Positions 1 to 64,000 of a DNA stretch of 64,000 nucleotides are shown here, piece after piece; within the stretch, counting starts at the first letter, position 1, and every line of letters starts with the position of its first letter. A program made the translations under genes and the position numbers. The stretch spans positions 36,598 through 100,597 of the forward strand of contig WJKM01000016.1 of the NCBI GenBank assembly GCA_014729085.1. The letters are read 5' to 3'. The DNA is from Candidatus Dojkabacteria bacterium. GTDB taxonomy: Bacteria > Patescibacteriota > Dojkabacteria > B142 > WJKM01. The notes under the pieces are model-generated. The model saw only the letters and a program-made list of their open reading frames with translations. It was not told where the DNA came from and made no database searches.

Positions 1-132
1 TATGACCCTGACAAAGTTGGATATAATAGATTGAGTATTACAAAACAGGATTTTACAGCTAGTATGGTAACACCAATGAAGGAGGAAGCAACCGATTCTG
101 CTGAACCCTATCAAGAAGGAAACTCAAGTTAA
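1..132 (+). CDS. 3' end of an upstream gene of unknown function (partial; its N-terminus lies outside the window)
   Basis: Frame 1 is open from position 1 to a TAA at 130-132, which is 18 bp upstream of the next gene. Nothing else supports it. Confidence 0.3.
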   Translation, partial: YDPDKVGYNRLSITKQDFTASMVTPMKEEATDSAEPYQEGNSS

Positions 133-150
133 TTTTTAAAATCTGCTCAC

Positions 151-1971
151 ATGCTCGGGTTTGGAAAAAAGAAAAAAGAAGATCAACCAGATCAGAACAT
201 AATTAAAGAGAATGAGGCACTGAAACAGTTCAGTGAAGGTTTGTTAGACATCAAAGACATAATCGCGCCTTCGGCAATTGAGGTCGATTTTAATCATATG
301 CTTATTGGTAGTAAGTACTTTAGAACTTACTTTGCAAGTGGGTTTCCAAGATTTGTATCATCAAATTGGCTTTCTCCACTTATAAATTTTGATCATCCTA
401 TTGATATTAGTACGTTTTATTATCCGGTAGATTCAGGATTAATTATGCAGCGTTTACGAAGAAAGATTGCAGAGATGGAGGCAACCCTTTCTTTGGAAGT
501 AGAAGCTGGAAAGATTCCGGATGCTACTGTGAAGGTAGCTTTAGAAGATGCAAAAGAACTTCAAAACACGATTGCCTCAGGAAAGGAGAAATTTTTCCAC
601 TACGCTTTGTATATGACAATTAGGGCAGACACTCTAAAAGAATTGGAGAAAATATCTAGAAATTTGGAATCAACACTAGCTTCTATCGGGATTATTGTGA
701 AGATTGCAACTCTACAGCAAGAACAGGGGTTGCAGAGTATATTACCTATTGGGCTTGATAAAATTTATTTGACGAGAAATATGGATACAACTTCCATAGC
801 CACTACATTTCCTTTTGTAAGTTCGGAATTGACTATGGAAGAGGGAATGTTATACGGCATTAATAAGCATAATAGAAGTTTAGTAATATTTGACAGATTC
901 AGCTTACAGAATGCAAACATGGTAGTATTTGCAACCTCTGGTGCTGGGAAAAGTTATATGATTAAACTGGAGGCAATGAGAAGTCTTATGTTGGGCGTTG
1001 ATGTGATAGTTATTGATCCGGAAAAGGAATATGAGAAATTATGCAATACCATAGGAGGGGAATATATATCTTTTTCTCAAGACTCATCGCAGAAACTAAA
1101 TCCATTTGAACTTTCTGGAATGTTTGATAAAGAAGAAGATGAGTTGAGATTTAAAATACTTTCGTTACATGGGTTGATTAAATTAATGATAGGCGGAACA
1201 ACCTCTCCCGAAGAGGATGCCATAATTGATCGTGCATTAATACTTACTTATCGAGAAAAAGGAATTACACCAGATCCAGCAACTCATAGAAAAGAACCCC
1301 CGCTTTTAGAAGATTTGTACAAAATTTTAAAAGCTATGGCAGAAAAGCAAGCGCACCAGATAGCAGATAGATTGAGCAAGTATTTGAAGGGAAGCGCATC
1401 TGGAATTTTTGACCAAAAGTCATCGGTTGAACTTAGGAATACTTTTACAGTATTTAGCGTTCGGGATTTAGCTGAGGAATTAAGACCCATCGCAATTTAC
1501 ATGATGCTTGATTATGTATGGACTCGAATTAAAAAGGACAAGAGACAAAGACTTATGATAATTGACGAGGCATGGTGGATGATGAAATACGAAGATTCAG
1601 CAAGGTTTTTACATTCTCTAACAAAAAGAGCAAGGAAATACGGACTTGGAATTACTACTATTACTCAGGATGTAGAAGATTTCTTAAGTTCAGATTATGG
1701 AAAAGCAATTGTGACAAACTCTGCTATTCAAATACTTATGAAACAAAGTGCAGTAGCTGTAGATAAACTTAAAAAATTATTCTATCTTTCCGAGGGAGAA
1801 AAATTATTTCTGCTTTCAGCTGGAATTGGAGAAGGTCTCTTTTTTGCAGGTTCTAATCATGTTGCAATTCAAGTAATAGCTTCGGAGAATGAGCATAATT
1901 TAGTTACGACAAACCCGAAGGAAACTATTTTCCAGGAAGTTGAGCAGATTGAAAATCAGCAAAAAGCTTAA
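151..1971 (+). CDS. VirB4/TrbE/CagE-family ATPase of a type IV secretion or conjugative transfer system
   Basis: Walker A is SGAGKS and Walker B is IIDEAWWMM (the IDEAW signature of VirB4/TraC-family ATPases). The domain order is N-terminal helical region, P-loop, then DEAW. Confidence 0.6.
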   Translation: MLGFGKKKKEDQPDQNIIKENEALKQFSEGLLDIKDIIAPSAIEVDFNHMLIGSKYFRTYFASGFPRFVSSNWLSPLINFDHPIDISTFYYPVDSGLIMQRLRRKIAEMEATLSLEVEAGKIPDATVKVALEDAKELQNTIASGKEKFFHYALYMTIRADTLKELEKISRNLESTLASIGIIVKIATLQQEQGLQSILPIGLDKIYLTRNMDTTSIATTFPFVSSELTMEEGMLYGINKHNRSLVIFDRFSLQNANMVVFATSGAGKSYMIKLEAMRSLMLGVDVIVIDPEKEYEKLCNTIGGEYISFSQDSSQKLNPFELSGMFDKEEDELRFKILSLHGLIKLMIGGTTSPEEDAIIDRALILTYREKGITPDPATHRKEPPLLEDLYKILKAMAEKQAHQIADRLSKYLKGSASGIFDQKSSVELRNTFTVFSVRDLAEELRPIAIYMMLDYVWTRIKKDKRQRLMIIDEAWWMMKYEDSARFLHSLTKRARKYGLGITTITQDVEDFLSSDYGKAIVTNSAIQILMKQSAVAVDKLKKLFYLSEGEKLFLLSAGIGEGLFFAGSNHVAIQVIASENEHNLVTTNPKETIFQEVEQIENQQKA

Positions 1972-2216
1972 GGTACTCCATTAAATACTAACATATCCGT
2001 AGTTGTGGCTCGTTGTTGAGCAGGAGTTCTGTAGTCTTCGATAGCTGTCTGTAGAGGTAATACTTCTGGCCATTTTCCAGTTTGATTACAAATTTCTTGT
2101 TTAGCGCGAAGTTCTTGTAAGCATAAATCAAATACAGTTGTTCCTCTTTCTGGGTCTAAAATTATTGCAGCTTCACTAGGTAAAATACTAAGGGGGGGGA
2201 ATGTAAGTCTTTCCAT
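1968..2216 (-). CDS. small hypothetical protein (82 aa) with a C8 homopolymer at codons 6-9
   Basis: The ORF lies downstream of rnpB on the same strand and its sequence looks protein-like. I recognise no family. The G8/C8 tract is at 2192-2199. Confidence 0.3.
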   Translation of the reverse strand: MERLTFPPLSILPSEAAIILDPERGTTVFDLCLQELRAKQEICNQTGKWPEVLPLQTAIEDYRTPAQQRATTTDMLVFNGVP

Positions 2217-2312
2217 AATATCTTAGTTTAAAATATAAGATACTTTCTTCGATTATAATTTATTGTATAAGTTTATACAAATTAGATATTACTCAATTCT
2301 TAAAAGTATTAT

Positions 2313-2696
2313 TAACCAATCCATAAGCCGCATTCTGTATCCCCCCGTTTTACAGGGTTGAGATAATCATTTGTCTATGCCCCCGTAAAACGGGGTTGCT
2401 CCAGGCAGGGATTACCTTGCTCACGTAAATTACTTCACGTGACGGTGTGCTCTTACCACACCCTTTCAGCCTTACCATGAAGTAAACTAGTCTACTTCAT
2501 GACGGTTTCCTCTCTGTTGCTCTGTACCGTAAATTTACATCTACCCAGCTTAGTTCCCGTACCATAAGGTAAAGGATTTATTCCTGGTGCCACTTTCCTC
2601 ATGTACAAGAAAGTACATGATTTTGGAGTGCGGACTTTCCTCCCTCCTTTATTCCGAGAAATCGGAATTTAGGAGAGCGATTATCCAGATTGGTAT
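2313..2696 (-). ncRNA. rnpB: RNase P RNA, bacterial type A
   Basis: The minus strand carries GAGGAAAGUCCGCACUCC (P4 5' strand), AACAGAGAGGAAACCG, GGUAAGGCUGAAAGGGUGUGGUAAGAGCACACCG and ACAGAAUGCGGCUUAUGG (P4 3' strand). The P4 pairing CCGCA/UGCGG covaries, and P1 is ACCAAUC/GAUUGGU. The island is GC-rich in an AT-rich genome. Confidence 0.85.
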
Positions 2697-2711
2697 ATTA
2701 ATTATACCATT

Positions 2712-3380
2712 TCACACCTCTTTTGGTCTTTTAAGAAGTGAAATCAAGTCATTAATAGGAGAAAAATAGAAGCTAAGATTCTTATAAACCCATTTCGTTA
2801 GGATTTTTGTAGTTGTTTTGATTTCATTCTGATCAATTATTTGATTATCCTTTAGTTTTTTAAAAAACATATCTCTTAACTTATTCCTTTGAAATATATC
2901 TATAAAAAGAAATAATGTAATAAACAAGAGCAAAATCACATTAATTTTTCTAAGTATTTCATCTTCTCTAAAAATTAAGGCTAAAAAAGTTACTCCAATT
3001 GTTAAATACCATATAATTTCCAACCAAACTTTAATTAAGTCCTGAATTTTAAACCACTGTGATCCACTGCCAAGAATATAGATTGAAGTTTTTAAGATTT
3101 CTTGAAGAATTGGCATTTGAGCAATCTTGGAATTAATAATCAGTGTATTTGAGTGAATATCAAGATGTGTTTTTGTTTTGTCTGGTTCTATATTTATATT
3201 TACTTTGTTATCTTGATTTTTTAGAAGAACTTTAATTGTTTGAATAGAATCTAAATTTCTGGAACTTACTTTAGGTTTCGTTTTGTTTTTTATACTTATT
3301 AAAAGATATCCAATTATAAATACTAGGTGTAGACTAAACAATAAGAAAATATTTTTATAAAGATATAAATATTCTTGCAT
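2712..3380 (-). CDS. hypothetical membrane protein
   Basis: The 222-aa ORF has multiple hydrophobic segments and I recognise no family. Confidence 0.45.
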   Translation of the reverse strand: MQEYLYLYKNIFLLFSLHLVFIIGYLLISIKNKTKPKVSSRNLDSIQTIKVLLKNQDNKVNINIEPDKTKTHLDIHSNTLIINSKIAQMPILQEILKTSIYILGSGSQWFKIQDLIKVWLEIIWYLTIGVTFLALIFREDEILRKINVILLLFITLFLFIDIFQRNKLRDMFFKKLKDNQIIDQNEIKTTTKILTKWVYKNLSFYFSPINDLISLLKRPKEV

Positions 3381-3540
3381 TTTATAACATTGTTGAATAG
3401 ATAATTATAGATATTTTGCTTCAATCAATAAATAAATATCTTTAGTTATATTGATTTTATTATTCTTTTTAATTATTATTAATATAATATTATCACTATA
3501 AATACTGCAAAGTAATATTTAAATTTTAGAATATCAATAT

Positions 3541-4329
3541 ATGAAGAGTTCTACAGGGGTGTTCGCAATTTCAGTTGTTGTAGCTTTAGTTATGTTAGTT
3601 GGCTTAATTTTGTTTTTTAATGAAAGTGAGCCACCTGAACCACCAACCTTACCATTGCAAGTAGTAGAATATACAGACTTTCAATGTCCTGCATGTAAAC
3701 AATTTTCTCATGTTGGTGATGAGCTTAATGAGAAGTTTGGACAAGATTTGGCCTATGAATTCAAACATTTTCCATTGGAGTCAATTCATCCAAGATCTTA
3801 TGAGGCAGCGGTTGCATCCGAGGCTGCTCGTGAACAAGATAGTTTTAAACAATATCATGATATTTTATTTGAAAATCAGGACAATTTAGAAGATGAAGAT
3901 TTTGTAAAATATGCCGAACAATTGGAATTAGATACTGAAAAATTTAAAGATGATTATGAAAATAATGAAGAGTTAAAAGCTAGAGTGGATGAAGACTTAG
4001 CTGATGCCGAAGAGAAGGGCCTAAATTCTACTCCAACATTCTATATTAACAAGGAAAAGTATGATTTCGATAATAACAAGAATGTAGAAGAAAATATCAA
4101 CCTTATGTATGAGTATATTCAGGATCTAATTGATCAAGCAGGTATAAATCAATCAAGTCAGGATGCAGGTGATCTTGACGAAACAGAACCGGCTCAAGGA
4201 GATGATGCTCAAACCGAAGATGAAGAAGCAGAACAAGGCGAATCTGAGGAAGAACCTACAGATGGAGATGATACATCAGAATCGCAAGTTTCTGAGGAAA
4301 CTTCAGATTTGGAAAATCCAGAAGAATAA
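3541..4329 (+). CDS. DsbA/BdbD-like thiol:disulfide oxidoreductase with a signal anchor and an acidic C-terminal tail
   Basis: There is an N-terminal TM segment, a CPAC active-site motif in a thioredoxin-fold context (FQCPACKQF), and a D/E-rich tail. Confidence 0.7.
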   Translation: MKSSTGVFAISVVVALVMLVGLILFFNESEPPEPPTLPLQVVEYTDFQCPACKQFSHVGDELNEKFGQDLAYEFKHFPLESIHPRSYEAAVASEAAREQDSFKQYHDILFENQDNLEDEDFVKYAEQLELDTEKFKDDYENNEELKARVDEDLADAEEKGLNSTPTFYINKEKYDFDNNKNVEENINLMYEYIQDLIDQAGINQSSQDAGDLDETEPAQGDDAQTEDEEAEQGESEEEPTDGDDTSESQVSEETSDLENPEE

Positions 4330-4346
4330 ATAATATATAAGTATTA

Positions 4347-6842
4347 ATGGAATCAAAAAAGCTTAAAAAAATGAAGGAAAGCATTCAAAGAATTAAAAAC
4401 AGAATACTTAAAAAAAGCCGACTTCCTTCATCAAAAAAAAGAAAATTTATAGGTATGTTTTCTATGCTTTTTGTACTTGGTTTTATGGCAATGATCATCG
4501 GATTAAGCTTATATAAAAAACCTCAGACTACTGAAGAGGGTGAAGCTGCCGAGACAGTCTATTGTCCGACTGGAACTATTGCACAGGGCGCAGACGGAAA
4601 TGATTATTGCTGGCATATTGGGGCAGCTGGAGAAACATGTTCTGAGGTATGTGGGGAAGCAGGAGGAGAATGTAGTAATGGTAATTGGAATGATACTAAT
4701 ACCTGTTCACTTGCTAAAGAAATTGTAAGATATGTTGATTGTGATCAGGGTTGTATTGAAGATAGTTCAGCAACAAACAATACAGCACCTGCCTATGAAA
4801 TGAGTTTAGGAGTTGGGTCTACTTGTTATTATCGTAGTAATTCTGTTGATGTCAATTGTGAGGCTGAACAGGCTGTGCCAGGAGACTTTAGGTTACGACT
4901 TTGTGCATGTACGATTGCAAGACCAGCAGAAGATAATTGTAGTAATGGAATAGATGATGATCAAGATGGGGATATAGACTGCGATGATAGCGATTGCAGT
5001 GATGATAGTAACTGTTGGGTTTGTAGTGTACCGGAAGATTGTGGTGAAGATCAGACTTCAACAATTGGTTTCCGCTGTACAGACGAAGGTAGAGTCAGAG
5101 AAGAGTCTACTATTTCTTATAATTGTATTGATCATCAATGCTTAGGAATGGGTGCTATTGGCTTATTGCCAGCACCTTGTGGCTCAAGTCCTGATTCTAC
5201 TAACCATGAATGTAGAGATGAGGGAATTTGTTATGTTCCAGGAACAAATAATGCATGTCCTGCAGATCCTTTCTCCCTATTATCGGATGATGAATCCAGT
5301 GTAACCTTAAGATGGGATCCGGCTCCAATTGAAAGTGTGACAAATTATACATTGAATATTAAAGCAGCTGATTCTGATCACGTATTCTCGACTCAAGTAT
5401 TTCATGATTCTGATCCAACAACAAAAATTGAATATACCCACTCAAACTTACAAAGCGGTCATACATATGAATGGTGGGTTGATACATTCGATAGCGAGGG
5501 TAATGCAGTATGCAGTATGCAAGGGGATGATACATTTAGTACTCAAGCTGAAAAACCAAATGCTCCGGAATTTGATCCAACTTCAGGTTCTAAATTTTTA
5601 AATACTCTAGATGTAACAATAAGTGTAGAAGAGTCGGATGTAGATATAATTAAATACAATATCAATAATGGCGGTTGGGTGGAATATACCTCTGAAGATA
5701 AACCGCTTTCAGTAACATTTACAATTGATGAAACTTCGATCGTCAGTGCTAAAGCAGTAAGGGCTGGTATCGAAAGTGACAGAGTAACTGTGGAATATGA
5801 AAAAGAGAAACCACCTGTACCTGAAATAAGTCCTAATTCCGGTACAACCTTTAAAGGTTCTTTAACTATCACTTTAGAAGCATCAACAGCTTTAATAGAT
5901 AAACTAGAATATCAAATCAATGATGGTGAATGGATAGAATATACCTCTGATACCAAGCCACTACAAACAAGATTTGATATTCAAGAAAGTGCAACGATTA
6001 AAGCTAGGGCTTACATGGGGGAAGATGTGAGTGATACAATAGTTGCGACTTATGAAAAACAAAGTTTAGAAAAACCTACAAATTTGCAATATTCATGTTC
6101 GGAAAATGGAGCAACAGTTAATTTTTCTTGGAGTCCAGTCGCAGGTGCAGGATCATACCTAATCAGAATTAATAAAGATGGAGAATTCGAACCCAACGAT
6201 CCTACTACTGGTGATTTGTTTGTTTTTACAACAAGTACTAGCCAAACAGTTCCAAATATAATGGCTAATCAAATATACAATTCATGGTCGGTACAGCCTT
6301 TGTTTACTACTGAAAATGATCCGGATGAGTATGTACATACGTTAGATAGAATCGTTGAAGGTGGAAGTTTTAAATGTAATGTTGCAGATCCAAATATTCC
6401 TATAATAAATCCATATCCAATTATGACTTTTCTTCCAGGACTACAGATTACTGGATCAAAAGCCCCTAACACTTCTATTTTGGTAAATGGAGTTGAGCAG
6501 GTTCCTGTTGATGCCTCAACAAGTTGGAGTACCCATATCCAGCTAACCGATTATGGAATTAACACTTTTCAAATTACTAGCAAAAATACAGCCGGTATAG
6601 AAAGTATTGCTGTTCCGGTTCATATCCGAAGATGTATTTATGGTGACATTAATTGTGATGGAACAGTCAATATAGTCGACTTCGCACGGTTTATACAAGC
6701 AATTAGATCTCAGGTGTCCCTGGATCAAGGTAGAATGACGGAACGGTACAGTTTTATGATGCTTGCGGATATGAATTCAGATAAAAGAAACGATATTCGT
6801 GATTTCGGTCTGTTTAAGAATGAATATCTCAAACACAACTAA
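4347..6842 (+). CDS. large secreted or surface protein with a Cys-rich N-terminal region, tandem FN3-like repeats and a C-terminal type-I dockerin
   Basis: The N-terminus is basic and followed by a TM segment, then about 36 Cys in the first ~300 residues. Two ~82-aa internal repeats follow. The C-terminus reads GDINCDGTVNIVDF...ADMNSDKRNDIRDF, a duplicated Ca-binding dockerin motif. Confidence 0.7.
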   Translation: MESKKLKKMKESIQRIKNRILKKSRLPSSKKRKFIGMFSMLFVLGFMAMIIGLSLYKKPQTTEEGEAAETVYCPTGTIAQGADGNDYCWHIGAAGETCSEVCGEAGGECSNGNWNDTNTCSLAKEIVRYVDCDQGCIEDSSATNNTAPAYEMSLGVGSTCYYRSNSVDVNCEAEQAVPGDFRLRLCACTIARPAEDNCSNGIDDDQDGDIDCDDSDCSDDSNCWVCSVPEDCGEDQTSTIGFRCTDEGRVREESTISYNCIDHQCLGMGAIGLLPAPCGSSPDSTNHECRDEGICYVPGTNNACPADPFSLLSDDESSVTLRWDPAPIESVTNYTLNIKAADSDHVFSTQVFHDSDPTTKIEYTHSNLQSGHTYEWWVDTFDSEGNAVCSMQGDDTFSTQAEKPNAPEFDPTSGSKFLNTLDVTISVEESDVDIIKYNINNGGWVEYTSEDKPLSVTFTIDETSIVSAKAVRAGIESDRVTVEYEKEKPPVPEISPNSGTTFKGSLTITLEASTALIDKLEYQINDGEWIEYTSDTKPLQTRFDIQESATIKARAYMGEDVSDTIVATYEKQSLEKPTNLQYSCSENGATVNFSWSPVAGAGSYLIRINKDGEFEPNDPTTGDLFVFTTSTSQTVPNIMANQIYNSWSVQPLFTTENDPDEYVHTLDRIVEGGSFKCNVADPNIPIINPYPIMTFLPGLQITGSKAPNTSILVNGVEQVPVDASTSWSTHIQLTDYGINTFQITSKNTAGIESIAVPVHIRRCIYGDINCDGTVNIVDFARFIQAIRSQVSLDQGRMTERYSFMMLADMNSDKRNDIRDFGLFKNEYLKHN
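5571..6066 (+). repeat. two tandem ~246-bp (82-aa) coding repeats inside the 4347..6842 CDS
   Basis: Compare KYNINNGGWVEYTSEDKPL...VEYEKE with EYQINDGEWIEYTSDTKPL...ATYEKQ. Confidence 0.55.
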
Positions 6843-6888
6843 TATATCCTCAATGTAATTTATGTAATAATTTATTGTATTATTCTTT

Positions 6889-7998
6889 ATGAATTCCCAA
6901 AGAATTCAAAATCTTCAAACGAAACTTGATACTCTTGACGTAGGCGCTTTTATTATCACAAATACCGAAAATATTTACTATTATACTGGTTTCAAAGGAA
7001 TTAGTGAGAAGGGCAGGGAAGCTATGGTTGTTGTCCCAAAAGTAGGAAAAGTCACTTTAATTGTCCCTCGAATGTATGAATTGCAAGCTCAAAATTTAAA
7101 TAGTGTCCAAAATAATACTATCAGTATAGAAGTTTTAGATAAGTCTGAAAGTTTTATTAATAAGTTGAGTAAGATTGTTTCTTCAATAAGCAAATTTTTA
7201 ATGGAGGAATATGATTTGAATATTGAAGAATATAATAAATTAAAAGAGAAATTGGAAGGTGAATTCATAAAATCAGATAAGCTTTTGTATAAATTAAGAA
7301 GCATAAAAGATACTGAAGAAATGAAACTAATTAAAAAAGCAGTGTGGTTAACAGATTTAACTTTTGAAAAAATTGTGGATTTTCTTCAAACAAATGACTA
7401 TACCAAGTTTACGGAAATAGACATCGCAGAAAAAATTAGATCTATTAGTTTTGAACTGGGAGGTGAAGGCTTAAGTTTTAGACCAATAGTAGCATGCACT
7501 AAGGCAAGTGCGCAACCTCACTATTTACCCAGAAGTCAGAAATTACAAAAAAACTCAATTCTTCTAATAGATTTAGGAGTTAAGTACAAAGGATATGGAG
7601 GAGATTTGACTAGAACTCTATTTCTCGGACGTGCAGATAAAGAGGTAAAAAGTACGTTTAAGTATGTATTACACTGCAATGAGAAATGTATTGATTTATG
7701 TAAAAGTGGTGTTAAGTTCAGCAGTATTCAGAAAAAAGCAGTGGAATATTTCGGAAAATATGGATTAGAAGAGTATTTCATACATAGTATCGGACATGGA
7801 TTAGGACTTGATGAGCATGAGTTTCCTTTTCCAGGAGGTATAGATGATGAGTTGAGAGAGGGAATGGTTTTTACAATTGAACCAGGTCTATACTTTCCTG
7901 ACAAATATGGCATTAGGATTGAAGATGTTCTTATAATTTCTAAAAATGGAGTTGAAGTAATTAGTAACCAAACTAAACAAATTTTACTTGAAATCTAG
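6889..7998 (+). CDS. Xaa-Pro aminopeptidase or dipeptidase (M24 family)
   Basis: HSIGHGLGLDEHEFP and the surrounding metal-ligand pattern match the M24B pita-bread fold. The length is 369 aa. Confidence 0.8.
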   Translation: MNSQRIQNLQTKLDTLDVGAFIITNTENIYYYTGFKGISEKGREAMVVVPKVGKVTLIVPRMYELQAQNLNSVQNNTISIEVLDKSESFINKLSKIVSSISKFLMEEYDLNIEEYNKLKEKLEGEFIKSDKLLYKLRSIKDTEEMKLIKKAVWLTDLTFEKIVDFLQTNDYTKFTEIDIAEKIRSISFELGGEGLSFRPIVACTKASAQPHYLPRSQKLQKNSILLIDLGVKYKGYGGDLTRTLFLGRADKEVKSTFKYVLHCNEKCIDLCKSGVKFSSIQKKAVEYFGKYGLEEYFIHSIGHGLGLDEHEFPFPGGIDDELREGMVFTIEPGLYFPDKYGIRIEDVLIISKNGVEVISNQTKQILLEI

Positions 7999-8001
7999 TA
8001 T

Positions 8002-8292
8002 TTATCTAGCCTTCCCACGCCAGAACGGCTGCGTAATATCCATAAGACCAGCTAAGGAAACTTCGAAGGGGTTTTGTTGCGAAATATAACATTCGTTAGA
8101 CCCTACGTTTTTTCCAGATAAAATATTTCCATCAAATCTGGGGTCACAGACATTTATACCTATTGGGCATTCTTTGCAATGAGCGCTCACAATGAAACTT
8201 CTAACAAAATTAAGTACATCAGGGTTTATTTTTTGGATTAGTGCTTCATGGGGTATAGTTATATCAGGATTGTAAGTATATCTTTCTTCCAT
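8002..8292 (-). CDS. small Cys-containing hypothetical protein, last gene of the csoR-trxA-trxB string
   Basis: The 96-aa product contains CKECP...C...C. It starts 21 nt downstream of trxB on the same strand. Confidence 0.35.
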   Translation of the reverse strand: MEERYTYNPDITIPHEALIQKINPDVLNFVRSFIVSAHCKECPIGINVCDPRFDGNILSGKNVGSNECYISQQNPFEVSLAGLMDITQPFWRGKAR

Positions 8293-8313
8293 AGATATGA
8301 AGGTTAAAGCATT

Positions 8314-9252
8314 TTATTCCTTTTTTGTTATCTCTTGTTCTTCCAACCACCTCTTGCAGTCTATTGATGCCATACAGCCAATACCTGCAGATACTATTGC
8401 CTGCCTGTAAAGATAATCGCTTGCATCACCTGCTGCAAAAATACCGTTTTCGCTTGTGATTGTATTTTTTTTGACTTTAATATAACCGGCTTTATCTAGT
8501 TCTACAGCATTTTTTAGAAAATCAGTATTCGGAATTGATCCAATTGCAAGAAACATTCCGTCAACTGTGAGTTCCGATTCCTCATTAGTTTGGTTGTTCA
8601 TAATTTTCAAGGCATTTACTGTTTCTTTCCCGAGTACATCTTGTACTTCAGTATTATAGATAAACTCAATCTTGGAGTTTTCCCTTGCTCTCTTCTGCAT
8701 AATTTCACTAGCACTTAGCGTACTTCTTCTGTGGATTACATAAACCTTGGTAGCAAATTTTGTAAGGAAGGTTGATTCTTCCATAGCACTATCCCCACCA
8801 CCGACTACAGCTACTACCTTATCTTTGTAAAAAGCACCATCACAGGTTGCACAAGTATGAACACCGCGACCCCATAAACGCTTTTCGTTTTTAAGTCCTA
8901 ACCTTCTTGGGGAAGAACCAGGAGAAAGAATAACCGATTGAGCTTGAAATTCTTTATCTCCACTATAAATTATATTGATTTCACTTTCGAAGTTCACCCT
9001 GTCTACTTTATTATATTCAATTTTAGTTCCGAATTTTTGAGCTTGTTTTATTACTCTCTGCATTAGTTGAGGCCCTTTGATTCCTTCGGGAAAACCTGGG
9101 AAGTTTTCTACTTCTGTGGTTGTTGTAAGTTGTCCTCCCGGTTGCTGACCTGCAAGTAAAAGTGTATCAAGTCCGGCTCTGGAAGTGTATATTGCGGCTG
9201 TAAGGCCAGCAGGCCCAGAACCTACTATTATGACATCATATATTTTCGTCAT
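8314..9252 (-). CDS. trxB: thioredoxin-disulfide reductase
   Basis: VIIVGSGPAG is the FAD site, CATCDG is the redox-active CxxC, and GGGDSA is the NADPH site. The length is 312 aa. Confidence 0.9.
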   Translation of the reverse strand: MTKIYDVIIVGSGPAGLTAAIYTSRAGLDTLLLAGQQPGGQLTTTTEVENFPGFPEGIKGPQLMQRVIKQAQKFGTKIEYNKVDRVNFESEINIIYSGDKEFQAQSVILSPGSSPRRLGLKNEKRLWGRGVHTCATCDGAFYKDKVVAVVGGGDSAMEESTFLTKFATKVYVIHRRSTLSASEIMQKRARENSKIEFIYNTEVQDVLGKETVNALKIMNNQTNEESELTVDGMFLAIGSIPNTDFLKNAVELDKAGYIKVKKNTITSENGIFAAGDASDYLYRQAIVSAGIGCMASIDCKRWLEEQEITKKE

Positions 9253-9297
9253 TGTTGAAAATCATTAATTTTATAAAGTTTTACTAAATAAATGGAC

Positions 9298-9648
9298 TTA
9301 TTCAGAATCGCTTGAATCCTCCAAATATTTCCCGATTGCTTCTACATAAGTATCTTTAGATTGAACGCCAACTATTGTCTCTTGAGGTTCACCCTGTTTA
9401 AAGAGCATTACAGTTGGGATGCTCATGATGTTGTATTTGCCTGCTGTTTCAGGATTTTCGTCAACATTCACTTTATATACTTTTGCTTTATCACTTACTT
9501 CCTCTGCCACTTCTTCGATTATTGGGCCAAGCATTTGGCAAGGACCGCACCATGGAGCCCAGAAATCAATAAGAACTGGAGTTTCTGCTGTGTCAATAGT
9601 AGATTGGAAATTACTATCTTCTAATACTTCTGGTTTTGCTTCTTTCAT
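9298..9648 (-). CDS. trxA: thioredoxin
   Basis: The WCGPC motif is present and the length is 116 aa. Confidence 0.9.
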   Translation of the reverse strand: MKEAKPEVLEDSNFQSTIDTAETPVLIDFWAPWCGPCQMLGPIIEEVAEEVSDKAKVYKVNVDENPETAGKYNIMSIPTVMLFKQGEPQETIVGVQSKDTYVEAIGKYLEDSSDSE

Positions 9649-9674
9649 AATAATTTTATAGTTTATATAAAAAT

Positions 9675-9944
9675 TTAAATACTTTTAATAATTTCTTTTA
9701 TGAACATCCGGCAGTTTTCTTCATCTTTGCAGCTAAGTTTTAAACAAGATACAAGTTTTTCCTCAGAATATTTCTGTAATATTGAATCTAAAGCAGATTT
9801 AACAGCTTTAATCTGAGTTATTACTTCGGAATATTCCTTCCCATTATCAATCATTTTAGAAATTCCTTCAAGCTGTCCTATTACATTGTTTATTCGTTGC
9901 TTATGTGTTTTCAATATATGAAAATAAAATTTAATTATAAACAA
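9675..9944 (-). CDS. CsoR/RcnR/FrmR-family (DUF156) transcriptional repressor with a non-canonical sensing-residue pattern
   Basis: The 89-aa product contains QLEGISKMIDNGKEYSEVITQIKAVKSALD, a typical CsoR helical core. The first fingerprint Cys is replaced by Ser and the C-terminus carries SC..SC..NC. Confidence 0.65.
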   Translation of the reverse strand: MFIIKFYFHILKTHKQRINNVIGQLEGISKMIDNGKEYSEVITQIKAVKSALDSILQKYSEEKLVSCLKLSCKDEENCRMFIKEIIKSI

Positions 9945-10036
9945 AATAATTTTATTTATGACCGTAAATTCAAGCTAGCAATATAAGTTTTTTTAGATAG
10001 CCTATGTTTGAATTGATGGCTTTAAAAGTATACAAC

Positions 10037-10053
10037 ATACCCCTGGGGGGTGT
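10037..10053. promoter_or_regulatory. CsoR-type operator-like palindrome ATACCCCTGGGGGGTGT upstream of the csoR-trxA-trxB string
   Basis: A GC-rich TACCCC-N-GGGGGGT inverted repeat sits in an AT-rich intergenic region about 95 bp upstream of the csoR start. It resembles known CsoR operators of the TACCC...GGGTA type. Confidence 0.4.
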
Positions 10054-10057
10054 CAAG

Positions 10058-10960
10058 TTAGTTTATTGTATCGCTATATACTGGTAAAAAATCAAATGTA
10101 TTAGTGAAAGTTTGATTTCCTTTGAAAATTTCGTTAATTTGTTCAGTATGCCAAATGAGAGTTTTTTCATATTGCCTCCATTCTTCCTTGCAATAAGTTA
10201 AGTTCGATTTATCGGCTTTACTTTCTAGCCGAAAAGCACAGTATTTATTCTGTTCAAAGTCTAAAGATTCAACAGTAAAAGGAAAAATAACTACATTACT
10301 ATCCTCAACAATATCAAAATTTACACTATTAATATCCGAATCCAAAGTCGCTATACAATATATGTTTTCTACCTGACCAAATTGGTCACGAGCATTTTTA
10401 TAGTTGTCTCTAAGCTGTAAACTGAAAATTTCATTTTTGCCTTCGAGAATAAAATATGTACGATGGAGGTACTCTCTGAGAATTAAAATAAATTTATAGC
10501 TGGATTTAATTTGATAATTTTTATCTAACAAACTAAGTTTACTTACTGAAAACTGCAGAATATCAGGTGGGAGTTTGAAAGAAAAGAAACCATCGGGGTT
10601 TGTTTCTGCTGTTAATAGGTTGTTACCAATTTCCAATTCAACAACGGAATTCGGAATAGACGTTCCTTCAAGATATTCGCGGTTTATATTGTCAAAAAAA
10701 ATGTATTGATTGGTTTGAATACCTGAGGATATTGATATTTGTTTTTCGTTCAGAGGTTCGTCTGCTTCGAAAAGAATGCGAGGTTTTTCTTCTTCGTCCT
10801 GGATTCCTAAAATTTTATTCTGATTATTGGTATCATTGGGTTTGCGAAACAGAACAAATTCAATAAATGCAAAATAAATTAGAAGTACAATTACAAATGA
10901 AATGATGATTGTAGCTAGATTTTCTGCTATTTTCTTGTTTTTTGGTTTGGAGTCCTCCAT
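10058..10960 (-). CDS. hypothetical membrane-anchored protein
   Basis: The 300-aa product has an N-terminal TM segment and I recognise no family. Confidence 0.45.
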   Translation of the reverse strand: MEDSKPKNKKIAENLATIIISFVIVLLIYFAFIEFVLFRKPNDTNNQNKILGIQDEEEKPRILFEADEPLNEKQISISSGIQTNQYIFFDNINREYLEGTSIPNSVVELEIGNNLLTAETNPDGFFSFKLPPDILQFSVSKLSLLDKNYQIKSSYKFILILREYLHRTYFILEGKNEIFSLQLRDNYKNARDQFGQVENIYCIATLDSDINSVNFDIVEDSNVVIFPFTVESLDFEQNKYCAFRLESKADKSNLTYCKEEWRQYEKTLIWHTEQINEIFKGNQTFTNTFDFLPVYSDTIN

Positions 10961-10967
10961 TATATTT

Positions 10968-11477
10968 CTAACTGATTATTTCATAAAGTAATACTGCACA
11001 AGAGGTTGTAACATTAAGGCTGGCTCCCTTGCCATACATTGGAATATAAACAGCTTTTTCCAATTTGGAGAGAGTTGTTTTTACTATACCGTACGTTTCA
11101 TTCCCAATTACTATACATGTTTTGTTTGGATAATCTAAATTTCGGTAGTTTTGAGATTCATCAGTTAGTTCAAGGCCGATTATTTGATAACCTTTCCGTT
11201 TGAGTTTGTTTATTGGTTTTCCTGAATGTTTGGAGTATTCCCAGTGCACTGATTTTTCTTTATTTCTCGAAACTTTGCGAAGTCCTTTCCCAAAAGGAGG
11301 TTTTCTAGATATACCCGTTAAAATTATTTTTTGTACTTTAACGGCATCTGCGATTCGGAAAAGACTAGCTACATTTTTTGCATATTGTACATTTTCAGCA
11401 ATAATAACTATATTTTTATTATGTTTTGATGTTTTTTTCTTAAAACGTTTTATTTCAGTTTTTGTAAGTTGTTTCAT
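10968..11477 (-). CDS. SpoU/TrmH-family RNA 2'-O-methyltransferase (SPOUT)
   Basis: It contains IVIGNETYG and YIPMYGKGASLNV motifs. The length is 169 aa. Confidence 0.65.
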   Translation of the reverse strand: MKQLTKTEIKRFKKKTSKHNKNIVIIAENVQYAKNVASLFRIADAVKVQKIILTGISRKPPFGKGLRKVSRNKEKSVHWEYSKHSGKPINKLKRKGYQIIGLELTDESQNYRNLDYPNKTCIVIGNETYGIVKTTLSKLEKAVYIPMYGKGASLNVTTSCAVLLYEIIS

Positions 11478-11578
11478 ATAAGTGAAAAAAGTGAGAAAAA
11501 CTATAAATTATCTTAACACAATGAACTTGATCTATTATATTATATTGGTACCAAGAAATTAATTATAAATTTATATTA

Positions 11579-13135
11579 ATGGGTTTTATTGCTACTCCGA
11601 AAACCTTAATACTATTAATACTTGACGGATTAGGTATAGCTCCTCCAAGTAGTGGAAATGCCATTGTTCAAGCAAGAACACCAAATTTAGATATGATTTT
11701 TACTAAATATCCTTATACTGAACTGAAAGCTTCTGGCAAAGCGGTGGGCTTAGATGAAGGTATTCCAGGAAATGGGAAGGTGGGACATATTACAATTGGA
11801 GCTGGGAAAGTAATACGACCAATTGAAGAAAGAATTAAGAATTCAATTGATTCAGGAACATTTTATAAAAACAAGTATTTGATTAATGCTTTTGAAAATG
11901 CTGATGAAAATTCATCAAATGTCCATATTATTACCTACATTGGTGATAATAATATGTATTCTTCTTTAGAGCATTTGGAAGCTTTGCTTAAGCTAGCTCA
12001 AAAACAAAATTTTAATGGAAATAGAATTTTTATACATGCCATATTAGAGGAGAGTAAAGAAGAAATTGAGAGAAATATTCAAAGTCTCCAGGAATTAGAT
12101 AAAATAACTAGCAAATTGCATATAGGTCATCTCAGTACAATTATAGGTAGATCTTTTGCGATGGATGAAGAGGAGGATTTTGGAAATAATCTTAAGGCAT
12201 ACAATTTGTATACTCAAGGAGTGGGGGAGAAAGTAGAGAATTGGAGAGAACTTGTAAAAATTTATAAACAAAAAAAAGAAACTGCCGAAAAATCCCAAAT
12301 CGGTCCATATTTAATTGAAAATTATGATGATATATTCCCAACCATTTCCAGGAATGATTCATTAATATTTTTAAATCATAGGGCTGAAGGTCTAGATAAA
12401 TTAGCGAAATTATTTTTAGATAAAGAATTAGAGAAACCTAAGAGAGTACTTATAAAAAAATTATTTGCAGTCAGCTTGGTAGATTATAAGTGTGATTGCC
12501 TTCCTAATATAGCCTTTCCAAATGAAAATATTATTTCTAATTTGTTCAAACAGGTTTCGGATAGACGTCTTCCTCAGCTGAAAATAGCAGAAAGTGAACG
12601 TTTTATACATATCACTCAATATCTGAATGGAAATAATAATGAGATATATCCAGGAGAAGATAGGATAGAAATCAAATCCAAGAGAAATAAGAAAGACTAT
12701 AAAAATGAATACAAGTTTTATGTAGATAAACTTGAATCGGTATTAGAAAAAAAAATAGATAAAGATTATTACAACCTAATTACTGTTAATATTGCAAATA
12801 TTGACTTAGCTGCTCATACCGGGGATTTTAATAATTGTGTAAAAGCTGTAGAGTATATAGATGAGATTACTGGGAAAATAGTAAATAAAGTACTTGAAAA
12901 GAATTATGCTTTATTAATTTCATCGAGCCATGGCAATGCAGAGCAACTTGTTGAAACCGACGGCGATATAAATACAAGACATACTAATAACCCTGTTCCT
13001 TTTGTATACATTCGAAAGTTTATTGAATCTAAAAAATTGGATATTGGAACACTTGCTGATATTGCTCCAACTGTTCTTGCAATAATGGGTCTTGAAAAAC
13101 CTGCAGAAATGTTTGGTAAGAATTTATTAAAATAG
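11579..13135 (+). CDS. gpmI: 2,3-bisphosphoglycerate-independent phosphoglycerate mutase
   Basis: The N-terminus reads LILDGLG and the protein has the iPGM architecture. The length is 518 aa. Confidence 0.8.
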   Translation: MGFIATPKTLILLILDGLGIAPPSSGNAIVQARTPNLDMIFTKYPYTELKASGKAVGLDEGIPGNGKVGHITIGAGKVIRPIEERIKNSIDSGTFYKNKYLINAFENADENSSNVHIITYIGDNNMYSSLEHLEALLKLAQKQNFNGNRIFIHAILEESKEEIERNIQSLQELDKITSKLHIGHLSTIIGRSFAMDEEEDFGNNLKAYNLYTQGVGEKVENWRELVKIYKQKKETAEKSQIGPYLIENYDDIFPTISRNDSLIFLNHRAEGLDKLAKLFLDKELEKPKRVLIKKLFAVSLVDYKCDCLPNIAFPNENIISNLFKQVSDRRLPQLKIAESERFIHITQYLNGNNNEIYPGEDRIEIKSKRNKKDYKNEYKFYVDKLESVLEKKIDKDYYNLITVNIANIDLAAHTGDFNNCVKAVEYIDEITGKIVNKVLEKNYALLISSSHGNAEQLVETDGDINTRHTNNPVPFVYIRKFIESKKLDIGTLADIAPTVLAIMGLEKPAEMFGKNLLK

Positions 13136-13193
13136 AAATTTTCTTGAAAAATTTGAAGAATCAGATTATTCTATTATTAATAATTCTTATTTA

Positions 13194-13823
13194 TTGTGTA
13201 TGAAACTTATTACGAAAATCCTGAATCTTTTATCCAACTCTGTTTTAGTCTTGATTCTCTTTGGAATAGTCACTGTTCCCGCAGTCACTTTATATGCATT
13301 ATCCCCCAGATCTTACGAGTCGGTTGTAAGGGAAGAACAAGAAAAAGTATTGGGAATGAGTGATTCAAAAACAAATGAGGCTGAGCAGGTCAACTTTGAA
13401 GAAACATATAACCACTTAGATTATCCTGAAGATAATGATGTTTTTTATGCTGACATTGCTCCGGAGATAAAAGGTGTTTTAATTAGAGGTTTTAAAGGAA
13501 AACAGGGGTATTTGGGAAAGGTTGAGGTGTCTAAACTTGGGTACCAAGAAATAGATTTTGATTTGGTAAGAATTGTGAATAATCAATATAAAGGGCAAAA
13601 TTTCATACTGGTTTTGAAAATAAATCCAAGGTATAAAGATTTTTTGAACATTAAATCTATATCCAATGACTTGGCTGTTAATACCCAATTTAATGATGAT
13701 GGTGTTGCAGTTACCGAATTTTTTATTCAGCCTCTTACTCCAATGAATTTGGGTTTGGAAATTCAAAGCGGAAAAATTTTAGATAATTTGGAAATTGAAA
13801 TAGAGGTGAGAGAGGTAGTCTGA
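13194..13823 (+). CDS. hypothetical protein with an N-terminal TM segment
   Basis: It is a 209-aa ORF and I recognise no family. Confidence 0.45.
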   Translation: MCMKLITKILNLLSNSVLVLILFGIVTVPAVTLYALSPRSYESVVREEQEKVLGMSDSKTNEAEQVNFEETYNHLDYPEDNDVFYADIAPEIKGVLIRGFKGKQGYLGKVEVSKLGYQEIDFDLVRIVNNQYKGQNFILVLKINPRYKDFLNIKSISNDLAVNTQFNDDGVAVTEFFIQPLTPMNLGLEIQSGKILDNLEIEIEVREVV

Positions 13824-13835
13824 TGCATATGCTTT

Positions 13836-14543
13836 TCAAGTACTTAATCTAAGAATAGGAAATTCTTTGCTGAGATAACAAAAGGGGTATTGAGTCCTTT
13901 GGCGAGCAATATGAGGAGGAAGACTATCAACTTCGAGTCTCCTAACAAGTGGATGAGTTGCAAATCTTTCCGCTAACATGTCTCTTCTCTTGGTTGGTTC
14001 CATAATTTCCAGTGTGGCTCCGGGCCTCATTACTCTTAAAGCATTCCCAATTATATTTACATGTATTCCCATATCAGTAGTAGTAGGTATAAATTGAAAA
14101 TCCGGTTTTCCCCTTAATTCGCCGGCTAATGTACTCATTTGAATCGTGTGTACTGGTAAACTTTGTTCGGGCATCTGAGTAAAGATTACAGAGGCATCTC
14201 CTGCGATTATAGATGCGGATTTTCCAGGTGGAAAGGATATGGGTTGTATCATATAAGGGTAATCAAGTGTAGCATGGTCCATAACATCTCTTAGTGTATG
14301 AGTTAGTATTAGATGAGTATCTACTCCGTTATTTAAGCTATAGCAAGCATTATGTAATCCACCTCCAATATCTAAAGTCGCCTGTCCCCCATTAACTCCA
14401 GATAGCCACTGTTCAGGGGTAAGTGCAACTGGCCAGCCTGCATGTTTAAGTTGTTCATGAGCTTTTTGTTCATAGTCTTGTTTAAGTAAGGCTGTAAACC
14501 GGTCTTCGGTTTCTTGACCAATACGCTGAGATACAGATTCCAT
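13836..14543 (-). CDS. class I SAM-dependent methyltransferase, compositionally atypical (a horizontal-transfer candidate)
   Basis: LDIGGG is motif I. The GC content and amino-acid usage (A/R/Q/H-rich, K-poor) are noticeably higher than in the neighbouring genes. Confidence 0.55.
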   Translation of the reverse strand: MESVSQRIGQETEDRFTALLKQDYEQKAHEQLKHAGWPVALTPEQWLSGVNGGQATLDIGGGLHNACYSLNNGVDTHLILTHTLRDVMDHATLDYPYMIQPISFPPGKSASIIAGDASVIFTQMPEQSLPVHTIQMSTLAGELRGKPDFQFIPTTTDMGIHVNIIGNALRVMRPGATLEIMEPTKRRDMLAERFATHPLVRRLEVDSLPPHIARQRTQYPFCYLSKEFPILRLST

Positions 14544-14729
14544 ACTAAAGTCTATAATATAATTATCCTATATAAATAAATTATATCATCTACATGAGGG
14601 TTTTGGAAATTCACACTACTATTTAATAATCTCAACACAGTATATATTTAATATTGTGAGAGAAGACAATTATAATCTACAACATAAAATATTGTCCATA
14701 ACTTCGAGTATAAAATTTGGATGGTGAAT

Positions 14730-16640
14730 TTAATCAATTTTAAGAGCTCCCATAAACGCCTCCTTAGGGATCTCGACATTACCAAATGTTTTTAAACGTT
14801 TTTTTCCTTTCTTTTGTTTCTCAAGTAATTTTTTCTTTCTGGTAACATCTCCTCCATAAAGTTTGGCTGTTACATCTTTTCTAAATGCGGGTATTGTTTC
14901 CCGGGCAATGACTTTCCCTCCGATTGCAGCCTGCAGTGCGACTTTAAATTGTTGTCTTGGAATAAGTTCTTTTAATTTTTCGACCATGGCTCTTCCTCTT
15001 GTCTCTGCATTTTCTCTATGAGTAAGGAATGAGAGTCCTTCTGCTGTTTCATAATTAACAAGTATTTTTACTTTAATTATGTCTGATTCACGGTATTCAA
15101 TGAATTCATAATCCATGGAAGCGTAACCTTGGCTTATTGATTTTAAATTATCAAAGAATGTGGTGATTATTTCTGCCGTTGGAATTTCGTATTTAAGTAG
15201 GACATGCTTTCTTTTACCCATAATCTCTGATGTAGAAAGATACTCCATTTTTTTGTAAACTCCCCTATGAGCCTGTGCAAGTTCCATTAGTCCACCAATG
15301 TAGTCTTCGGGTGTTAGAATCTCAAGACTAACCCAGGGTTCTTCTACTTTTTCGATAAGTGTTTGGTCTGGAAATTCTCCAGCACTTCGAATGTCAAAAG
15401 AACCATCGTTATTCTTATGGGCAACATTTAGATTAGGCACTTTGGACATGTCCTCTGTGGTAAGCCAAACGCGGTAGTCAACGGTTGGAGAGGTGGAAAT
15501 AAGATTCAAGTCAAATTCTCTATCGAGTCTTTCTGTGGTAATTTCTAGATGTAGGAGACCTAAAAAGCCGCAGTTGTAGCCAGATCCCAGAGCAACTGAG
15601 TTTTCTCTGTTGTATGTTAGAGCTGCATCGTTTAGGGCTAATTTTTCAAGAGCTTCTGAGAATTCTTTGAAATCATCTGCATCAACTGGAAACAATGTCG
15701 CATAAACCATTGGTTTTGGTGATTGGTACCCAGGCAGAGGTTCGATATTTTTCTCTTTGTATTCATAAGTCGTAAGAGTATCACCGACATGTAGAAGTTT
15801 AATATTTTTAAGACCTGTTGCAATATAGCCTACTTCACCTTTTTTTAAGTTTTCCTGTTTTACGAGTTTTGGCGTAATATAACCAATTTCAATAGGCTCA
15901 ACTTCTGTTTGATTGTTTATGCTAATCAATTTTTGGTTTTTTCGTATTTCCCCGTCTACAAGTTTTACAAGTACAACAACGCCTTTATGTTCATTGTAAA
16001 ATGAATCGTAAATTAGCAGACGTGGTTCTTCTTCAATTTTTTCAGTATTAATTTCTGGTGAGGGGCATCTTTCAATAATTGCATTAAGAAGATTTTCAAC
16101 TCCTTCTCCTGTTTTGCCAGATGTTAAGATTATGTCATTTTCATTGAATCCAAAAGTATCTATCAATTCCATTTTCGCCGAATCAACTTCCGCTGAAGGC
16201 AGGTCAATTTTATTGACTACTGGTATTATTTCGAGATCATATTCCAAGGCTTTGTAAACTGTAGAGAAAGTTTGAGCTTGAATACCTTGGGTTGCATCTA
16301 CAAGAAGTATTGCACCTTCACTTGCTGCTAAAGATCTGGATACTTCATAAGAAAAATCTACATGGCCAGGAGTATCAATCAGGTTTAATATATACTTTTT
16401 TTCTGAGTTGTATTTTTCTTTGTTTCCAGTATACTCAAATTTCATCCGAGCAGTTTGTAGTTTGATTGTAATACCTCTTTCTTGTTCCAGTTCCAATGTG
16501 TCTAATACTCTATCCTTCATATTTCGTTTTTCTACGGCTCCTGTAGCTTCTAATAGTCTGTCTGCAAGAGTAGATTTACCATGATCAATATGGGCAATAA
16601 TTGAGAAATTTCTTATTTTTTTTAAGTATTTAGTATTCAT
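14730..16640 (-). CDS. lepA: elongation factor 4 (LepA)
   Basis: The G domain reads AHIDHGKSTLADRLL, followed by DTPGHVDF. The EF4 C-terminal region is conserved and the length is 636 aa. Confidence 0.9.
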   Translation of the reverse strand: MNTKYLKKIRNFSIIAHIDHGKSTLADRLLEATGAVEKRNMKDRVLDTLELEQERGITIKLQTARMKFEYTGNKEKYNSEKKYILNLIDTPGHVDFSYEVSRSLAASEGAILLVDATQGIQAQTFSTVYKALEYDLEIIPVVNKIDLPSAEVDSAKMELIDTFGFNENDIILTSGKTGEGVENLLNAIIERCPSPEINTEKIEEEPRLLIYDSFYNEHKGVVVLVKLVDGEIRKNQKLISINNQTEVEPIEIGYITPKLVKQENLKKGEVGYIATGLKNIKLLHVGDTLTTYEYKEKNIEPLPGYQSPKPMVYATLFPVDADDFKEFSEALEKLALNDAALTYNRENSVALGSGYNCGFLGLLHLEITTERLDREFDLNLISTSPTVDYRVWLTTEDMSKVPNLNVAHKNNDGSFDIRSAGEFPDQTLIEKVEEPWVSLEILTPEDYIGGLMELAQAHRGVYKKMEYLSTSEIMGKRKHVLLKYEIPTAEIITTFFDNLKSISQGYASMDYEFIEYRESDIIKVKILVNYETAEGLSFLTHRENAETRGRAMVEKLKELIPRQQFKVALQAAIGGKVIARETIPAFRKDVTAKLYGGDVTRKKKLLEKQKKGKKRLKTFGNVEIPKEAFMGALKID

Positions 16641-16773
16641 TTCGTATTAACTGATTTTTTTACAAATTTATGTATAGAATAATTTTAATTCAACTAAAAC
16701 AAAAAAATTTTCTATGGTACTATAAGAAGGATTAGGAAAATTTATTAATATTAATTATTCTAATAGTATTATA

Positions 16774-16795
16774 CATGATGCACTAAATGTAAAAA
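16774..16795. promoter_or_regulatory. conserved upstream element CATGATGCACTAAATGTAAAAA, shared with a second copy at 17304..17325
   Basis: Near-identical motifs lie about 60-70 bp upstream of each of the two tandem receiver genes. Confidence 0.4.
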
Positions 16796-16835
16796 TTGTA
16801 TAAAATAAAATTTGTTTATTTTTTAAGAATATCAA

Positions 16836-17222
16836 ATGGTTGAAACTAAGAAAATCTTGAAAATAATACTTATTGAAGAGGAACGAGAGGCTAGGGATGT
16901 GTATGGACAGATATTGAAAGATGCTGGATTCAAATACGATGAAGCTTCAGATGGAGGTGAAGCTGAAGAGAAATTAAAACAGAAAAAATATGATATTGTG
17001 ATTTTAGATGTTTTCCTTCCGATGAAAGATGGTTTAGAGGTTTTACAGGATATGAAGAAAGAACCAGATAAGTTTGGAACCCCAAGAGTAATTTTATTAA
17101 CAAATGTAGAAGGGGATTTTTTTAAAAAACGAGCTTTTGAATTAGGTGCAGATATGTATTTACTTAAAAGCCTTACAGAGCCGGAAGATTTGATAGAAGC
17201 AATAAATAGCTTAAAGAATTAA
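16836..17222 (+). CDS. standalone CheY-like response-regulator receiver domain
   Basis: The 128-aa product has the Asp57-equivalent (ILDV), the Lys109-equivalent (LLKS) and a conserved T/S. It has no output domain. Confidence 0.8.
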   Translation: MVETKKILKIILIEEEREARDVYGQILKDAGFKYDEASDGGEAEEKLKQKKYDIVILDVFLPMKDGLEVLQDMKKEPDKFGTPRVILLTNVEGDFFKKRAFELGADMYLLKSLTEPEDLIEAINSLKN

Positions 17223-17303
17223 TATATATTGAATATATTAAACACTTGTGCTAAATTATAGTAAGTTGTTTTTATAGGACTGATCTTGTAAAAAAAATAT
17301 TTG

Positions 17304-17325
17304 CATGATATGCTAAATCTAAAGG
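17304..17325. promoter_or_regulatory. second copy of the conserved upstream element CATGATATGCTAAATCTAAAGG
   Basis: See the entry at 16774..16795. Confidence 0.4.
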
Positions 17326-17373
17326 TAATAAAAAATGCGAGAAGGCCTATATATAATATATTAATCTTATATA

Positions 17374-17760
17374 ATGGGTGAGAATCAAAATTTAAAAATT
17401 CTTCTGGTAGAGGATGAACAGGATGCAAGAGAAATATATGCTGATATATTGGTTAATGGTGGTTTTGATGTAGATACTGCAGTAGATGGACAACAGGCAG
17501 AGGAAGAAATGAGTCAAAAAAAGTATGATATAATCCTTCTCGACATAATTACTCCACGTAAAGACGGAATACAAACTTTAGAGGAAATAAAAAGCAATCC
17601 TCAAAAGTATGGAACACCCAAAGTTGTAATGCTTTCCAATATTGCAGGAGATATTGCAATAGATAAGGCTATGGAACTTGGTGCAGATGGATATATGCTG
17701 AAAGCAGATGTGGATCCAGAGCAGTTGGTTGCGATGGTCAAGAAGTTTTTTGAAAAATAA
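17374..17760 (+). CDS. standalone CheY-like response-regulator receiver domain (paralog of 16836..17222)
   Basis: It reads LLVEDEQDA...LLDI...YMLKA and is about 45% identical to its neighbour. Confidence 0.8.
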   Translation: MGENQNLKILLVEDEQDAREIYADILVNGGFDVDTAVDGQQAEEEMSQKKYDIILLDIITPRKDGIQTLEEIKSNPQKYGTPKVVMLSNIAGDIAIDKAMELGADGYMLKADVDPEQLVAMVKKFFEK

Positions 17761-17848
17761 ATCTATCTTTTTATTATAACTTTCCAGATTCTTTTATGTT
17801 TATTTTTCGACAAGTTATTAGTTTTATGAATTTTATTACAAACTTATT

Positions 17849-18664
17849 TTAATAGATAAGATTGGTAATTTTAGATTTAAGAGCTTCGATATCATTAGTT
17901 ATTTCCTCAAAAATTTGTGCATTCCTAATTGTAATTGCAAGTTGATCTGTAAGTAAGGATAGAACTTTTTGTTCTTCTTGAGAGAATTCTTCTCTTATTC
18001 GTTTTGCAAAAAATGTGGCTCCAATTACTTTACAGTTATATTTCATAGGTAAGACAATACCGGCTTTAAAGCCTAGTATCTTAACAACACCTGAGGCAAC
18101 GTTTATTGGTAATACCCCTTTAATAATGTCTGTAAAATCAAAACTTTGGAAATTTTTTTGTTGAGTTATAGCTTTTACTACAAAATTTTCTTTATCTGTA
18201 CTAAGAGTGGCATATAATTCAGTAACTTTTTGGGGGAAAAGTTCCAAAACTTTTGGCATGCCTGGCATATTAGAAACAGTTTTACTATATACCTTGTCTG
18301 GATTATTTTGATCAATTAGAAAAATTATACCTCCATTATAATTAGGATACATATCAAACATTATATCTACAGCTGTTTGAAGCGTAGTATTTAAATCTAA
18401 ACATTTTGACACTCTGTTGATTGCAGATATTAGTTCCTCTGGAGTCAGAATATTAAGACCTAAAAGGTTAGCGATTTGAGAGGGTTTAAGTTTAAGAGCT
18501 TTAGCAATCTTTCCCAAGGTTCTTCTTGTAGGATTAATTTTCCCTGTTTCTATTCTACTTATACTTCCTGGTGATGCATTTATCTCTAATTCAAGCTCAA
18601 ATTGGGATAATTTTGCTTTATTACGATATTGCTTTATCTTTTTTCCAAGTTTATGTTTTTTCAT
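17849..18664 (-). CDS. HTH-XRE + GAF-domain transcriptional regulator (paralog 1)
   Basis: The N-terminus reads LSQFELELEINASPGSISRIETGKINPT, a Cro/C1-type HTH. The C-terminal ~170 aa are GAF-like and end in LTDQLAITIRNAQIFEE. Confidence 0.7.
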   Translation of the reverse strand: MKKHKLGKKIKQYRNKAKLSQFELELEINASPGSISRIETGKINPTRRTLGKIAKALKLKPSQIANLLGLNILTPEELISAINRVSKCLDLNTTLQTAVDIMFDMYPNYNGGIIFLIDQNNPDKVYSKTVSNMPGMPKVLELFPQKVTELYATLSTDKENFVVKAITQQKNFQSFDFTDIIKGVLPINVASGVVKILGFKAGIVLPMKYNCKVIGATFFAKRIREEFSQEEQKVLSLLTDQLAITIRNAQIFEEITNDIEALKSKITNLIY

Positions 18665-18965
18665 CTGATTAATCTAAGAATTAAGAGTTCATATTTTGCT
18701 TATAGCATATTTTGGAAAACTGAACATTGTATTGGAATACAATGCGAAAGAATTATACTATAAGGTTTATGATTGTTTCAAAATCGAGCTAATATATACT
18801 TAGTTTTTGAGGGGGTATATAACGAAATAGAATTAATAAGAAGTTTATAATATAGGCTGAGTTTTTACTCTTCCCTTAGTGATATATATTCTACTCAAGT
18901 GTCTAGTATATTCTAATTATGAGAAGATTTATATTTACTTTTACTTAAAGAAGTTTACGCCTTTT
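18665..18965. repeat. ~300-bp intergenic repeat, copy A, containing the palindrome CATTGTATTggAATACAATG at 18725..18744
   Basis: It is about 85-90% identical to 20456..20765, and both copies lie immediately 5' of an XRE-GAF gene. Confidence 0.7.
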
Positions 18966-19644
18966 TATAGATAAGTGCTTTTTGAATTGATATTGATATT
19001 TGTTTTGTAACTAATTGTAATACCTTTTTTTCAGAAGAAAAGTCATCTTTGATTTTTTTGACATAAACTATTGCCCCGAAAGGTTTCTTGCCCGTAGCCA
19101 ATGGATATATGATATTACTTTGATCTCCTGATACTTCCTGTATTTTATCTGCGACTTTACGTGAAAATGCGGGCATTCTATATTCTCTAGTAAAATAGGT
19201 TACATAAACCCGATTTTCATTAATTGATTTTACAGTCAAATTGTTTAAATCTTTTTCAAGGGAAAGTTCAAACTTATCCAATGGCTCTTCTAGACATGCA
19301 AGTACTTTTTCCCCAATATTGCTATTTGTAAAAGCTGCAACTTTAACTATGTTGTTTTCAACTAAAAATAATGCAGAGGCAAGGTATCCCAATCGAAAGA
19401 TTAATTCATTGACTACGTTATTAAGTATAAACTTAAGGTCATTTGATAAGATGAGTTTTGTTGTAATCTTAAAGATCGATGTTAAATCCTTTAGATCGAC
19501 TCCAAAAAGCGAGGCTATATCGTAAGTGTCTAATTTTAAGGCCCTAGCTATGTTTATAATGGTTTCTTTAGTAGGATTTACTTTTCCATTCTCAATCCTG
19601 CTAATACTACCTGGAGAAGCCCCTATTTCCAGTTCGAGTTCCAT
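18955..19644 (-). CDS. HTH-XRE + GAF regulator (paralog 2) lacking a canonical start codon
   Basis: The first ATG gives MELELEIGASPGSISRIENGKVNPT. The in-frame sequence upstream (KITRINNRLNNGLSQ) aligns with the paralogs but runs into a stop without any ATG/GTG/TTG. The only possible starts are ATA or ATT codons that overlap the end of paralog 3. Confidence 0.55.
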   Translation of the reverse strand: MELELEIGASPGSISRIENGKVNPTKETIINIARALKLDTYDIASLFGVDLKDLTSIFKITTKLILSNDLKFILNNVVNELIFRLGYLASALFLVENNIVKVAAFTNSNIGEKVLACLEEPLDKFELSLEKDLNNLTVKSINENRVYVTYFTREYRMPAFSRKVADKIQEVSGDQSNIIYPLATGKKPFGAIVYVKKIKDDFSSEKKVLQLVTKQISISIQKALIYKKA

Positions 19645-19666
19645 TTGGCTTAAGCCGTTGTTGAGT

Positions 19667-20455
19667 CTATTGTTTATCCTGGTAATTTTTTAATTCGTTT
19701 TTAAGATCCTCATATTTTTTTGCATTATCAATAGCGGTAGCAAGAGTATCTGTAAATATCTCTAAAATCTTATATTCAGCTTGAAAATCATCAATATAAT
19801 TTTTACCAAAATAAATGGCACCTAAACTATTGCCATTCCTAGAAATTATTGGAAAAATTATTCCCGATTTTACAGTAGAGACTTTTTCTAGTAGTTTGGA
19901 GACTCTAGGAGTAACAAAAGGGACTGCTATATCACTTAAATCAGTAGAAAGAAAAGTGCGTTGTTCTAATATTGCACGAATCATATAGTTTTCTTTTGCA
20001 TCTTTTATTGCTACGTTTAATTTATTAAAAGCTGTAGGCATTACTTTCATGGCAAGGGAAGTATACCAAGTTTGAGTAAAAGTTTGTCCCCATACCCTAT
20101 CTTCTTTTTTTATATCTATTAAAGCACCAAGTAAGTTTAATTCATATGCTATTTCGTTTACAGAATCTTGTAACACCTTTTCTAGACGTAAGCTACTCAT
20201 AAAATTTTTTGATACTTCAAGGATTTTTGCTAGTTTTTTTTGATTTAGATTATATAATTGTGCTATTTCTAGAGCATTTAAATCAAGACAATCAATAATT
20301 TTTAGTAATGTTTCCTTTGTAGGATTTACTTTGCCTGTTTCTATTCTACTTATGCTACCTGGAGATGCCTCAATTTCTAGCTCTAGATCCATTTGAGATA
20401 ACTTAGCTCTTTTTCTATATATTTTAATTTTTTCCCCAAGTCTGTAATTTTTCAT
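19667..20455 (-). CDS. HTH-XRE + GAF regulator (paralog 3)
   Basis: The N-terminus reads MKNYRLGEKIKIYRKRAKLSQMDLELEIEASPGSISRIETGKVNPT and is followed by a GAF-like C-terminal domain. Confidence 0.7.
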   Translation of the reverse strand: MKNYRLGEKIKIYRKRAKLSQMDLELEIEASPGSISRIETGKVNPTKETLLKIIDCLDLNALEIAQLYNLNQKKLAKILEVSKNFMSSLRLEKVLQDSVNEIAYELNLLGALIDIKKEDRVWGQTFTQTWYTSLAMKVMPTAFNKLNVAIKDAKENYMIRAILEQRTFLSTDLSDIAVPFVTPRVSKLLEKVSTVKSGIIFPIISRNGNSLGAIYFGKNYIDDFQAEYKILEIFTDTLATAIDNAKKYEDLKNELKNYQDKQ

Positions 20456-20765
20456 ATTTTAAAATAAGAATTTAACTACTTTTGCTTATAACATAAAGCC
20501 AAAACCTTCTTCATTGTATTAGAATACAAATTTAATAAATTATACTATGAGATTTACAGCTGTTTCAATATTGAACTGGTATATAGTTGCCTTGTTTTTG
20601 GGGGGTAGGGAGATGGCTTTTGTCGTAAGCTTATAATATAGGCTGGGTTTTTATTCTTCCCTTAGTAATATATATTCTGCTAAAGTGTATAGAAAATTCC
20701 AATTATGAGAAGATTTATATTTACTTTTACTTAAAGAAGTTTTCGCCTTTTGTATATAGTTTTTA
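20456..20765. repeat. ~300-bp intergenic repeat, copy B, containing the palindrome CATTGTATTagAATACAAAT at 20511..20530
   Basis: See copy A. Its distal ~110 bp also encode the C-terminal 25-30 aa of the annotated polyprenyl synthase ORF. Confidence 0.7.
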
Positions 20766-21745
20766 CACAACTTTATTGAATAATCTAATGAATTAGTTTG
20801 CTTGATTATTGTTCTAACTTTATTAGCTTCAGTTAGAGTTAAATTTTTTCTCCCATAAAGTTCATTTAAAATATTTTTTTGTTTTTTATCGGAATTTTTT
20901 AAAGCATGTAGTATTAGAAGTGTCTTCTTTCCCTCTTCTATATCAGAGTTAATCGGTTTTCCTAATTTTTCTTCATTTCCAAACATTCCAAGGATATCAT
21001 CCCTAATTTGGAAAGCAATTCCAGCATTCTTGGCGTACTCTGTAAGAATAATAAGTTCGTTTTGTTCTGCACCTCCAAGCAAGGCTCCTGTATAAATTGG
21101 GAGTTCAAACGTATAAGTAGCGGTTTTTAACTCGTGAATTTTTATTATATCTTCTTCGGTATATTTAGTTGATTTACTTGTTATCACATCAAAGATTTGT
21201 CCTGCTCCTACATCTGCAAGCTTTTTATATGCATAGTCTATAAATTTAAGTTTTAACTTTGGATCAAAGTTTGTTTCGGTTAAAAGTTGTATGGGAAATA
21301 TACTAATTAAATCACCACCTAGGATTGCTAAATTTCTACCAAAATCGGCTTGATCTTTGAAATTATATTTACTGGCTAATTTTTCATACATTTTATGAAA
21401 GGTAGGGCCCCCTCTTCTTAAATCATCATGATCTGTAATATCGTCATGAATCAGTAACCAGCTCTGTATTAATTCAATAAAAATAGATAATTTATATATA
21501 TCCTCTAGATTCTCAGAATTGAATAAATTATATGAGTTAATCATTAAAGCAGCTCTTATTCTTTTTCCTCCTCTTAAAGTATATTCTTCTAACATATTTA
21601 CCATAGTCCTTATTGGTTTTGGGTATTCTAAGAATAAATAGTTATTTTTATTAAAGAAGTTTTTTATTTCTTTATTAATTATAGATTGGAAATCTTTAAG
21701 TAGCTTGTTATTTTTCATTAATAGGTTTAAAAAAATTAACTTCAA
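20651..21745 (-). CDS. trans-polyprenyl diphosphate synthase (IspA/GGPPS family)
   Basis: LLIHDDITDHDDLRRGGPTFH is the first DDxxD motif with GxPTxH, and FQIRDDILG is the second Asp-rich motif. The C-terminal tail may be an over-extension into the repeat. Confidence 0.8.
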   Translation of the reverse strand: MKLIFLNLLMKNNKLLKDFQSIINKEIKNFFNKNNYLFLEYPKPIRTMVNMLEEYTLRGGKRIRAALMINSYNLFNSENLEDIYKLSIFIELIQSWLLIHDDITDHDDLRRGGPTFHKMYEKLASKYNFKDQADFGRNLAILGGDLISIFPIQLLTETNFDPKLKLKFIDYAYKKLADVGAGQIFDVITSKSTKYTEEDIIKIHELKTATYTFELPIYTGALLGGAEQNELIILTEYAKNAGIAFQIRDDILGMFGNEEKLGKPINSDIEEGKKTLLILHALKNSDKKQKNILNELYGRKNLTLTEANKVRTIIKQTNSLDYSIKLCKNYIQKAKTSLSKSKYKSSHNWNFLYTLAEYILLREE

Positions 21746-21799
21746 GAATATTAATTGATATACTGGATAATAATTATATTATATTTATAAAAAGATAAA

Positions 21800-22693
21800 A
21801 TGAAATCTCAAGAAGCAACTTCACAAGTAGTATCATTTTATAGGCAAAGTATTTCGCAGAATCTGAAAATCATAAAAAAGATATTAAAGACATTTGAGAT
21901 TGATGATGAACCAATAACAACAACAAGTCAAGATATTTTAACAGATTCTTCAAAACTTATCTCATCAAAGTGGCTAGAAGAAAGAAAATATTTAAGAAGT
22001 AACTTTATTCTTGAAGGATTTGGAGAATTGTATCCAACTTCAATTCTTCAGCTTTCAGTTAACATTGATGCAATGATTAATATATTAGACGACTTACTTG
22101 ATGAGAATATCAATAATGAGATCAAAACATTATATATTTTTGAATTCTTAAGAATTTTTTCTATCTACTCATATAAATCTAAGAAGATTGAAATAAATGA
22201 TTTAATGGGAAATTATATTAATAAATTGATTACTTTAGCAGTTTCAGAATCATATTATCTAAAACAAATAAAAAATAACCTAGATTTAGAATATGTTATG
22301 CAAGCATCAATTAAAACTCTGACTTTAAGATCTTTAGACATAGATGTTTTTGTAGAGTTGGTAATGCAAACTTTAGGTATATATGATAAAAATGAATTCA
22401 ATATAATTCGCATGAGTTCAAGATTATTTAGAGCGGTAAATATTTTAAAAAAAGACATTGATGATATAGATTATGATATTAAGAATGAGCAGGAAACTTT
22501 GGTGACTTATATAAAACTAACTTCAAAATTTAATTATTGTGATTATGTAACTAATTTGTGTGAATATTATATAAAACAGATGGATAACCTATCTGAGAAA
22601 TATAATTCTAAAAATAAGAGAGTAATACTTCCAATTAAAAATTTTCAACATATGTTAAATAAAGATATTAAAATTATCAAGAATAGTATTTAA
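21800..22693 (+). CDS. hypothetical all-helical protein with a DDLLDE (DDxxD/E) motif; possibly an isoprenoid-synthase-like enzyme
   Basis: The 297-aa product contains NIDAMINILDDLLDEN. It is divergently transcribed from the polyprenyl synthase. I recognise no family. Confidence 0.4.
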   Translation: MKSQEATSQVVSFYRQSISQNLKIIKKILKTFEIDDEPITTTSQDILTDSSKLISSKWLEERKYLRSNFILEGFGELYPTSILQLSVNIDAMINILDDLLDENINNEIKTLYIFEFLRIFSIYSYKSKKIEINDLMGNYINKLITLAVSESYYLKQIKNNLDLEYVMQASIKTLTLRSLDIDVFVELVMQTLGIYDKNEFNIIRMSSRLFRAVNILKKDIDDIDYDIKNEQETLVTYIKLTSKFNYCDYVTNLCEYYIKQMDNLSEKYNSKNKRVILPIKNFQHMLNKDIKIIKNSI

Positions 22694-22720
22694 AATTTAT
22701 TATATTTATATGAATTATTT

Positions 22721-25039
22721 ATGATTACTAGTTATGCATTAATAAGTAAAATTCTGGTATTTTTTATTAATGTTCTGGGTATTAGTTTAACAATCACAGT
22801 TGTTGCAAGTAGAGCAAAAAAACGCCTAAAAACAATCTTCAGTATTATGACTTTTTTAATGTTTATTTGGGTTGATTTTGCTTTTCAGGCTCGTTTAGCC
22901 GAACAATCAGAATTAGCTTTAGACTTTATACGAATTGCATGGTCAATTACCCCTTTTTTATTTATTCTGATCTATACATTTATAATTCTATTTTTAGAAC
23001 AAGAAAGAAAACATAGAATTTTAACATCTATACTTTACTTTATTGGTTTCATTTTTTTAGTTATAACTTTATTTACAGATTTTATTATTAGCGATATTTT
23101 ATTTGAAGATGGGATATTAAATATCGTTTACGGGGATTTGGTTTGGTTTTTCTTTGGTATAGTTGCCGTTCTTACAGTAATAAATTTTTATTTACTCTTT
23201 AAAGAATATAATAAAGATAAACTCAGTATTGAAAAAAAGAAAAATATTCAGTATCTCTTATGGGGTTTAACATTTTTCTTTGCTATGAATGCTATTTTTA
23301 ATATAGCATTACCGGTTTTTTTTAGAATAGTTCATTTATATGAATTTGGAGATTATTCAACCATAATATTTCTTTCAATTATTGCATTTATTATTGTCCA
23401 GAGAAATTTACTTGGAATTAAAGTGATGGGTTCAGCATTTATAGTAAGTTTTTTAGGAAGTTTTCTATTGCTTGATACATTACTTTATAGTTCATCCCTA
23501 GACCAAAGATTAAGTAAATTATTAATATTATTAATTTATGTTCCTTTTGCTTATTTCCTTATACAAAGTGTTTTGAATGAAATTAGACAACGTGAATTAT
23601 TAGCAAAAAGCAACCGAGAATTATCTGCTAGAAACCACGAACTTGATACCTTATTTAGAATTACAAATGAAATTGTGACTACCCTGGATGCAAAGGTAGT
23701 TGCACAGAGAGCATCTAATTTGGTTGCAGAGGAAATGGGATATATTGGTGCTGCAATTATTAGTAAAAATAAGACTACAACTAGAAATGAATTTTTATCG
23801 TTAACCGAACATAATGTAAGAGATAAGATATTCAATTTCATGATGGAAGAGGAGTATCAATGTAGTACTGATCATAGAAGTAAATATAAGGATATACCAA
23901 TTAATGAGAATAATTTTGTTATAAGTGAGAGTTTAGATGAAGCACTACCAATTCTAATGCCGGATGAGGATCAAGCAAAAGAGATCCAAAAATTATTGGG
24001 AATAAGACTTATTATAAATGCACCAATTAAAGTACAAAATGAAATAATTGGTCTGGTTTCATTTTTTCTGGCTAAGGAAAGTGAGGAAGAGATTACAAGC
24101 AGGGAATTCGATATGATGCAGACCTTTGCATTCCAGGTAGGCATTGGATTGGAAAATGCTAGATTGTTTAAGGAGTTAGAAGAACTTTCAAAAACGCTTG
24201 CAGAAAAGAATTTACAGTTAGAGGAATATGCCAAGAAAGAGAAAGATATTCTAGACATTATGGGCCATGAGCTTAGAACACCAATTACAATAGTCAGGAA
24301 TTCACTGGCTTTCTTAAAGACACTTGCGAAGAGGGGAGAGGTAAAACCTGGAAAATTAAATCATTATATCGATGTAGCCTTAAGATCGGCTAGAAGAGAA
24401 ATCAATATTATCGAAACAATGTTGTCCGCAACCAAGGTAGAAGGAGGTAAAATAGAAATATTTAGAACAAAGGTTGATTCCAAAGATGTAATAGATGAGG
24501 CTGTGATTGGACAACGAGAAAATATTAAGGCAAAAGATTTGGAACTTAATCTCGAGATTCCCGAAAACATTCCACCTATTTATGCAGATAGATCTAGAGT
24601 ACAGGAGATAATTGATAACTTTTTAAGCAATGCAGTTAAATATACCAAAGAGGGAAGTGTTACCATTAAAGCTGAAGAAAAAGGATCCTCGGTACAGTTT
24701 AGTATAATTGATACCGGATATGGAATGACAGACGAACAGATTGAGAGACTGGGTACAAAATTCTATAGAGTTAAACAACATGTAAACGATGACAAACAGA
24801 GACTTTATAATGTCGTAAGGCCTGGAGGGACTGGACTTGGATTATATGTTACCTTTAATTTGGTTAAATTGCATGGTGGTAAAGTTGAAGTAGAGAGTGA
24901 AGAAGGGAAGGGCTCTACTTTCAAGTTCACTATTCCTAAATATATTGGCCAGGAGTCTGAAGTTGATGATGCAAAATCTAAGGATCTACTTCAAGAATAT
25001 AGAAAGAAAAGAAAGGGAGATCAGGTTTCTGATCAGTAG
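22721..25039 (+). CDS. sensor histidine kinase (multi-TM N-terminal domain, GAF-like region, HisKA + HATPase_c)
   Basis: There are 6-7 N-terminal TM helices. The H-box is MGHELRTPIT and the N/G boxes are NAVKYT and GTGLGLYV. Confidence 0.85.
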   Translation: MITSYALISKILVFFINVLGISLTITVVASRAKKRLKTIFSIMTFLMFIWVDFAFQARLAEQSELALDFIRIAWSITPFLFILIYTFIILFLEQERKHRILTSILYFIGFIFLVITLFTDFIISDILFEDGILNIVYGDLVWFFFGIVAVLTVINFYLLFKEYNKDKLSIEKKKNIQYLLWGLTFFFAMNAIFNIALPVFFRIVHLYEFGDYSTIIFLSIIAFIIVQRNLLGIKVMGSAFIVSFLGSFLLLDTLLYSSSLDQRLSKLLILLIYVPFAYFLIQSVLNEIRQRELLAKSNRELSARNHELDTLFRITNEIVTTLDAKVVAQRASNLVAEEMGYIGAAIISKNKTTTRNEFLSLTEHNVRDKIFNFMMEEEYQCSTDHRSKYKDIPINENNFVISESLDEALPILMPDEDQAKEIQKLLGIRLIINAPIKVQNEIIGLVSFFLAKESEEEITSREFDMMQTFAFQVGIGLENARLFKELEELSKTLAEKNLQLEEYAKKEKDILDIMGHELRTPITIVRNSLAFLKTLAKRGEVKPGKLNHYIDVALRSARREINIIETMLSATKVEGGKIEIFRTKVDSKDVIDEAVIGQRENIKAKDLELNLEIPENIPPIYADRSRVQEIIDNFLSNAVKYTKEGSVTIKAEEKGSSVQFSIIDTGYGMTDEQIERLGTKFYRVKQHVNDDKQRLYNVVRPGGTGLGLYVTFNLVKLHGGKVEVESEEGKGSTFKFTIPKYIGQESEVDDAKSKDLLQEYRKKRKGDQVSDQ

Positions 25040-26451
25040 TTTTTGCCCCATTCGATCACTTCCTGTACTTTTGGGATAAGGTCGGTTGCAGAGAAATTAT
25101 AACCAATTTGTTTTCTAAGATTGTCTCCTGCTTTTCCATTGATAAAGCTTGCAGCTCTCATGGATATCCAAATATCGTTTTTAGTGATAAGCCCACCTAA
25201 GATGCCTGCTAATACATCCCCGGTACCACCTTTTGCCATGCCTTGGTTACCTGTTTTATTTAAAGCAATAGTGCCTTCTTTATGGAAAAGAACATCCGTA
25301 TGCCCTTTGAGAATAATAAAACATTCATTTTCAACTGCAAATCTTTTTACTCTTCCTTCCAGTATTTTGGGAGTATTATATTTTCTGAGATACTTGTTGT
25401 CTCCAAACATATGTCGCAGCTCTCCTCGATGGGGAGTGAGTATTTTATTCTTAAGAAGTTGTTTTTCTGAGGCAACTGAAATTGCATATGCATCTAAAAT
25501 AGTGGGTTTGTCTGGATACTTCCTAAGAAGGGAGGAAATAATAGCTTTTGTTGGTAGATTACCTTCAAGTCCGGGTCCAAATAAAAAGGCATCTGCATAA
25601 TTAGCATATTTTTCCAGATCATTATCATTTATCAAGATAAATTCATCTAATTCTGTTTTCACTTTGTTTGCAACTTCTCGATTTTCTGGATTCGTATAGA
25701 AAAAAACAGAACCTACAAGTTTGGAGGCTGCCTTCATTGCCATAAGCGGGGCTCCATGGAATTGGTGGGATCCTCCGTAAATCAAAAGCTCTCCATTTTG
25801 AGATTTGTAGGAGTTTTCTTTTGGTACTTCCAAAATTTTAATATCTCCCGGTCCTGTATAAGTCTCTGCTTCTTTGGGGATTTTAATATTAACTACTTTT
25901 GCTTTGTCTACTTTGGGATACATTAAAGATATCGCAAATTTTGGATTATATCCCGGAACAGGAACATCAACAGCTACTATATCAGTTTTTTGTTTAGTGA
26001 GTCTTACTATAACATCATGGAATCTTTTGTGGAGTTTGCCTTTAATTCCGGTACCTACCAGACACTCAACTGAGATATCTGCCTGTACAATATCTTTAGA
26101 GTAAGCATCACTTTTAAGTTTAATTACTTCATTTTCTACATATTTACTATTTGATAATTTTTTCCAGTGTTTTAACGCAGCTTTTGATTTGATTTTATTC
26201 ACTCTACCAATAAGGTAAACTCTGATTTTCTCTACATCAAGTTCAGCGAGATTACGAGCTGCTGCAAAGCCGTCTCCACCATTATTACCAAGTCCGCATA
26301 CAAAATTATAGCTTTTTGTCTTTCCATATTTTTTGCAAAGTTCCTTGGCAATACCTTTGCCGGCTTTTTCAATTAACTCTTCAATGGGAATTCCTAGATA
26401 TCTAGCATTTGTATCTAGAATTTTTGTTCTTTTAAAAGGATCCTGAATCAT
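25033..26451 (-). CDS. nnr: bifunctional NAD(P)H-hydrate epimerase/dehydratase (Nnr; YjeF_N + YjeF_C)
   Basis: CGLGNNGGDGFAAAR lies in the N-terminal domain and GTGDVLAGILGG in the C-terminal carbohydrate-kinase-like domain. Confidence 0.8.
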   Translation of the reverse strand: MIQDPFKRTKILDTNARYLGIPIEELIEKAGKGIAKELCKKYGKTKSYNFVCGLGNNGGDGFAAARNLAELDVEKIRVYLIGRVNKIKSKAALKHWKKLSNSKYVENEVIKLKSDAYSKDIVQADISVECLVGTGIKGKLHKRFHDVIVRLTKQKTDIVAVDVPVPGYNPKFAISLMYPKVDKAKVVNIKIPKEAETYTGPGDIKILEVPKENSYKSQNGELLIYGGSHQFHGAPLMAMKAASKLVGSVFFYTNPENREVANKVKTELDEFILINDNDLEKYANYADAFLFGPGLEGNLPTKAIISSLLRKYPDKPTILDAYAISVASEKQLLKNKILTPHRGELRHMFGDNKYLRKYNTPKILEGRVKRFAVENECFIILKGHTDVLFHKEGTIALNKTGNQGMAKGGTGDVLAGILGGLITKNDIWISMRAASFINGKAGDNLRKQIGYNFSATDLIPKVQEVIEWGKNY

Positions 26452-26541
26452 ATTATAAATTCTAACTTAAATTATTAGATTTAATATTTTAAGTAGAGAG
26501 TGTATCTCGAGTTTTAATTAAATTTAACAAAATGTAATAAA

Positions 26542-27486
26542 CTATTTTAAATATACTTTGGTACCAAGAAAAGGATCCCTGGAACTGAACTCTCCTTGTT
26601 CTTGAGCATTTTCATCTAAAATTCTTTGATATTGTCTCGTCTTTGAAGAGAGATTATCTACCTGAGAAACGATTATGGCTTCAATAATCATTGGTTTAAC
26701 CGGACTTCCAAATTCCTGTTCACCATGGTGTGAAAGGATTATATGCTTTAATTTTATTTTTAGAAATTCCGGAAAATCTGTATCTAAGTATTTCAGTACT
26801 AATTCGTAACCTAGTATTAGATGTCCAATCAAATTGCCTTCAATTGTACGTAAGTAAGAGATGGTATTGTCTTCTAGTTCTATGATTTTTCCAATGTCGT
26901 GCAATATTATTCCAGCTTTTACTAATGATTTGTCTGCTTCGGGATAAAAGTTGCATATAGGTTCTGCCATATCAAGCATTTCTAATACATGTTCTAATAG
27001 ACCATGTTTGTATGCATGGTGTATGCGTTCGGCAGCAGGGAAATTTTTAAATTTCGTTTTGATTTTTTCATCCTCAAATATTTTTTTTATTAAACTTTTG
27101 ATATTTTTATCTCTTATACTTGCAACGTGATCTATAAACTCCTCCCACATTTTTTTAGGATTTCTCTTCGATGCAGATATGAAATCAGATTCTTTATAAT
27201 TTTCAGCTGGCTTGGTTGATAAGATCTTAATTTGTTTTGCACCTTTATATTCCTCAACCTTACCCCAGATATTTACTATATTACCCTCTTTTAATTCAGT
27301 TTCGTTACAATTTGGAATACTGTCTTCCCAGATCATAGCTGTAATACGGCCTGTTTTATCGCCTATTTCCAATTTATAGTATTCAGAGCCACTTTTTGTA
27401 ATATTTTTTTTGGAGTCAAAAATCAAAAATGGCTCATCTGAAATCATTTGATTATTTGTTAGATCAATTGTGAATAACTTACTCAT
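26542..27486 (-). CDS. YhaM-like 3'-5' exoribonuclease (N-terminal OB fold + HD domain)
   Basis: The 314-aa length matches YhaM. The HD motif is ILHDIGK and a His cluster HHGEQEFG follows. The OB-fold-like N-terminus is present. Confidence 0.65.
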   Translation of the reverse strand: MSKLFTIDLTNNQMISDEPFLIFDSKKNITKSGSEYYKLEIGDKTGRITAMIWEDSIPNCNETELKEGNIVNIWGKVEEYKGAKQIKILSTKPAENYKESDFISASKRNPKKMWEEFIDHVASIRDKNIKSLIKKIFEDEKIKTKFKNFPAAERIHHAYKHGLLEHVLEMLDMAEPICNFYPEADKSLVKAGIILHDIGKIIELEDNTISYLRTIEGNLIGHLILGYELVLKYLDTDFPEFLKIKLKHIILSHHGEQEFGSPVKPMIIEAIIVSQVDNLSSKTRQYQRILDENAQEQGEFSSRDPFLGTKVYLK

Positions 27487-27630
27487 GTAATAATTCTATA
27501 TAAAATTAACTCTGAATATATATTATTACATTCTATGAAATTAATTTAAATAATAAAATATTAGTTCCATAGTAAAGATTTATATGTCTATGATATAATA
27601 AAGATATATCCTATATCATTAATATATATT

Positions 27631-28056
27631 ATGGAGTTATATAACAATTTTCCAATTGGGAATGATAATCATGATTTCGAAATTCCAGAAATTGAAGAAC
27701 CTCAAGATGATTATCAGATATTTTTACCATTAACAATGCAAAATCATTTTGTACCTGACATTCCTTATCCCGAAGATATTGAAAGAGATGTTATCCAAAT
27801 TGGAGTAGATGAAGATGGAGATAATGTTTTTGACCCTGTAGATATAGATGGAGACGGAGACTCTGATTTAGTATTCGATAGAGACGGAATCAATACTGTA
27901 TCAGAGATTCATAAAGTCTTAAGCGAAATTGACGATTTAGGAACAGATGAGTTTTTATATGAGATTCATTTACAATCAGGAGTATATGATTTAACTCAAA
28001 ATTCGGGTGAATTTGTAGAAACAGTTGATGTACAAAGCAAATATGACCCTGATTAA
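27631..28056 (+). CDS. acidic protein with Ca-binding-like DxDxDG motifs; probably the N-terminal part of one interrupted gene that continues at 28108
   Basis: It contains DIDGDGDSDLVFDRDG. It is in the same frame as 28108..29301, and only a single TAA at 28054..28056 separates them. The 51 nt in between are open. Confidence 0.5.
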   Translation: MELYNNFPIGNDNHDFEIPEIEEPQDDYQIFLPLTMQNHFVPDIPYPEDIERDVIQIGVDEDGDNVFDPVDIDGDGDSDLVFDRDGINTVSEIHKVLSEIDDLGTDEFLYEIHLQSGVYDLTQNSGEFVETVDVQSKYDPD

Positions 28057-28107
28057 TATGTTCAGGCAGAGGTAGCATTAAATCTTCCAGAGAATAAACA
28101 TATTAGT

Positions 28108-29301
28108 TTGGTTGGAGATAATGCATATGAACAAGGTACAGGATCATTAATATTTCCAACTACCGAATTTATTGTTGATGCAAACATTGCAGACATCGGA
28201 GTATATTCCCAAGGGGGAGATTTGAGGTTGTCTGATATTGTATTAAATTTATCAGGTTCTCCTTATGATAGAACTTTACTCATTCCAGAAGAAGAACATC
28301 TGAACTCTGCTATCTATTCGGTAGGAAGTGAGGATTATGATACGATCTTTAAAGCAGATGACATATTTATAGAAAATAATTATTTGGAGGAAAACCCTGA
28401 TGTTGTCACTGATCAAGTTTATAATGGTATAGTTACAGTTGATCACGATAATGTGTGGTTAAGTAATTCTGAAATTAAAGGAGATATGTGGGATGGTGTA
28501 TTTGCAATTCAGTCAGATAGAGTCTTGCTTGAAGATACAGACATCTTAAGATCGGATGAATCAGCTATGCTTATGGGTTGCGCAGTCGCAACTTCCAAAT
28601 ATGATAAATACCTTGAACAGGAAGGTTGGCCTACAGACTTATCAGTAATAGATTCAGAAATAGCAAATTATCAAAAGGGTATTGGTGCTTTTTCAGATGG
28701 AGAAGGGCAGAAGATGACTTTGCATAATGTGGACATTGATGTCTATGATGAAGTCCCGATGCTTTGGGTCTTTTTTAATTGGGGGTGGAGCGATACGGAA
28801 GAAACGGTGGTGTCTAATGTAAATATTAAACAAGAAGAAGAAAGCGAAATTACTCAGGGTACTTGGATTTTTGGATGGGGTGGAGATATTGCATTATTAA
28901 ATTCTGATGTGACTTATGTGACAGATGAAAATATCGAGGTGCCTAAAGCATTAAAAGCATTAATTGCTGAAGATTTAGCAGAAGAGTTGAGAATATCTAA
29001 ACGAGCCAGTGGATCTAGTCAAGTATACAAGGAATTCCTAGAGCAGTCCGAAAATACAGAGGCAGAAGAAGGTTTCCCCAATTATAATTTTATAACTTTT
29101 CACATTCCAGAAGAAAATCAAGACTCTCCATTTAATAGATTGGTGATTAACGTTCGAAATATTGATGATATCACTGCAGAAAAATTTGGAAATTTAAGAA
29201 ATCCAGAGAATCCTGATGAAGCTTTAAAAGGGGTAACATTTGTTAACTTGATAACTGGGAAACAAATCGAAAATCCTTTTCAAAATGTAGAAGAAGAATA
29301 A
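28108..29301 (+). CDS. acidic hypothetical protein (possibly beta-helix-like); probably the C-terminal part of the interrupted gene
   Basis: See 27631..28056. Its composition is D/E-rich, like the upstream ORF. Confidence 0.5.
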   Translation: MVGDNAYEQGTGSLIFPTTEFIVDANIADIGVYSQGGDLRLSDIVLNLSGSPYDRTLLIPEEEHLNSAIYSVGSEDYDTIFKADDIFIENNYLEENPDVVTDQVYNGIVTVDHDNVWLSNSEIKGDMWDGVFAIQSDRVLLEDTDILRSDESAMLMGCAVATSKYDKYLEQEGWPTDLSVIDSEIANYQKGIGAFSDGEGQKMTLHNVDIDVYDEVPMLWVFFNWGWSDTEETVVSNVNIKQEEESEITQGTWIFGWGGDIALLNSDVTYVTDENIEVPKALKALIAEDLAEELRISKRASGSSQVYKEFLEQSENTEAEEGFPNYNFITFHIPEENQDSPFNRLVINVRNIDDITAEKFGNLRNPENPDEALKGVTFVNLITGKQIENPFQNVEEE

Positions 29302-29348
29302 ATAAAAAAGGAGCAACCTACATTTAGTAAACTGCTCCTTAAATCCAG

Positions 29349-30641
29349 TTATTTTACTTTTGCATAATCGGCTCCCATTACATTTGCTTTCTCTCCTAGT
29401 TCATCTTCTATTTCCATTAATCTGTTATATTTACAGACTCTTTCTCCTCTAGTTGGACCCACCTTTACAAATCCAGAATTAACTGCAACTGCAAGATCAA
29501 TCATCGAGGTGTCATTTACTTCCCCACCTCCTCGATGTGAAGGAACTGTCATCCATCCATTCTTTCGTGCAAGCATACAGCAATCGACTGTCTCTGTTAA
29601 AGAACCTATTTGATTGAGTTTAATCAATATTGCATCACCGGCTTTCTCGTCTATTGCTCTTTGCAGTCTTGTGGTATTTGTAACTGTTAAATCGTCAGTT
29701 ATATGAGGTACGTTAATTTTACTGGTAAATTTAGGCCAGTTTTCCCAATCATCTTCATGCAGCATATCTTCGACTGTTACAATTGGGTATTTGTCAAACC
29801 AGGGAAGATAGTACTCTATTAATTCTTCTGAAGAAAGTTCTTTGCCTTCTATAGAAAGAATATACTTACCGTTCTCAAAATATTCAGAAGCGGCTGCATC
29901 CATTGAAATCCCAACATCTTTACCAGGTGTATATCCAGCTTTTTTTATACTTTCTAGAATGAGTTGAAGAGGCTTTTCATTATTATTAAGTCCTGAAGGT
30001 GCGAAAGCGCCCTCATTACCAACATTTGTATTTAAATCAAGAGACTTTAAATGTTTCTTCAAGGCTATATAGATCTCTTCTCCCATACGTATATTTTCTC
30101 TCGCAGAATTGAATCCGAATGGTGAAATGATATATTCCTGAAGATCGGTTGACTGATGTGCATGTTTTCCTCCCTCAATAACAACCATCATAGGATTAGG
30201 TAGATAGTAATCAGAGATATTTAAATTATAAACTTGTCTAATATATTTATAAAGAGGAAGATTATTTTCATTTGCTGAGGCTTTTGCGACTGCTAATGAT
30301 ACACTTAGAATTGCATTACCACCAAGATTTGCTTTGTTTTCTGTAGCATCCATTTCAATCATTTTTTCATCAATTACTCTTTGTTCTTCTGCATTCAAAC
30401 CAATTAATTCGTTTGAAATTTTATCATTAACATTTGATACTGCTTTTAGCATGCCTTTTCCGTTATATCTGTTTTCGTCGTCGTCTGTCAAGACTGTGGC
30501 TTCATGCACACCGGCAGATGAACCGTAAGGGACAGAAGCCTTGCCTTTAGCTCCACTTTCTAGTTCCACATAAGCTTCAATTGTAGGTTTGCCTCCAGAT
30601 GCTAGAATTTCTCTTGCTCTTACTGATTTAATTTTTGACAT
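29349..30641 (-). CDS. eno: enolase
   Basis: The 430-aa product has an enolase N-terminus (SKIKSVRAREILASGGKPTIE) and the conserved metal and substrate motifs. Confidence 0.9.
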   Translation of the reverse strand: MSKIKSVRAREILASGGKPTIEAYVELESGAKGKASVPYGSSAGVHEATVLTDDDENRYNGKGMLKAVSNVNDKISNELIGLNAEEQRVIDEKMIEMDATENKANLGGNAILSVSLAVAKASANENNLPLYKYIRQVYNLNISDYYLPNPMMVVIEGGKHAHQSTDLQEYIISPFGFNSARENIRMGEEIYIALKKHLKSLDLNTNVGNEGAFAPSGLNNNEKPLQLILESIKKAGYTPGKDVGISMDAAASEYFENGKYILSIEGKELSSEELIEYYLPWFDKYPIVTVEDMLHEDDWENWPKFTSKINVPHITDDLTVTNTTRLQRAIDEKAGDAILIKLNQIGSLTETVDCCMLARKNGWMTVPSHRGGGEVNDTSMIDLAVAVNSGFVKVGPTRGERVCKYNRLMEIEDELGEKANVMGADYAKVK

Positions 30642-30794
30642 TATATTTGGTTAAAAGATAAAAATAACAAATTTTATAAACTATTAAGATAAAATATTGT
30701 AACAAAATTATTGGAATAATTTTTGAAAAAATATTGAATTAGAATATAATACATAAAGTAAATTGACGGCAAGCAAGTAGTTAGATTAAAAAGT

Positions 30795-30865
30795 TCGGGG
30801 ATCGTCTAATGGTAGGACAACGGCCTCTGAAGCCGTTAATCTTAGTTCGAATCTAAGTCCCCGAA
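30795..30865 (+). tRNA. tRNA-Gln (anticodon CUG)
   Basis: The cloverleaf has acceptor TCGGGGA/TCCCCGA, D-stem GTCT/GGAC, anticodon stem ACGGC/GCCGT with loop CTCTGAA, and T-arm CTTAG-TTCGAAT-CTAAG. CCA is not encoded. Confidence 0.8.
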
Positions 30866-30941
30866 CTTTTTAATCAGTTCAGGTTGGGAATTATGGGTGT
30901 TTAAAAGGCCTCCTTGCCTGTCGAAATAAGATGAAGACAGG

Positions 30942-30963
30942 TGAAGCCGTTAATCTTAGTTCG
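30942..30963 (+). repeat. 22-bp direct repeat of the 3' half of tRNA-Gln (TGAAGCCGTTAATCTTAGTTCG; first copy at 30828..30849)
   Basis: There is an exact 22-bp match 92 bp downstream of the copy inside the tRNA, with a short hairpin (CCTGTC...GACAGG) just before it. Confidence 0.6.
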
Positions 30964-31242
30964 CTAGCCTGTATGACGTCAACATCTTTGGCCGGCAATA
31001 AGCAGCAGTGTTTTCAAAAGAATGTTTAGAAATTCTGGATTTACTAATAATAAATTTCAGAATAAGAATAAGTTTAAAATCTGAAGATCTATGTCTTGGA
31101 ATTATATTAGAATATATTTATTGTTACGGAAATTGGAAATTTTCTAAAAATTTACATTTTATATACAAGCTGCCGAAATCCTTTACGGGATGAAGGCAAA
31201 TAATTCCGAGCGTAGCGAGGATTATGTGCTTATTTTCTGAAA

Positions 31243-32058
31243 ATGAGTAAAAAAGTAAAATTTTTTAATGTAATTTGTTTAATATGGATAGTATTGAGTT
31301 CGATTTATTTTTACTATTCAAATTTTCAATTGAATAAAAAGCTGGAATCCCAGGAATCCTATTATCAGGAATGTATTCAAAATTTCCAAAAGTGTAAGGA
31401 AGATAATAAATCTGATCAGGATGAGAAAAAAAAGAGCAGGGATGACATTAAAGTGGAAAGAGAGGTACTTCCCGAAACTGTTGTAATGAATATTGAAACT
31501 TATGCTCAACAGTATCCCGCTTCATGTGAAATAGCCAGCGCACATATAGCAATGAAATATTTTGGTGTTGAAAAGTCAGAAGATGAGATTTTAGAAATAG
31601 TTCAGATTGATCCAACAGAATTAGAACAGATGGAGGATGGAAGATGGCATTGGGGTAATCCCCAGAAAAAATACGTAGGAAGCTTATATCTTCCAGGTGG
31701 AGTTTATAATGAACCAGTGTATAGGGCTTTATCCGAATTTGGTTTTTCCCAAAGTATTTCGAAGACTGGATGGCAGATTGCTGAATTGTATAGTTATATT
31801 CGACAAGGTTATCCTGCAATTGTCTGGGTCTCAAGTGATTTTAAAACCCAACCTCTTACCAAAACATATGCAGATGATGGTACTGAAAATGTTTGGATGC
31901 CTCATCAACATGCTTTAATTTTAAAAGGAGTAGACTCAGAAAAAACCTATATTATGGATGTTTGGAAGGGGACTCACTATACTGTTACACATGAACAGTT
32001 CAAGACAGGATTCGCTAACCTGGATAATATGGCAATAGTCGTAATTCAGGATGAATAA
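31243..32058 (+). CDS. membrane-anchored C39-like (papain-like) cysteine peptidase domain protein
   Basis: There is an N-terminal TM segment. QQYPASCEIASAHIAMKYFG matches the Peptidase_C39_2 catalytic Cys context and a His lies downstream. Confidence 0.55.
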   Translation: MSKKVKFFNVICLIWIVLSSIYFYYSNFQLNKKLESQESYYQECIQNFQKCKEDNKSDQDEKKKSRDDIKVEREVLPETVVMNIETYAQQYPASCEIASAHIAMKYFGVEKSEDEILEIVQIDPTELEQMEDGRWHWGNPQKKYVGSLYLPGGVYNEPVYRALSEFGFSQSISKTGWQIAELYSYIRQGYPAIVWVSSDFKTQPLTKTYADDGTENVWMPHQHALILKGVDSEKTYIMDVWKGTHYTVTHEQFKTGFANLDNMAIVVIQDE

Positions 32059-32167
32059 TAGGTAGAGGGATTCTTAAAATGAAATGATATTAGTGTTACA
32101 ACATATGAAATTTTTGTACTTTAAATTACATGATAAAATTAATCAATTAATTTGATATACATATATT

Positions 32168-34075
32168 ATGCTAAAAAACATTATAAATTTTATTAAACTA
32201 CTCATATTTGTCTCAATTCCGTTATTGGTAATTTCTGTCTTTTCTCAAAAAACTTATGCTGCTCTTCCAGATACAAAAATAAGCGGAAAGAACTATATAG
32301 AAGCAGAATGGTCTGAAGATACGAATAGATGGATTTATAGGGATTATCATGTAAAATGGGAATTTGAACCACACAGACAAGATTTGGTAGATATGCAATA
32401 TGGTTTTTTAGATATATATATGAGCGAAGATGGAGGAGTAAATTGGAGAGATCAAAGATCAAATATTTGGACGGATACAGAGAAACAGACATCACATATT
32501 ATGGTATTGGCAGGTTTGGGTTGTAAATATGTTCGGGGAGAATGGAGTGATTTTGACAATGTATATTCTAAAACAAGTAATACGATAGAGATTTGTTTGC
32601 AAAGTCCCAATACAAGTTTGATTTTCCCGGATGTAGAGGAAAATAATATATTTAAAGATCATATCGAAGACCTGGCTACAAAAGAAATAATCAACGGTTA
32701 TTCAAATGGTTTCTATAAACCTAATTTCCCAGTTACTAGAGGTGCTTTAGCAAAAATTATGAAGAATTCAATTGATTTTCAAACTGATTTGTCATGCGAG
32801 GATTTTCCTGATGTTTACCCAGAGCATACTTTTTATGAACACATTAAAACTTTAAAGTGTAATGGAATTATTTCGGGATATCGAGATGGTACATTTAGAC
32901 CAAATGAGGTGGTAACACGAGGACAGGCTATGAAGTTTATTGTAAATGCTGTAAGGCATAAATATCACCTTAAATTTCCAGAATATAAAGCAGGAGAAAT
33001 CTTTCCAGATGTAACTCAGAACCATACTTTTTATAATTATATTAATTCCGCGGCTTCAATCGAACTTTATAGTGGTGAAAGAATAATAAATGGATATTCG
33101 AATGGGAATTTTGGTCCCGAAGATCCAATCTCAAGAGAACAGATTGCAAAAATTATTAATCAGACACTAGTTTATATTAAAGATGGTGGAAAAATTTCCA
33201 CACCGAATCCTTTTACTGAATTAGCTTTAGATAATTCCAGGGGTATTATTATAGAGGAGCTAATTCCAAATATTATTGGTCAGTATGATATTGATTTGGA
33301 TAGATATAATCCCGATTTAATTGAACCATTAGATCCTCCAGAAAATTTTGATATTCATTACTGGTTTTATTCCCACTTTATTAACCTGTATCCAATAGAT
33401 AAAAAACTAATTACTGATGTAACATTTTTTTCAGATGGATATTATGGAGTAATAGCAGCAGTCTATCGAGAAGGAGAAGATTTGTCTAAGTGGGGATTGG
33501 CAGTAGATGAATCTGATTTATATTACAAAGAGACTTCAGATGTGTTTGTTTTAGATCCCATGACTGCAATTCATGAAATAGCACATATTTATACCCTAAA
33601 TTCTGAAGAAATAGATATATATGAAGCAAGTTATGATGTCGGATCAATTGAGGAATTTATTAGTATGAATAAACAAAATAAGGCTACATGTCCAAATTTT
33701 TATACACTTGACGGATGTTCAAAACCATCTTCATATCTTAATCAGTTTTATGAAAATTTTTGGGAAGATAAGTACGCAGAATTCGTTGCTATTGAAGAGC
33801 TAAAGAGTCTTGAGGAGAAGGTAGACGCTTATGCTGATTTTATTTCAAAATATGGTGATGAGTATTTAACATGGTATGCTATTACAAGCCCAGAAGAGGA
33901 TTTGGCTGAATCCTTTGCAGTTTTTGTTTTATCAGATAAGCCAATGGAAAATTCAACTGTAGTTACCGATCACAAAATACTATTTTTCTATGATTATCCT
34001 GAATTAACTGAATTTAGAGAAAGGACTAGATCCAGAATCCAAACTAGTTATCCAGGATATTTAGATCTATTTTGA
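32168..34075 (+). CDS. secreted protein with three SLH domains and a C-terminal HExxH metallopeptidase-like motif
   Basis: There is a signal peptide. Three repeats read FPDV...GYxxGxFxP...TRGxxAK, typical of SLH domains. HEIAH lies in the C-terminal region. Confidence 0.6.
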   Translation: MLKNIINFIKLLIFVSIPLLVISVFSQKTYAALPDTKISGKNYIEAEWSEDTNRWIYRDYHVKWEFEPHRQDLVDMQYGFLDIYMSEDGGVNWRDQRSNIWTDTEKQTSHIMVLAGLGCKYVRGEWSDFDNVYSKTSNTIEICLQSPNTSLIFPDVEENNIFKDHIEDLATKEIINGYSNGFYKPNFPVTRGALAKIMKNSIDFQTDLSCEDFPDVYPEHTFYEHIKTLKCNGIISGYRDGTFRPNEVVTRGQAMKFIVNAVRHKYHLKFPEYKAGEIFPDVTQNHTFYNYINSAASIELYSGERIINGYSNGNFGPEDPISREQIAKIINQTLVYIKDGGKISTPNPFTELALDNSRGIIIEELIPNIIGQYDIDLDRYNPDLIEPLDPPENFDIHYWFYSHFINLYPIDKKLITDVTFFSDGYYGVIAAVYREGEDLSKWGLAVDESDLYYKETSDVFVLDPMTAIHEIAHIYTLNSEEIDIYEASYDVGSIEEFISMNKQNKATCPNFYTLDGCSKPSSYLNQFYENFWEDKYAEFVAIEELKSLEEKVDAYADFISKYGDEYLTWYAITSPEEDLAESFAVFVLSDKPMENSTVVTDHKILFFYDYPELTEFRERTRSRIQTSYPGYLDLF

Positions 34076-34133
34076 TTTGTTTTAATAGTCTTTCTAATTT
34101 AAAATAGATTGATAATTCGTTTATTCTGCCCAT

Positions 34134-36311
34134 ATGGAAGAAGTTGAAAAAATTTATACAAAACCTTTTTTAAAAATTGAATCTGATGAACAGGATTTAA
34201 TTGGAGTACAAGGAACCACTGTAGCTAAAATTCTTCAGTCTGGCGTAAATTTACCTTCAGGATTTATAATAACTACACATGCATTCGATAATTTCTTGAT
34301 AGCAAATGATTTAGTTGCGGAAATTCAGGAAAGGATGAAAAATGTGGACAGCAAGAGTAGAAAGAAGCTCATAAACGCTTCAAATTTTGTAAATACATTA
34401 TTTAAGGAAGCGGTGATTCCTTCTTCAATTTATGATGCAATTCGGGTTTCCTATTCTAATCTTTTTGGATTGTCTAAGGGACTTGTGAAGCTATATCCTT
34501 CATGGATTCCTGAAGTTTATCCATATAATGCTGGTGTTGATCATAAATATAGTTTTACAGCTATAGAAGATATGAATAGTTTGGAAGAAGTAATTCTTAA
34601 GTCATGGCAGGTATTATTCGATCCAATGGCTATCTTCGAAAGATTTGAAAACAATTATAATGGAACTTTAAGTGTAGCATTGGTAGTTCAAAAGATGCTG
34701 AACGCCGAAATGTCTGGAAAGGCATATAGTTACAATCCCATTTCTAATGAAGAAAATGAAGTGGAAATAGAAGCATTGCTTGGTCTATACAAAGGAGTCG
34801 CAGAACTCGGAGTTATTCCCGATAGATATATTGTAAGCAAGGAGCATGAAAGAATTGTAGAAAAAAATACATCCGGGCAAAGAGAGATGATGGTTATGAA
34901 AGGGATGTTTAAGACAAAAGAAAGTAAAGAGCATATTGTAAAAGTCTCAAAACCTTGGCAAGTAAGACAAAAGATTTCGGATAAACAAATCCAAGAATTA
35001 ACAATAATTCTGAAGACTATAGAGCGAGAACTTGGAAAACAAGTTGAGCTTGAATGGGTAATTGAGACAGGTAAATTATATGTAGTAGATTTTAAAATTG
35101 GAAAGACATTAGAAAAATATAAATTGATGCAAGATGGAGAGGTAAAGAGAAGTATTAAAGTTGAACCCGGTATAGAAGTAGTAAGTCCTTCCGATCAAAG
35201 CAAGAAAAAGGAACCTAAGAAAACTTTAGATGATTATATTGATGAAATTGAACAAGAGATAGATAACTTTGGATCTGTTTCCGTTCCTCCAGAAGATATT
35301 AATAATAAGGCCTCATCTCTGGCGACTGAGATTAAGAAGGAGGAAAATACTCCCAAGAAAGTCAGTAAAGAACAAGCTAAAGAAAAAGAGGTAGATATTG
35401 AAAGGACTATAGAACCCAAGATACCTAAATTATGGAAGAAATTTACTTTTACCAAATTAAAAGATGTAGAGCCTCAAGTGGTTGATATTTGGCTTGATAT
35501 GAGCGAAGGATTAGTCAGAGGCGAATTAAATTCTAATGAATTTGATGGACTATACGGTTTATATGGTGAGGATCTTCTGGAAGGATTTGGTGTAAATATT
35601 GTGCATCTAGATAAAAAGCAATTAGTTAGTCTAAAAAATTACATAGTGGATCAAATCTTCGAATTGATAAGTCAAGACTTGAGCAAACACACAATATATT
35701 CCATTAGTAACCTGACACATAAACAAGCCGATAAATATTTAAACGAATCAAAAGAAGGTATAGATCTTCATCTTACAAATCAAATTCTTATTGAACAGGA
35801 ATTGGCTGCTATACGTGAAATAAGAGGGAAGAGGGGATATAGAAAGATTTGGGTCGGGATTAGAGGTCTGAATCAGGTTGAAGAACTAAAGAACATTAAA
35901 TCAATTATTTCGAAAGCAGGAATCAAAAGATCAAGTATGTTTAAAATATTTGTGGAAATAGATAAACTTCCAGTATTTTTGAATATTAATGATTACCTGA
36001 AAGAAAATGTGGATGGAGTTATTCTTTATTTAGATGTAATTTTTCAAAGTTTATTAGGGAATAAAATTTCTATCCAAGAGGTATTGGAAAATGATGTCTT
36101 TTGGGATATGGTCGAGAAATTATCACTACAGATTCATAAAAAGGGACGAACATTTTTTGTTAATTCAAATGTGCTTGCAAGTACAGATGAATTGATTTTG
36201 AAACTTTTAAAGCTTGGAATAAATGGTGTATGTATCGGAGGGGAGAAGATATACGATATGCGTAAAAATTTAACAAAACTTGAAAGACAAATCCTGAAGC
36301 AGAAGAAGTAG
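34134..36311 (+). CDS. PEP synthase/PPDK-like protein (PPDK_N nucleotide-binding domain and C-terminal PEP-utilizer-like barrel) lacking a recognisable phosphohistidine domain
   Basis: The N-terminus reads GVQGTTVAKILQSGVNLPSGFIITTHAF, which matches PPDK_N. The middle ~200 aa are a K/E-rich low-complexity region where GGRTSHAA would be expected. The C-terminus is barrel-like. Confidence 0.5.
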   Translation: MEEVEKIYTKPFLKIESDEQDLIGVQGTTVAKILQSGVNLPSGFIITTHAFDNFLIANDLVAEIQERMKNVDSKSRKKLINASNFVNTLFKEAVIPSSIYDAIRVSYSNLFGLSKGLVKLYPSWIPEVYPYNAGVDHKYSFTAIEDMNSLEEVILKSWQVLFDPMAIFERFENNYNGTLSVALVVQKMLNAEMSGKAYSYNPISNEENEVEIEALLGLYKGVAELGVIPDRYIVSKEHERIVEKNTSGQREMMVMKGMFKTKESKEHIVKVSKPWQVRQKISDKQIQELTIILKTIERELGKQVELEWVIETGKLYVVDFKIGKTLEKYKLMQDGEVKRSIKVEPGIEVVSPSDQSKKKEPKKTLDDYIDEIEQEIDNFGSVSVPPEDINNKASSLATEIKKEENTPKKVSKEQAKEKEVDIERTIEPKIPKLWKKFTFTKLKDVEPQVVDIWLDMSEGLVRGELNSNEFDGLYGLYGEDLLEGFGVNIVHLDKKQLVSLKNYIVDQIFELISQDLSKHTIYSISNLTHKQADKYLNESKEGIDLHLTNQILIEQELAAIREIRGKRGYRKIWVGIRGLNQVEELKNIKSIISKAGIKRSSMFKIFVEIDKLPVFLNINDYLKENVDGVILYLDVIFQSLLGNKISIQEVLENDVFWDMVEKLSLQIHKKGRTFFVNSNVLASTDELILKLLKLGINGVCIGGEKIYDMRKNLTKLERQILKQKK

Positions 36312-36337
36312 AGTTAAGTTTCTGCCTCCTATACGCT

Positions 36338-38014
36338 ATGAAATTTATGAGATATCTAAAAAAACACATTCAAAGTAATTTTTTTGTTTTTATCGTTCTT
36401 TTTACCTTCGGAGCAATTATTTATTCAAATGTAATACACGGTTCTTTTATTTTTGATGATAATTTATTAATAGAACATAATAGACTGATTAGATCTTTGG
36501 ATAATATTCCTCATTTTTTTATAAGTAGTTCCGAAACTGGAGCTGGATTAGAAAGTAATTTTTATAGACCACTTCAAAATTTAGTCTACGCAATAATTTA
36601 CTTTTTTTTCCAATTAAGCCCCGAACCTTATCATATAGTATCCATCTTTATTCACCTAACTAACACATGTCTGGTATTCATATTATTAAAAAAGATAATG
36701 AAATTTACGAGAGTAGGTAGTATGATTGGTGCATTATTATTCTTGGTTCATCCTGTACAAGCTGAAGCTGTAAGCTATATATCTGGAATAGCTGACCCTC
36801 TCTGTTTTATGTTTATGATAATTGGGATTTTGCTCTTTTATAAATCAGTAAAGAACATTCAAAAGTTAACAAATTTTCATTGGACGAAATTTTTAAACCA
36901 ATATTTTTTATTGAGTCTTGTATGCTTGGTTTTAGGGTTGCTTTCAAAAGAAATGGGGGTAGTTTTTTTCCCGCTTACTGCTCTAATGACTCTTTATTTC
37001 TGGAATACTTATGATAAAAACGAAAAAAAGATTTCAATTTATTCACTCTTAGTTTATCTAGCTATTATCATCTTATATTTGATTTTGAAATTTACGATTT
37101 TTAATTTCACAGGAGCAGGCGGGCTTAGTAGTGAGGACAATGTATACACTCAAAATGTTCTAGTTCGATTATTAAGTTTTTTAAATATTATTTGGGATTA
37201 CTTATTATTAATAATAGCTCCCTGGGAGTTATACTTAGAGAAGCCTTTCACAGTAGTTGAGTCTTTTTTCCATATTAAAGTAATTCTAGGGTTTATAATT
37301 CTATCAACCTTAATATTTCTTGCATATAAAAGTTATAGAAATTCCAAAAAAGTATTTTTTGGATTATCTTGGGTCTTGATATGTTTAGTACCGATTTCGG
37401 GAATAATACCTTTAAATGCAATTTATCTCGAGCATTGGCTTTATTTTCCTCTTATTGGAATTAGTATACTACTAGCACAAAGCTATGATTATATAGATGA
37501 AGGTATAGAAAAGAAAATACTTGTAATCTTCATTACGGTTTTTCTAGTACTTTTAAGTGTAAGAACAGTAATTCGAAATAAGGATTGGACAGATCCTATA
37601 AGGTTTTATCAAAATGAAATAAAGTACAATCCAAATTCAGCAAGAGTTTATAATAATCTTGCTATGCATTATTCAGATATAGAATGGTACAATTTGGCAG
37701 CTAAAAATTATCAGAAAGCAATTGAATTGCAAGATACATATCCTCAGACACATCATAATTTAGCCAGAGTATATGTTATGACTGGACAATATGAAAAGGC
37801 CATCGGGGAATATTACTCAGCTTTATCGATCAATCCAAATTTCATATACTCTCATGTGGATTTATATAATTTTTATAAACAGTTAGGATATATCAAGCAG
37901 GCAGACTACTTTAAAAATTTTATTCAAAGAATTCAAAATGGAGAGGAAATTAAATATGACGAAATACAAAAAGTTAAATCAGAAAAAACTATCAATAATA
38001 ATACCGTGCTTTAA
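36338..38014 (+). CDS. polytopic membrane protein with C-terminal TPR repeats (GT-C/PMT-like glycosyltransferase candidate)
   Basis: About 11 TM helices are followed by TPR-like repeats (YNNLAMHY...AIELQDTYPQTHHNLARVY...AIGEYYSALSINP). Confidence 0.5.
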   Translation: MKFMRYLKKHIQSNFFVFIVLFTFGAIIYSNVIHGSFIFDDNLLIEHNRLIRSLDNIPHFFISSSETGAGLESNFYRPLQNLVYAIIYFFFQLSPEPYHIVSIFIHLTNTCLVFILLKKIMKFTRVGSMIGALLFLVHPVQAEAVSYISGIADPLCFMFMIIGILLFYKSVKNIQKLTNFHWTKFLNQYFLLSLVCLVLGLLSKEMGVVFFPLTALMTLYFWNTYDKNEKKISIYSLLVYLAIIILYLILKFTIFNFTGAGGLSSEDNVYTQNVLVRLLSFLNIIWDYLLLIIAPWELYLEKPFTVVESFFHIKVILGFIILSTLIFLAYKSYRNSKKVFFGLSWVLICLVPISGIIPLNAIYLEHWLYFPLIGISILLAQSYDYIDEGIEKKILVIFITVFLVLLSVRTVIRNKDWTDPIRFYQNEIKYNPNSARVYNNLAMHYSDIEWYNLAAKNYQKAIELQDTYPQTHHNLARVYVMTGQYEKAIGEYYSALSINPNFIYSHVDLYNFYKQLGYIKQADYFKNFIQRIQNGEEIKYDEIQKVKSEKTINNNTVL

Positions 38015-38669
38015 TGAGAAGAATACAATTATTGAAATCATTAAAAAAATAGAAAAAGTGAATTTAGGAACGATAGAGAAGGAGATTATTATTGTAGATG
38101 ATGGATCAGATGACGGAACTAATTTGTTATTAGAGAATTTATCCAATAAATATAGAGTTATTTTTCATACAAGAAATAAAGGAAAGGGTGCTTGTATAAA
38201 ATCAGCTTTAAAATATGTAAATGGGGAAATAGTATTGATTCAAGATGCAGATTTGGAATATGACCCTAATGATTATCCTAGTTTAATAAAACCAATTTTA
38301 AAAAAACAAAGTAAAGTTGTATTTGGTTCAAGGGAATTAAATACATCAAATGAGAAACATTCAGGTATAACCTTTTATATAGGGGGTAAAATACTTACTT
38401 TCTTAACAAATAAATTATATAATTCCAAACTTACAGATGTGACAGCTGGATATAAAGTATTTGAAACAGAAGTATTAGAAAATTTAAATATTAAATCAAA
38501 GAAATTTGATTTCTGCTGTGAGGTAGCTGCCAAGTTACTTAAAAGAGGGTATAAAATTATTGAAATACCAATATCTTATGAACCGAGATTAAAATCACAA
38601 GGAAAAAAGATTAGATATAGAGATGGTCTAGATGCACTATTACGATTGCTAACAATAAAATTTCAATAG
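37956..38669 (+). CDS. GT2-family glycosyltransferase (dolichyl/polyprenyl-phosphate sugar synthase-like)
   Basis: It contains LSIIIPCFNE, VDDGSDDGT and QDADLEYDP (the DxD motif). It overlaps the 3' end of the upstream membrane-protein gene. Confidence 0.75.
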   Translation: MTKYKKLNQKKLSIIIPCFNEKNTIIEIIKKIEKVNLGTIEKEIIIVDDGSDDGTNLLLENLSNKYRVIFHTRNKGKGACIKSALKYVNGEIVLIQDADLEYDPNDYPSLIKPILKKQSKVVFGSRELNTSNEKHSGITFYIGGKILTFLTNKLYNSKLTDVTAGYKVFETEVLENLNIKSKKFDFCCEVAAKLLKRGYKIIEIPISYEPRLKSQGKKIRYRDGLDALLRLLTIKFQ

Positions 38670-38684
38670 TTCCAATTTTAAGTT

Positions 38685-39635
38685 TTAATTACAAATTTCT
38701 GCTTTATCTGAACTTCCAAGAATATTGATTTTATGTTTTACTTGTTCTTTAATTGCAGCCCGACCCGGTCCTAGATACTTTCTTGGATCAAACACTTCTG
38801 GTTTGGTTGCAAATACTTCTCTAATTTTTGCTGTCATTGCCATTCTCAGATCAGTATCAATGTTTATTTTGCAAATCGAAAGTTTTGCAGCTTGAGTTAC
38901 TGCTTTGTCTGGGACGCCCATTGCATCGGGCATTTTGCCACCATATTTATTAATTAAGTCTTTAAATTCGACTGGGACATTGCTAGATCCGTGCATAACA
39001 AGAGGAACACCAGGTAACTTAGCTGCAGTATTCTCAATTACATCAAATGCAAGTTTAGGTTCGGATTTGAATTTATAAGCACCATGACTAGTTCCGCATG
39101 CAATTGCGAGAGAATCGCAATTTGTTTTCTCAACAAATTCTACTGCTTGGTCTGGATTAGTTAGAAATTTACTTATATCTTCATGACTTACTCCTACTAC
39201 ATGCTCTTCAACACCTCCTAATTGGCCAAGTTCGGCTTCAACAGTTACATTGTATTCATGAGCATATTCTACTACACGTTTTGTAATTTCGATATTTTTT
39301 TCAAATGGTTCTTTGGATGCATCAATCATTACGGAAGTAAATCCTGCATCAACAGCTTTTTTACAGGATTCAAAACTATCTCCATGATCTAGATGCATAG
39401 CCATAGGAATATCTGGATGTTGTTCTGATCCATTTTCTATAAGGGACTTCAAGTATTCGATTCCGGCATATTTCCATGCTCCAAGAGAAATCGCGATAAT
39501 AACAGGAGAGCTTTCTTCGACAGCTGCTTCTAAAATACCTTGAAAAATTTCCATGTTATTAATATTGAAAGCTCCTATTGCAAAGTTTTGTTTGTAAGCA
39601 ATTTCAAACATTTTTTTTGTATTTACGAGTGTCAT
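38685..39635 (-). CDS. fba: class II fructose-bisphosphate aldolase (short type)
   Basis: It contains FAIGAFNINN and MHLDHG plus the metal ligands. The start is placed at MTLVNTKK by alignment to short class II FBAs; the ORF track extends it 15 codons further upstream. Confidence 0.8.
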   Translation of the reverse strand: MTLVNTKKMFEIAYKQNFAIGAFNINNMEIFQGILEAAVEESSPVIIAISLGAWKYAGIEYLKSLIENGSEQHPDIPMAMHLDHGDSFESCKKAVDAGFTSVMIDASKEPFEKNIEITKRVVEYAHEYNVTVEAELGQLGGVEEHVVGVSHEDISKFLTNPDQAVEFVEKTNCDSLAIACGTSHGAYKFKSEPKLAFDVIENTAAKLPGVPLVMHGSSNVPVEFKDLINKYGGKMPDAMGVPDKAVTQAAKLSICKINIDTDLRMAMTAKIREVFATKPEVFDPRKYLGPGRAAIKEQVKHKINILGSSDKAEICN

Positions 39636-39767
39636 AATGAGTGATATAAAATTTAATACTTTATTGTAGCATCTAGACATGAGGACGAAAATTAGAAACT
39701 ATATTCGATTTCAACTTAAGAGTAACAAAGTGACTTGAAATCATACAAATGCTATATTTGATCAACT

Positions 39768-40964
39768 ATGGAAAATGAACATAAATTAAAAAGAAATATT
39801 AAATTATTCTATATATCCTCCTTTTTTAATAAGTTTATAATTTGGATTCCATTTTTAGTACTATTTGCTACTGAAGAAGTTGGGCTTAGTTATACTCAGT
39901 ACATGGCAACAGAGATAATTTTTAATATATGTGTGTTGTTTCTAGAAGTACCGACAGGTGTAGTATCCGATTTAATTTCAAGAAAATTATCTTGGATACT
40001 TGGAAATGCATTTTTATTTTTCGGCGCTTTCCTTATGATATTTTTTAATAGTTTTTGGATTCTGTTGATTTCGCAAATCTTATGGGCATTTTACAAATCT
40101 TTTCATTCGGGATCCAACCAGGCATTAGTCTATGATTCATTAAAAATAATGGGCGAAGAAAAGAAATATACCAAAATACTATCCAATAAGAATGCAATAG
40201 TTAGTCTCTCAATTCTAATTTCCTCGTTACTTGCTGGTTTTCTCGTAACTTTCATGAATATTAGGGAACTCTTTTTTATATATCCTGTATTTGTTTTCTT
40301 TTCATTTATATCGTCATTATTTTTACAAGAGCCGGTTAGAAAAACCGAAGAGCAAGAAAGAAAGTTTTTCCTACAAGTAAAAAATTCTTTACTCTTATTA
40401 AAGAATAAAACTGAACTTATTCCGTTAGTTTTCTTTATGGCATTAGTACCTGCATTCACTAAGTCTATATTCTGGCTAGCAACCCCATTACTTATTCGTC
40501 TAAATATTCCTGAAGCGTATTGGGGAAATGTTCATGCATTGAATAGGGCTGTTGGTATTATTATTTTAATGCAGGTTCCAATAGTTATTTCTAGATTTGG
40601 TTCTAAGAAAAGTTTATTAGTAAGTTTACTAATTATGTGTTTGGGAAGTTTGATGTTATATTTGCAAATTCCAGTTTGGGCTATTATGGGGTTTGTTATG
40701 ATTATTAATACTAGATTTGTTGTATCTATTTTTGCGGATAATGAGCTGAATCAATATCTGCCGTCGGGGAAAAGAGCAACAATACTTTCTTTGGTAAGTG
40801 TTATTTCAAATTTTGTATTTCCCATTGGAGCGTTGATATCTACTTACATTTTTGATAATAGTACATATGAATTATCTCTCACTTCAATAATTTTGATATT
40901 TATCTTACCAATTATAATTTTTGCAAGGTACGTGATAAAGATTACGCAAAATGAGAAGTTTTAA
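39768..40964 (+). CDS. MFS-type transporter
   Basis: The 398-aa product has 12 predicted TM segments and a typical MFS loop pattern. Confidence 0.6.
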   Translation: MENEHKLKRNIKLFYISSFFNKFIIWIPFLVLFATEEVGLSYTQYMATEIIFNICVLFLEVPTGVVSDLISRKLSWILGNAFLFFGAFLMIFFNSFWILLISQILWAFYKSFHSGSNQALVYDSLKIMGEEKKYTKILSNKNAIVSLSILISSLLAGFLVTFMNIRELFFIYPVFVFFSFISSLFLQEPVRKTEEQERKFFLQVKNSLLLLKNKTELIPLVFFMALVPAFTKSIFWLATPLLIRLNIPEAYWGNVHALNRAVGIIILMQVPIVISRFGSKKSLLVSLLIMCLGSLMLYLQIPVWAIMGFVMIINTRFVVSIFADNELNQYLPSGKRATILSLVSVISNFVFPIGALISTYIFDNSTYELSLTSIILIFILPIIIFARYVIKITQNEKF

Positions 40965-41053
40965 TGCATAAATTAAGTATATCTTGTTGTAATCTTGCAA
41001 TAGACATATTATTATTATTTTAGTTCTATTTAAATTTTTATATTAAATATATT

Positions 41054-42070
41054 ATGGCAGTTAAATTTGCTATAAATGGTTTTGGTCGTATTGGACGTAT
41101 GGTCTTTAGACGATTATTTGAAAAAAACATGCTTGATGGACAAGTTGAGCTAGTAGCAATAAATGATTTGGTTCCTGCAAAGAATTTAGCATATTTACTA
41201 AAGTACGATAGTGTTCATGATGTATGGGAAAAAGATGTAAAAGCTCTTTCTGATGAGCTCATAAAGGTAGATGGAATGGAGCTTAAAACTCTATCCATGA
41301 AAGTTGGACCGGAAGATTTGCCTTGGGAAGAATTAGGTGTAGATGTGGTCTTAGAATCTACTGGGCTTTTTGCTAAAAAGAAAAAATACGAAGGGCATCT
41401 TAAAGCAGGAGCTGGAAAGGTCCTTATATCTGCTCCAAGCGATCCAGAGACAAAAACAATTGTTATGGGAGTTAATGATGACTCATATGAGGGAGATAAA
41501 GTTGTATCAAATGCAAGTTGTACGACAAACTGTCTTGCTCCATTAGTTCATGTGTTATTAAAAGAAGGTATTGGACTGGAAGAGGGGATTATGTCAACGA
41601 TACATAGTTATACTGTTTCTCAGGGGATTTTGGATGGTCCTTCTAAAAAGGATTTCAGACGAGGCAGAGCAGCTGCTGAAAATATAGTTCCTACAACAAC
41701 CGGAGCAGCAAAAGCAGTGGGGCTTGTTATTCCTGAAGTTCAGGGTAAACTTACTGGAATGGCTTATAGGGTACCGACTCCAGATGGGTCAATTGTAGAT
41801 CTAACAGTTAGAACTGAAAAGGAAACTTCATTAGATGAGATAAATGGATTGATGAAAAAAGCAAGTGAAACATATTTAAATGGATATCTGGAATATACAG
41901 AAGAACCACTTGTCTCAAGAGACATTGTGCATAATTCTCACTCATGTATCTATGATGCAAATGGCGGAATTGAATTAAACTCAAAATTTTTCAAATTACT
42001 TGGATGGTATGACAATGAATGGGGCTATTCCTGCAGAATTGTTGATTTATTGGAAAAGATGATTTCTTAA
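41054..42070 (+). CDS. gap: glyceraldehyde-3-phosphate dehydrogenase (type I)
   Basis: NGFGRIGR is the NAD site and SCTTNCLAP holds the catalytic Cys. The length is 338 aa. Confidence 0.9.
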   Translation: MAVKFAINGFGRIGRMVFRRLFEKNMLDGQVELVAINDLVPAKNLAYLLKYDSVHDVWEKDVKALSDELIKVDGMELKTLSMKVGPEDLPWEELGVDVVLESTGLFAKKKKYEGHLKAGAGKVLISAPSDPETKTIVMGVNDDSYEGDKVVSNASCTTNCLAPLVHVLLKEGIGLEEGIMSTIHSYTVSQGILDGPSKKDFRRGRAAAENIVPTTTGAAKAVGLVIPEVQGKLTGMAYRVPTPDGSIVDLTVRTEKETSLDEINGLMKKASETYLNGYLEYTEEPLVSRDIVHNSHSCIYDANGGIELNSKFFKLLGWYDNEWGYSCRIVDLLEKMIS

Positions 42071-42180
42071 TCGATGTAATAAATTTGTAATTTCTTCCTT
42101 AGATGAGGGGATAAAATCAATAATTATAAATATTCCCTTCCTAATATAGGAGGGGAATTTAACATATTAACAAAGACAAA

Positions 42181-43404
42181 ATGTATAAACGTGAAAATCT
42201 GGATAATTTACTAAACAAAGCTAATTATCAAAACGCTGATTTATCAAATTCGAAAGTATTGGTTAGAGCTTGCCTTAATGTGAAAATAAAAGATGGAGTA
42301 ATTAAGGACAGGACAAGGCTTGATTCAGCTTTACCATTAATAAAAGAATTAGCAGAGAAATCCAAAAGAGTTGTAATAATGGCCCATCTTGGAAGACCCG
42401 AAGGGAGAGATTCCAAATTTAGTTTTGAGCTTGTTAGAAAAGCAATGGAGGATAATTTAGGTGAACAAGTAACAATGCTTGAGTATTTAGATGATGATAT
42501 AAATAAGTTAAGTGAAGACTACCAGAAAGATAGAAGAGTTTTTTTACTCGAAAACATTAGATTCTTTGAGGGAGAGCAATCCAAAGACGAAGAAGAAAGA
42601 AATGAGTTTTCCAGAAAACTTTCTGGTTTAGGAGAAGTTTTTATTAATGATGCTTTTCCAGATTACAGGCCTGCTCCATCCACTGTTGGTGTAGTTGAAT
42701 ACTTACCTTCTTATATTGGTCCTGCATTTATGAATGATGTTAAAGCTTTATCGAAGTTTGGTGATCCCGAACGGCCATATATCGCAGTGGTAGGTGGCTC
42801 AAAGCTTTCTGAAAAAGTTGATGTAATTGATTCTCTTGTTGAATACACAGATAAGGTTTTAGTTGGAGGGGCATTGGTTTATACATTATTAAAATCTATT
42901 GGTATTGAAGTTGGGAACTCATTAATAGAAGAAGATAAACTTCATATTGCAGAAGAGATTATGCGAGAGCATAAGGATAAAATTTTACTTCCAGTAGATC
43001 ACGTGGTAGTTGAAGAATTTGAAGAACCAGAAGATGAATCTGGATACAAAATCATTGATGATCAAGCTATTCCTGAAGATAAAACAGCCGTTGATATCGG
43101 ACCTCAGACACTTAAGATTTATAAGGAGAAAATTCGTCAAGCAAAATCAGTAATGTGGAATGGCCCTATGGGTGTTTTTGAATGGAAAATTGCAGGGAGG
43201 GGTACTCAAGAAATAGGTAGAACTATTGCAAAAAATAAAGAAGCTTTCACGCTTATTGGAGGGGGAGATTGTATTGCTTCAGTTCATAAATATGGTATTG
43301 AAGGATTTGATTATATTTCCAATGGAGGAGGAGCTATGCTTTCATTCTTTTCCTATGATGATTTTGAAATTTTAGACGTAATTCTGGATAAGTTTGAGAA
43401 GTAA
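42181..43404 (+). CDS. pgk: phosphoglycerate kinase
   Basis: It contains VLVRACLNV, MAHLGRP and GGGA..., and the length is 407 aa. Confidence 0.9.
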   Translation: MYKRENLDNLLNKANYQNADLSNSKVLVRACLNVKIKDGVIKDRTRLDSALPLIKELAEKSKRVVIMAHLGRPEGRDSKFSFELVRKAMEDNLGEQVTMLEYLDDDINKLSEDYQKDRRVFLLENIRFFEGEQSKDEEERNEFSRKLSGLGEVFINDAFPDYRPAPSTVGVVEYLPSYIGPAFMNDVKALSKFGDPERPYIAVVGGSKLSEKVDVIDSLVEYTDKVLVGGALVYTLLKSIGIEVGNSLIEEDKLHIAEEIMREHKDKILLPVDHVVVEEFEEPEDESGYKIIDDQAIPEDKTAVDIGPQTLKIYKEKIRQAKSVMWNGPMGVFEWKIAGRGTQEIGRTIAKNKEAFTLIGGGDCIASVHKYGIEGFDYISNGGGAMLSFFSYDDFEILDVILDKFEK

Positions 43405-43443
43405 ACAATTTAAATATTGGGGGCTGAGGGGTTATTATAACCG

Positions 43444-44544
43444 TTAGTCCCCAAAACAAACTCCAATACTTCTTGCAACCCGGACAATTTCAGAGTCTGG
43501 ATCGACCATTTTTAAACCACTGACTGCTTCCCTTATATCCACCATTTTTATTTCACCTCCTCTAAGACAGACCATTTTTCCAAAGTTTTGATTATGAACA
43601 GCATTCATAGCCGCTACTCCATATCTGTAAGAAAGAATTCGATCTTCTGCGTTTGGCATTCCGCCTCTTTGTAAATGTCCTAATACTAAGGTTCTCATCT
43701 CAAATTCATTAGGTGCAATTTGTTTTATTCTTTCCATAACATAGTCAGCTATTCCACCTAAATGGACTTCCTGAGTTCCGCCTATATTATCAGTTGCAAG
43801 TTTTTCCATATCTTTTTCTTTTGCACCTTCTGCAACGGCAATAACAGTCGATCTTTCCCCAATTTCAACTCTGGATCTTAGGAAATTCACAATATTTTCA
43901 ACTTTGAAAGGAATTTCAGGAATAAGAATTACTTTTGAACCTCCACCTAATCCGCCATATAATGCAAGCCAACCGGTATATCTTCCCATAACTTCGATTA
44001 TGATAACTCTATCGTGGCTCATAGCAGTAGAATGGATTTTTCCATGGGCTTCGGTAACAATATCAACTGCAGTACTTAGTCCAAAAGTTCTGTCGGTCCC
44101 TCTAAGATCATTATCTATGCTTTTGGGAACAGCTACAATATTAATGCCCATTTCTTCCTGAAGTTGAAGAGCTCCAGCCTGAGTACCATCACCTCCTATT
44201 ACTATCAATGCCTCAATTCCTAGTCGATCAATATTGGATTTAGCTTCTTCAAGTATTTCGGTAGGGATTCTTCTTTCTTCACCAGCTCCCACTTTTGCAG
44301 CAAATCTTCCTTTATTCACTGTTTGCAGAATAGTTCCTCCCAGGTGGCTAATGCCTCTTACTGTATCTAAGTTCATAGGTATATATCTTGCTGGATTTAA
44401 CACACCTTCGAATCCGTATCTAAAACCAATAAATTCATAACCCAAAGAAACACCTGTTTTGACTACTGCACTGAGTACAGCATTCATTCCTGCACAGTCT
44501 CCTCCAGAATTAACTATTCCAATACGTTTGGCTTGTTTTTCCAT
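43444..44544 (-). CDS. pfk: 6-phosphofructokinase (PfkA family; phosphoryl donor not determinable from sequence)
   Basis: It contains GIVNSGGDCAGMNA and GGDGT, and the length is 366 aa. Confidence 0.8.
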   Translation of the reverse strand: MEKQAKRIGIVNSGGDCAGMNAVLSAVVKTGVSLGYEFIGFRYGFEGVLNPARYIPMNLDTVRGISHLGGTILQTVNKGRFAAKVGAGEERRIPTEILEEAKSNIDRLGIEALIVIGGDGTQAGALQLQEEMGINIVAVPKSIDNDLRGTDRTFGLSTAVDIVTEAHGKIHSTAMSHDRVIIIEVMGRYTGWLALYGGLGGGSKVILIPEIPFKVENIVNFLRSRVEIGERSTVIAVAEGAKEKDMEKLATDNIGGTQEVHLGGIADYVMERIKQIAPNEFEMRTLVLGHLQRGGMPNAEDRILSYRYGVAAMNAVHNQNFGKMVCLRGGEIKMVDIREAVSGLKMVDPDSEIVRVARSIGVCFGD

Positions 44545-44564
44545 ATTAAGTAAATTTTATTAAT

Positions 44565-45230
44565 TTATGTTAAATAGGGTGAAATAAATTCGTTTATTTT
44601 TTCTGTTCTATTTTCTGCTTTTGTAAATGCTGATGCAATTAAGAATCCTTTTGCTCCAAGTTCAAGACCTACTTTAATATCTTTGCCTGTGCTTACCCCT
44701 GCTCCGATTAAAGGTAAAGTCTTTCCGGAACAGATTTCAATAAATTCTTTTACTATCTCTGGTTTTTCATTAGAAACAGATCTCCCAGATCCTATGAGCT
44801 CTTTTGGTTCGTAAGCTATTGCATAAGGTTTTGCTTCAAGTAATTTTGAAGCTTCTTTTGTATCTTCGCAGCAGACAACTACTTTGATGCCATTTTCTTG
44901 GATAAATCGTATTTGATTTTTAAGTTCATTGGGTTTTACTCTATGTTCGCTATGATTCAACATTGTGATTTCAACACCTAAGTTTTTTATAGAAGGAACG
45001 GGCGACCATCCAGTTTTACTTCCATCTTCTATTGCGTCGGTATGCTGGCACATTATGTTCAATTCTGGAAAATCAAGGACTGCTCTATTCAAGTCAATCA
45101 TTGCAGGTGCAATGTAAACAATTTCATTAAAATCATCGGTGTTTTTTCTGTTATTGTCTAATTCTTTTAGTACGTCTAATACTTTTTGGCCTGTACACTG
45201 AGGATAAGTTTTAAAGTTTAGTATGATCAT
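44565..45230 (-). CDS. tpiA: triosephosphate isomerase, archaeal-type short form
   Basis: The length is 221 aa. LNFKTY, MLNHSEHR, AYEPKELIGSG, GAGVSTGKD and LIASAFTKA match archaeal TIMs (about 225 aa; compare EPPELIGTG) rather than the ~250-aa bacterial form (AYEPVWAIGTG). Confidence 0.8.
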   Translation of the reverse strand: MIILNFKTYPQCTGQKVLDVLKELDNNRKNTDDFNEIVYIAPAMIDLNRAVLDFPELNIMCQHTDAIEDGSKTGWSPVPSIKNLGVEITMLNHSEHRVKPNELKNQIRFIQENGIKVVVCCEDTKEASKLLEAKPYAIAYEPKELIGSGRSVSNEKPEIVKEFIEICSGKTLPLIGAGVSTGKDIKVGLELGAKGFLIASAFTKAENRTEKINEFISPYLT

Positions 45231-45378
45231 TTGATGCAGGATAAATTAACTAAAATAGTTTGTTCTCTATAATTTATAAGATTGGGCAATTTTTCTCAAG
45301 TAGGGATTATATACTTTTTTAAAATCTATTAATTATACAAATTTTATTAATTTAGTTAATATATTGCTATAAAGATTA

Positions 45379-46839
45379 TTGAGACCAAATAAAATGAGTA
45401 AAATTAACAAACTTTATACAGAAAAACATCTCCAAGCTTCTAATTTATTATTTCAAGATGCGCATATACATTTAGAGGGTGTTTTGTCTTCCGATATAAA
45501 TTTTATCGAAGTTTTTAAAGAAGCTGTCGAATATTCATATCAAAATGATAAGTTTAAAAATCAATTTGAGAAGATTACTAAAAATAAAATCACTGATGTG
45601 GTAGACCGGTATATAAAATCTATGAAAAAAAATGGTGAGAAAAAGACGCTTTCGTTTTTTAATTTCCTAAACAGATTATTTAGTTCTAAAATAATTTTAG
45701 CTAGTGATTACAATATAATACGACAGTACGTAAAGCTAGTATTAGGTGAATACTTTAAAGTGTTTTGGAAAATACGACTTGGTATTACTCCTTCAATTCC
45801 ATTAGAGTTTCCTCACTTGAAAGTTGAAAATTGGAATGCAGCTGTTTTTGAATCAGTTTTATCCTGCATCTATGAGGATGAAAAACGGTCGGCATGTTTA
45901 GTAATTGAGACAAAAAGACAACATTTATCTTCTAAAAAGAACAGTAAATATTATTTTGAGTATAATCTTAAATTGCTTAAAGATTACCATTCGTCCACAA
46001 ATCAAAGATTACGGTTTTCTTTGAGTATTTGTGATGATGCAAGTAAGTATCCTCTTTTTAATAAAAATTTTAGTCGTAATTTTGAAAAGTATATTTTAAA
46101 GGCAAAGCAATTTTCAAATACAAATATTTCGATTCATATGCTCGAATCTTTGCCAAAAATCAAATTTGTAGATAAAAACTTAAAAAAGAAGGTTTCAAAT
46201 AATAAAACCTATGAATTGGATTTTGTATTGGAAATATTAAATAAACATAAGATATTTGGAGTAAATTACATACATATGAGTCATTTATTCTCAGGAATAA
46301 ATCCAAATCCTAAGAAACGAAAAAAAAGCGACGAAGTGAAAATTCAGAAAGGGATTAACTATTTAGAAAAAATTAAACAAAGAGGAGATAGAATAATTGT
46401 ATGTTTATCAAGTAGTGCGTATTTGAATAATCCTTTCTTGCTTGATTATCCTGAGTTCATAAGGTTTATGATAGAGAACGATTTGTGTGTTACGCTAGGA
46501 ACAGATGATCCATATCCTTTTAAAGTGAGAGATATTGGAGAGGAACTTAATAAAGTAGAGAAAAGAATAAAAGAAGGATACCCAAATGGAATAAAGATAA
46601 AGGATGATAAATTTATAGATTCAGATCATTTATCTAAAATTGTAAAACTTCTACTTGGTAGAAATTCTTGGCGATTATGGGATGAAAGAGCCAGGAAATG
46701 GAAATTTCCGGACAAGGATTTTATTCAAAGATTAGAACTTGATTGCAATGTGTTCCAGAAAACACTTTGTTTTGATATTTGTCCTGAGAATGAAGATTTG
46801 ATAAATGGTCAGATAAAAGAAGTGTTTAGGCGTTCTTAG
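45379..46839 (+). CDS. divergent adenosine/AMP-deaminase-like metal-dependent hydrolase
   Basis: DAHIHLEG compares with HxHLDG and VTLGTDDPYPF with SLNTDDP. The middle metal-ligand region is altered. The 486-aa length is well beyond canonical ADA. Confidence 0.45.
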   Translation: MRPNKMSKINKLYTEKHLQASNLLFQDAHIHLEGVLSSDINFIEVFKEAVEYSYQNDKFKNQFEKITKNKITDVVDRYIKSMKKNGEKKTLSFFNFLNRLFSSKIILASDYNIIRQYVKLVLGEYFKVFWKIRLGITPSIPLEFPHLKVENWNAAVFESVLSCIYEDEKRSACLVIETKRQHLSSKKNSKYYFEYNLKLLKDYHSSTNQRLRFSLSICDDASKYPLFNKNFSRNFEKYILKAKQFSNTNISIHMLESLPKIKFVDKNLKKKVSNNKTYELDFVLEILNKHKIFGVNYIHMSHLFSGINPNPKKRKKSDEVKIQKGINYLEKIKQRGDRIIVCLSSSAYLNNPFLLDYPEFIRFMIENDLCVTLGTDDPYPFKVRDIGEELNKVEKRIKEGYPNGIKIKDDKFIDSDHLSKIVKLLLGRNSWRLWDERARKWKFPDKDFIQRLELDCNVFQKTLCFDICPENEDLINGQIKEVFRRS

Positions 46840-46955
46840 AAATAACTGTCTCTAATATTGTATTTCTCTCAGCCGTATAAGCCAGTAATTATCTTGAAAC
46901 ATTGAATATACAAGGCCCATATATTATAATTATATAGTATCTTTAAATATTCAAA

Positions 46956-48368
46956 ATGGAAAAAATAAATCCTCGTAGTACAATTGGTTTTTTAGCATTC
47001 CTAACATCTTTAGGTTGTGTTTCTAGTGGTTTGATTACAGATCAAAGTACACCTATACCCGTACATACTCCCACAGATGAACCAATTATTCCGAATCCTA
47101 CTATTAGAGTTACATCTACACCAAGGCCTACTTCTACACCTTGTGTAGACTGTAAGAACGAGTCTCAATATGACAGAGTTTTGAGTTTATATTCTGATCC
47201 AGATTCACTTCAGCAAATAGCTAATGATGAGATAGTAGTGAATTGGGTTGATTCTTCAGGTTCGTATCCAGATATTAGTGAATATGCTATGTTTGTTTTG
47301 TCTACCACAGATGAGATAGTTGATGAATTAGGTCATTTAGGTATTTCGATTGTACCAGATAATTATCCTGAAGGGGATTCGCGTTTGGATATATATTTAA
47401 ATGCTACACATGCATATGGATATACTGGTACGGATTTTGATGCAATAGAAACAGATGATGTTTCATGTAAATCAAGACCTGCCTGGGTTGCACTAGGCAG
47501 TAAACTCTATGAGGATTATTTGGCTAATGGATCTGAATTAACCGAATTGACTTTAAGACACGAAATATTAACTCATATCCTTGAATATTATTATTTAGGT
47601 ACTACTCCGTTTGAAGAAATAGAGACACTTGATTTCCCATTTCTCGAAAGCGAAGGTTTTGCATATGCGATTGAAGCTGACAATATTATTAGCCAGGGAA
47701 GTAATTTGTCAGATTACGATCAATTTTTTCGTGCTTCAGATAAAATATTTGATTATAACCAAGTCACAAGCCAAGATTCAGAAGCAAGTATGTTCGGCTT
47801 TATTCAATGGGCTTCGGAAATAGTAGGACAGTCTCCATTTGAATTACAGATTGAATTGCTTGAATTACTTTCAGATCAAATATGTCAAACTGATTTGGAG
47901 GGAATTGACTACTCAGAGCAGTGGGTTGAGGATTTAGGAGAGCAGATTTTTGTTCAATATTTGATAGATAATTCAGATATGAGCTTTATGTCAGAAGTTG
48001 ATTCGATGGGAGATTTATACTCTTTATGGCTGCTTGGGCCAGATACAAATAATGTAGATCAGAGATATCTTGGGATTGATTATTATGATCGGTTGGATCC
48101 AGAAATGTTAATCAATATATCGGAATCTGTGACAGAAATATATGCTGATGATTTCGAATACGCTTATGGATATTATACTTTTGGGCAAGTTGGAGAAGAT
48201 GGAACAGTAAGATTTGACTTTGATGAGGATGCCTTGTCTGTTTCCATGATAGACGACGGTGAATTTAGGTTTATTCATGATGACCAGGAAGTGTTGATTT
48301 CTGAGGGAGATAGCCTCTTTATCCTTAATGAAACTAGAGATTTTCAGAGTATTCAAATTACGGATTAG
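46956..48368 (+). CDS. acidic secreted lipoprotein, hypothetical
   Basis: There is a signal peptide with lipobox LTSLGC. The protein is D/E-rich and I recognise no family. Confidence 0.5.
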   Translation: MEKINPRSTIGFLAFLTSLGCVSSGLITDQSTPIPVHTPTDEPIIPNPTIRVTSTPRPTSTPCVDCKNESQYDRVLSLYSDPDSLQQIANDEIVVNWVDSSGSYPDISEYAMFVLSTTDEIVDELGHLGISIVPDNYPEGDSRLDIYLNATHAYGYTGTDFDAIETDDVSCKSRPAWVALGSKLYEDYLANGSELTELTLRHEILTHILEYYYLGTTPFEEIETLDFPFLESEGFAYAIEADNIISQGSNLSDYDQFFRASDKIFDYNQVTSQDSEASMFGFIQWASEIVGQSPFELQIELLELLSDQICQTDLEGIDYSEQWVEDLGEQIFVQYLIDNSDMSFMSEVDSMGDLYSLWLLGPDTNNVDQRYLGIDYYDRLDPEMLINISESVTEIYADDFEYAYGYYTFGQVGEDGTVRFDFDEDALSVSMIDDGEFRFIHDDQEVLISEGDSLFILNETRDFQSIQITD

Positions 48369-48370
48369 CT

Positions 48371-48757
48371 TTATAGCCAACCCTTAATTGTAGAACTTTC
48401 CTGAAATATTTTTTCTTTAGTTTCTAGGATAAATTCAAATTTATAAATATAGTAGGGAATAAAAAAGAACCTTTCTTTATTTATATTAACTTTAATTAGG
48501 CAGTTTTTAATATTGTTTTTGTCAACTTTCCTTGTTTCCATTTCTTTTCGTAACCAGTTATATAGATTATTGAATATTTTTTTTGTTTTTTGATCGAGTT
48601 CTATTTCCGGTTCTATGGTTTGTTCTAAAATGGATAATTCATATTTAATTTCTTTGTCAAGTTTAGAATATATTAAAGCTGTCGGATATCCAGTTGATTT
48701 AGAGACGAAATTATTGAAAATCCCTTTTAGTATTTGTTGCCTTTTCTTTGTTAACAT
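48371..48757 (-). CDS. hypothetical protein
   Basis: It is a 128-aa ORF immediately downstream of the methyltransferase gene. Confidence 0.35.
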   Translation of the reverse strand: MLTKKRQQILKGIFNNFVSKSTGYPTALIYSKLDKEIKYELSILEQTIEPEIELDQKTKKIFNNLYNWLRKEMETRKVDKNNIKNCLIKVNINKERFFFIPYYIYKFEFILETKEKIFQESSTIKGWL

Positions 48758-48762
48758 AATTT

Positions 48763-49386
48763 TTATTTAAAAAATATATCTTCTTGATAAGTTTGATCAC
48801 TGTTTATTAAAAAGTAAGCAATTTTAAAAACTAATTCGTCTTTAATATAAATATTCTCTATTTTACAGTTTCCTAACTTCTCTATAATATGGGTCTTAAA
48901 AGTAGCTGGAATTCTTGCAACAATATTTTTAGTAATACATTTACAGGTTAAATTAAACATTTTTCTAAGACTTGGTTTCGTTGAATCTATATCAGATACA
49001 TGGCTTGATCTGTCCATAACTCTAGTTGACCAACCCGGATCAAGTACAGCCACATCAGCTTTGATTGTTTTTAGGAGTTTAGGATTCAACACATCTCCTT
49101 TAATAAATTCAATATTATTAGCTTTATACAGTCTTGCATTCTTTCTTGCCATTTCTATTCTTTTCTTATTAATATCTATGCCAATGACCTTTTCAAACCT
49201 TTTAGCTAATTGAATACAGGTTGAACCAACACAGCTGCATAGCTCTACTGCGGTATTGAAGTCGCCCAAATCTAGGATTGTATTCGTCATATGTTCGGCT
49301 ACGTACTCAGGGTTGCTAATAAACGAAGAATATTTATCAGTAAAAACATTTTTTGAAAACCTTTTCCGTTTTTTCTTTTTTTGCAT
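48763..49386 (-). CDS. TGS1-like (RNA cap guanine-N2 methyltransferase family, PF09445-like) SAM-dependent methyltransferase, paralog A
   Basis: ELCSCVGSTCIQLA is motif I, VIGIDINKKRIEMARKNARLY follows, and VLDPGWS compares with the TGS1 SPPWGG motif. The length is 207 aa. Confidence 0.5.
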   Translation of the reverse strand: MQKKKKRKRFSKNVFTDKYSSFISNPEYVAEHMTNTILDLGDFNTAVELCSCVGSTCIQLAKRFEKVIGIDINKKRIEMARKNARLYKANNIEFIKGDVLNPKLLKTIKADVAVLDPGWSTRVMDRSSHVSDIDSTKPSLRKMFNLTCKCITKNIVARIPATFKTHIIEKLGNCKIENIYIKDELVFKIAYFLINSDQTYQEDIFFK

Positions 49387-49414
49387 ATGTCACATAATTC
49401 AGGTAATTTTTTAT

Positions 49415-50506
49415 TTAGTCAATATGGATTGCCTTATTATATTCAAGACTTTTAATTATACCCAACCCAATTTTAAGGGAATTTTCAGCATCTGATAAAG
49501 TGAAAGTAGAATCTTTTTTTCCATTCAAACTTTGAATAAATTTTTCCAATCCTTTTACGAATGAATCTCTTATATCAAGATTTAGTTTGTCGTTTATATT
49601 CCATTTGCTGTTTCTTCCCATCCAATGTACCCCCTGCTTAATTTGCGAATCGTGTTCTTTGTTAAACAGGAGGCCATGTCCCCCAAATATTTTAATAATC
49701 CCTGAACGGCCAATTATTTCGATAATTTCATCACAGGGGTAGAAGTTGTTTTCGATTCTAATTTTTATATTAGCTGATTGAAACTTGCCAAGCTTATTAT
49801 TTTTGGTATAGTAATGAATATCGATAGGACTGTCTATTTTTATTCCGGGAATTACTGTATTGTATTTACACCAACCTCGGACTTTAGTTACAGTTTCTCC
49901 TAAAAAATATTCTATTAAACTGTGTTTATGGTATCCATCATCAAAAATAGTAGGATGTTTATGGTTATCTGATTTACTCAGTCTCCATTTATAGGATTGT
50001 AGTCTTCTAAATCCCTTTGCCAAAGAATTTTTTAGACCTCCGTATTTAGTGATATTAACAATTTGTACTTTTCCTATCGTATTATCTTTAATTAGTTGTT
50101 TTGAGAAAGTGTAGGGTTCATAATAACGAAAATTTTCAAAGATTCTAATAACTTGTTCATTTTCTCTAATTAGTTTTTTCATCTTATTGAATTCATCTAG
50201 GTTTACAGTCGGAACTTTTTGTAGATTTATATGTTTATTATGTCTAAGAGCTAAAGTCGTTAGTTCAAGATGTGAGCTGTGAGGGGTAAGGATTTCAACA
50301 AAATCTATAGATTTATTTTTGAGAAGCTTAATAGCATTTTTATATACATTCGGAATGTTATAGTTTTTAGCCAACCTTTTTGCGGCCTTTGGATTGACAT
50401 CACATACAGCATGTAAAGTAACATTCTCAATAAATTTATATGCCCGAGCATGATAATCAGCAATCAATCCGCAACCGATAATGGCACCCTTGTAGATTTT
50501 TTGCAT
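49415..50506 (-). CDS. Gfo/Idh/MocA-family NAD(P)-dependent oxidoreductase
   Basis: The N-terminus IIGCGLIADYHARAY is a Rossmann fold and the protein has the typical two-domain length. Confidence 0.7.
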   Translation of the reverse strand: MQKIYKGAIIGCGLIADYHARAYKFIENVTLHAVCDVNPKAAKRLAKNYNIPNVYKNAIKLLKNKSIDFVEILTPHSSHLELTTLALRHNKHINLQKVPTVNLDEFNKMKKLIRENEQVIRIFENFRYYEPYTFSKQLIKDNTIGKVQIVNITKYGGLKNSLAKGFRRLQSYKWRLSKSDNHKHPTIFDDGYHKHSLIEYFLGETVTKVRGWCKYNTVIPGIKIDSPIDIHYYTKNNKLGKFQSANIKIRIENNFYPCDEIIEIIGRSGIIKIFGGHGLLFNKEHDSQIKQGVHWMGRNSKWNINDKLNLDIRDSFVKGLEKFIQSLNGKKDSTFTLSDAENSLKIGLGIIKSLEYNKAIHID

Positions 50507-50556
50507 ATCCCTTTGATCTTATATTTAGATATTTGAGGCTAGTGACAAATAAATAT

Positions 50557-51189
50557 TTATTTCAAAACATCAATATCTCCAGTTTTTTTATCTATGTGAA
50601 TTTGAAATTCATATTTTAGGACAAAGCATTCATTTGTACATAGTTCATGCTCAGCTTGATAAGATGCTTTATAGATATTTTGATTCTCTATTTCATTAGA
50701 AAGGCAGATCGTTGCTCCTAGATGTTGATATGTTTGGATTACTCCGCTTCTAATTAAGAATTCAGAAACTTCTCGAGGAGTGAGTTCTTTGAATTCGAGT
50801 TCCTTGTAAGTTCCAATTCTTGTTTTCTCCATTTTGTCGCCTGTTACATTTGTGACTTTGAGTTTTTCAAAATAGTTAAAATTTATATATACTTCGTTCT
50901 CATTAAATGTTTTTATAAATAATAAAGGTCCTTTGTTCAAAGTTTTATTATAAGGTTTGTCAAGTGAAGAAGTTTTTATCCCTAGTTGAGAAACGGAGTC
51001 TCTTACTTCTCCTTTTTTTATAAAAGAGACGCTTTTATTTGTTACTTCATAAGTTTCTATACAGTCATTAAACCAATTTTGATCCTTTTGCATTGATCTG
51101 AAGATTACGAAACCAGCTACTCCAGATATGGTTAAGCACATTAGAAGTAAGAAAATTATTATGAAAACTAAGAATTTATTTTTTTTCAT
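50557..51189 (-). CDS. hypothetical membrane-anchored protein
   Basis: The 210-aa product has an N-terminal TM segment. Confidence 0.4.
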   Translation of the reverse strand: MKKNKFLVFIIIFLLLMCLTISGVAGFVIFRSMQKDQNWFNDCIETYEVTNKSVSFIKKGEVRDSVSQLGIKTSSLDKPYNKTLNKGPLLFIKTFNENEVYINFNYFEKLKVTNVTGDKMEKTRIGTYKELEFKELTPREVSEFLIRSGVIQTYQHLGATICLSNEIENQNIYKASYQAEHELCTNECFVLKYEFQIHIDKKTGDIDVLK

Positions 51190-51725
51190 ATTTAATTCTA
51201 TTTAGATCCTAATTTTATTTCTAAGAACATCAATTCTAAATATTATAACACCAATTTTAAAAATAGCAGATATTAATACTATAGATTTTTATATTTATTT
51301 CTAATCTAACTCTTTTATTGTATTTAATTTTTGGTGAATAATTATTAATATTGAATTTATTTGTTGCAACCTTTGGGTTTTAAGTATTTATATTGCTTGG
51401 CAGGATAATTGGTAGATTGTAGAAATAATGTTGATTAGCTTTATATTTAATAGTTATAATAATTAAAATTCACCTAAAATATCTTGCCAAAAAAAGAAAG
51501 ATCTCCCAGATTCAATAACAAGCAATTTACCTCAGCATGCTTCAGAAATATGAAAGGAGTCGTTTAATAGTGTTTGGGATGAGTATAAGGATTATGGAGA
51601 TATAAAATGAAATGATGAGAGGGAAACAACAGCAGTGAAAATTGCTTGGAGTATAGTAAAGAGAGAGTTTAAAAAGGTTGATGCATTCTAGATTCACATT
51701 TCGTTGCACTTACGTTCATCAAGAA

Positions 51726-51797
51726 AGCGAGCAACGGGAATCGAACCCGTATCCTCAGTTTGGAAAACTGATATAATAGCCGTTATACTATGCTCGC
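51726..51797 (-). tRNA. tRNA-Gly (anticodon UCC)
   Basis: On the minus strand the acceptor is GCGAGCA/TGCTCGC, the anticodon stem is TCAGT/ACTGA with loop TTTCCAA, the T-arm is ACGGG-TTCGATT-CCCGT, and U73 is the discriminator. Confidence 0.75.
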
Positions 51798-51904
51798 GTG
51801 TTTTCTTGTTAAAATACGTCAAATATTATACTTAGATTAACACAAATTCTCAAGAATTTGATACAATTATTAAGCAAATTTGAAAATATAATAGAAATTA
51901 TTTA

Positions 51905-51924
51905 CGGAGCGTAGTTCAGTTGGC
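51905..51924 (+). other. orphan 5' fragment of tRNA-Pro (nt 1-20), continued after the tandem repeats by TAGAACGCAC at 52081..52090 (nt 21-30)
   Basis: The first 30 nt of the intact tRNA-Pro at 52342 are reproduced exactly, split by the repeat insertion. Confidence 0.7.
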
Positions 51925-52080
51925 CTGCCCGACTGAGGTGAGTAGTTTAATAATAAATAATGTCGTTCAGGCGGGCCTGCCCGACTGAGGTGAGTAGTTT
52001 AATAATAAATAATGTCGTTCAGGCGGGCCTGCCCGACTGAGGTGAGTAATTCAATAATAAATAATGTCGTTCAGGCGGGC
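51925..52080 (+). repeat. three tandem 52-bp units, each with ~10-bp terminal inverted repeats (CTGCCCGACTG ... CAGGCGGGC)
   Basis: The period is exactly 52 bp. Units 1 and 2 are identical and unit 3 differs at 3 positions. The GC-rich ends can pair as hairpins across the junctions. Confidence 0.8.
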
Positions 52081-52100
52081 TAGAACGCACAAGAAGTTAT

Positions 52101-52364
52101 ATGTATTATGTATACTTATTGATAAATAAGAAAAAGAGTTACAAATACGTTGGTATTACTAAAGATATTAAGAAAAGATTAAGAGATCATAACCAAGGAA
52201 AGACCAGATCTACAAAACCATATAGACCATTTGATAAAATAATAATTTTAGATAAATTAGAAAGTCGAAAAGAAGCAAGAGAAAGAGAGAAATATTTTAA
52301 GTCTGCAACAGGAAGAAAGAAAAGAGAATTAATATTAAATACGGAGCGTAGTTCAGTTGGCTAG
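52101..52364 (+). CDS. small GIY-YIG nuclease-family protein (YhbQ/UPF0213-like)
   Basis: MYYVYLLINKKKSYKYVGITKDIKKRLRDHNQG has the GIY-YIG core with Arg and Glu downstream. The 3' end and stop codon (TAG) lie inside the 5' end of tRNA-Pro. Confidence 0.65.
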   Translation: MYYVYLLINKKKSYKYVGITKDIKKRLRDHNQGKTRSTKPYRPFDKIIILDKLESRKEAREREKYFKSATGRKKRELILNTERSSVG

Positions 52365-52415
52365 AACGCACGGTTTGGGACCGTGAGGTCATCGGTTCAA
52401 GTCCGATCGCTCCGA
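52342..52415 (+). tRNA. tRNA-Pro (anticodon UGG)
   Basis: The acceptor is CGGAGCG/CGCTCCG (a C1:G72 pair) and the D-arm is GTTC-AGTTGGCTA-GAAC. The anticodon arm is CACGG-TTTGGGA-CCGTG and the T-arm is ATCGG-TTCAAGT-CCGAT. A73 is the discriminator. Confidence 0.85.
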
Positions 52416-52571
52416 CTTTTGTCTTTAAAATTCCCAAAACCCTATCCACTGCAAGGTGTATTTTTAATATTTGTCTCCCTCCAACGAATCACTCACCCAA
52501 CAAAATTTCCTATGTATATATATGATTTATCACCGTTTACAGTACTATGTGCGTGAAAATAAGTCATAAAA

Positions 52572-52775
52572 ATGTTAAGATCAAGTATCCATAAATTGAT
52601 ATCAAATTACGAAAAAATGAGCATAGAAAATATTGGCTATAATATAAAGAACATACGTATAGAAAAGGGATTGACTCAGGAGGATTTAGCAAGAAAAGCA
52701 GATATTCCGTTGTCTACGATAAGTAAGATTGAAAGTGGGGTGTTCAGGATTGTAATAATTATTTATGCTCTTTAA
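52572..52775 (+). CDS. small HTH-XRE family regulator
   Basis: IRIEKGLTQEDLARKADIPLSTISKIESG is a Cro/C1-type HTH. The true start may be the internal MSIEN at 52617. Confidence 0.55.
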   Translation: MLRSSIHKLISNYEKMSIENIGYNIKNIRIEKGLTQEDLARKADIPLSTISKIESGVFRIVIIIYAL

Positions 52776-52829
52776 ATGAATAGTAAAAAATGATTACAGT
52801 AAAAGTTAGAGATAAATCTAATAGTTGAC

Positions 52830-54713
52830 TTGAAAAGTATATATATTAAATTAATCTGTAAAGAAATTATACAAAAAATGGAGATGTTTAAAGAAATCAA
52901 AAATAGTCTTTTTAGAAATGGTAATAAGTTAGAAGATAACGAATCCTTTTCAATCAAAAAGGCTACAATTGGGAGTAAGGATATAAAGCTATCACCGAAC
53001 TCTATTGTGATTATTACAGGAGAGAATGGTGCAGGAAAGACTACATTATTAAACGAAATAAGTCGAAGTATCAAAACTAAGATTGAAGGAAAAATACTTA
53101 CATCCGTAGAATTAAATGACGTAAAACCATCGAATCTTGAGACCTATTTTTCACATAGGTTTTCTAGTAGATATTCTTCTGATTGGGGGGAATTCTGGGT
53201 ATATAAAGGAGGAGCGATTGCAAAAAAGGATATTGAAGCCTATTCTAACAATCCCTCAGATAAATATCTGACCACTGTAATAGAAGATACCAGTATAGAA
53301 AAAAATTTTAGTATTCAAGATAAAAATGTGCAAGATATAATTGAAAATTTTAAAGTTGAGTTTTTAGATACCACTAGTCGTTTAGAAATAACCCTCCCAA
53401 AAGATCGGTATGATATGAATAGTAATGAAACCTCTGAACACATTCATATATTACAAAAAGATAAAGAATTACTTGAGAATGTATCAGAAGCAATGAGGAA
53501 AACTTTCGGGAAAGGTATAGTTATTAATCAAGGTGGATCAAAGAAAGTATGGTTTCATTACGGTGAAATTACATCAAAGAATATTTCACCCATAAGTTCA
53601 GATTACCTAACTAAATTAAATAAACTTCCTTTATTACATCAACAAGGAGATGGTATCAAAGCTTTCATGGGAATTCTTTTATCTCTTTATTGTGGTAAAA
53701 CCCCATATTTATTTATAGATGAGCCAGATTTGTTTCTTCATCCCCCACAAGCAAGGCAACTTGGAGAATTGGTTGCTACAAGTGCATCATCGGAGAATAA
53801 AAATAGACAAATATTCCTAGCTACTCATTCAAAAGATTTTATTGAAGGGCTTATTAACACAGGTAGTAATGTGACTCTTGTCCGCCTTGGAGAAAAAAAC
53901 TCAAAAGGAGACGTTACGATTTATGAATCGAACAAATTAAAAAACATAGGGTCACGCGATTTCCTTAAATTTAGTGAATCAATAAATGGTCTCTTTTATA
54001 AAGGTATAGTATTATGCGAGGGAGGCGATGACTTAACATATTATAAATTCATCTCAAAGCTATATTACAAAGAAAAGAATCTTCCATTATCTAAAGAGCT
54101 ATTTTTTATTAATTGTGGAGGTAAAAGTGAGATTGTTAAATATGCCAATCTTTTAAGAGAGTTAGACATTAATTTCTCAATAATATTTGATATTGATATA
54201 CTTCGAAGTAAAGATTTACTAAAAAAACTAAGGAATTTATATATAGAATTTCCTTCAACTAAGGAAATAAATAAAACAGTCGCTGAACTAGAAAAGAAAG
54301 CATATGAAAAAATTAATAAAACACTAAACTTTGATTCACTAAAAAAGCTTGTTAAAAAATTTCATGATTCAATAGACCAAGAAAAGATGCCAGATAAGAA
54401 AGATGTCGAAGATTTTAATAAATTTATAGGAAACAAACGAAAATGGAAAGTTATAAAAGGATCAGGTAGTACAATTTTAACAGGCCACTCGATTACCGAT
54501 TGGCAAAAACTTATTGAAAATTTCAAGAAATTAGGTATTTTTATAGTACCAGTTGGAGAATTGGAATCTTGGGATAAAAAAGCTGGTAGTAAAAATAGTT
54601 CTAATTGGATTGAAAATGCTATTGATGGGAAAGATGAAGAATTTCTCGAAAAAAATAAAGAGCTAAATAAATTCATAAAGTACTTATTCCAATTTCATGA
54701 GATAGTGGAATAA
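52830..54713 (+). CDS. OLD-family nuclease (N-terminal ABC-type ATPase + C-terminal TOPRIM)
   Basis: Walker A is TGENGAGKTT, Walker B is LFIDEPDLFLHP and the H-loop is LATHS. The C-terminal TOPRIM has VLCEGGDD followed by FDIDIL acidic motifs. Confidence 0.65.
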   Translation: MKSIYIKLICKEIIQKMEMFKEIKNSLFRNGNKLEDNESFSIKKATIGSKDIKLSPNSIVIITGENGAGKTTLLNEISRSIKTKIEGKILTSVELNDVKPSNLETYFSHRFSSRYSSDWGEFWVYKGGAIAKKDIEAYSNNPSDKYLTTVIEDTSIEKNFSIQDKNVQDIIENFKVEFLDTTSRLEITLPKDRYDMNSNETSEHIHILQKDKELLENVSEAMRKTFGKGIVINQGGSKKVWFHYGEITSKNISPISSDYLTKLNKLPLLHQQGDGIKAFMGILLSLYCGKTPYLFIDEPDLFLHPPQARQLGELVATSASSENKNRQIFLATHSKDFIEGLINTGSNVTLVRLGEKNSKGDVTIYESNKLKNIGSRDFLKFSESINGLFYKGIVLCEGGDDLTYYKFISKLYYKEKNLPLSKELFFINCGGKSEIVKYANLLRELDINFSIIFDIDILRSKDLLKKLRNLYIEFPSTKEINKTVAELEKKAYEKINKTLNFDSLKKLVKKFHDSIDQEKMPDKKDVEDFNKFIGNKRKWKVIKGSGSTILTGHSITDWQKLIENFKKLGIFIVPVGELESWDKKAGSKNSSNWIENAIDGKDEEFLEKNKELNKFIKYLFQFHEIVE

Positions 54714-55475
54714 AATATATCTAAACAGATAATTAAGAGGTCTAGTTATTGAGAAAGTTTATTCATATACATAGATAAATTACCTAGTACGTAACATATT
54801 GATTAAACCTCCTCTCAAAATTAAACCACATCTCAATAGGCGAGAAGATAGACCAATAATCCAGTTTCGTAAGCATGACCCTCAGCTCCGATCAGATGCT
54901 ACAAAATCCCATTATATCGAGCTAACCACATGTGTCACGCCTATACATCTAATTATATATTTTTCATAAAAGTGCTAGTAAATACACATTATTTATCAAA
55001 ATGAACAAAAAACTATCTATACGAAAAAAGAGAAACTTTAAAATTATGGAGCTCTTATTTGCAATAGAACTAATACCTTCAAATTTTCTATATATTGCAA
55101 TAAGTACAATTGTTAGGTGAGGAGATGGCAACAACCTCGTTCAAGAGTATTACATTGATTCCTCTTTGATATTCTGAAATCTCAGGAATTTGTGGAGTAT
55201 TATCCTTTTCGTATCTTTTCTACATGATGCTATATGACTATTTTAAAAATTCTCTCACCCGAAGATTGCTTTATAGTATATCTTTTTTTGGGGGGGGTAA
55301 TACTGTCATTTAGATTTTTTACAAAAAATTTTATGAAATACACAAGTGATTACATTCTAATAACGTATCTAACTTAACTTGACAAACAGGGAAGTGAAGT
55401 ATAGTATATTTATTGTAGATTGCAGGAATTTCATAAGCTATAATTAAGACACTCATAAAAACAATAAATAATAAA

Positions 55476-57530
55476 AAAAAGACCATAACACTTTTAATAA
55501 TATCGGCCGTCGCTTTAATTTCTATTTATTCGCTGTGGTACATATCTAATCATAATGTTGCACCCAAAGACTCTAATGCATCAACAGAAAACCTTGAACG
55601 AAACTGGTTATATAAAAAATCAATAACTATTGACAATCCCACCTCAACAGAAGTTAACGACTACGCATTAAAGGTTAATTTATCTGATATACAAAAGTAT
55701 CTTAAGTCAGATTGTGGAGACTTAAGATTTACTGATAGTAATAACAATATATTAAATTATTGGATAAGAAAATGTGATGATTCAGGAGTTATTGCTCATG
55801 TAAAGGTTGATCTGAAAGCAGACAAAAATACTGATCCAATAAATGTTTATTATGGGAATAATTCTGCTGAAAGCAAATCTAATGGGAAAATGACATTTGA
55901 TTACTTTGAAGACTTTGACAACTTTAACCCTACTGTAAAATTCGGATTAATAACAGATTTACATCATGACACCAATAATAAGAATTATTGGAAAGGCATG
56001 GACTTAGAAAAACAATACCTCATGAACGCACGTCCAAAGTTACGTAACTTTATCAACAGTATGAATAATTGGGAAGCTAACTTTATAGTAAATCTTGGTG
56101 ACTTTATTACAGCAGAAAATTATAATACGCATTATGGTGGATTGGCTATTAATGAATCAGTAGAATTACCTGAACAAGCATTCAAGGCTTTACAGGAAAT
56201 GGAGAATGAGTACCAGAAATTCGATGGTAATAGATATTATGTTCATAGCAACCATGAATTTTATAACTTGAGCCTGTCCGATATACATGGGAAGAATCAC
56301 ATATTGTGTAGTAAAAATCCAGAATTGCCCTGCGGTATTGGTGGTCAGGGAGCAACATTAAACCAATCTAATGGCATTAACCAATCATATTATTCATTTG
56401 ATAGAGGAGGCGTTCATTTCGTGCTAATTGACTTACAATATAAGCCTCATACAAATATTCACAGAGGCCCTGAAGGTGAATCCGATTATGGAATCAACTA
56501 CATGAATAAAGATCAATTGAACTGGCTTAAAAATGACTTATCTGATACAAGAAGTCCAATAATCATTTTTTCTCCTACAAGAATTGATGATACTGATTAT
56601 CTCTCCGATGAAGAATGCGACACATCAGATATTATTGAATATTGTACGAACTATGAAGAAAATCCTTCCCTTGCTACAAGTCAATGTAAGGATTTTTATC
56701 AATATAGAAATGTAGTCAATAAAGACGAAATTCAGTCAGTAATAGCAGATAATAATGATAGAGTCCTAGCGGTTTTCCAGGGAAATGAACATTTAAATAC
56801 AAGAGCGATTCAGGACGGGGTACACTACATTACAGTGAATGCTGCTGATCAGGAAAACACCTGGTTCGTAAATTACCTGAAAGTTGAAATTGATCCAGTA
56901 TCCAAACTTATTTCAGTTATTAGTGGTAATTCTCCTCAAAGTACTTATTCAATAACTTATAACGATGGCTATATGGAATTGAAAAATAACACAGAAGCAA
57001 CCTATTTACCATCATTACTACCAACAAAGAATCACTTGGAAGACGACATGATCGTAGAAGCCGAATGGGAAATAACAAATAATAATGCTAATACAGGCAA
57101 ACAGTTTGCAATAGGCTATTGGAGAGATGCGGATTTTTTAAAAATTAGACATAGGTGTGCCACAACTCCAAGACCGCGAGAATATACACTCACAAGTGTA
57201 CGTAAATTGGATTCATATTATATGGGAGAAGGTTTTGGTGTTGAAACAGTTATTAACTCGAAAAGTTACAAAAATTCAATAGATTTAAAAAATACTGCTG
57301 ATTCTGGTCATCTGTGGTTGCATTACTCCAATGATACACTCAAATCTTGGTTCAGGTCTTCCCAAGGGGGAGGATTTCTTGGCGAGAATAAATACCCACA
57401 TATTCCTAAAGATGTTCTTTATCCCGGTGCTTGGGTCTTTAATAAAACTAATGCCAAGGTTGATTATTTTATTGTTCGTAAAACGGTTCAAGACGAAAAC
57501 AATGAAGAACCTCTTGGCTCATTGAATTAA
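55476..57530 (+). CDS. secreted or membrane-anchored DUF2341-domain + calcineurin-like metallophosphoesterase protein; start codon unresolved
   Basis: Downstream of the listed ATG (55890) are GLITDLHHD, NLGDFI and VHSNHEF, the DxH/GDxx/GNHE metallophosphatase motifs. The in-frame upstream sequence encodes a signal anchor (TFNNISAVALISIYSLWYIS) and a DUF2341-like segment (WLYKKSITIDNP...GDLRFTD...VYYGN). There is no ATG/GTG/TTG before the stop at 55473. Confidence 0.5.
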   Translation, partial: KKTITLLIISAVALISIYSLWYISNHNVAPKDSNASTENLERNWLYKKSITIDNPTSTEVNDYALKVNLSDIQKYLKSDCGDLRFTDSNNNILNYWIRKCDDSGVIAHVKVDLKADKNTDPINVYYGNNSAESKSNGKMTFDYFEDFDNFNPTVKFGLITDLHHDTNNKNYWKGMDLEKQYLMNARPKLRNFINSMNNWEANFIVNLGDFITAENYNTHYGGLAINESVELPEQAFKALQEMENEYQKFDGNRYYVHSNHEFYNLSLSDIHGKNHILCSKNPELPCGIGGQGATLNQSNGINQSYYSFDRGGVHFVLIDLQYKPHTNIHRGPEGESDYGINYMNKDQLNWLKNDLSDTRSPIIIFSPTRIDDTDYLSDEECDTSDIIEYCTNYEENPSLATSQCKDFYQYRNVVNKDEIQSVIADNNDRVLAVFQGNEHLNTRAIQDGVHYITVNAADQENTWFVNYLKVEIDPVSKLISVISGNSPQSTYSITYNDGYMELKNNTEATYLPSLLPTKNHLEDDMIVEAEWEITNNNANTGKQFAIGYWRDADFLKIRHRCATTPRPREYTLTSVRKLDSYYMGEGFGVETVINSKSYKNSIDLKNTADSGHLWLHYSNDTLKSWFRSSQGGGFLGENKYPHIPKDVLYPGAWVFNKTNAKVDYFIVRKTVQDENNEEPLGSLN

Positions 57531-57976
57531 CTAATAATTTTCAAATCGGATATCGATGATTACATATGATAAACTACTATCACTACTAAATTAGTTGCAC
57601 ATTTTTTTGCAAAACCCAACTTAAACTATAGGACTAGTCAGATAGGGAAAAAGCTCTGTTTGATACAATCAAATATGATTTTAAGAAAAAGTCGAAATCG
57701 GATATGTATAATATAAAAAAATCCTCATCTTAAAATATTAATTGCCATAGCTCTGTTTCTACTAGTTTACTTTTTATATCCTGTTAAAGTCGAATGTGGC
57801 TATCCTAATGCTGAATGCGATAAAACACCAAATGAAGATAAACTTGTTGAGATTAAATCAGATATTGAGCCCAGGTTTATATTTCTAATTGAGAGATGGC
57901 TTAAAAAGATACGTTAATTAAGTATAAAACTATTATTGATGAATATGATGCATTCCTCTTTTGGGAGAAAGGAAAC

Positions 57977-58207
57977 ATGATTTCTAAGGAGGACGTAACA
58001 AATGAACTAGAAATGTTTGGAAGTATAGACAGAGATACAATGTATATTTTATTTGGGGTTCCAGATGATGAATATATTAATAATGGAGTTACTTATATTT
58101 ATAAACAGGCGGATGGATCGATAGTTATGTTCGTTTTTGACAATGATATGAAGGATGCTGAAGTTCTCCACGTAAGAAAAGATGGTTTTGAAGAGACTTG
58201 GAATTAA
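57977..58207 (+). CDS. small hypothetical protein
   Basis: It is a 76-aa ORF and I recognise no family. Confidence 0.3.
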   Translation: MISKEDVTNELEMFGSIDRDTMYILFGVPDDEYINNGVTYIYKQADGSIVMFVFDNDMKDAEVLHVRKDGFEETWN

Positions 58208-58502
58208 AAACCTAATGAAATATCTGTCAAAAATCCCCACTTATATTCCAGCTCTTCTATATGTGCTAAAATATCGTTGAGTAATTTGGAAATGTGTTCA
58301 TCTGCCCGCCTCTGGAGGGTAATGCGTCCAGTACCTCCGATTTTACTATCCAATCAAAAAGTTTCTACTTTCAATCGCAACCCCTTTTTCCAGCATCGAA
58401 GGATTTGAATTTTTATCTGATATTTATTTTCTACTATCATTTAATACGAGTTCTTTTAAGCTACTTCTACATATTCAAATTAAATCCTGATAAAATTAAT
58501 AT

Positions 58503-58830
58503 ATGGATGATGATAAGAAATGCGTAAAAATGGCTATAGATCTAGCTATTAAGTCCTACAACAAAGGAGTCTTTCCTTCCGGAGCGCTACTTGTATGCAA
58601 CGAGAAAATTATTTCCGAACATCTTGCTTCTTCCTCTTTAAATGCTCATCACCATTCTAATTCAAAGTGTATGGATGAAGCAGTAGAGATGCTTGGGAAA
58701 AAATTAGAAGGATGCCCTTTTATTCTTCTATGGAGCCTTGTGTTATGTGTCTGGTAAAAGCATATTGGTGTGGTTTAAGGCGTTCAGTTTTTGCAGTAAG
58801 TAAAAAAGTGCACTTCCAATAAAGTATTGT
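58503..58830 (+). pseudogene. frameshifted CDA-fold (TadA/cytidine-deaminase-like) deaminase remnant
   Basis: In the listed frame the N-terminal part is deaminase-like (AIDLAIKSYNKGVFPSGALLV). The zinc-binding MEPCVMCLVKAYWCGLRRSVFAV lies in a different frame around 58720..58820. The HAE motif is degraded. Confidence 0.5.
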
Positions 58831-58999
58831 TACATAACTAGCCAAAGCAATAAAGAGCTGATGGAAGGATTTAATGAAGAGATAGAGATGAGCCGCATTG
58901 AGGAATTGGAAGGCGAAATATTGCCAACAATTTTAAATTAGATAAAAGGCATACAGACAAAAAGCTAATCATCATACAGATTTTATATTAATTTTTATA

Positions 59000-59554
59000 G
59001 TGACTTATATGACAGAAAAAACATATGAGAATAAAAAGAAATATTTAATAATTATAGGCATTGGCTTTGCGGTTTTGTGTCTGTGTATTTTTTCGATAAT
59101 TGGAATTTTTTACAAAATAAGTGGCTGGGGTAAGTGCAGATTGGGCGAACAATTGTATCTTAAAGGATCCATAAATGAGACATGTGCAAGAATTGGTACA
59201 AAAATAGATCCTCTTCCTGATTCTTCTGCAGGGAAACTGACAATAACAGTGACTCCATGGACGGGGTGGGACGATGGAGCGCTTGACCAGGAGGTTTTTA
59301 CATACAAAATATCATCTGCAGATGATTATGAACTGCCTGAATTGGAGAAATTCAAAATCATAAAGCACAACAAATCCGAAATAGAAATAAAGATTGATAA
59401 TTTAGCAGTTAAACAAGGAGCTGATTTGGACAAAACAGGAATTAACCTGAATGACTGTAAGGTTCAGACAGTAACTATTAAAAAAGGTGAGAGGATAGAA
59501 GCAGATACCTGCACAATGGATGGAGGAGTGAATTGGGAGATTAAGTATGAGTAA
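59000..59554 (+). CDS. hypothetical membrane-anchored protein
   Basis: The 184-aa product has an N-terminal TM segment. Confidence 0.4.
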   Translation: MTYMTEKTYENKKKYLIIIGIGFAVLCLCIFSIIGIFYKISGWGKCRLGEQLYLKGSINETCARIGTKIDPLPDSSAGKLTITVTPWTGWDDGALDQEVFTYKISSADDYELPELEKFKIIKHNKSEIEIKIDNLAVKQGADLDKTGINLNDCKVQTVTIKKGERIEADTCTMDGGVNWEIKYE

Positions 59555-59631
59555 AAATAATCATTAGTGGTAAATAAAAGTTTCTCTCTTCATTCTAATC
59601 GAGTCAAACAATTTTTATTAGTATTCAAATT

Positions 59632-60255
59632 TTGATTAAAAGAAAAAAGGAAGAACGATTTTCTAAAAAAGTATTCACAAATGAGCAGTCTTCATTTATC
59701 AGCACTCCTGAATATGTTGCTGAACATGTTGTTGATACAATTCTTGGTTTGGGAGATTTTAGGTCAGCTGTTGAACTTTGTAGTTGTGTTGGCTCTACAT
59801 GTATTCAGCTGGGCAGACACCTTGATAAGGTTGTTGGGATAGAAATTGATGAGGATAGAGTAGTTATGGCCAGGAAAAATGCAATACTGTACGGTGTAGA
59901 TAATGTGCAGTTTATTAGGGGAGATGTTTTGGACATTAAACTATTAAAATCAATTAATGCTGATATTGCATTTCTTGATCCGGGCTGGTCTACAAGGCTG
60001 ATGGATAGATCAAGTCATGTATCAGATATCGATTCAACCAATCCCAGCCTAAGGAAGATGTTTGATTTGACTAAAAGACACATAACTGAAAATATCATCG
60101 CCAGAATACCTGCTACATTTAACTTCGGGACTTTGAAAGAACTGGGGAAGTGTAGATTAGAAAATATAATAATCAATAATGAACTTGTTTTTAAGTTTGC
60201 ATATTTTATTGGCGAATATAAAAGATGTGAAGAAGAGGATGTTGTGTTTGAATAA
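59632..60255 (+). CDS. TGS1-like SAM-dependent methyltransferase, paralog B (inverted relative to paralog A)
   Basis: The 207-aa protein is about 65% identical to 48763..49386 and shares ELCSCVGSTCIQL and LDPGWSTR. Confidence 0.5.
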   Translation: MIKRKKEERFSKKVFTNEQSSFISTPEYVAEHVVDTILGLGDFRSAVELCSCVGSTCIQLGRHLDKVVGIEIDEDRVVMARKNAILYGVDNVQFIRGDVLDIKLLKSINADIAFLDPGWSTRLMDRSSHVSDIDSTNPSLRKMFDLTKRHITENIIARIPATFNFGTLKELGKCRLENIIINNELVFKFAYFIGEYKRCEEEDVVFE

Positions 60256-60286
60256 ATTTTGATTGGTTTAAAAATATGTGATTAAT

Positions 60287-60520
60287 AATGGGAAAATAAA
60301 ATTAATAATATTTGATTGGGATGATGTTTTTACTCTTGGTTCCACAGAAGGTTATCTTAACTATTATCATTAAACATTAGTTGATCTAGGAGTAGAGCTG
60401 ATTCCAAAGAGGAAAAAAGACGTGTCTTTTACCTGTACTTTCTGGACATCTTAACAGAACTGAAGCAGAATCTTTAAGGGTAGAGCACATCATTCCAGAC
60501 GTTACATCTATTGAAGATTT
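60287..60520 (+). pseudogene. remnant of a HAD-family hydrolase
   Basis: NGKIKLIIFDWDDVFTLGSTEGY is HAD motif I (DxD). It is followed by stops and out-of-frame HAD-like pieces, and no intact ORF remains. Confidence 0.35.
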
Positions 60521-60559
60521 GATAAATAAATAACTTAATAACTGTAGATAAGAATAAAT

Positions 60560-61314
60560 TAAGAATAGCTGTAAGCCAATTCCCGGTAAAGCAGGATATT
60601 CATCACAATTTTAAGTATATTAGAAAACATATTTTATATTCAGCTCAGAAAAATGCTGATGTAATTCATTTCCCTGAAACTGCATTATCCGGATATGAAA
60701 CCGATGTAAAGACCATCAACTGGACTAGTTTAGATAAGAGTCTAAATAGTATTAAAAAACTAGCTGGAGAAAATAAAATATATGTTGTGTTGGGTATTCA
60801 TAAGAAAAAGCAAAATTTTTTAAAACCTTTTAATTCTGCCATTTTAATTTCAAAATTAGGTAACATAGTTGGTTCTTATTCAAAAAACTATCTGTATAAA
60901 GATGAGCTAGAACGTTTCAGCTGTAGAAGCAATTTCTTTGTGAAGAAAATCAATGGTATTAAATGCGGCTTTCTTATTTGTTACGATTCATGTTTTCCTA
61001 AGTTGTTTGAACAATATAAGAGTAGAGGAGTAAAAATATTATTTTTGTCATACCACAATACAAACAGCAGTAAATCAAGAAACAGTCTGGATGATCTTAT
61101 GAAAGCCCAACTTAGAACCCGGGCTGCTGATTACGGAATGTACATTTCCGGCAGTAATTCCTCTTCTAGGTATTCAAGAATCCCATCAAGTGTTGCAAGT
61201 CCAGATGGAAAATTAGTTAGTCTTGAAAGGCATAAGCCCAGTGTATTAATATATGACTATCCGGATAGAAATCTAGGATGGACTTATAATAATTCAAAAG
61301 ATCCAACAGGTTGA
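60560..61314 (+). pseudogene. carbon-nitrogen hydrolase (nitrilase superfamily) gene with a frameshift and no canonical start
   Basis: Frame A gives LRIAVSQFPVKQDI. Frame B gives HHNFKYIRKHILYSAQKNADVIHFPETALSGYETD and continues through CGFLICYDSCFPKLFEQ, the catalytic Cys. The frames switch near 60596..60600, and frame A has no ATG/GTG/TTG. Confidence 0.5.
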
Positions 61315-61342
61315 TTTTTGTCTGACCGCTATTATTAAATAA

Positions 61343-61573
61343 ATGATTTTTTATTCATCAGGCTTTAAAAGAGGAGATGTTTTCCTTATTGGTTTCTATG
61401 AAGGAAATAATTTTTTTGAAATTTCTAAAAATGATAGTGGTAAAGTATCTTTACTTAGAATAGAAAGCAGTGCAGGAAATGTTTTTTCTGAATCATTTAC
61501 AAAGGATGAGACCCTGAACTCTTTAAAGGTGTTTTGGTCTTCATTTGATTATTCACTTATTAATAAGTCATGA
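61343..61573 (+). CDS. small hypothetical protein
   Basis: The 76-aa ORF overlaps the next gene by 4 nt (ATGA), which suggests translational coupling. Confidence 0.35.
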   Translation: MIFYSSGFKRGDVFLIGFYEGNNFFEISKNDSGKVSLLRIESSAGNVFSESFTKDETLNSLKVFWSSFDYSLINKS

Positions 61574-62499
61574 ATCTTTCATCAAAAAAATTTTCAGAAA
61601 TATCAAAATTTGTTAAAACAAAAGCTCGTAAGTTAGATAAGAGCCTTTTTACCTATTATTTCGAGAATAATTCAGCAGAAAATGTTTTAAAAGATTTAAG
61701 AAAATATCAAAATGAAGATGATGGATTTGGACATGGTTTGGAACCTGATTTTACTACCAACTCTTCTTCTGCAATTGCAACCTGCGTGGCTATGCAATAC
61801 ATCAACAAGTTAAATATTCAAGGTAATCATTTTATAATAGATCAAATACTAAACTATTTCACTAATACTTTTTCTAATAAATATCAAAGATGGAGACCTG
61901 TTCCGGATGATGTCAATAAATCTCCCCACGCACCTTGGTGGCACATTGATGAGAAAACTGGGATGTGTCCAATTGATAATAATTGGGACAACCCGACGGT
62001 AGAAATCCTTGGATATTTACACAAATATGACAACAATTTTCCTAAAAAGAAATTAAAGGAAATGACTAATAAAGCAGTTATGAGGCTTTTGGGCGAAGAA
62101 AGTATCCCGGAGCATAGTCTGTATTGTTACCAAATTTTTTATTCATATGCAGATCAGGAAGTAAAACAGAGTATTAAATCAAGACTATTTGAAAGAATTC
62201 GGGATATTGTAAATAAAGATAGCAAAGACTGGAGAGAAAAATATGTTCCTAAACCGTTAGATTTTGTAAGCATCCCAGATGCTCCATTTTATAATCTATT
62301 GAATGATCTAGTAGATAAGAACTTAGATTTCCTTATTAAAAGTATAGAAAACAATAAGGCTTGGTTTCCTACCTGGAGTTGGGGGCAGTACGAGAAAGAC
62401 TGGGAGAAAGCTAGAATGGAGTGGACTGGGAAAATTACTGTTGATAATCTGATAATTTTAAAAAAGTTCGGTAGAATCGAAGATAAAGTCAATATTTAA
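61570..62499 (+). CDS. hypothetical protein
   Basis: The 309-aa product has a QNEDDGFGHGLEPD segment that weakly resembles QxxDGGW repeats of alpha/alpha-toroid proteins. I recognise no family. Confidence 0.4.
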   Translation: MNLSSKKFSEISKFVKTKARKLDKSLFTYYFENNSAENVLKDLRKYQNEDDGFGHGLEPDFTTNSSSAIATCVAMQYINKLNIQGNHFIIDQILNYFTNTFSNKYQRWRPVPDDVNKSPHAPWWHIDEKTGMCPIDNNWDNPTVEILGYLHKYDNNFPKKKLKEMTNKAVMRLLGEESIPEHSLYCYQIFYSYADQEVKQSIKSRLFERIRDIVNKDSKDWREKYVPKPLDFVSIPDAPFYNLLNDLVDKNLDFLIKSIENNKAWFPTWSWGQYEKDWEKARMEWTGKITVDNLIILKKFGRIEDKVNI

Positions 62500-62697
62500 T
62501 GACATGAGCTGGATCGCATTATAGGATATAGCAGATATTGGGCTTTAGAACATTTAAGCTGGTATAGAAGCGGGAAAATATGCTAAAATATAGCTGTTAA
62601 AGGAAATGTTTTAAGAAGAAATATGATTTGATTAACTCCAAACACACTTCACTTATTCACATATTCCAGTAAATTAATTATTAGCTGTATATTTTAT

Positions 62698-63999
62698 ATG
62701 GTAAGAAAAAATAGTAAAAAGAAAAAAGAAAAAAAGGTAAGAATTATACCTATTGGAGGACTTGATTTTGTCGGCCTTAACTGCACAGCAATTGAATATG
62801 ACAATCAAATTATTATTATTGATGCTGGGATAGGCTTTCCTACAAATGATCAATATGGTGTTGACTGTTTAATTCCAAATCCAAAATATTTAAAAAAGAA
62901 TTCAAAGAAAATTAAGGGATTGTTAATCACACACGGCCACCAGGACCATATTGGGGCCATTCCCTATTTAATCAGGGATATGGGCTTCCCGACCATTTAT
63001 ACAACAAAATTTGTAAAAGACATGGTTTTAAATAAATTTAAATCTGACTTTAAGGATTTATATTCCAAAGTAAAGATTAAAACTGTCTCTACAAAGAGCA
63101 AATTGACATTTGGAAGTATTAAAACAAGTTTTTTTGGGGTCAATCATAGTATTCCCGAAGCTCAAGGTGTAATCATTAAAACCCCAGCTGGAACTATTGT
63201 CCATACAGGAGATTTTAAGTTTGATAATTCTCCTCTTGAACAACCTTGTACAGAATATTCAAAGATTGCGAAAGTCGGAGCAGAAGGGGTATTATGTTTA
63301 CTCTCGGATTCAACAAACAGTTACGAAGAAGGCCATTGTATGACTGAAAGAGAAATTGGGAGAAAATTAGAAGATTTGATTTCGGAGGAAAAGGGGAGGG
63401 TTATAATTGCCACATTTTCATCCCTTGTAACGAGGGTTTCATCTCTATTAAAGATCGCAAGAAAGTATAAGAGGAAAGTTTTTGTTAGTGGAAGAAGTCT
63501 GCATGAGATAATCAAAATTGCAAAATCCCATGGATATATAGATGTTCCGGAAAGCTTATTCATTAAGGGGCATGAACTTAAGGATTACAAAGACAATCAG
63601 ATTATGGTTCTTTCTACAGGCTCTCAAGGCGAAACTATGGCTGCTTTGAGTAGAATGGCAAGAAAAGAACATAGAGAGATTAAGATTAAGGATGGAGACA
63701 CCGTAATTTTATCTGCATCTGTAATACCTGGTAATGGAGCTTACGTCCAAGATGTTATTGATTCCCTTACAAAATTTGGAGCAAATGTTTATCATAATGA
63801 CATTATGAATCTGCATACCACAGGCCATGCACACAAAGAAGAACAAAAATTAATGATACGCTTAACTCAACCTAAATATTTCATGCCTGTTCACGGTTAT
63901 CTTTCGTTTTTGTCAGAACATGCTAAAACAGCAGAAAAGGTAGGAATCAAGAAAAAAAATATCATAATGGCATCTAATGGAGATGTTATTGAAATGGAT
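62698..63999 (+). CDS. rnj: ribonuclease J (metallo-beta-lactamase + beta-CASP), cut off at the window end
   Basis: The ATG is at 62698. It contains IPIGGLDFVGLNC, LITHGHQDHIGAIPYL (the HxHxDH motif), GDFKFD and HTTGHA. It is open to the end of the window and is absent from the ORF track because there is no stop. Confidence 0.85.
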   Translation, partial: MVRKNSKKKKEKKVRIIPIGGLDFVGLNCTAIEYDNQIIIIDAGIGFPTNDQYGVDCLIPNPKYLKKNSKKIKGLLITHGHQDHIGAIPYLIRDMGFPTIYTTKFVKDMVLNKFKSDFKDLYSKVKIKTVSTKSKLTFGSIKTSFFGVNHSIPEAQGVIIKTPAGTIVHTGDFKFDNSPLEQPCTEYSKIAKVGAEGVLCLLSDSTNSYEEGHCMTEREIGRKLEDLISEEKGRVIIATFSSLVTRVSSLLKIARKYKRKVFVSGRSLHEIIKIAKSHGYIDVPESLFIKGHELKDYKDNQIMVLSTGSQGETMAALSRMARKEHREIKIKDGDTVILSASVIPGNGAYVQDVIDSLTKFGANVYHNDIMNLHTTGHAHKEEQKLMIRLTQPKYFMPVHGYLSFLSEHAKTAEKVGIKKKNIIMASNGDVIEMD

Positions 64000-64000
64000 A

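Follow-up and report, generated by a model that had tools for sequence, protein, structure and literature searches.

How did three tandem regulator genes with the same domain arrangement come to lie next to each other in a Candidatus Dojkabacteria bacterium, and what is the role of the palindrome found in front of two of them? A first-pass annotation had answered both questions at once, i.e., by a recent segmental duplication of a complete regulator module together with its own operator. The window, which is the whole stretch of 64,000 nucleotides that was analysed, carries the three genes as ORFs that are indeed all on the same strand:

17849–18664, minus strand: P1, predicted XRE (HTH_3)-GAF regulator of 271 aa (ORF); its subfamily is that of the last array gene
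18955–19644, minus strand: P2, predicted XRE-GAF regulator of 229 aa, clipped at both ends (ORF; same model in NCBI)
19667–20455, minus strand: P3, predicted XRE-GAF regulator of 262 aa, first in the array (ORF)

The N-terminal domain of the three proteins is readily assigned to the Cro/C1 class. HTH_3 (PF01381) scores are 44.3, 44.3, and 42.8 bits for P1, P2, and P3, respectively, against a cut-off of 23 (Pfam E-values all around 1e-11; 1.9e-11 for P1 and 5.6e-11 for P3), and the AlphaFold model of P1 (pLDDT 83.7) has five HTH helices (3–16, 21–27, 34–39, 47–56, and 61–67). The C-terminal domain is marginal as GAF from sequence alone. P1 reaches 22.1 bits on GAF_2 (cut-off 28.6), P3 reaches 28.7 bits on the GAF-like DUF3369 (cut-off 27.2), and P2 is without a match in the Pfam GAF search, while many orthologs bear a precomputed PF13185 annotation. 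Confirmation comes from the fold: when the domain was modelled to see whether it is a GAF domain, the model of P1 had the six-stranded antiparallel sheet with flanking helices, and its top 50 Foldseek matches in the PDB were GAF domains or GAF-clan folds (fRMsr, HD-GYP sensor domain), with E-values down to 2e-7, a probability of 1.0 and a TM-score (target) of about 0.7. The profile of the XRE-GAF family matches the GAF chains 3o5y, 8w26, and 1ykd along with the structures of HipB, SinR, and PlcR, and the recognition helix SPGS[IL]SRIE is common to all XRE-GAF subfamilies. The annotated fusion of a Cro/C1-type HTH to a GAF domain is therefore upheld, the former by HTH_3 and the latter by AlphaFold and Foldseek, and the models support that P1–P3 are one-component regulators. 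Two other affiliations were considered and rejected. Membership of the RRNPP group (PlcR/Rgg/PrgX) fails because the C-terminal domain is GAF and not TPR-type. For type II antitoxins (HipB/MqsA-like XRE proteins) the NCBIfam models score far under cut-off (e.g., 40.5 against 71.65), and the genes nearby encode paralogs and isoprenoid enzymes but no toxin.

After a recent tandem gene duplication, paralogs should resemble one another more than their orthologs elsewhere. This is not the case for P1–P3, whose GAF domains are only 22–28% identical among themselves but about 50% (50–52%) identical to those of orthologs in other genomes. The HTH domains are 62–67% identical among the three and 63–75% identical to orthologs; the idea that the HTH domains evolve in concert within the genome was rejected, as these paralog and ortholog identities give no clear signal. 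In L001 and L003 (related loci are given by L numbers) the array ends with the ortholog of P1 (46–56% identity); orthologs of P2 are about 256 aa long and 50–57% identical, and orthologs of P3 are about 45–50% identical across the GAF domain. The protein database contains no close relative of the source genome, the best homologs of P1 and P2 being 56–57% identical. Arrays of two to five XRE-GAF genes (L001, L003, L007, L008, L011, L012, L018, L021, and L028) are the rule in Dojkabacteria, and judged by identity P1, P2, and P3 are each a member of a different orthologous subfamily of old origin. A recent duplication of the whole regulator-plus-operator module, with an operator private to the locus, is consequently very unlikely: the upstream regions are plainly homologous, as that explanation demands, but the order of the GAF identities, the ancient arrays and a motif that is widespread (see below) all speak against it. 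What was copied later is a promoter piece of about 300 bp only:

18665–18965, minus strand: promoter module copy A, preceding P1; copy of the P3 upstream region
20456–20751, minus strand: promoter module copy B, parental; P3 upstream intergenic region and the authentic polyprenyl synthase 3′ end
18865–18965, minus strand: relic of the polyprenyl synthase gene, last ~33 codons, decayed; ~91% identical to 20651–20751

The repeat is real, with a global alignment score of 137 between copies A and B against −11 ± 6.5 for shuffles, but its identity over the full annotated span is 72% (230 of 320 alignment columns) and not 85–90%. A value of ~91% is confined to the distal ~125 bp, and elsewhere identity is 56–72% per block of 25 columns; the local matches are 18841–18965 with 20627–20751 (91%) and 18725–18801 with 20512–20588 (75%). 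As identity is this uneven along the repeat, a single simple duplication does not suffice, and one has to invoke either a subsequent gene conversion or two distinct events. The distal edge is sharp (18965/20751), and copy B does, as had been noticed, reach into the polyprenyl synthase ORF (20651–20751). The relic of this gene in copy A is in frame with P2 and has three stop codons, and the last three codons of P2 as well as its stop codon derive from the duplicated segment; copy A has taken the place of the original P2 3′ end. Probably the array promoter, together with ~100 bp from the end of the polyprenyl synthase gene, was placed before P1 by this later copying, and the event removed the 3′ end of P2 and supplied P1 with a promoter of its own. 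Only the promoter piece is young at this locus. No intrinsic terminators were found in 17700–21900 and no Rfam families in the repeat region; the RNase P RNA and three tRNAs of the window are all elsewhere.

The other end of P2 is clipped as well, and in front of it lies a remnant of HTH helix 1:

19645–19689, minus strand: helix 1 remnant, 15 in-frame codons KITRINNRLNNGLSQ; degenerate, without ATG, GTG, or TTG

P2 had been said to have no canonical start. There is an ATG at 19642–19644, 22 nt past the P3 stop codon, which is also the start chosen by NCBI; what stands of the claim is that 15 further codons upstream of this ATG, up to the in-frame TAA at 19690–19692, still show homology to HTH helix 1, and that no ATG, GTG, or TTG is found in between. 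In the +1 frame the remnant overlaps the final eight P3 codons. When P2 is read from its ATG, HTH helix 1 is missing. P2 is without HTH helix 1 and without the C-terminal tail, yet it is still conserved: 70 of 85 subfamily-invariant residues are kept, which is comparable to a full-length Dojkabacteria ortholog. It probably codes for a GAF protein of 229 aa whose DNA-binding domain is crippled. Another possibility considered was the fusion of P3 to P2 by a +1 frameshift at the A6 run (19684–19693). The reading frames are compatible with it, but it is no more than a remote idea, as none of the relatives has a double-module protein and the ATG follows so closely upon the P3 stop codon. Taken alone, the window carries a fairly modest message, i.e., an old paralog array in which the promoter, not the gene, was recently duplicated and one member was clipped at both ends.

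Both copies of the promoter module hold the palindrome, and each palindrome lies between two promoter-like elements:

18727–18742: palindrome A, TTGTATTCCAATACAA on the gene strand; centre at about −42.5 from the predicted TSS
18699–18707, minus strand: extended −10-like element TGCTATAAG, 22 nt after palindrome A
18752–18781, minus strand: second sigma-70 promoter-like site, TTGAAA-18-TATAAT (11/12), upstream of palindrome A
20514–20529: palindrome B, TTGTATTCTAATACAA on the gene strand; centre at about −43.5
20485–20493, minus strand: extended −10-like element TGTTATAAG, 23 nt after palindrome B
20539–20568, minus strand: second sigma-70 promoter-like site, TTGAAA-18-TATAAT, upstream of palindrome B

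In copy A the palindrome CATTGTATT-nn-AATACAATG is perfect with arms of 9+9 at 18725–18744, in agreement with the first-pass annotation; in copy B seven of the nine arm positions are kept and not eight. Common to both is a core with 7-bp arms, TTGTATTnnAATACAA (18727–18742 and 20514–20529), and within the 64 kb of the window this exact core occurs at two sites only, before P1 and before P3. Similarly, a weight matrix built from the sites of other genomes finds only palindromes A and B in the window at a threshold of at least 10 bits, and palindrome B scores 29 bits on this matrix trained on other genomes. The −10-like element behind palindrome A lies in a 16-nt block that is conserved between copies A and B. 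The −10 sequence in the window is TATAAG, i.e., the usual final T is absent. With positions deduced from the downstream −10, transcription is predicted to start near 18692 and 20478, about 7 nt past TG(C/T)TATAAG.

The palindrome is by no means restricted to this locus. In 776 kb of related DNA, TTGTAY-N4-RTACAA is present at 21 sites (~1 per 37 kb) against ~0.6 expected and 0–3 in shuffles, and every one of the 21 is intergenic and oriented. A −10 box is found 21–23 nt downstream of the 16-mer at 18 of the 21 sites, and at 13 of them a match of 5/6 or better to TATAAT lies exactly 22 nt downstream; the antisense side is without a comparable peak, and no conserved −35 is found between the 16-mer and the −10. 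This spacing places the centre of the palindrome near −42.5, which is the position of a class II activator, and together the centre (class II range ~−41.5 to −42.5, as for CRP/FNR at −41.5 and lambda CI at −42), the fixed −10 spacing and the lack of a separate −35 have the appearance of a class II-type site, given the TSS deduced from the −10. The palindrome is best described as the local instance of a lineage-wide 16-bp site, consensus TTGTATTGCAATACAA, which occupies the expected position of a −35 box and is present at many genes in several bacterial lineages, and the location at −42.5 fits better with activation than with classical repression. The genes that follow the sites include those for M48 peptidase, FGE-sulfatase and LpxC, GreA, and a surface protein. 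Far from being absent elsewhere the palindrome recurs at many loci, and the locus-specific operator initially proposed gives way to an oriented element ~22 bp upstream of the −10 of many unrelated genes. The motif resembles the LexA/SOS box of E. coli, CTGTAT-N4-ATACAG. A LexA/SOS box was rejected, as the family is without an S24 domain, the genes after the sites are not DNA-repair genes and the spacing to the promoter is fixed. A literature search on regulators or motifs of Dojkabacteria/Patescibacteria, and on XRE+GAF proteins, returned nothing specific.

Which protein binds this site? The motif is located directly upstream of arrays in L006, L012, L018, L020, L074, and L096 and immediately follows family genes in L007, L008, L013, L015, and L080; of 70 metagenomic loci selected on the motif alone, 10 contain a family gene no more than ~170 nt away. 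A P2-type gene followed by the motif-promoter is a pair that is kept in genomes of 45% GC (L120) and 61% GC (L121). Divergent family genes have variant palindromes at the same offset, along with changed residues beside the recognition helix, i.e., TTGCGC..GCGCAA with ASQGS in L001 and TTGCGT..ACGCAA with LSFGTLS in L045 and L048; the variant in L039 is TTGTAA..TTACAA. As the motif stays beside XRE-GAF genes at both 45% and 61% GC, and as the variants occupy the same offset, it is likely that the XRE-GAF regulators bind the palindrome. Of the autoregulatory operator proposed at the outset, what is retained is very probably a protein-binding site that serves autoregulation; its confinement to the locus is not. 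The covariation of palindrome and HTH comprises three independent variant sites only, and L006 (AAFGS with TTGTAC) breaks a simple code.

The same distribution could arise if some other global factor, a transcription factor or a sigma-associated protein, binds the palindrome and the XRE-GAF genes are members of its regulon and not the regulators. Unrelated genes follow most of the sites, many arrays are without the canonical motif upstream (L003, L007, L008, L011, L016, L017, L021, and L028), and the density of sites is compatible with such a factor. We nevertheless consider it unlikely, since the motif tracks the P2-type gene across such different base compositions, variant palindromes precede divergent family members, the only two sites of the window are at family genes, and HTH and motif are both unusually invariant.

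The complete explanation that we prefer, i.e., an old array, a later promoter copy, and XRE-GAF dimers that bind a lineage-wide site at −42.5, is given an even chance of being correct. The dimers would bind the palindrome and, once the GAF domain is loaded with its ligand, recruit RNA polymerase, as lambda CI does at PRM or PlcR at its box. The outcome would be positive autoregulation of P3-P2 and of P1, and control of a scattered regulon. A start from TTGAAA-18-TATAAT, expected near 18745 and 20532, would set the palindrome at ~+1 to +20, and this upstream consensus-like promoter would presumably be blocked by the same binding event. The better sigma-70 match (11/12) is the upstream one, and the resulting position of the palindrome is of the repressor type, which counts against an activator.

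It is indeed conceivable that the same proteins act on the same site as repressors, so that both promoters are shut until the ligand releases the protein and autoregulation is negative. The palindrome extends over +1 to +20 of the upstream promoter and also over the −35 zone of the downstream one, the former promoter, an 11/12 match, lies directly upstream of both palindromes, extended −10 promoters are able to fire without a −35 box, and most characterised XRE proteins repress (HipB, SinR, DicA, and RstR are the closest structures or models). On the other hand the −10 spacing is constant within ±1 bp over species and genes, which is typical of activators in contact with RNA polymerase and not of repressors, and in L012 and L018 the motif begins 3 nt past the stop codon of the synthase gene, which leaves no room there for an upstream promoter. 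Repression is accordingly judged decidedly improbable. An even poorer candidate is a role at the RNA level, in which the palindrome forms a 5′-terminal hairpin of transcripts from the upstream promoter and affects stability or attenuation. The folding energy is −8 kcal/mol for copy A (z = −6.8) but −2.5 kcal/mol for copy B (z = 0.17), the latter being no better than shuffles; the fixed spacing to the downstream −10 implies a role at the DNA level, and the region is without an Rfam match, so that this reading is scarcely credible.

The preferred scheme, i.e., activation by XRE-GAF dimers, has parts in common with several known systems. The repressors of lambda (CI), 434, and P22 (C2) belong to the HTH_3 class (the P22 C2 structure is matched by the family profile), and at PRM, as is generally known, a CI dimer on a palindrome at about −42 of its own promoter can exert positive autoregulation while the adjacent promoter is blocked. 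This class however has an S24-type cleavable dimerisation domain and is encoded among phage genes, whereas the present family has GAF domains, a chromosomal location and many targets, and the half-sites of 434, ACAA..TTGT, are reversed here with TTGT..ACAA on the outside. In PlcR and other RRNPP proteins, too, a large ligand-binding domain comes after the XRE HTH, the −35 is replaced by a palindromic box, and there is autoregulation along with a dispersed regulon; PlcR is matched by the family profile across HTH and linker (E 3e-4). They differ in having a TPR domain with a peptide ligand where the XRE-GAF proteins have a GAF domain with, probably, a small-molecule ligand, and no peptide or exporter genes adjoin the array. 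CodY of Firmicutes also combines a GAF sensor with a DNA-binding domain and acts at an AT-rich palindromic box of ~15–16 bp at many promoters; its domain order is reversed, its HTH is of another type, it is mainly a repressor, and its site position is flexible, and no sequence relationship between CodY and the XRE-GAF family was detected. In the XRE-cupin regulators of Pseudomonas (PMC7901475) and in MmyB-like proteins, an N-terminal XRE HTH is joined to a C-terminal small-molecule sensor, as here. Their genes are often found beside the metabolic genes they answer to, but the sensor is cupin or PAS-like instead of GAF and they are local repressors. For regulators of this kind a lineage-wide, promoter-embedded site has, to our knowledge, never been described, and we know of almost nothing about transcription control in the uncultivated CPR bacteria with their tiny genomes. 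The locus offers a concrete regulatory code, i.e., a near-invariant 16-bp promoter palindrome and a candidate XRE-GAF family that is expanded in Dojkabacteria. If the link between regulator and palindrome is true, regulons could be deduced straight from metagenome-assembled genomes, and the question of the GAF ligand, which may be a terpenoid, would become tractable.

The array has the following neighbours:

20651–21745, minus strand: trans-polyprenyl (GGPP/FPP-type) diphosphate synthase (polyprenyl_synt, E 8.7e-60; NCBIfam GGPP_syn-like)
21800–22693, plus strand: 297-aa protein without a Pfam family; predicted isoprenoid-synthase alpha fold, invariant DDxxD
22721–25039, plus strand: 7TM-GAF-HisKA-HATPase sensor kinase (Pfam)
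16836–17222 and 17374–17760, plus strand: two stand-alone receiver-domain proteins (Response_reg, E 9e-23 and 1e-21)

A polyprenyl synthase gene is also located directly upstream of the array in L007, L008, L011, L012, and L018, and the locus belongs to a cluster with the conserved order of polyprenyl synthase, XRE-GAF array, terpene synthase-like/UbiA/cyclase enzyme, and GAF histidine kinase. The 297-aa protein has an AlphaFold model of pLDDT 93.7, whose Foldseek matches are weak (E 0.015–1) and nearly all to prenyl or terpene synthases; its invariant residues are D97, D98, D101, D219, D222, and D226, and BLASTP detects no direct similarity to the terpene synthase of L003 (E 0.19). The GAF domain of the sensor kinase is homologous to that of the regulators (family HMM, E 7e-15). 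It is tempting to speculate that the cluster is a terpenoid signalling system of CPR bacteria, in which the enzymes make an isoprenoid signal, the differently diverged GAF domains of regulators and kinase sense this signal or its precursors, and the regulators turn on a regulon of some tens of promoters via the −42.5 palindrome. We regard this as rather doubtful; if true, the cluster would be akin to PlcR-type quorum sensing, except that the signal is a lipid-like small molecule and its receptor a GAF domain. The two receiver-domain genes (16836–17760) at the other end of the array are convergent with P1.

Three open reading frames lie head-to-tail on the minus strand of the window, the source genome of which has a GC content of ~30% and belongs to Candidatus Dojkabacteria (CPR, formerly WS6):

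19667-20455, minus strand, P3, open reading frame of 262 aa
18955-19644, minus strand, P2, 229 aa from its ATG, with the frame open as far as the TAA at 19690-19692
17849-18664, minus strand, P1, open reading frame of 271 aa

Each of the three gives a Pfam HTH_3 match that clears the cut-off by a wide margin. The GAF assignment was marginal in Pfam sequence searches, where P1 fell below the GAF_2 cut-off, P3 came just above that of DUF3369 and the C-terminal part of P2 gave no GAF match. P1 was modelled with AlphaFold from 13 homologs (pLDDT 83.7); the model has a five-helix HTH and, after a linker helix, an alpha/beta domain for which each of the top 50 Foldseek matches in the PDB is a GAF domain or a GAF-clan fold (5w10, 3ci6, 3oov and others; prob 1.0, E down to 2e-7). 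The description of three same-strand HTH-XRE and GAF paralogs in the first-pass annotation is therefore borne out by the reading frames, the HTH_3 matches and a C-terminal domain that, in P1, does model as GAF. A profile of this XRE-GAF family matches GAF chains, HipB, SinR, PlcR and P22 C2. As no NCBIfam model reaches its cut-off, these regulators form no named family; their closest relatives are in Dojkabacteria and allied CPR genomes, ~1,000 clusters at 50% identity match the family at E<=1e-30, and of the best 150 matches about half have a length of 250-270 aa.

Related contigs also carry tandem arrays of two to five family genes, tightly packed or overlapping (L001, L003, L007, L008, L011, L012, L018, L021, L028). 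P1 orthologs, 46-56% identical, are the last array gene in L001 and L003, and P2 has many orthologs of ~256 aa (50-57% identity). In their GAF parts P1, P2 and P3 share 22-28% identity with one another versus 50-52% with their own orthologs, and as related contigs have arrays too, the recent segmental duplication of a regulator module that was first proposed is unsupported. On these comparisons P1, P2 and P3 are old paralogs and just the promoter piece of the locus is young; the promoter was copied and not the regulators. In the HTH part the window paralogs share 62-67% identity, and their identity to orthologs is similar (up to ~75%). This uniform conservation throughout the family, with G33, S36, R37 and E39 invariant, suggests that all XRE-GAF subfamilies read the same DNA site.

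The initial observation on the locus was real and its interpretation half right, and some numbers need correction. The regions upstream of P1 (copy A) and of P3 (copy B) are indeed homologous, but not at 85-90% identity throughout: the whole repeat is 72% identical (230 of 320 alignment columns), 91% being reached just in 18841-18965 versus 20627-20751 and 56-72% per 25-column block in the remainder. At its distal end the repeat stops sharply, at 18965/20751. Copy B extends, as was noted, into the polyprenyl synthase gene (20651-21745; Pfam E 8.7e-60), whose true 3' end makes up its distal 100 bp. The counterpart in copy A, now a relic that holds three stop codons, is in phase with the P2 frame, to which it supplies the last three codons and the stop; ~10 C-terminal residues present in P2 orthologs are absent from P2. 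As copy B has the true synthase 3' end and copy A the relic, copy B is parental, and copy A was inserted between P2 and P1, which clipped P2. One simple duplication cannot account for the uneven identity, and a later distal conversion or two separate events must be assumed. Database searches found no close relative of this genome.

P2 was first thought to lack a canonical start. There is, however, an ATG 22 nt past the P3 stop, which is the start used by NCBI, although the stretch upstream does overlap P3 and is without ATG, GTG or TTG. Homology to HTH helix 1 extends 15 codons upstream of this ATG (KITRINNRLNNGLSQ), in a degenerate form with a two-residue insertion; this stretch lies over the final eight codons of P3, read in the +1 frame. 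Read from the ATG, P2 has all of helix 1 missing, and also the residue with which helix 2 begins, and its product would be a GAF protein with a crippled HTH. P2 keeps 70 of the 85 residues invariant in eight orthologs, which equals or exceeds the retention in the full-length Dojkabacteria ortholog P0032 (73% in a leave-one-out test), and its frame is also open for 244 codons in AT-rich DNA; P2 is therefore either still selected or only recently disabled. Truncated or split family members occur in other arrays too (L009, L018, L028, L041). A run of six A at 19684-19693 (minus strand TTAAAAAATT) lies within the end of P3, at the point where the +1 frame of P2 becomes open. Slippage by +1 here would join P3 to P2 in one protein; no fused P3-P2 relatives were seen and the run is therefore probably just the scar of a deletion.

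Within the window the palindrome core, TTGTATTnnAATACAA, is found only at 18727-18742 and 20514-20529. In 776 kb, comprising the window and related loci, TTGTAY-N4-RTACAA occurs 21 times versus 0-3 times in shuffles, and is intergenic in every case. It is oriented, with flanks aAAAT...TG and the consensus TTGTATTGCAATACAA. A TATAAT match (at least 5/6) starts exactly 22 nt after the 16-mer at 13 sites and at 21-23 nt at 18 of the 21, versus at most two sites for any other offset, and the antisense side has no comparable peak. Taking the -10 as -12 to -7, the palindrome is centred at ~-42.5, and no conserved -35 element lies between the two. The window copies have the following elements, which belong to a 16-nt block conserved between copies A and B:

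18699-18707, -10-like element TGCTATAAG, matching the copy A palindrome
20485-20493, -10-like element TGTTATAAG, matching the copy B palindrome

A weight matrix trained on 19 sites from other genomes alone found, at 10 bits or more, only these two palindromes in the 64-kb window (copy B 29 bits, copy A 14-18 bits). The palindrome, sought at other loci and found there, is thus a lineage-wide promoter element and not a private operator. The genes behind other sites are diverse (M48 peptidase, GreA, LGFP-repeat protein, and an FGE-sulfatase and LpxC pair in two genomes). The latter pair is the same at L011 17111 and L018 14573; CPR bacteria are thought to lack lipid A and LpxC is unexpected in them. 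In contigs of 41-48% GC the motif-promoter lies within a longer repeated cassette, ...ctctattttcccggaaat-TTGTATTGCAATACAATG-caatttttataaatagatgttataaataaccgggataaatgttgttgga... (L013 5100-5300, L051, L052, L056, L067, L069 and L098 with two copies each, L079, L083-L085, L087, L092, L108, L111, L116, L120 10840-10960), present more than once per contig, and its -10 is followed by a conserved leader ~30-60 nt in length. The cassette may be a small-RNA family or a shared 5' UTR; an Rfam search of it in L013 and L069 gave no match.

The XRE-GAF proteins are candidate binders of the palindrome on circumstantial evidence from several independent directions. The motif is directly upstream of arrays in the window and in L006, L012, L018, L020, L074 and L096, and in L007, L008, L013, L015 and L080 it comes immediately after family genes or the GAF kinase. 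A metagenome scan with TTGTATTGCAATACAATG alone gave 70 loci, 10 of them with a family gene within ~170 nt and roughly half looking like chance matches within unrelated coding DNA. P2-type orthologs are present also in genomes clearly outside Dojkabacteria, and in L120 (45% GC) and L121 (61% GC) the same AT-rich motif, again with its -10 at offset 22, is found within ~100-150 nt past a P2-type gene. Regulator and target seem to move between lineages as a pair. In L121 (10775-10975; NCBI GCA_054014435.1, non-CPR) the AT-rich promoter consists of TTGTATTGCAACACAATG and TGCTATATAT, and the 225-aa open reading frame after it matches no Pfam family. The palindromes of divergent family members are variants, set at an unchanged distance from TATAAT and accompanied by changes adjoining the recognition helix, i.e., TTGCGC-TGCA-GCGCAA with ASQGS (L001) and TTGCGT-TCTA-ACGCAA with LSFGTLS (L045, L048); L039 has TTGTAA-TGCA-TTACAA. 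Genes with an upstream TTGTAY site encode ASPGS[IM]SRIE in 7/8 cases. As the sample is small, L006 falls outside any simple helix-to-site code and many arrays are without the canonical site, binding by a different global factor remains a serious rival to binding by the XRE-GAF proteins. Upstream of the arrays in L007 (9883-9906) and L008 (9886-9912) a different long palindrome, AAACTATAT...ATATAGTTT, replaces the TTGTAT motif and may be a second operator type; the canonical motif sits after the kinase gene in both.

The palindrome lies at ~-42.5 in place of a -35, with its spacing fixed within +/-1 bp. Class II activation has this geometry, as do lambda CI at PRM and PlcR boxes, which favours ligand-dependent activation with positive autoregulation. 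The autoregulatory operator first proposed thus stands as a probable autoregulatory protein-binding site, but not as a private one. Both copies also carry an 11/12 match to sigma-70 promoters, the best two in the region:

18752-18781, TTGAAA-18-TATAAT, copy A
20539-20568, TTGAAA-18-TATAAT, copy B

Transcription from these sites would begin at the palindrome edge and the same binding event would block it, so that repression is a live alternative to activation or an added layer. An RNA-level role for the palindrome is unlikely, as shuffled sequences fold just as well as copy B and Rfam holds no matching family. A literature search found no description of the XRE+GAF architecture or the -42.5 palindrome, which are variants, so far uncharacterised, on known themes (one-component regulators and class II promoters, respectively).

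The order polyprenyl synthase, array, enzyme, GAF histidine kinase recurs across related loci, the enzyme being UbiA (L005, L007, L011, L018), Terpene_syn_C_2 (L003), a squalene-hopene-cyclase-like protein (L008) or a weak DUF2600 match (L001). The window has the synthase in its usual place before the array, and the 297-aa open reading frame and the kinase are divergent from the synthase, an arrangement that one inversion of the synthase-P3-P2-P1 block would give. Further features of the window are:

2309-2696, minus strand, class A RNase P RNA (149 bits), ordinary
16836-17222 and 17374-17760, plus strand, two neighbouring receiver-domain proteins, stand-alone and lacking an output domain, convergent with P1
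21800-22693, plus strand, 297-aa open reading frame, no Pfam or NCBIfam family
22721-25039, plus strand, 7TM-GAF histidine kinase, its GAF homologous to that of the regulators
30795-30865 (plus), 51726-51797 (minus) and 52342-52415 (plus), three tRNA genes, ordinary

The isoprenoid enzymes, the homologous GAF of the kinase and the receiver neighbours suggest an isoprenoid-related molecule as the signal to which the GAF domains may respond, and the two receiver proteins are possible partners of the kinase. The 297-aa protein, with at least 55 homologs in Patescibacteria, is modelled confidently as all-alpha (pLDDT 93.7) and possibly represents an undescribed terpene synthase-like family: prenyl or terpene synthases make up nearly all of its Foldseek matches, weak as these are (E 0.015-1), and an invariant DDxxD motif is accompanied by a second Asp-rich motif (K217 K218 D219..D222..D226).

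Follow-up and report, generated by a model that had tools for sequence, protein, structure and literature searches.

How does a triosephosphate isomerase (TIM) of archaeal appearance come to stand in the glycolytic gene block of a bacterium? The question is raised by the tim gene of the window, by which we mean the whole 64-kb stretch of DNA analysed here. A sequence-only reading of this DNA had proposed an inter-domain replacement of tpiA in a "CPR or symbiont" host. Of these two, CPR proved correct: a protein identical to the tim product is already present in NCBI, where it is routinely annotated as TIM, and because it carries the label Candidatus Dojkabacteria, the host is assigned to the CPR (Patescibacteria).

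Family assignment and predicted function

The archaeal hallmarks pointed out in the sequence-only reading were all found in the tim product: NFKTY at residues 5–9, LNHSEHR at 91–97, EPKELIGSG at 141–149, GAGVSTG at 176–182, and TKA at 203–205. The archaeal length that it ascribed to the protein is also confirmed, as its 221 aa coincide with the median of archaeal-type TIM chains (5–95% range, 214–237 aa; n = 201); the median of bacterial-type chains is 255 aa (239–263 aa; n = 50). The protein matches the Pfam TIM family PF00121 with E = 3.7e-32, and scores 188.8 bits against the archaeal TIM profile NF003302/PRK04302, for which the cut-off is 132, its residues 1–218 aligning with positions 5–221 of the 223 in the profile. 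In the NCBIfam profile search it stays under every cut-off for bacterial TpiA. It reaches 109.9 bits with TIGR00419 (cut-off 130.6) and at most 43 bits with the PRK00042 bacterial TpiA equivalogs, whose cut-offs are 255–309 (NF000728, 42.9 versus 255; NF000729, 26.7 versus 309; NF000722, 18.9 versus 293 bits).

The four best sequence matches in the PDB are archaeal TIMs (1hg3, 5csr, 2h6r, and 1w0m; E = 1e-36 to 6e-29), and the bacterial and eukaryal TIMs all have E-values of 2e-8 or higher. The solved enzymes of the archaeal family, from Pyrococcus woesei (1HG3), Thermoproteus tenax (1W0M), Methanocaldococcus jannaschii (2H6R), and Thermoplasma acidophilum (5CSR), are 29–35% identical to the window TIM and have in common with it a chain length near 221 aa, the four catalytic residues (Asn, Lys, His, and Glu), and three motifs, NHSE(H/R)R, EPxELIG(S/T)G, and GAG(V/I)S. 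Its predicted fold agrees with theirs at TM scores of 0.83–0.92. The setting differs, however: the host of the window TIM is a mesophilic, AT-rich CPR bacterium, tim lies among bacterial-type gap, pgk, and pfk genes, and its product belongs to a Dojkabacteria-centred bacterial subclade. Bacterial TpiA (TIGR00419; PRK00042; b3919 of E. coli) has in common with the window TIM the reaction (predicted here), the barrel fold, the catalytic residues, and a gene position near gap-pgk, tpiA following pgk in 59 PGK-anchored loci. In contrast, it is about 255 aa long, 21–26% identical to the window TIM, and carries the motifs YEPVWAIGTG, YGGS, and GGASL, where the window TIM has YEPKELIGSG, GAGVS, and ASAFTKA.

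The AF2 model of the protein, built on the 28-sequence alignment A1, is a (beta/alpha)8 barrel with a mean pLDDT of 95.6 and a pTM of 0.91. When it was compared with the PDB by Foldseek, ranks 1–15 were all taken by archaeal TIM chains (1hg3, 1w0m, 5css/5csr, 2h6r), with TM scores of 0.78–0.92 (0.9 for 1hg3 and 1w0m) and rmsd of 1.5–2.6 Å; bacterial and eukaryal TIMs gave TM scores of about 0.75 and rmsd of 3–4 Å. The model is that of a monomer. TIMs of hyperthermophilic archaea are tetramers, and that of T. acidophilum is a dimer.

The catalytic residues N5, K7, H93, and E141 align with those of the P. woesei enzyme and are invariant in alignment A1, as is the phosphate-binding G176-A177-G178. 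Other predicted features are a lid loop, P142–V152, and a phosphate grip formed by G176-A177-G178 and S200/A205. Since the active site is conserved and the gene stands among glycolytic ones, the protein is predicted to interconvert dihydroxyacetone phosphate and glyceraldehyde-3-phosphate, and would be the working TIM of the organism. In the mechanism usual for TIMs, the substrate would be polarised by Lys7 and Asn5, His93 would serve as the electrophile and Glu141 as the base, and the P142–V152 loop would shut over the substrate phosphate, held by G176-A177-G178 and the S200 region.

It might be argued that the protein has drifted to another function, such as that of a different sugar-phosphate isomerase or a ThiG-like chemistry, and that the true TIM is encoded elsewhere in the genome, of which 64 kb are in view. 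A weak secondary Pfam match to ThiG (E = 1.4e-6) points in the same direction. However, ThiG is a usual cross-match of phosphate-binding barrels, present among the Pfam domains of many homologues, archaeal ones included. Moreover, alignment A1 shows no variation in the four catalytic residues or the phosphate-binding motifs, the NF003302 score is above a curated TIM subfamily cut-off, and tim stands among glycolytic genes in several lineages. We therefore regard such a drift as very improbable.

Phylogenetic position and direction of transfer

A scan of GTDB species representatives found at least 577 loci with relatives of tim. The best 80 of them comprise 69 archaeal loci, spanning DPANN, Thermoplasmatota, Thermoproteota, Hadarchaeota, Bathyarchaeia, methanogens, and one Asgard genome, and 11 loci of Patescibacteria or other bacteria, including Dojkabacteria J137, BroJett037, Gracilibacteria, Peregrinibacteria, and Peribacteria. 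Neighbour-joining (NJ) trees were constructed from Kimura distances over 215 columns with two outgroups. The first consisted of E. coli TpiA (NC_000913, b3919) and the yeast, human, and G. stearothermophilus enzymes (200 replicates), and the second of 50 bacterial-type TIMs, E. coli TpiA plus 49 of the 59 from PGK-anchored metagenome loci (150 replicates). The archaeal-type clade, with the window TIM inside it, had 100% bootstrap support in the first tree, and in the second all 150 replicates separated it from the 50 bacterial-type TIMs, the swap of outgroup leaving the result unchanged. In none of these 150 replicates did the window TIM join the bacterial-type sequences, to which its top identity is 25.6%. 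Thus the outcome that the sequence-only reading had set against its own proposal, a short clade nested within the bacterial TIMs, is excluded.

A similar appearance could in principle have been reached by convergence, if a bacterial TpiA had been shortened by the loss of helices. The TIM fold and the catalytic residues are indeed common to both types, and E. coli TpiA is 26% identical to the window TIM across 153 aa. But the complete split in the bootstrap replicates, the identities of at most 25.6% to bacterial types versus 31–40% to archaeal ones, and the agreement of the HMM and fold rankings on the archaeal type leave this explanation with hardly any credibility. Profile HMMs, sequence comparison, predicted fold, and phylogeny all place the window TIM in the archaeal-type family and not with bacterial TpiA.

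Inside this family, the window TIM forms a clade with P0003, P0026, L001–L003, and L087, all labelled as relatives from Dojkabacteria or Patescibacteria. This labelled set fell in a clade without labelled archaea in 146 of the 150 replicates, and in 172 of 200 with the first outgroup. Relatives within this Dojkabacteria-centred clade, which takes in every labelled Dojkabacteria sequence, show 40–53% identity. The window TIM itself is 44–52% identical to labelled Dojkabacteria-like sequences, 34–40% to those of other CPR, 31–40% to labelled archaeal TIMs, and 21–26% to bacterial TIMs. The strict bootstrap of the exact 54-member Dojkabacteria-like cluster is 14%, because unlabelled rogue sequences drift in and out of it; therefore we scored whether the labelled CPR set fell in a clade free of labelled archaea. 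The sister of the clade varies among replicates. In most of them it is formed by a few unlabelled sequences in bacterial contexts, one of which (P0031) adjoins the gene for an F-type ATPase delta subunit, and no archaeal donor could be named among these sisters.

Several of these features would also fit a short TIM that was never imported, being either ancestral in deep-branching CPR or born in CPR and passed on to Archaea. The Dojkabacteria clade is a deep one, no archaeal sister of it is resolved, and when the NJ tree is rooted with the outgroup the clade branches close to the bottom of the archaeal-type sequences; in addition, transfers from CPR to DPANN have been suggested in the case of RuBisCO (PMC6389311). 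However, the outgroup that roots the tree sits on a very long branch, and support at the deep nodes is at most 28%. Among the best 80 loci, every archaeal phylum sampled has the family but only some CPR lineages do, and most CPR TIMs track the bacterial CPR phylogeny, as the text of Jaffe et al. 2020 (BMC Biol 18:69, PMC7304191) has it. Overall, we consider a CPR origin unlikely. Because of the broad archaeal and patchy CPR distribution of the family in the best 80 loci, parsimony, rather than a rooted test, argues for transfer from Archaea to CPR.

The Gracilibacteria/Peregrinibacteria/Peribacteria group was united with the Dojkabacteria clade in no replicate of either tree (0/150 and 0/200). 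Tentatively, and with slightly more doubt than trust, we propose that archaeal versions of TIM have displaced the resident one in CPR on at least two independent occasions, in the Dojkabacteria-centred clade and in this second group. One event may date to the origin of the Dojkabacteria-centred clade or earlier, followed by integration into the gap-pgk-pfk cluster, and the other may have taken place within the Gracilibacteria/Peregrinibacteria/Peribacteria group, whose sequences lie close to those of DPANN. Alternatively, as the backbone of the trees is weakly supported, a single transfer may have been followed by CPR-to-CPR spread. If the double displacement is true, tpiA would be a recurrent target of archaea-to-CPR orthologous replacement.

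Genomic context and age of the gene

The features of the window and the aldolase genes adjoining tim in other genomes are listed in Table 1. The earlier description of fba (class II), gap, pgk, and pfk beside tim as bacterial in type agrees with their family profile matches, and the same is true of the distant eno and gpmI, both of which score over their TIGRFAM cut-offs. The archaeal type II GAPDH model gives the window gap product only 15.7 bits. That the genome as a whole is bacterial, as was also claimed, is supported by the class A RNase P RNA and by LepA.

Table 1. Coordinates of features in the window and of aldolase genes next to archaeal-type tim in other loci
Feature	Position	Strand	Assignment and evidence
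tim	44565..45230	-	ATG-started ORF, 221 aa; archaeal-type triosephosphate isomerase
pfk	43444..44544	-	PfkA-family 6-phosphofructokinase; PF00365, 1.6e-90; NF002872, 343 bits (cut-off 253)
pgk	42181..43404	+	phosphoglycerate kinase, convergent with pfk; PF00162, 3.4e-111
gap	41054..42070	+	type I (bacterial/eukaryal) GAPDH; TIGR01534, 422 bits (cut-off 367)
fba	38685..39680	-	class II fructose-bisphosphate aldolase; PF01116, 9e-101; TIGR01859, 355.6 bits (cut-off 343)
gpmI	11579..13135	+	cofactor-independent phosphoglycerate mutase; TIGR01307, 385.6 bits (cut-off 330.65)
eno	29349..30641	-	enolase; TIGR01060, 495.5 bits (cut-off 300)
lepA	14730..16640		LepA, bacterial marker
RNase P RNA	2309..2696	-	bacterial class A; RF00010, 148.9 bits (gathering score 100)
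intergenic region	45231..45378		148 nt, AT-rich, between tim and the divergent ORF
candidate promoter	45359..45332	-	promoter-like TTAACT-16-TATAAT in the intergenic region upstream of tim
divergent ORF	45379..46839	+	486 aa; faint likeness to TIGR01430 adenosine deaminase, E = 7e-4, residues 321-395
VirB4-like ATPase	151..1971	+	conjugal transfer/type IV secretion, CD1110 family; NF045971, 399 bits (cut-off 325)
probable surface protein	4347..6842	+	large; fn3 and C-terminal dockerin type I domain
probable surface protein	32168..34075	+	large; S-layer homology repeats
725-aa protein	34134..36311	+	PPDK_N (PEP-utilising enzyme, ATP-binding) as sole domain detected
OLD-family gene	52830..54713	+	OLD-family ATPase and TOPRIM nuclease; Pfam AAA_21, OLD-like_TOPRIM; adjoins tRNA-Gly and tRNA-Pro
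ORF downstream of OLD-family gene	55890..57530		546 aa
FbaB-type aldolase after tim, L001	2379..3449		
FbaB-type aldolase after tim, L002	6709..7776		
FbaB-type aldolase after tim, L084/L085	6713..7780		
FbaB-type aldolase after tim, L086	6660..7730		
short DhnA-family aldolase immediately before tim, L004	5231..5992		DPANN archaeon
short DhnA-family aldolase immediately before tim, L006	4624..5316		DPANN archaeon

The pfk gene starts 20 nt downstream of the tim stop codon on the same strand, and no terminator-like site was seen in this gap. Judging from the gene arrangement, tim and pfk probably form a two-gene transcription unit. The consensus scan for promoters around tim returned 9 sites versus 7.8 expected in shuffled sequence, which is not an excess, and the terminator scan around tim was likewise not above the shuffled expectation.

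The base composition of tim is that of its surroundings, with GC of 0.339 and GC3 of 0.235 versus averages of 0.326 ± 0.036 and 0.239 ± 0.034 over 44 ORFs of the window, and its codon usage falls inside the spread of window genes of similar length. The glycolytic neighbourhood is also found elsewhere. The gene order is pfk ... pgk-gap followed by tim in L002 (BroJett037), pgk-pfk-tim in L003 (Dojkabacteria J137), and pgk-gap, tim ... pfk-gpmI in L086, and in L087 tim is followed by a 338-aa ORF on the same strand and then by pgk. The PGKs adjoining archaeal-type tim in L002, L003, and L087 are 46–53% identical to the window pgk product, and homologues of the window pfk lie near archaeal-type tim in L002, L003, and L086. 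More distant relatives of tim are found in other bacterial contexts, next to eno-pyk in L082 and L083, and near the genes for an F-type ATPase delta subunit, PFOR, and glycogen metabolism in L084 and L085.

A scan of metagenome contigs with the single PGK sequence gave no matches. When the contigs were rescanned with the PGK alignment A2, the only close relative among the matches listed was L087, and it carries an archaeal-type tim. By contrast, a bacterial-type tpiA follows pgk in the 59 PGK-anchored loci of other bacteria, whose PGKs are 35–41% identical to that of the window; compared with E. coli TpiA, these tpiA products score 59–224 bits, and their scores with the window TIM do not exceed 48 bits.

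Since archaea account for the great bulk of the family among labelled genomes (69 of the best 80 of at least 577 GTDB loci), one could suspect an assembly or binning artefact, in which an archaeal fragment was misjoined into a bacterial contig. However, 20 nt separate tim from a bacterial pfk and less than 1.2 kb from pgk, all on a contiguous 64 kb with a bacterial RNase P RNA; its GC, GC3, and codon usage are like those of the host; and its association with bacterial gap, pgk, and pfk recurs in the independent assemblies L002, L003, L086, and L087. For the archaeal-like TIM cases of Jaffe et al. 2020, the text of that paper likewise describes the scaffolds as verified to be of CPR origin (PMC7304191). 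An artefact of this kind has next to no likelihood. Rather, the host-like GC and codon usage, the proximity of pfk, the archaea-free clade, and the recurrent gap/pgk/pfk neighbourhood point to an old acquisition of tim followed by vertical descent, with no sign of recent import.

A class I aldolase of the FbaB/DhnA type (355 aa; NF006707, 488–594 bits) is encoded immediately 3' of archaeal-type tim in five CPR relatives, and a short DhnA-family aldolase gene directly precedes tim in DPANN archaea (Table 1). Co-transfer of tim with a class I (DeoC-family) aldolase was considered and rejected: the CPR and archaeal aldolases are only 25–30% identical, so a joint transfer is without support. The CPR FbaB-type aldolase scores 594 bits with NF006707 versus only 68 bits with the archaeal model NF040816. 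The window has no such class I aldolase gene, and its lineage uses a class II FBA instead.

The translation of the window pfk reads GGDGT and PKSIDND. By PFK signatures, we take the Gly to stand at an ATP-type position and the Lys at a PPi-type position, and the phosphoryl donor is therefore ambiguous. With the TIGR02483 'PFK_mixed' model the protein scores 365 bits, below the cut-off of 430. According to the text of Jaffe et al. 2020, PFK is missing in nearly all CPR lineages and is likely of lateral origin where present (PMC7304191).

Some other genes of the window deserve mention. The OLD-family gene is a probable anti-phage defence gene, its PADLOC matches being to Old (1.6e-20) and, more weakly, to AriA and GajA; the 546-aa ORF downstream of it had no match in PADLOC. 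For the 486-aa ORF divergent from tim, the TIGR01430 likeness was the sole match, Pfam and PADLOC searches giving none. The 725-aa protein is possibly a PEP synthase/PPDK-like enzyme, relevant to lower glycolysis.

Probable displacement of tpiA in the carbon metabolism of CPR

Has the archaeal-type gene replaced the bacterial one? In tblastn searches of the 64 kb with both E. coli TpiA and the window TIM, the only match was the tim ORF itself, and no bacterial-type tpiA was found in this part of the genome. The proposal of an inter-domain replacement is thus shown in part: the archaeal-type placement, the absence of a bacterial tpiA from the 64 kb, and the TIM type of the relatives agree with it. 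Its genome-wide completeness is what we infer, because TIM is near-universal in CPR in the text of Jaffe et al. (PMC7304191), the window TIM is the sole one in 64 kb, and the archaeal type stands beside gap, pgk, or pfk in relatives.

Taken as a whole, it is very likely that the window encodes a working TIM of archaeal type that was laterally acquired by an ancestor of this Dojkabacteria lineage, displaced tpiA, and has been kept by vertical descent in a glycolytic cluster. In this scenario, an ancestor of the Dojkabacteria lineage would have gained the short tim from Archaea, and the gene would have taken over the role of bacterial tpiA. It would then have been inherited vertically, shifting to the composition of the host, and become wired into the bacterial glycolytic cluster, where it is probably co-transcribed with pfk and adjacent to gap-pgk.

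The phenomenon is already known in CPR, and the window case is one instance of it, as Jaffe et al. 2020 reported a subclade of CPR TIMs that clusters with archaeal references, as clear evidence of lateral transfer (PMC7304191). The window shares with these cases a CPR host scaffold and a TIM that groups with archaea. The examples given in their text are Microgenomates, Katanobacteria, and Peregrinibacteria, with no mention of Dojkabacteria; nevertheless, Dojkabacteria are of the same deep group as the lineages named there, the group without ribosomal protein L9, and Dojkabacteria TIMs must have been in their tree. The Dojkabacteria-centred clade of the window TIM never joins the Peregrinibacteria, Gracilibacteria, and Peribacteria sequences in our trees. 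A literature search under the wording 'archaeal-type' TIM in bacteria returned nothing relevant. With the phenomenon on record since 2020 and the protein carrying a routine TIM annotation in NCBI, the swap opens no new question. What we add here is the separation of the Dojkabacteria-centred clade from the Peregrinibacteria/Gracilibacteria clade, the integration of tim in the gap-pgk-pfk cluster, and its full compositional amelioration.

Exchange of carbon-metabolism genes between Archaea and CPR has been documented for Dojkabacteria in the case of RuBisCO forms and the AMP pathway (PMC5113843, PMC6389311). The archaea-derived enzymes of Dojkabacteria and other CPR include form II/III and III-like RuBisCO, AMP phosphorylase, R15P isomerase, cupin PGI, and archaeal-like PGM, all of which, like the window TIM, are archaeal-type enzymes in a reduced bacterial carbon metabolism (PMC5113843, PMC6389311, PMC7304191). 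These enzymes, however, serve accessory or patchy functions, whereas TIM is a near-universal core enzyme of CPR, and the window case is therefore one of orthologous displacement and not of gain of function. It represents a clean, well-anchored cross-domain swap of a core glycolytic enzyme in a CPR bacterium with a reduced genome, and could mark Dojkabacteria and their relatives as a lineage. Together with RuBisCO, the AMP pathway, PGI, and PGM, it supports the picture of CPR central carbon metabolism as a mosaic with many archaeal parts.

What the first reader, a model, noticed from the sequence alone, without database searches (positions are those of the whole stretch)
51726..52415. tRNA-Pro region with a duplicated 5' tRNA fragment, three 52-bp hairpin repeats and a GIY-YIG gene that ends inside the tRNA
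Directly seen in the sequence:
- The first 30 nt of tRNA-Pro (CGGAGCGTAGTTCAGTTGGCTAGAACGCAC) occur twice, once as an orphan at 51905..52090 and once as the start of the intact tRNA at 52342.
- The orphan copy is split exactly in its D-loop by three perfect-period 52-bp units, each bounded by ~10-bp inverted repeats.
- An 87-aa GIY-YIG (YhbQ-like) ORF lies between the orphan fragment and the intact tRNA. Its last 8 codons and stop (TAG) are supplied by the tRNA 5' end.
- tRNA-Gly lies just upstream on the opposite strand.

Inference: this looks like a small GIY-YIG mobile cassette that inserts into or next to tRNA-Pro, restores the gene and leaves a 5' fragment behind, with a MITE-like hairpin element then multiplying inside the fragment. 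This mode of tRNA-associated mobility is poorly described.
Basis: partly seen in the sequence, partly recalled or inferred. Interest (0 to 1): 0.75.

Follow-up and report, generated by a model that had tools for sequence, protein, structure and literature searches.

The report
tRNA-linked mini GIY-YIG nuclease cassette
A tiny nuclease gene sits between a broken, hairpin-interrupted copy of the start of tRNA-Pro and the intact tRNA-Pro, and the same layout recurs beside tRNA genes in many bacterial phyla, pointing to a widespread and apparently undescribed selfish element that lives on tRNA genes without destroying them.

Summary
The window holds a 30-nt 5' piece of tRNA-Pro, split in its D-loop by three 52-bp GC-armed hairpin units. 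It is followed by an 87-aa GIY-YIG ORF whose stop codon lies inside the intact tRNA-Pro(tgg).

This is not a one-off:
- In 80 genome loci with homologs, 66 of the 70 with full flanks have a same-strand tRNA within 150 bp.
- The far side of the nuclease gene carries a partial copy of that tRNA, 5' or 3'.
- That copy is almost always interrupted by a GC-rich hairpin in the D-, anticodon- or T-loop region.
- Nuclease lineages track tRNA type. The closest relative of the window's protein is also at a tRNA-Pro.
- Aequorivita species show empty, nuclease-less, single and duplicated states at one locus.
- The window's hairpin belongs to a dispersed, mostly intergenic 27-bp palindrome family.

Best reading: a minimal free-standing homing-type nuclease cassette. 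It uses tRNA sequence as recombination arms and preserves the tRNA, analogous to phage T4 SegB. Hairpins either disrupt the spare target copy or are co-mobilised. Cleavage and mobility are inferred, not shown. I rate it a new variant of a known kind, of high interest.

The parts
51905..51923 (+). The two leader bases at 51903-51904 are also shared with the intact gene.
   Evidence: There is an exact 22-nt match between 51903-51924 and 52340-52361.
51924..52079 (.). Three tandem 52-bp hairpin units: CCTGCCCGACT + a 27-nt AT-rich loop + GTCGTTCAGGCGGG. The unit starts are 51924, 51976 and 52028. The third unit carries 2 substitutions. The block is inserted in the D-loop of the orphan copy.
   Evidence: Tandem Repeats Finder gives period 52 and 98% matches. 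Folding gives z-scores of -2.0 to -3.5 for single units, with two alternative registers, and -3.65 for the whole 186-nt orphan region 51905-52090. The same arms occur as 27-28-bp hairpins in more than 120 metagenome stretches and in L039 and L012.
52080..52090 (+). Orphan copy of tRNA-Pro positions 20-30. It ends in the anticodon stem, 10 nt before the nuclease start codon.
   Evidence: There is a 13-nt match between 52078-52090 and 52359-52371; the sequence was read.
52101..52364 (+). An 87-aa stand-alone GIY-YIG nuclease ORF of the UPF0213/Slx1-like branch. Residues 1-73 are the conserved core. The last 7 codons and the TAG stop are read from tRNA-Pro.
   Evidence: Pfam PF01541 matches at E=2e-18. 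All invariant residues of the family alignment are present. The closest solved structures by sequence are 1zg2 and 1ywl. The AlphaFold2 model has pLDDT 92.7, and Foldseek's top hits are UPF0213, I-TevI and Slx1. The sequence is identical to a Candidatus Dojkabacteria protein.
52342..52416 (+). Intact tRNA-Pro(tgg), the partner gene of the cassette.
   Evidence: ARAGORN and Rfam at 67.7 bits.
51798..51904 (.). Divergent intergenic region between tRNA-Gly and the orphan fragment. I presume it holds the original tRNA-Pro promoter, which would now drive fragment, nuclease and tRNA as one transcript. This is inference.
   Evidence: Only weak consensus matches on the + strand. A strong - strand promoter-like site for tRNA-Gly lies at 51853-51825. 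There is no room for a promoter between the fragment and the ATG.

Best explanation
The locus is one member of a large family of selfish cassettes that live on bacterial tRNA genes. Each cassette has three elements:
1. A minimal GIY-YIG nuclease gene, about 78 aa of catalytic domain only, placed directly next to a tRNA gene on the same strand.
2. A partial copy of that tRNA on the other side of the nuclease gene. It is the 5' part when the nuclease lies upstream, as in the window, and the 3' part when it lies downstream.
3. A GC-rich hairpin that interrupts the partial copy in or beside the D-, anticodon- or T-loop.

Proposed mechanism (inferred):
- The nuclease breaks tRNA-gene DNA, as phage T4 SegB does at the T-loop motif.
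- The break is repaired by host homologous recombination from a cassette-bearing copy.
- The cassette is bracketed by tRNA sequence on both sides, so the tRNA itself supplies the homology arms.
- The cassette can therefore enter any genome with a similar tRNA, always regenerates an intact tRNA, and can pile up in tandem.
- The hairpin belongs to a dispersed family of tiny palindromic elements. It probably destroys the nuclease site in the spare copy and/or breaks up the direct repeat that would otherwise delete the cassette. Nuclease-less fragment-plus-hairpin units behave as non-autonomous derivatives.
- In the window the nuclease is probably transcribed from the displaced tRNA-Pro promoter and released by tRNA processing.

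Shown: the anatomy, its recurrence, the tRNA-type fidelity of the nuclease lineages, and presence/absence and copy-number polymorphism.
Inferred: cleavage of tRNA DNA, recombination-based spread, and the role of the hairpin.
For: - Adjacency: 66 of 70 homolog loci with full flanks have a same-strand tRNA within 150 bp of a nuclease copy. The background is 3 tRNAs in 268 kb.
- Partial tRNA copies lie on the far side in almost all loci, 5' for upstream nucleases and 3' for downstream ones.
- Hairpins interrupt the partial copy in 58 of 83 cases by a strict pattern, against 1 of 3000 control windows. The same 20-mer, CCTGCCTGCCGGCAGGCAGG, recurs across phyla.
- In 27 of 38 upstream-type loci the duplicated segment begins at tRNA position 1, so homology is limited to the tRNA itself.
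- The nuclease tree splits by tRNA type (Leu versus Arg/Ala, and so on) across phyla. The nearest relative of the window's protein (57% identity) is the same layout at tRNA-Pro(ggg), and another relative sits at tRNA-Glu.
- At the Aequorivita yqeY-tRNA-Arg locus, A. nionensis is empty, two species have nuclease-less units, and A. sinensis has one or two exact 471-bp units.
- Tandem arrays hold divergent nuclease copies, and remnants of older copies lie upstream of fragments.
- The catalytic residues are invariant and the fold is confident.
- The family is large: 5,816 clusters at E<=1e-10.
- Precedent: SegB is a GIY-YIG homing endonuclease in a tRNA cluster. It recognises GGTTCRANTCC inside tRNA genes (PMC2330249). 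It also drives recombination-dependent tandem amplification of the segB-tRNA segment (PMC13096335).
- In downstream-type loci the hairpin sits exactly at G|GTTCGA.
Against: - No biochemical evidence exists for this family. A 78-aa domain without a DNA-binding module may not be sequence-specific.
- The intact tRNA next to the nuclease keeps any tRNA-internal target, so self-cleavage is unexplained.
- In A. sinensis the fresh fragment and nuclease lie distal to the tRNA and the decayed fragment lies proximal. This is the opposite of what simple re-entry at the intact tRNA predicts.
- Fragment-plus-hairpin units form without a nuclease gene in cis.
- About 90% of copies of the window's hairpin type lie outside tRNA contexts. 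The hairpin may therefore have its own biology.
- The tRNA-type fidelity could partly reflect old vertical association.
- The window's own locus has no relatives for an empty-site test.
Confidence: 0.55

Rival explanations
1. REP/RAYT-like system. The small GIY-YIG protein is the mobilising nuclease of the GC hairpin elements, which are the real mobile units and insert into DNA hairpin loops. tRNA genes are hit because their D-, anticodon- and T-arms form such loops. Only hits accompanied by a partial duplication survive, and the nuclease gene simply resides at such sites.
For: - The window's hairpin type is dispersed and mostly intergenic: 16% of copies lie in open frames of at least 600 nt, against 68% for random positions.
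- Copies are often nested in other palindromes, in tandem, or flanked by stems: 15% have stems of at least 6 bp, against 3.4% for controls.
- Insertions are exact, with no target duplication.
- Fragment-plus-hairpin units exist without a nuclease in cis.
- In nuclease-bearing genomes, hairpins are about 2000-fold denser at nuclease loci than elsewhere.
- The closest structural relatives include Slx1, a structure-specific nuclease.
Against: - A hydrolytic GIY-YIG nuclease cannot by itself join DNA.
- This reading does not explain why nuclease lineages track tRNA type.
- It does not explain why the nuclease gene abuts tRNA position 1.
- Hairpin type does not strictly follow nuclease clade.
- Genome-level co-occurrence of hairpins and nuclease genes was not testable here.
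Confidence: 0.22
2. Host-serving function. The nuclease is a domesticated factor co-transcribed with the tRNA, for example in repair or maintenance of highly transcribed tRNA genes or in RNA processing. The fragment and hairpin would then be a leader or trailer that sets expression or transcript stability.
For: - The ORF is embedded in the tRNA transcription unit. The fragment abuts the start codon and the stop lies inside the tRNA.
- The catalytic residues are conserved over thousands of clusters.
- A prokaryotic Slx1-like domain is known fused to a TrmH-like tRNA methyltransferase (PMC1564403).
Against: - Presence/absence and copy-number polymorphism occurs within a genus and within a species.
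- Decayed copies and remnants are common.
- Tandem arrays hold divergent copies.
- The hairpin occurs in both orientations and at variable positions.
- Many tRNA genes in the same genomes lack the cassette, for example tRNA-Gln and tRNA-Gly in the window.
Confidence: 0.08
3. Passive debris. The fragment is a scar of an integrase-type island, or of a random tandem duplication at tRNA-Pro. The hairpins and the nuclease gene are unrelated passengers.
For: tRNA genes are classical integration sites. An OLD-family defence gene and an HTH gene lie just downstream of tRNA-Pro.
Against: - The duplicated part is the 5' 30 nt, not the 3' end, and the 3' end is unique in the window.
- Only about 250 bp lie between the repeats, with no recombinase.
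- The same three-part layout recurs in more than 80 independent loci across phyla.
Confidence: 0.03

Closest known systems
Free-standing GIY-YIG homing endonucleases of T-even phages, above all SegB in the T4/T6 tRNA gene cluster ('intronless homing')
   Same: - A GIY-YIG nuclease gene sits among or next to tRNA genes.
- SegB recognises a conserved tRNA motif (GGTTCRANTCC, the T-loop) inside tRNA genes and is inherited by break repair (PMC2330249).
- It drives recombination-dependent tandem amplification of the nuclease-plus-tRNA segment (PMC13096335). Tandem arrays and copy-number polymorphism are seen here too.
   Different: - SegB is a phage protein of about 220 aa with a C-terminal DNA-binding part. 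Here there is a 73-78-aa catalytic core only, and it is chromosomal: only 3 hits in viral contigs, all at contig ends.
- The papers read here do not describe a partial tRNA copy or an interrupting hairpin for SegB loci.
- By sequence the window's protein is nearer to UPF0213/Slx1 than to Seg or I-TevI.
UPF0213 / YhbQ-type stand-alone GIY-YIG proteins and eukaryotic Slx1
   Same: These are the closest solved structures by sequence: 1zg2 at E=1e-9 and 1ywl at 2e-8, then SLX1. Both are minimal stand-alone domains, as described for prokaryotic Slx1-like proteins (PMC1564403).
   Different: No tRNA linkage, fragments or hairpins are mentioned for that group in PMC1564403. Slx1 has a RING domain and the partner Slx4, and cuts branched DNA.
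Integrase-type genomic islands and prophages at tRNA genes
   Same: The element is bracketed by a direct repeat of part of the tRNA, and the tRNA stays intact.
   Different: Those elements duplicate the 3' end, carry a tyrosine or serine recombinase and are kilobases long. Here either the 5' or the 3' part is duplicated, there is no recombinase, and about 250-470 bp lie between the repeats.
REP elements with RAYT transposases (REPINs), and insertion sequences that target REP hairpin loops (own knowledge, not checked in the library)
   Same: Both involve short GC-rich palindromes dispersed in intergenic DNA, sometimes nested or in tandem, and linked to one small nuclease gene that is itself flanked by a palindrome.
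   Different: RAYTs are HUH/Y1 enzymes, not GIY-YIG. REPs are not tied to tRNA fragments. The palindromes here are 20-28 bp, and their variants conserve two stems offset by 4 nt.

Membership tests
GIY-YIG nuclease superfamily (PF01541) | Profile match above the curated cut-off | tested here: met
   66.9 bits against a cut-off of 22.6, E=2e-18, covering residues 1-74.
GIY-YIG nuclease superfamily (PF01541) | Catalytic residues: the Tyr of GIY, the Tyr of YIG, and the Arg and Glu | tested here: met
   Y5, Y16, G18, R26, H30 and E63 are invariant in the 16-sequence alignment, and all are present in the window's protein.
GIY-YIG nuclease superfamily (PF01541) | Three-stranded sheet flanked by helices (the fold) | tested here: met
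   The AlphaFold2 model has pLDDT 92.7, with strands at 2-9, 14-20 and 46-53. Foldseek's top hits are UPF0213 1zg2, I-TevI 1ln0, Slx1 and UvrC, at probabilities up to 0.99; the E-values are weak for so short a chain.
UPF0213/YhbQ - Slx1 branch | Closest to UPF0213/Slx1 by sequence, and a stand-alone minimal domain | tested here: met
   1zg2 at E=1e-9, 1ywl at 2e-8, SLX1 at 3e-5, I-TevI only at 3e-3. The protein is 87 aa with no other domain.
Free-standing homing endonuclease (Seg-like, intronless homing) | Nuclease gene outside any intron or intein, beside a conserved gene that could be its target | tested here: met
   66 of 70 loci have a same-strand tRNA within 150 bp. In the window the ORF overlaps the tRNA.
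Free-standing homing endonuclease (Seg-like, intronless homing) | Presence/absence polymorphism at orthologous loci | tested here: met
   In Aequorivita the locus is empty (L240), holds nuclease-less units (L238, L239), or holds one or two nuclease units (L202, L203). This could not be tested for the window's own locus.
Free-standing homing endonuclease (Seg-like, intronless homing) | Site-specific cleavage of the allele that lacks the gene, and biased inheritance | not testable with these tools
   This needs purified protein and crosses.
Free-standing homing endonuclease (Seg-like, intronless homing) | A separate DNA-binding domain joined to the catalytic domain, as in I-TevI and Seg proteins | tested here: not met
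   Only residues 1-73 are conserved. The tail is read-through into the tRNA. Typical relatives are 76-83 aa.
Integrase-type tRNA-targeting island | Tyrosine or serine recombinase gene, and duplication of the tRNA 3' end | tested here: not met
   There is no other ORF between the repeats. The 3' 22 nt of tRNA-Pro is unique in the window.
REP/RAYT (REPIN) system | HUH/Y1 transposase gene flanked by the palindromes | tested here: not met
   The associated gene is GIY-YIG, and the palindrome lies on one side only.
REP/RAYT (REPIN) system | Dispersed, mainly intergenic GC-rich palindromes | tested here: met
16% of copies lie in long open frames, against 68% for random positions. About 10% lie in a tRNA context.
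MITE | Terminal inverted repeats plus a target-site duplication | tested here: not met
   The insertions are exact, with no duplicated target bases. The units are 20-52 bp, well below the usual MITE size.
CRISPR array | Repeats separated by unique spacers | tested here: not met
   The three 52-bp units abut head to tail with no spacers.

The most novel reading that the evidence does not exclude
The minimal GIY-YIG protein and the GC hairpins form a previously unrecognised two-part mobile system. The nuclease recognises DNA hairpin or cruciform structures, both the hairpin element and the arms of tRNA genes. This would drive copying of the 20-52-bp hairpins into hairpin loops genome-wide and the recombination-based spread of its own gene on portable tRNA homology arms. 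That would make it a new class of bacterial mobile element with autonomous (nuclease-bearing) and non-autonomous (fragment-plus-hairpin, or hairpin-only) members in many phyla.
Probability: 0.2. Interest if true: 0.9.

Novelty: new variant of a known kind. Interest (0 to 1): 0.78.

Why it matters
- **Reach.** tRNA genes are among the most conserved sequences in biology. A cassette that carries its own tRNA-derived recombination arms could cross species and phylum boundaries while never costing the host its tRNA.
- **Explanatory value.** If confirmed, this would explain thousands of unannotated 'GIY-YIG nuclease family protein' genes, 5,816 clusters at 50% identity. It would also explain the tRNA pseudo-fragments and GC palindromes beside bacterial tRNA genes, and the frequent assembly breaks there.
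- **Link to known biology.** It extends SegB-type intronless homing from phages to bacterial chromosomes, including reduced-genome Patescibacteria.
- **Possible applications.** It offers a very small nuclease of about 78 aa, possibly structure- or tRNA-gene-specific, as an enzymological and tool-building lead.
- **Open puzzle.** The two-register design of the hairpin is unexplained and can be tested directly.

Tried and rejected
- **Empty-site comparison for the window's own locus.** The adjacent 210-aa protein has no homolog but itself. The exact nuclease protein is not indexed on any contig. This route is not possible.
- **Rfam.** Nothing but the two tRNAs reaches significance in 51000-53000, so the hairpins match no curated RNA family.
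- **Other copies in the window.** There is no other copy of the hairpin, the fragment or the nuclease in the 64-kb window. tRNA-Gln at 30795 carries no cassette.
- **Phage vector idea.** Only 3 nuclease hits and 1 hairpin hit were found in viral contigs, and the nuclease hits lie at contig ends. I rejected phages as the main vehicle.
- **Single long-stem model for the 20-mer hairpin.** It shows no compensatory changes and scores below the shuffles. I rejected it in favour of two offset stems.
- **Hairpin type strictly co-evolving with nuclease clade.** This is not upheld. Nucleases near the window-type hairpin fall in several clades.
- **Hairpin always in hairpin loops.** This is only a tendency: 15% against 3.4%.
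- **Literature.** Nine searches for a prior description of tRNA-linked small GIY-YIG genes or of the palindrome found none. The library lacks most subscription journals, so prior description cannot be excluded.
- **Integrase island, CRISPR and MITE readings.** Each fails a defining feature, as set out in the membership tests.
Full report
**1. The observation**

- ARAGORN and Rfam find tRNA-Gly(tcc) at 51726-51797 on the minus strand and tRNA-Pro(tgg) at 52342-52416 on the plus strand.
- The first 20 nt of tRNA-Pro occur exactly twice in the window, at 51905 and 52342, against none expected. The next 10 nt follow at 52081-52090.
- Between the two pieces lie three head-to-tail 52-bp units, 98% identical and without indels.
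- In the register shared with relatives, each unit reads CCTGCCCGACT, a 27-nt AT-rich loop, then GTCGTTCAGGCGGG. The block occupies 51924-52079, after G19 of the D-loop. The register is ambiguous by 3 nt.
- The units fold better than shuffles, in two alternative pairings.
- The ORF at 52101-52364 is a GIY-YIG domain at E=2e-18. It overlaps the tRNA by 23 nt, so 7 codons and the TAG stop come from the tRNA.
- The protein is identical to one annotated from a Candidatus Dojkabacteria bacterium. The window has 32% G+C.

**2. The locus belongs to a large family**

- Homologs are typically 76-83 aa, and only residues 1-73 of the window's protein are conserved. The C-terminal tail is therefore read-through.
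- In 66 of the 70 loci with full flanks, a tRNA on the same strand lies within 150 bp of a nuclease copy. The flanks beyond 1 kb hold 3 tRNAs in 268 kb.
- Of the four exceptions, two have a tRNA within 261 bp. One (L014) has tRNA pieces on both sides of the nuclease, the downstream one nearly complete and hairpin-interrupted. Only L075 has no tRNA or fragment.
- There are two layouts. In the 'upstream' layout, as in the window, the order is 5' tRNA fragment, nuclease, intact tRNA. In the 'downstream' layout it is intact tRNA, terminator, nuclease, then 3' tRNA fragment with the same terminator.
- The ORF often ends on a stop codon inside the tRNA, and the fragment abuts the start codon. The nuclease gene is therefore embedded in the tRNA transcription unit.
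- The profile finds 5,816 clusters at 50% identity with E<=1e-10.

**3. The hairpin is a constant part of the layout**

- The partial tRNA copy, and never the intact gene, is interrupted by a GC-rich palindrome.
- The commonest is the 20-mer CCTGCCTGCCGGCAGGCAGG, found unchanged in Bacteroidota, Patescibacteria, Omnitrophota and others.
- Flavobacteriia often carry 32-40-bp CCCGCCCG...CGGGCGGG forms.
- The window's type (CCTGCCCGACT...GTCRTTCAGGCGGG) recurs in L039, where two units stand in tandem, and in L012.
- A strict pattern finds a hairpin on the fragment side of 58 of 83 nuclease copies, against 1 of 3000 control windows. Most of the remainder carry variant hairpins by eye.
- The insertions are exact, with no target duplication. 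They sit in the D-loop region in 5' fragments, at G|GTTCGA before the T-loop in 3' fragments, and sometimes in the anticodon stem-loop.
- Both orientations occur.
- Variants of the 20-mer conserve two 6-bp stems offset by 4 nt. Each shows 7 cells with changes on both sides, reached by 0 of 500 shuffles. The single long stem shows none. The window's unit has the same two registers. The data set is small and holds some reverse-complement pairs, so I treat this as a lead.

**4. The hairpin also has a life of its own**

The usual form is 27-28 bp.
- After removing the hairpin, only 11 of 125 copies have tRNA-like flanks.
- Copies are mostly intergenic: 16% lie in open frames of at least 600 nt, against 68% for random positions.
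- Many copies are nested inside other palindromes, stand in tandem, or are flanked by short stems. 15% have stems of at least 6 bp, against 3.4% for controls.
- The window's 52-bp unit is this hairpin with an enlarged AT-rich loop, and tandem copies are seen elsewhere.
Even so, tRNA fragments remain greatly over-represented as hosts.

**5. Evidence for mobility and target fidelity**

- A neighbour-joining tree of the nucleases splits by tRNA type. One large clade lies at tRNA-Leu genes of any anticodon in several phyla, and another at tRNA-Arg/Ala.
- The closest relative of the window's protein (57% identity, L215, next to recA) has the same layout at tRNA-Pro(ggg). There a 20-mer hairpin sits at position 29/30 and the stop lies inside the tRNA. 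Another relative sits at tRNA-Glu.
- In 27 of 38 upstream-type loci the duplicated segment starts at tRNA position 1. In 9-11 it runs into the 3' end of an older nuclease copy (examples).
- Arrays contain both identical and divergent copies.

The orthologous Aequorivita locus, yqeY followed by tRNA-Arg(tcg), shows four states:

| Species / locus | State |
|---|---|
| A. nionensis (L240) | No insertion |
| A. sp. KMM 9714 (L239) | One decayed fragment-plus-hairpin unit, no nuclease |
| A. sediminis (L238) | Two fresh fragment-plus-hairpin units, no nuclease |
| A. sinensis (L202, L203) | One nuclease-bearing unit, or two exact 471-bp units |

Short-read contigs often end inside the fragment.

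**6. How it most likely works**

- The protein keeps every catalytic residue and folds confidently as a GIY-YIG domain. Its closest solved relatives are UPF0213 proteins and Slx1.
- The nearest functional precedent is SegB of phage T4/T6, a GIY-YIG homing endonuclease encoded in a tRNA cluster.
  - SegB recognises the T-loop motif GGTTCRANTCC inside tRNA genes and is inherited by break repair (PMC2330249).
  - It also drives recombination-dependent tandem amplification of the segB-tRNA segment (PMC13096335).
- I therefore propose that this family is a chromosomal, minimal counterpart. The steps are:
  1. The nuclease breaks tRNA-gene DNA.
  2. Recombination with a cassette-bearing copy repairs the break.
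  3. Because the cassette is bracketed by tRNA sequence, the tRNA supplies both homology arms and is always restored.
  4. Repeated events or unequal exchange build arrays.
- The hairpin would disable the spare target copy, or split the direct repeat that would otherwise delete the cassette. As a hairpin it can loop out during strand pairing.
- All of these steps are inferred.
- Four points remain open:
  - how the intact tRNA escapes cleavage;
  - why the fresh unit lies distal in A. sinensis;
  - how nuclease-less units form;
  - what the two-register design is for.

**7. Rivals**

- A REP/RAYT-like reading explains the dispersed copies and the nuclease-less units: the nuclease mobilises the hairpins, which target hairpin loops. 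It does not explain the tRNA-type fidelity or the exact abutment to tRNA position 1.
- A host-serving role is hard to reconcile with the polymorphism, the decay and the arrays.
- Integrase scars, CRISPR and classical MITEs each fail a defining feature, as set out in the membership tests.

**8. Novelty**

- Nine literature searches found no description of tRNA-linked small GIY-YIG genes, of the tRNA-fragment layout or of the palindrome.
- The 2006 survey of the superfamily lists stand-alone prokaryotic Slx1-like domains without any such context.
- The library misses most subscription journals, so prior description cannot be excluded.
- I rate it a new variant of a known kind, the free-standing homing endonuclease. 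The new features are the target-preserving partial duplication, the palindromic interruption, the non-autonomous units and the minimal enzyme.

Noticed in passing
window 52572-54713: Immediately downstream of tRNA-Pro lie a short XRE-type HTH ORF (67 aa, possibly truncated) and a 627-aa OLD-family ATPase-TOPRIM protein. PADLOC matches the latter to Old at 1.6e-20, and also to AriA and GajA-like models. This is likely a defence gene or island beside the tRNA. No tRNA 3' repeat was found in the window to mark its boundary.
   Followed up: partly
alignment A4 (20-mer hairpins from L001-L080); window 51924-51975: Hairpin variants conserve two 6-bp stems offset by 4 nt, not one long stem, and the window's 52-bp unit shows the same two registers. 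I know of no mechanism that requires this.
   Followed up: partly
L158 4741-6814: Five tandem copies, with a period of about 450 bp, of a more distant GIY-YIG gene. Each is followed by a sequence that translates as PQLSWCRAS. The array lies 1.6 kb from a copy of the window-type hairpin.
   Followed up: no
L063 2063-2420; L034 2331-2616: tRNA-Val and tRNA-Gly genes are flanked by their own 5' and 3' fragments. These are interrupted by other, unrelated-looking hairpins, with no nuclease gene between them. The fragment-plus-hairpin phenomenon is broader than the nuclease family sampled here.
   Followed up: no
L006 2687-2860; L010 2439-2900: Tandem arrays of leader plus 5' half-tRNA plus hairpin, without a nuclease, lie upstream of an intact tRNA that has a nuclease gene on its other side.
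   Followed up: partly
P0029, P0032 and many entries: Many database gene calls for this family carry 20-60 extra N-terminal residues (for example MVDLPAGRQG, GSSPTRGTK) that match translation of a GC hairpin (P0029) or of tRNA sequence (P0032). These start sites look mis-annotated.
   Followed up: no
L220-L227, L233-L235 (contig ends at locus position 2328): Short-read assemblies of Aequorivita break repeatedly at the same base, inside the tRNA fragment or hairpin. These cassettes are a systematic cause of contig ends, and the number of 52-bp units in the window's MAG contig may be uncertain for the same reason.
   Followed up: no
L117 420-1000: A nearly full-length tRNA-Arg(cct) copy, interrupted only by a hairpin in the D-loop, lies downstream of the intact gene. 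A separate 5' fragment and a nuclease gene lie on the other side of that gene. Here the hairpin is in the opposite orientation relative to the tRNA.
   Followed up: partly

What the first reader, a model, noticed from the sequence alone, without database searches (positions are those of the whole stretch)
52572..54713. XRE regulator + OLD-family (ABC ATPase-TOPRIM) nuclease islet next to tRNA-Pro
The 627-aa protein has an ABC-type ATPase N-terminus (GENGAGKTT, FIDEPDLFLHP, LATHS) and a C-terminal TOPRIM (VLCEGGDD, DID). This is the OLD/Gabija-GajA/PARIS-AriA-type architecture that established work links to anti-phage defence. A small HTH-XRE gene lies directly upstream and no helicase partner is present. 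Downstream is 760 bp with no ORF. Its position next to tRNAs and mobile-element scars suggests a defence islet. Standalone class-1 OLD proteins are functionally little characterised.
Basis: partly seen in the sequence, partly recalled or inferred. Interest (0 to 1): 0.65.

Follow-up and report, generated by a model that had tools for sequence, protein, structure and literature searches.

The report
Standalone OLD-family defence nuclease gene
This is an intact single-gene ATP-driven nuclease of the widespread OLD family, which protects bacteria from viruses; here it sits in a tiny-genome Dojkabacteria bacterium, and it is an ordinary member of a large known family, not a new system.

Summary
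ORF 52878..54713 (611 aa from the ATG; 627 aa from an upstream TTG) encodes an ABC-type ATPase fused to an OLD-type TOPRIM nuclease. Every catalytic residue is present.

It is a full-length member of a large, discrete family of about 565 aa. It scores 399 bits against a family profile built without it. The profile finds 2,179 clusters (50% identity) at E<=1e-30.

The nearest characterised relative is phage P2 Old (about 80 bits; profile match to the C-terminus). Thermus OLD is next (56 bits). GajA, AriA and retron OLDs are more distant.

In 87 genomic loci the family has no conserved neighbour. It recurs beside restriction-modification genes and recombinases. At least 10 of 53 proviral contigs place it near a P2 gpA-like replication gene, recalling the P2 old/tin locus. 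This fits class 1 (standalone) OLD and an anti-phage role.

The upstream XRE ORF is C-terminally truncated and is not a family partner. The downstream gap of about 720 bp shows no gene remnant or RNA. No integrase or tRNA attachment repeat marks an island.

Class 1 OLDs now have experimental work (Vc OLD, P2 Old, YbjD).

Verdict: new member of a known kind, low interest.

A side observation may deserve its own look: a GIY-YIG cassette that duplicates tRNA 5' ends.

The parts
52878..54713 (+). OLD-family nuclease gene (611 aa; an alternative TTG at 52830 would give 627 aa).
   Evidence: ORF. An identical NCBI protein exists. It scores 399.5 bits end to end against a family HMM built without it and without its closest homolog. 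AF2 model: pLDDT 84, pTM 0.83. Top PDB fold matches are retron Eco8 OLD, GajA and Ts OLD.
53019..53042 (+). Walker A / P-loop GENGAGKT (K54).
   Evidence: G48, N50, G53 and K54 are invariant in 64 family sequences.
53640..53666 (+). ABC signature-like motif QQGDGIKAF (Q256-G-D258-G259).
   Evidence: D258 and G259 are invariant; Q256 and G257 are conserved in at least 62 of 64 sequences. Assigning this motif to the ABC signature is my inference from its position before Walker B.
53706..53756 (+). Walker B (FIDEPD; D281, E282), followed by the LHPP segment with invariant H288.
   Evidence: This stretch aligns to Ts OLD and P2 Old.
53817..53831 (+). H-loop LATHS (H317).
   Evidence: H317 is invariant.
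54009..54203 (+). TOPRIM core: VLCEGGDD (E381, D385), CGGKS (G415, K416), IFDIDIL (D438, D440).
   Evidence: Pfam PF20469 covers residues 388-456 of the 627-aa version. E381, D385, D438 and D440 are invariant. The region aligns with Ts OLD; its metal ligands E377, D381, D431 and D433 (PMC7049728) would correspond by motif position. That residue correspondence is my inference, because the printed alignments carry no per-residue numbering.
54198..54536 (+). Helical insert of about 110 aa (residues 441-553, six helices) between the DxD strand and the last TOPRIM strand. It carries invariant K527 (54456-54458).
   Evidence: Secondary structure of the AF2 model. K527 is invariant and aligns to a Lys at about position 511 of P2 Old in the hhalign output. 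A catalytic role analogous to Ts R487 or Bp K562 is inferred.
54546..54572 (+). Last TOPRIM strand, VPVGELESW (G560, E561, E563). These are probable metal-B ligands.
   Evidence: G560 and E561 are invariant; E563 is in 63 of 64 sequences. It aligns to the 'SGDIE' stretch of P2 Old. The analogy to Ts S478/E480 is inferred.
52572..52775 (+). Truncated XRE-type HTH ORF (67 aa; the real start is probably ATG 52617, giving 52 aa). It is probably a decaying relic and not a partner of the nuclease.
   Evidence: All HTH models match only their first 32-37 positions. The only close homolog, P0261 (80 aa), aligns to residues 16-59 at 64% identity and then continues with helices 4-5, which are missing here.
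52825..52852 (+). Promoter-like site (TTGACT-16-TAAATT), 26 nt upstream of ATG 52878.
   Evidence: Consensus scan only. Such sites are not enriched in the region (32 found against 25.7 +/- 4.3 expected). Weak evidence.
54714..55436 (.). ORF-free spacer downstream of the nuclease gene. Nothing recognisable was found in it.
   Evidence: No Rfam match at E<=1. Folding z-scores are +0.20 and +0.99. Ten of the twelve stop-free pieces of at least 25 aa were scanned against Pfam; the only hit was one chance-level match (DUF919, E 0.07). There is no similarity elsewhere in the window or in any fetched locus.

Best explanation
The gene encodes an intact, standalone (class 1) OLD-family nuclease of the P2-Old-like branch. 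It is carried as an accessory anti-phage gene in a Candidatus Dojkabacteria genome.

Shown:
- The protein has a complete ABC-type ATPase: Walker A K54, QGDG, Walker B D281/E282, H288 and H-loop H317.
- The ATPase is fused to a complete TOPRIM nuclease: E381, D385, D438xD440 and E561xE563, plus an invariant K527 on a helical insert.
- It is a full-length member of a large family that has no conserved partner gene.
- That family turns up beside restriction-modification genes and recombinases.
- At least 10 proviral contigs place it within about 5 kb of a P2 gpA-like replication gene. That neighbourhood recalls the P2 old/tin locus.

Inferred, from Ts OLD, Vc OLD and P2 Old:
- The protein dimerises through the region inserted in the ATPase.
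- ATP binding and hydrolysis license the TOPRIM site, which cuts by two-metal catalysis.
- It is held inactive until infection, and its activation stops phage replication at the cost of the infected cell (abortive infection).

Substrate: unknown. Its nearest characterised relative, P2 Old, severs tRNA anticodon stems. Vc OLD and Ts OLD nick or degrade DNA. On sequence proximity I lean slightly towards structured double-stranded RNA such as tRNA, at roughly 50:50 against DNA nicking.

The upstream XRE ORF is a truncated relic and the downstream 720 bp is featureless. Neither is part of the system.
For: Domain calls: Pfam AAA_21 and OLD-like_TOPRIM are above cut-off. The best PADLOC model is 'Old' at 1.6e-20.

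Family membership:
- 399.5 bits, covering profile positions 5-565, against an HMM that excluded this protein and its closest homolog.
- The family holds 2,179 representative clusters at E<=1e-30.
- All 22 invariant family residues, including every catalytic one, are present.

Structure: the AF2 model has pLDDT 84. Its top PDB matches are all OLD proteins, E 3e-10 to 4e-9.

Relationship to characterised proteins:
- P2 Old scores 79-81 bits. hhalign gives 98.7% probability, E 2.3e-16, aligned from Walker B to the C-terminus.
- Ts OLD scores 55.8 bits.
- YbjD reaches only 52% hhalign probability.
- No GajA chain passed E<=1e-3 in the profile search of PDB.

Context:
- No conserved neighbour in 87 genome loci; the largest neighbour cluster has 5 members.
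- Recurrent neighbours are type I HsdR, an Eco57I-like enzyme, SNF2 and DUF1156 proteins, a serine recombinase, Fic and AAA_21.
- 53 IMG/VR contigs carry true members at 286-693 bits. Ten of them have a P2 gpA-like gene within about 5 kb.

Mechanism sources: PMC7049728, PMC12392090, PMC12445682.
Against: - No member of this specific family has been tested, as far as I could find. The defence role rests on homology of about 25% identity to P2 Old and on gene neighbourhoods.
- The window itself holds no other recognisable defence gene, integrase or island boundary. The gene's composition matches the genome. Accessory status is therefore inferred from the patchy family distribution, not shown for this genome.
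- I could not find closely related Dojkabacteria loci to test presence or absence at this site.
- Not all OLD-family proteins are defensive. Archaeal Cran1 acts in cell-cycle progression (PMC12796447, abstract).
- Dimerisation and the role of K527 are inferred from sequence and secondary structure only. I had no access to model coordinates.
Confidence: 0.75

Rival explanations
1. The nuclease has a housekeeping role (DNA repair, replication or cell-cycle function) and not a defence role, as reported for the archaeal OLD-family ATPase Cran1.
For: The gene shows no compositional sign of recent transfer. The window has no flanking island markers or other defence genes. A non-defence OLD-family protein exists (PMC12796447). 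ABC ATPases of this fold include Rad50, SMC and RecN, which appear as lower-ranked fold matches.
Against: The family is patchily distributed across many phyla with ever-changing neighbours. It recurs next to restriction-modification genes and recombinases. It also occurs on proviral contigs, at least 10 of them with a P2 gpA-like gene nearby. A housekeeping gene would show conserved synteny. The nearest characterised relative is the defence protein P2 Old.
Confidence: 0.1
2. XRE and OLD form a functional two-gene module. The small HTH protein represses the nuclease or acts as its antitoxin, as in other XRE-controlled defence or toxin-antitoxin cassettes.
For: The two ORFs are adjacent and co-oriented, 102 bp apart. 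The HTH ORF hits PADLOC 'Control_protein' and 'HTH_VI' models and the NCBIfam HipB-type antitoxin model below cut-off. NCBI annotates it as a gene and not as a pseudogene.
Against: The HTH domain is truncated after helix 3-4. The closest intact homolog precedes an unrelated gene. The closest OLD homolog (43% identity) has a non-HTH ORF upstream. None of the 18 small upstream ORFs in other family loci reads like an XRE; this was judged by eye, without a Pfam scan.
Confidence: 0.1
3. The gene is the surviving half of a degraded multi-gene OLD system (Gabija, PARIS or retron type), and the partner gene decayed in the 720-bp downstream gap.
For: An unusually long ORF-free stretch of about 720 bp follows the gene in an otherwise gene-dense window.
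Against: Ten of the twelve stop-free pieces of the gap gave no helicase, DUF4435, reverse-transcriptase or other credible Pfam match; the only hit was a chance-level DUF919 at E 0.07. There is no Rfam hit and no structural signal for a retron ncRNA. The protein belongs to a family that is standalone in 87 other loci. It scores far better against 'Old' than against GajA, AriAB or retron I-B models.
Confidence: 0.04

Closest known systems
Phage P2 Old (class 1 OLD; UniProt P13520)
   Same: - Single-gene ABC-ATPase/TOPRIM protein of similar size (586 vs 611 aa).
- Profile-profile match of 98.7% probability from Walker B to the C-terminus. It includes the helical insert, a conserved Lys (K527 here, about K511 in P2) and the final G-[DE]-x-E strand.
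- Members of the window's family lie within about 5 kb of a P2 gpA-like gene in P2-like proviruses, recalling where P2 carries old.
   Different: - Only about 25% identity over about 190 residues.
- P2 Old scores 79-81 bits against the family profile, where true members score 286-693 bits. It is a sister family and not an ortholog.
- The region between Walker A and Walker B is about 35 residues shorter here (227 vs 262).
- P2 Old's trigger (RecBCD inhibition) and substrate (tRNA anticodon stems, PMC12445682) are untested for this family.
Thermus scotoductus OLD (PDB 6P74; class 1)
   Same: Best sequence match in the PDB, at 4.3e-08 for the single sequence and 3.2e-14 for the profile. The domain order is the same. 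The metal-ligand motifs E...D and DxD are shared, and E377/D381/D431/D433 would correspond to E381/D385/D438/D440 by motif position (PMC7049728).
   Different: The alignment stops after DxD. Ts OLD has a short link to S478-x-E480 and R487. The window protein has an insert of about 110 aa of helices there, with a Lys (K527) ahead of E561-x-E563.
Vibrio cholerae Vc OLD (class 1 DNA nickase, abortive infection; PMC12392090)
   Same: A standalone bacterial OLD whose defence needs Walker A, Walker B and the TOPRIM DxD. The Walker B to DxD spacing is similar (155 vs 157 residues).
   Different: I could not obtain the sequence for a direct comparison. Its Walker A to Walker B spacing (265) resembles P2 Old's more than this protein's (227). 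It lies in a defined phage-defence element with an integrase and DarTG; no such element is visible here.
Gabija GajA (class 2 OLD) and retron Eco8 OLD (class 3)
   Same: Same overall fold. They are among the top Foldseek matches, E about 1e-9 to 1e-10.
   Different: No GajB helicase, reverse transcriptase or ncRNA lies nearby. PADLOC GajA and ATPase-Toprim_I-B scores (41-47 bits) are below the 'Old' score of 71.5 bits. No GajA chain reached E<=1e-3 in the profile search of PDB.
PARIS AriA/AriB (class 4)
   Same: The N-terminal ATPase hits the PADLOC AriA model at 7.5e-16 and AriA chains in the PDB at about 1e-6, around Walker B only.
   Different: In PARIS the TOPRIM nuclease is a separate DUF4435 protein. 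Here the TOPRIM is fused and is of the PF20469 type. The fused AriAB model matches weakly and in part only (3.8e-09).

Membership tests
OLD family nucleases | N-terminal ABC-type ATPase with Walker A, signature-like motif, Walker B and H-loop. | tested here: met
   AAA_21 at 2.9e-15 and ABC_tran at 2.2e-07. K54, QGDG 256-259, D281/E282 and H317 are present and invariant in the family.
OLD family nucleases | C-terminal OLD-type TOPRIM domain with a conserved Glu and a DxD. | tested here: met
   PF20469 at 3.5e-10, covering 1-67 of 67 positions. E381, D385, D438 and D440 are invariant.
OLD family nucleases | Fold similarity to solved OLD proteins. | tested here: met
Class 1 (standalone) OLD | Single gene with no adjacent UvrD-like helicase, reverse transcriptase/ncRNA or AriB partner. 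| tested here: met
   In the window the neighbours are a truncated XRE, tRNAs and a DUF2341 protein. The gap holds no credible remnant. Across the family, 87 loci show no conserved neighbour.
Class 1 (standalone) OLD | Nuclease and ATPase activity; dimerisation through the insert in the ATPase. | not testable with these tools
   This needs biochemistry.
P2 Old subfamily (orthology) | Scores like a member against the same profile. | tested here: not met
   P2 Old scores 79-81 bits against the family HMM. This protein scores 399 bits and other members score 286-693 bits. The two are homologous (hhalign 98.7%) but belong to separate families.
Gabija (class 2 OLD) | [quoted passage not shown] | tested here: not met
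   No such ORF exists. No helicase remnant was found in 54714-55436.
Retron type I-B (class 3 OLD) | Adjacent reverse transcriptase and msr/msd ncRNA. | tested here: not met
   None of the scanned ORFs between 46.9 and 62.5 kb has a reverse-transcriptase domain. No Rfam match and no fold signal appear in the spacer.
PARIS (class 4) | AriA ATPase without TOPRIM, plus a separate AriB (DUF4435) gene. | tested here: not met
   The TOPRIM is fused and no DUF4435 hit was found.
tRNA-integrated genomic island | Integrase gene and a direct repeat of the tRNA 3' end marking the far boundary. | tested here: not met
   The tRNA-Pro 3' 21-mer occurs once in 64 kb, even allowing 3 mismatches. No integrase was found among the flanking ORFs.
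XRE-controlled two-gene defence or toxin-antitoxin module | An intact HTH regulator conserved upstream of the effector across relatives. | tested here: not met
   The HTH is truncated. It is absent upstream of the 43%-identical homolog. None of the 18 small upstream ORFs in other family loci reads like an XRE, judged by eye.

The most novel reading that the evidence does not exclude
The family of about 565 aa to which this protein belongs could be a distinct, so far uncharacterised subclass of standalone OLD nucleases. Its marks would be a helical insert inside the TOPRIM domain carrying an invariant catalytic lysine, with the insert reading structured RNA. In that case, like P2 Old, it would disable translation by cutting tRNA and not DNA. 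A Dojkabacteria (CPR) cell would then carry a tRNA-targeting abortive-infection enzyme despite its minimal genome.
Probability: 0.25. Interest if true: 0.45.

Novelty: new member of a known kind. Interest (0 to 1): 0.25.

Why it matters
For the finding itself, little changes. It adds one more intact class 1 OLD nuclease and shows that at least one Dojkabacteria genome keeps such a gene.

The family-level result is more useful. It is a large, discrete, partner-less OLD family. It sits closer to P2 Old than to Thermus OLD. Some proviral copies lie near a P2 gpA-like gene, as P2 old does. It has an invariant Lys on an insert inside the TOPRIM domain. No member seems to have been tested, so it is a reasonable next target for the open question of whether standalone OLD enzymes attack DNA or tRNA.

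Tried and rejected
- Remnants of a partner gene in 54714-55436. Ten of the twelve stop-free pieces gave no credible Pfam hit; the only hit was a chance-level DUF919 at E 0.07. Rfam at E<=1 found nothing. RNA folding of both strands was no better than shuffles, z +0.20 and +0.99. blastn found no repeats in the window or in the fetched loci.
- Island boundaries. The 3' end of tRNA-Pro has no second copy. The repeat scan of 50.5-58.5 kb gave only the tRNA-fragment repeats and chance-level matches.
- Synteny in related genomes. A metagenome scan with the neighbouring GFO/IDH/MocA protein returned only relatives of at most 40% identity, none with a tRNA nearby, so it was uninformative.
- Compositional evidence for horizontal transfer. 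There is none: GC 0.299 vs 0.321, and GC3 and codon-usage distance fall within the range of other genes.
- tblastn against 50,697 phage records. It found only one prophage homolog. The larger IMG/VR scan was more informative.
- YbjD as closest relative: rejected, at hhalign 52% probability.
- A frameshifted continuation of the XRE ORF. The other two frames downstream of residue 56 show no recognisable HTH helices 4-5.
- Literature on GIY-YIG genes flanked by tRNA fragments. Two full-text searches and the 2006 GIY-YIG survey gave no description.
Full report
**What is at the coordinates.**
The + strand carries an ORF open from TTG 52830 to the stop at 54713 (627 aa). NCBI holds the identical protein starting at ATG 52878 (611 aa), named 'AAA family ATPase [Candidatus Dojkabacteria bacterium]', on a 103.7-kb contig. 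I use the 611-aa numbering, for two reasons. The family profile aligns only from residue 19 of that version. Residues 1-21 are also low-confidence in the structure model. The window has 32% G+C. It also carries bacterial RNase P RNA and three tRNAs.

**Check of the observation.**
- Pfam finds AAA_21 (2.9e-15), ABC_tran (2.2e-07) and OLD-like_TOPRIM PF20469 (3.5e-10, whole model). All are above their curated cut-offs.
- In PADLOC the best model is 'Old' (1.6e-20). AriA, NsnB, retron ATPase-Toprim_I-B and GajA score lower.
- NCBIfam gives only sub-threshold P-loop matches.
- The best PDB sequence match is the class 1 OLD of Thermus scotoductus, 6P74 (4.3e-08).

**Family.**
A search of 5.8 billion proteins found one homolog at 43% identity (P0002, on a 3.4-kb metagenome contig of 31% G+C). 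About 70 others have 22-31% identity, are mostly 555-590 aa, and several are named 'ATP-dependent nuclease'.

In a 64-sequence alignment, 22 columns are invariant. They are exactly the expected catalytic set:
- G48, N50, G53, K54 (Walker A)
- D258, G259 (signature-like QGDG)
- E282 (Walker B), H288, H317 (H-loop)
- E381, D385, D438, D440 (TOPRIM)
- K527, G530, G560, E561

A profile built without the window protein and without P0002 still scores the window protein at 399.5 bits, over profile positions 5-565. It is therefore a bona fide full-length member.

The full profile finds 2,179 clusters (50% identity) at E<=1e-30 among 1.84 billion representatives. A pattern scan of species-representative genomes confirmed 289 hits spread over many phyla.

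**Structure.**
AlphaFold2 with this alignment gives pLDDT 84 and pTM 0.83. The Foldseek top hits in the PDB are retron Eco8 OLD, GajA and Ts OLD (E 3e-10 to 4e-9). SMC, Rad50 and RecN heads follow, matching the ATPase half only.

The model shows a run of six helices (residues 441-553) between the DxD strand and the last TOPRIM strand (VPVGELESW). The invariant K527 lies on this insert.

**Which known OLD is closest.**
With one database size for all comparisons, the family profile gives:
- P2 Old: 79-81 bits
- Ts OLD: 55.8 bits
- No GajA chain at E<=1e-3

hhalign against P2 Old gives 98.7% probability (E 2.3e-16). The alignment runs from Walker B to the last residues of both proteins. It pairs K527 with a Lys at about position 511 of P2 Old, and GELE with P2 GDIE. 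E. coli YbjD is much further away, at 52% probability.

True family members on viral contigs score 286-693 bits, and everything else scores 88 bits or less. The family is therefore discrete: a sister of P2 Old and not the same subfamily.

In Ts OLD the metal ligands are E377/D431/D433 and D381/S478/E480, with R487 as the transition-state residue (PMC7049728). By position I infer these equivalents here: E381/D438/D440, D385/E561/E563, and K527.

**Gene neighbourhoods.**
I called ORFs in 87 loci that hold family members and clustered all neighbours. The largest non-OLD cluster has five members, and no position next to the gene is conserved.

The recurring neighbours are a type I HsdR, an Eco57I-like enzyme, an SNF2-type helicase, a DUF1156 protein, a large serine recombinase, Fic and another AAA_21 ATPase. 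Individual look-ups also showed AlbA_2/Schlafen-type proteins, a type I R-M operon and a protein kinase next to members.

In IMG/VR, 53 proviral contigs carry true members. Ten of these have a P2 gpA-like replication gene within about 5 kb. That recalls the position of old and tin in P2 itself.

This is the pattern of a partner-less, mobile defence gene. It meets the context definition of class 1 OLD (PMC10568477).

**The XRE ORF.**
ORF 52572..52775 hits HTH_3 at 3.3e-11, but every HTH model stops at its position 32-37. Its only close homolog in the database is P0261 (80 aa). P0261 aligns at 64% identity to residues 16-59 and then continues with 'NPSIEKIAKIASALGVSVDELL...'. The window ORF reads 'IVIIIYAL' followed by a stop.

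So the real start is probably ATG 52617. About six codons after helix 3 and everything after helix 4 are gone.

P0261 overlaps the start of an unrelated ORF of at least 339 aa. That ORF has no Pfam hit and no similarity to the nuclease. The 43%-identical OLD homolog has a non-HTH ORF upstream. None of the 18 small same-strand ORFs directly upstream of other family members reads like an XRE; I judged this by eye and did not scan them.

I conclude that the XRE is a decaying relic, possibly of a different cassette. The PADLOC 'Control_protein' hit at 1.7e-08 is compatible with that. It is not a partner of the nuclease.

**The downstream gap.**
The next gene's frame is open from 55437. It encodes a membrane anchor and a DUF2341 domain (3.5e-17), so the gap is 54714-55436. 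It has no credible Pfam-detectable remnant in ten of its twelve stop-free pieces; the only hit was a chance-level DUF919 at E 0.07. It has no Rfam match, no excess RNA structure and no similarity to anything else I hold. I found nothing there.

**Is it an island?**
- There is no integrase.
- There is no second copy of the tRNA-Pro 3' end.
- There is no compositional anomaly.
- The 'scar' beside tRNA-Pro is a separate element, described under 'Noticed in passing' below.
- A synteny test in related genomes failed for lack of close relatives.

Accessory status is therefore inferred from the family's distribution and is not shown for this genome.

**How it most likely works.**
Shown: intact ATPase and TOPRIM catalytic sets, family membership, a standalone context, and association with defence genes and proviruses.

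Inferred from experiments on relatives:
- Dimerisation through the ATPase insert, and two-metal cleavage (Ts OLD).
- Dependence of defence on Walker A, Walker B and DxD, and abortive infection (Vc OLD).
- ATP hydrolysis as the licence for cutting (P2 Old).

The substrate is open. P2 Old, the nearest relative, severs tRNA anticodon stems. Vc OLD nicks DNA. I lean slightly to the P2-like reading on sequence proximity alone. The trigger is unknown.

**Novelty and score.**
This is a new member of a known kind. The protein is already in NCBI, and it belongs to a family of thousands. The class now has three experimentally studied members, so 'little characterised' no longer holds. Interest is low (0.25). 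What remains open is the untested substrate of this particular family.

**Noticed in passing: a GIY-YIG/tRNA cassette.**
The 87-aa GIY-YIG gene at 52101..52364 runs into tRNA-Pro. It is preceded, in order, by:
1. an exact copy of tRNA-Pro nucleotides 1-20;
2. three 52-nt hairpin-like repeats;
3. tRNA-Pro nucleotides 21-30.

Homologs of this GIY-YIG protein (40-57% identity) were examined in six other lineages. All lie next to a tRNA gene. In five of the seven lineages, counting the window, each GIY-YIG gene is preceded by an exact 20-33-nt copy of the 5' end of the downstream tRNA. A GC-rich stretch follows each copy, and in four of the five it is a CCTGCC...GGCAGG-type hairpin. The unit is sometimes repeated in tandem.

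This looks like a selfish cassette that inserts into tRNA genes and brings a replacement 5' segment. I found no description of it.

Noticed in passing
window 51905-52416; also L203-L211, L214, L215: A small GIY-YIG gene (52101..52364) overlaps the 5' end of tRNA-Pro(UGG). It is preceded by an exact copy of tRNA nt 1-20, then three 52-nt hairpin-like repeats (51922-52080), then tRNA nt 21-30. Homologs in other phyla show the same layout with tRNA-Leu, tRNA-Pro(GGG), tRNA-Arg and tRNA-Asn: a 20-33-nt tRNA 5' fragment, a GC-rich stretch (a CCTGCC...GGCAGG-type palindrome in most of them), the GIY-YIG gene, then the intact tRNA, sometimes as two tandem units. It looks like a tRNA-gene-targeting selfish cassette. 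No description was found in the searched literature.
   Followed up: partly
L212 1396-1764; L213 1375-1737: In two further lineages (Melioribacter and a Bacteroidetes MAG) the homologous GIY-YIG gene lies 18-41 nt downstream of a tRNA-Leu(CAA), with no duplicated fragment. This is a different arrangement of the same association.
   Followed up: partly
window 55437-57530 (+): The large gene after the gap encodes an N-terminal membrane anchor and a DUF2341 domain. These lie upstream of the first ATG/GTG/TTG in frame (55890). Between the stop at 55434 and 55890 the frame offers only ATA, ATT or CTG codons. This means a non-canonical start, a sequencing error, or a 5'-damaged gene. The 546-aa ATG version is not in the protein collection.
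   Followed up: partly
window 48763-49386 (-) and 59632-60255 (+): Two 207-aa Methyltransf_15-type methyltransferase paralogs, 64% identical, lie in opposite orientation about 10 kb apart. They bracket the tRNA/OLD region.
   Followed up: partly
L125, L129, L130, L136, L140, L166, L168, L170-L172: Members of the same OLD family lie within about 5 kb of a P2 gpA-like replication gene, often near the end of proviral contigs of about 30-40 kb. This recalls the position of old and tin in P2.
   Followed up: partly
L216 68-1304: The only close intact homolog of the window's XRE ORF overlaps by 23 nt the start of an ORF of at least 339 aa. That ORF has no Pfam match and no similarity to the OLD protein. 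It is an unidentified XRE-led cassette.
   Followed up: partly
window 52596-52605: A perfect 10-bp palindrome, TTGATATCAA, lies between the two candidate start codons of the XRE ORF (52572 and 52617). It could be an operator or chance in AT-rich DNA.
   Followed up: no
window 2309-2696 (-): Bacterial class A RNase P RNA, 148.9 bits. Ordinary.
   Followed up: no
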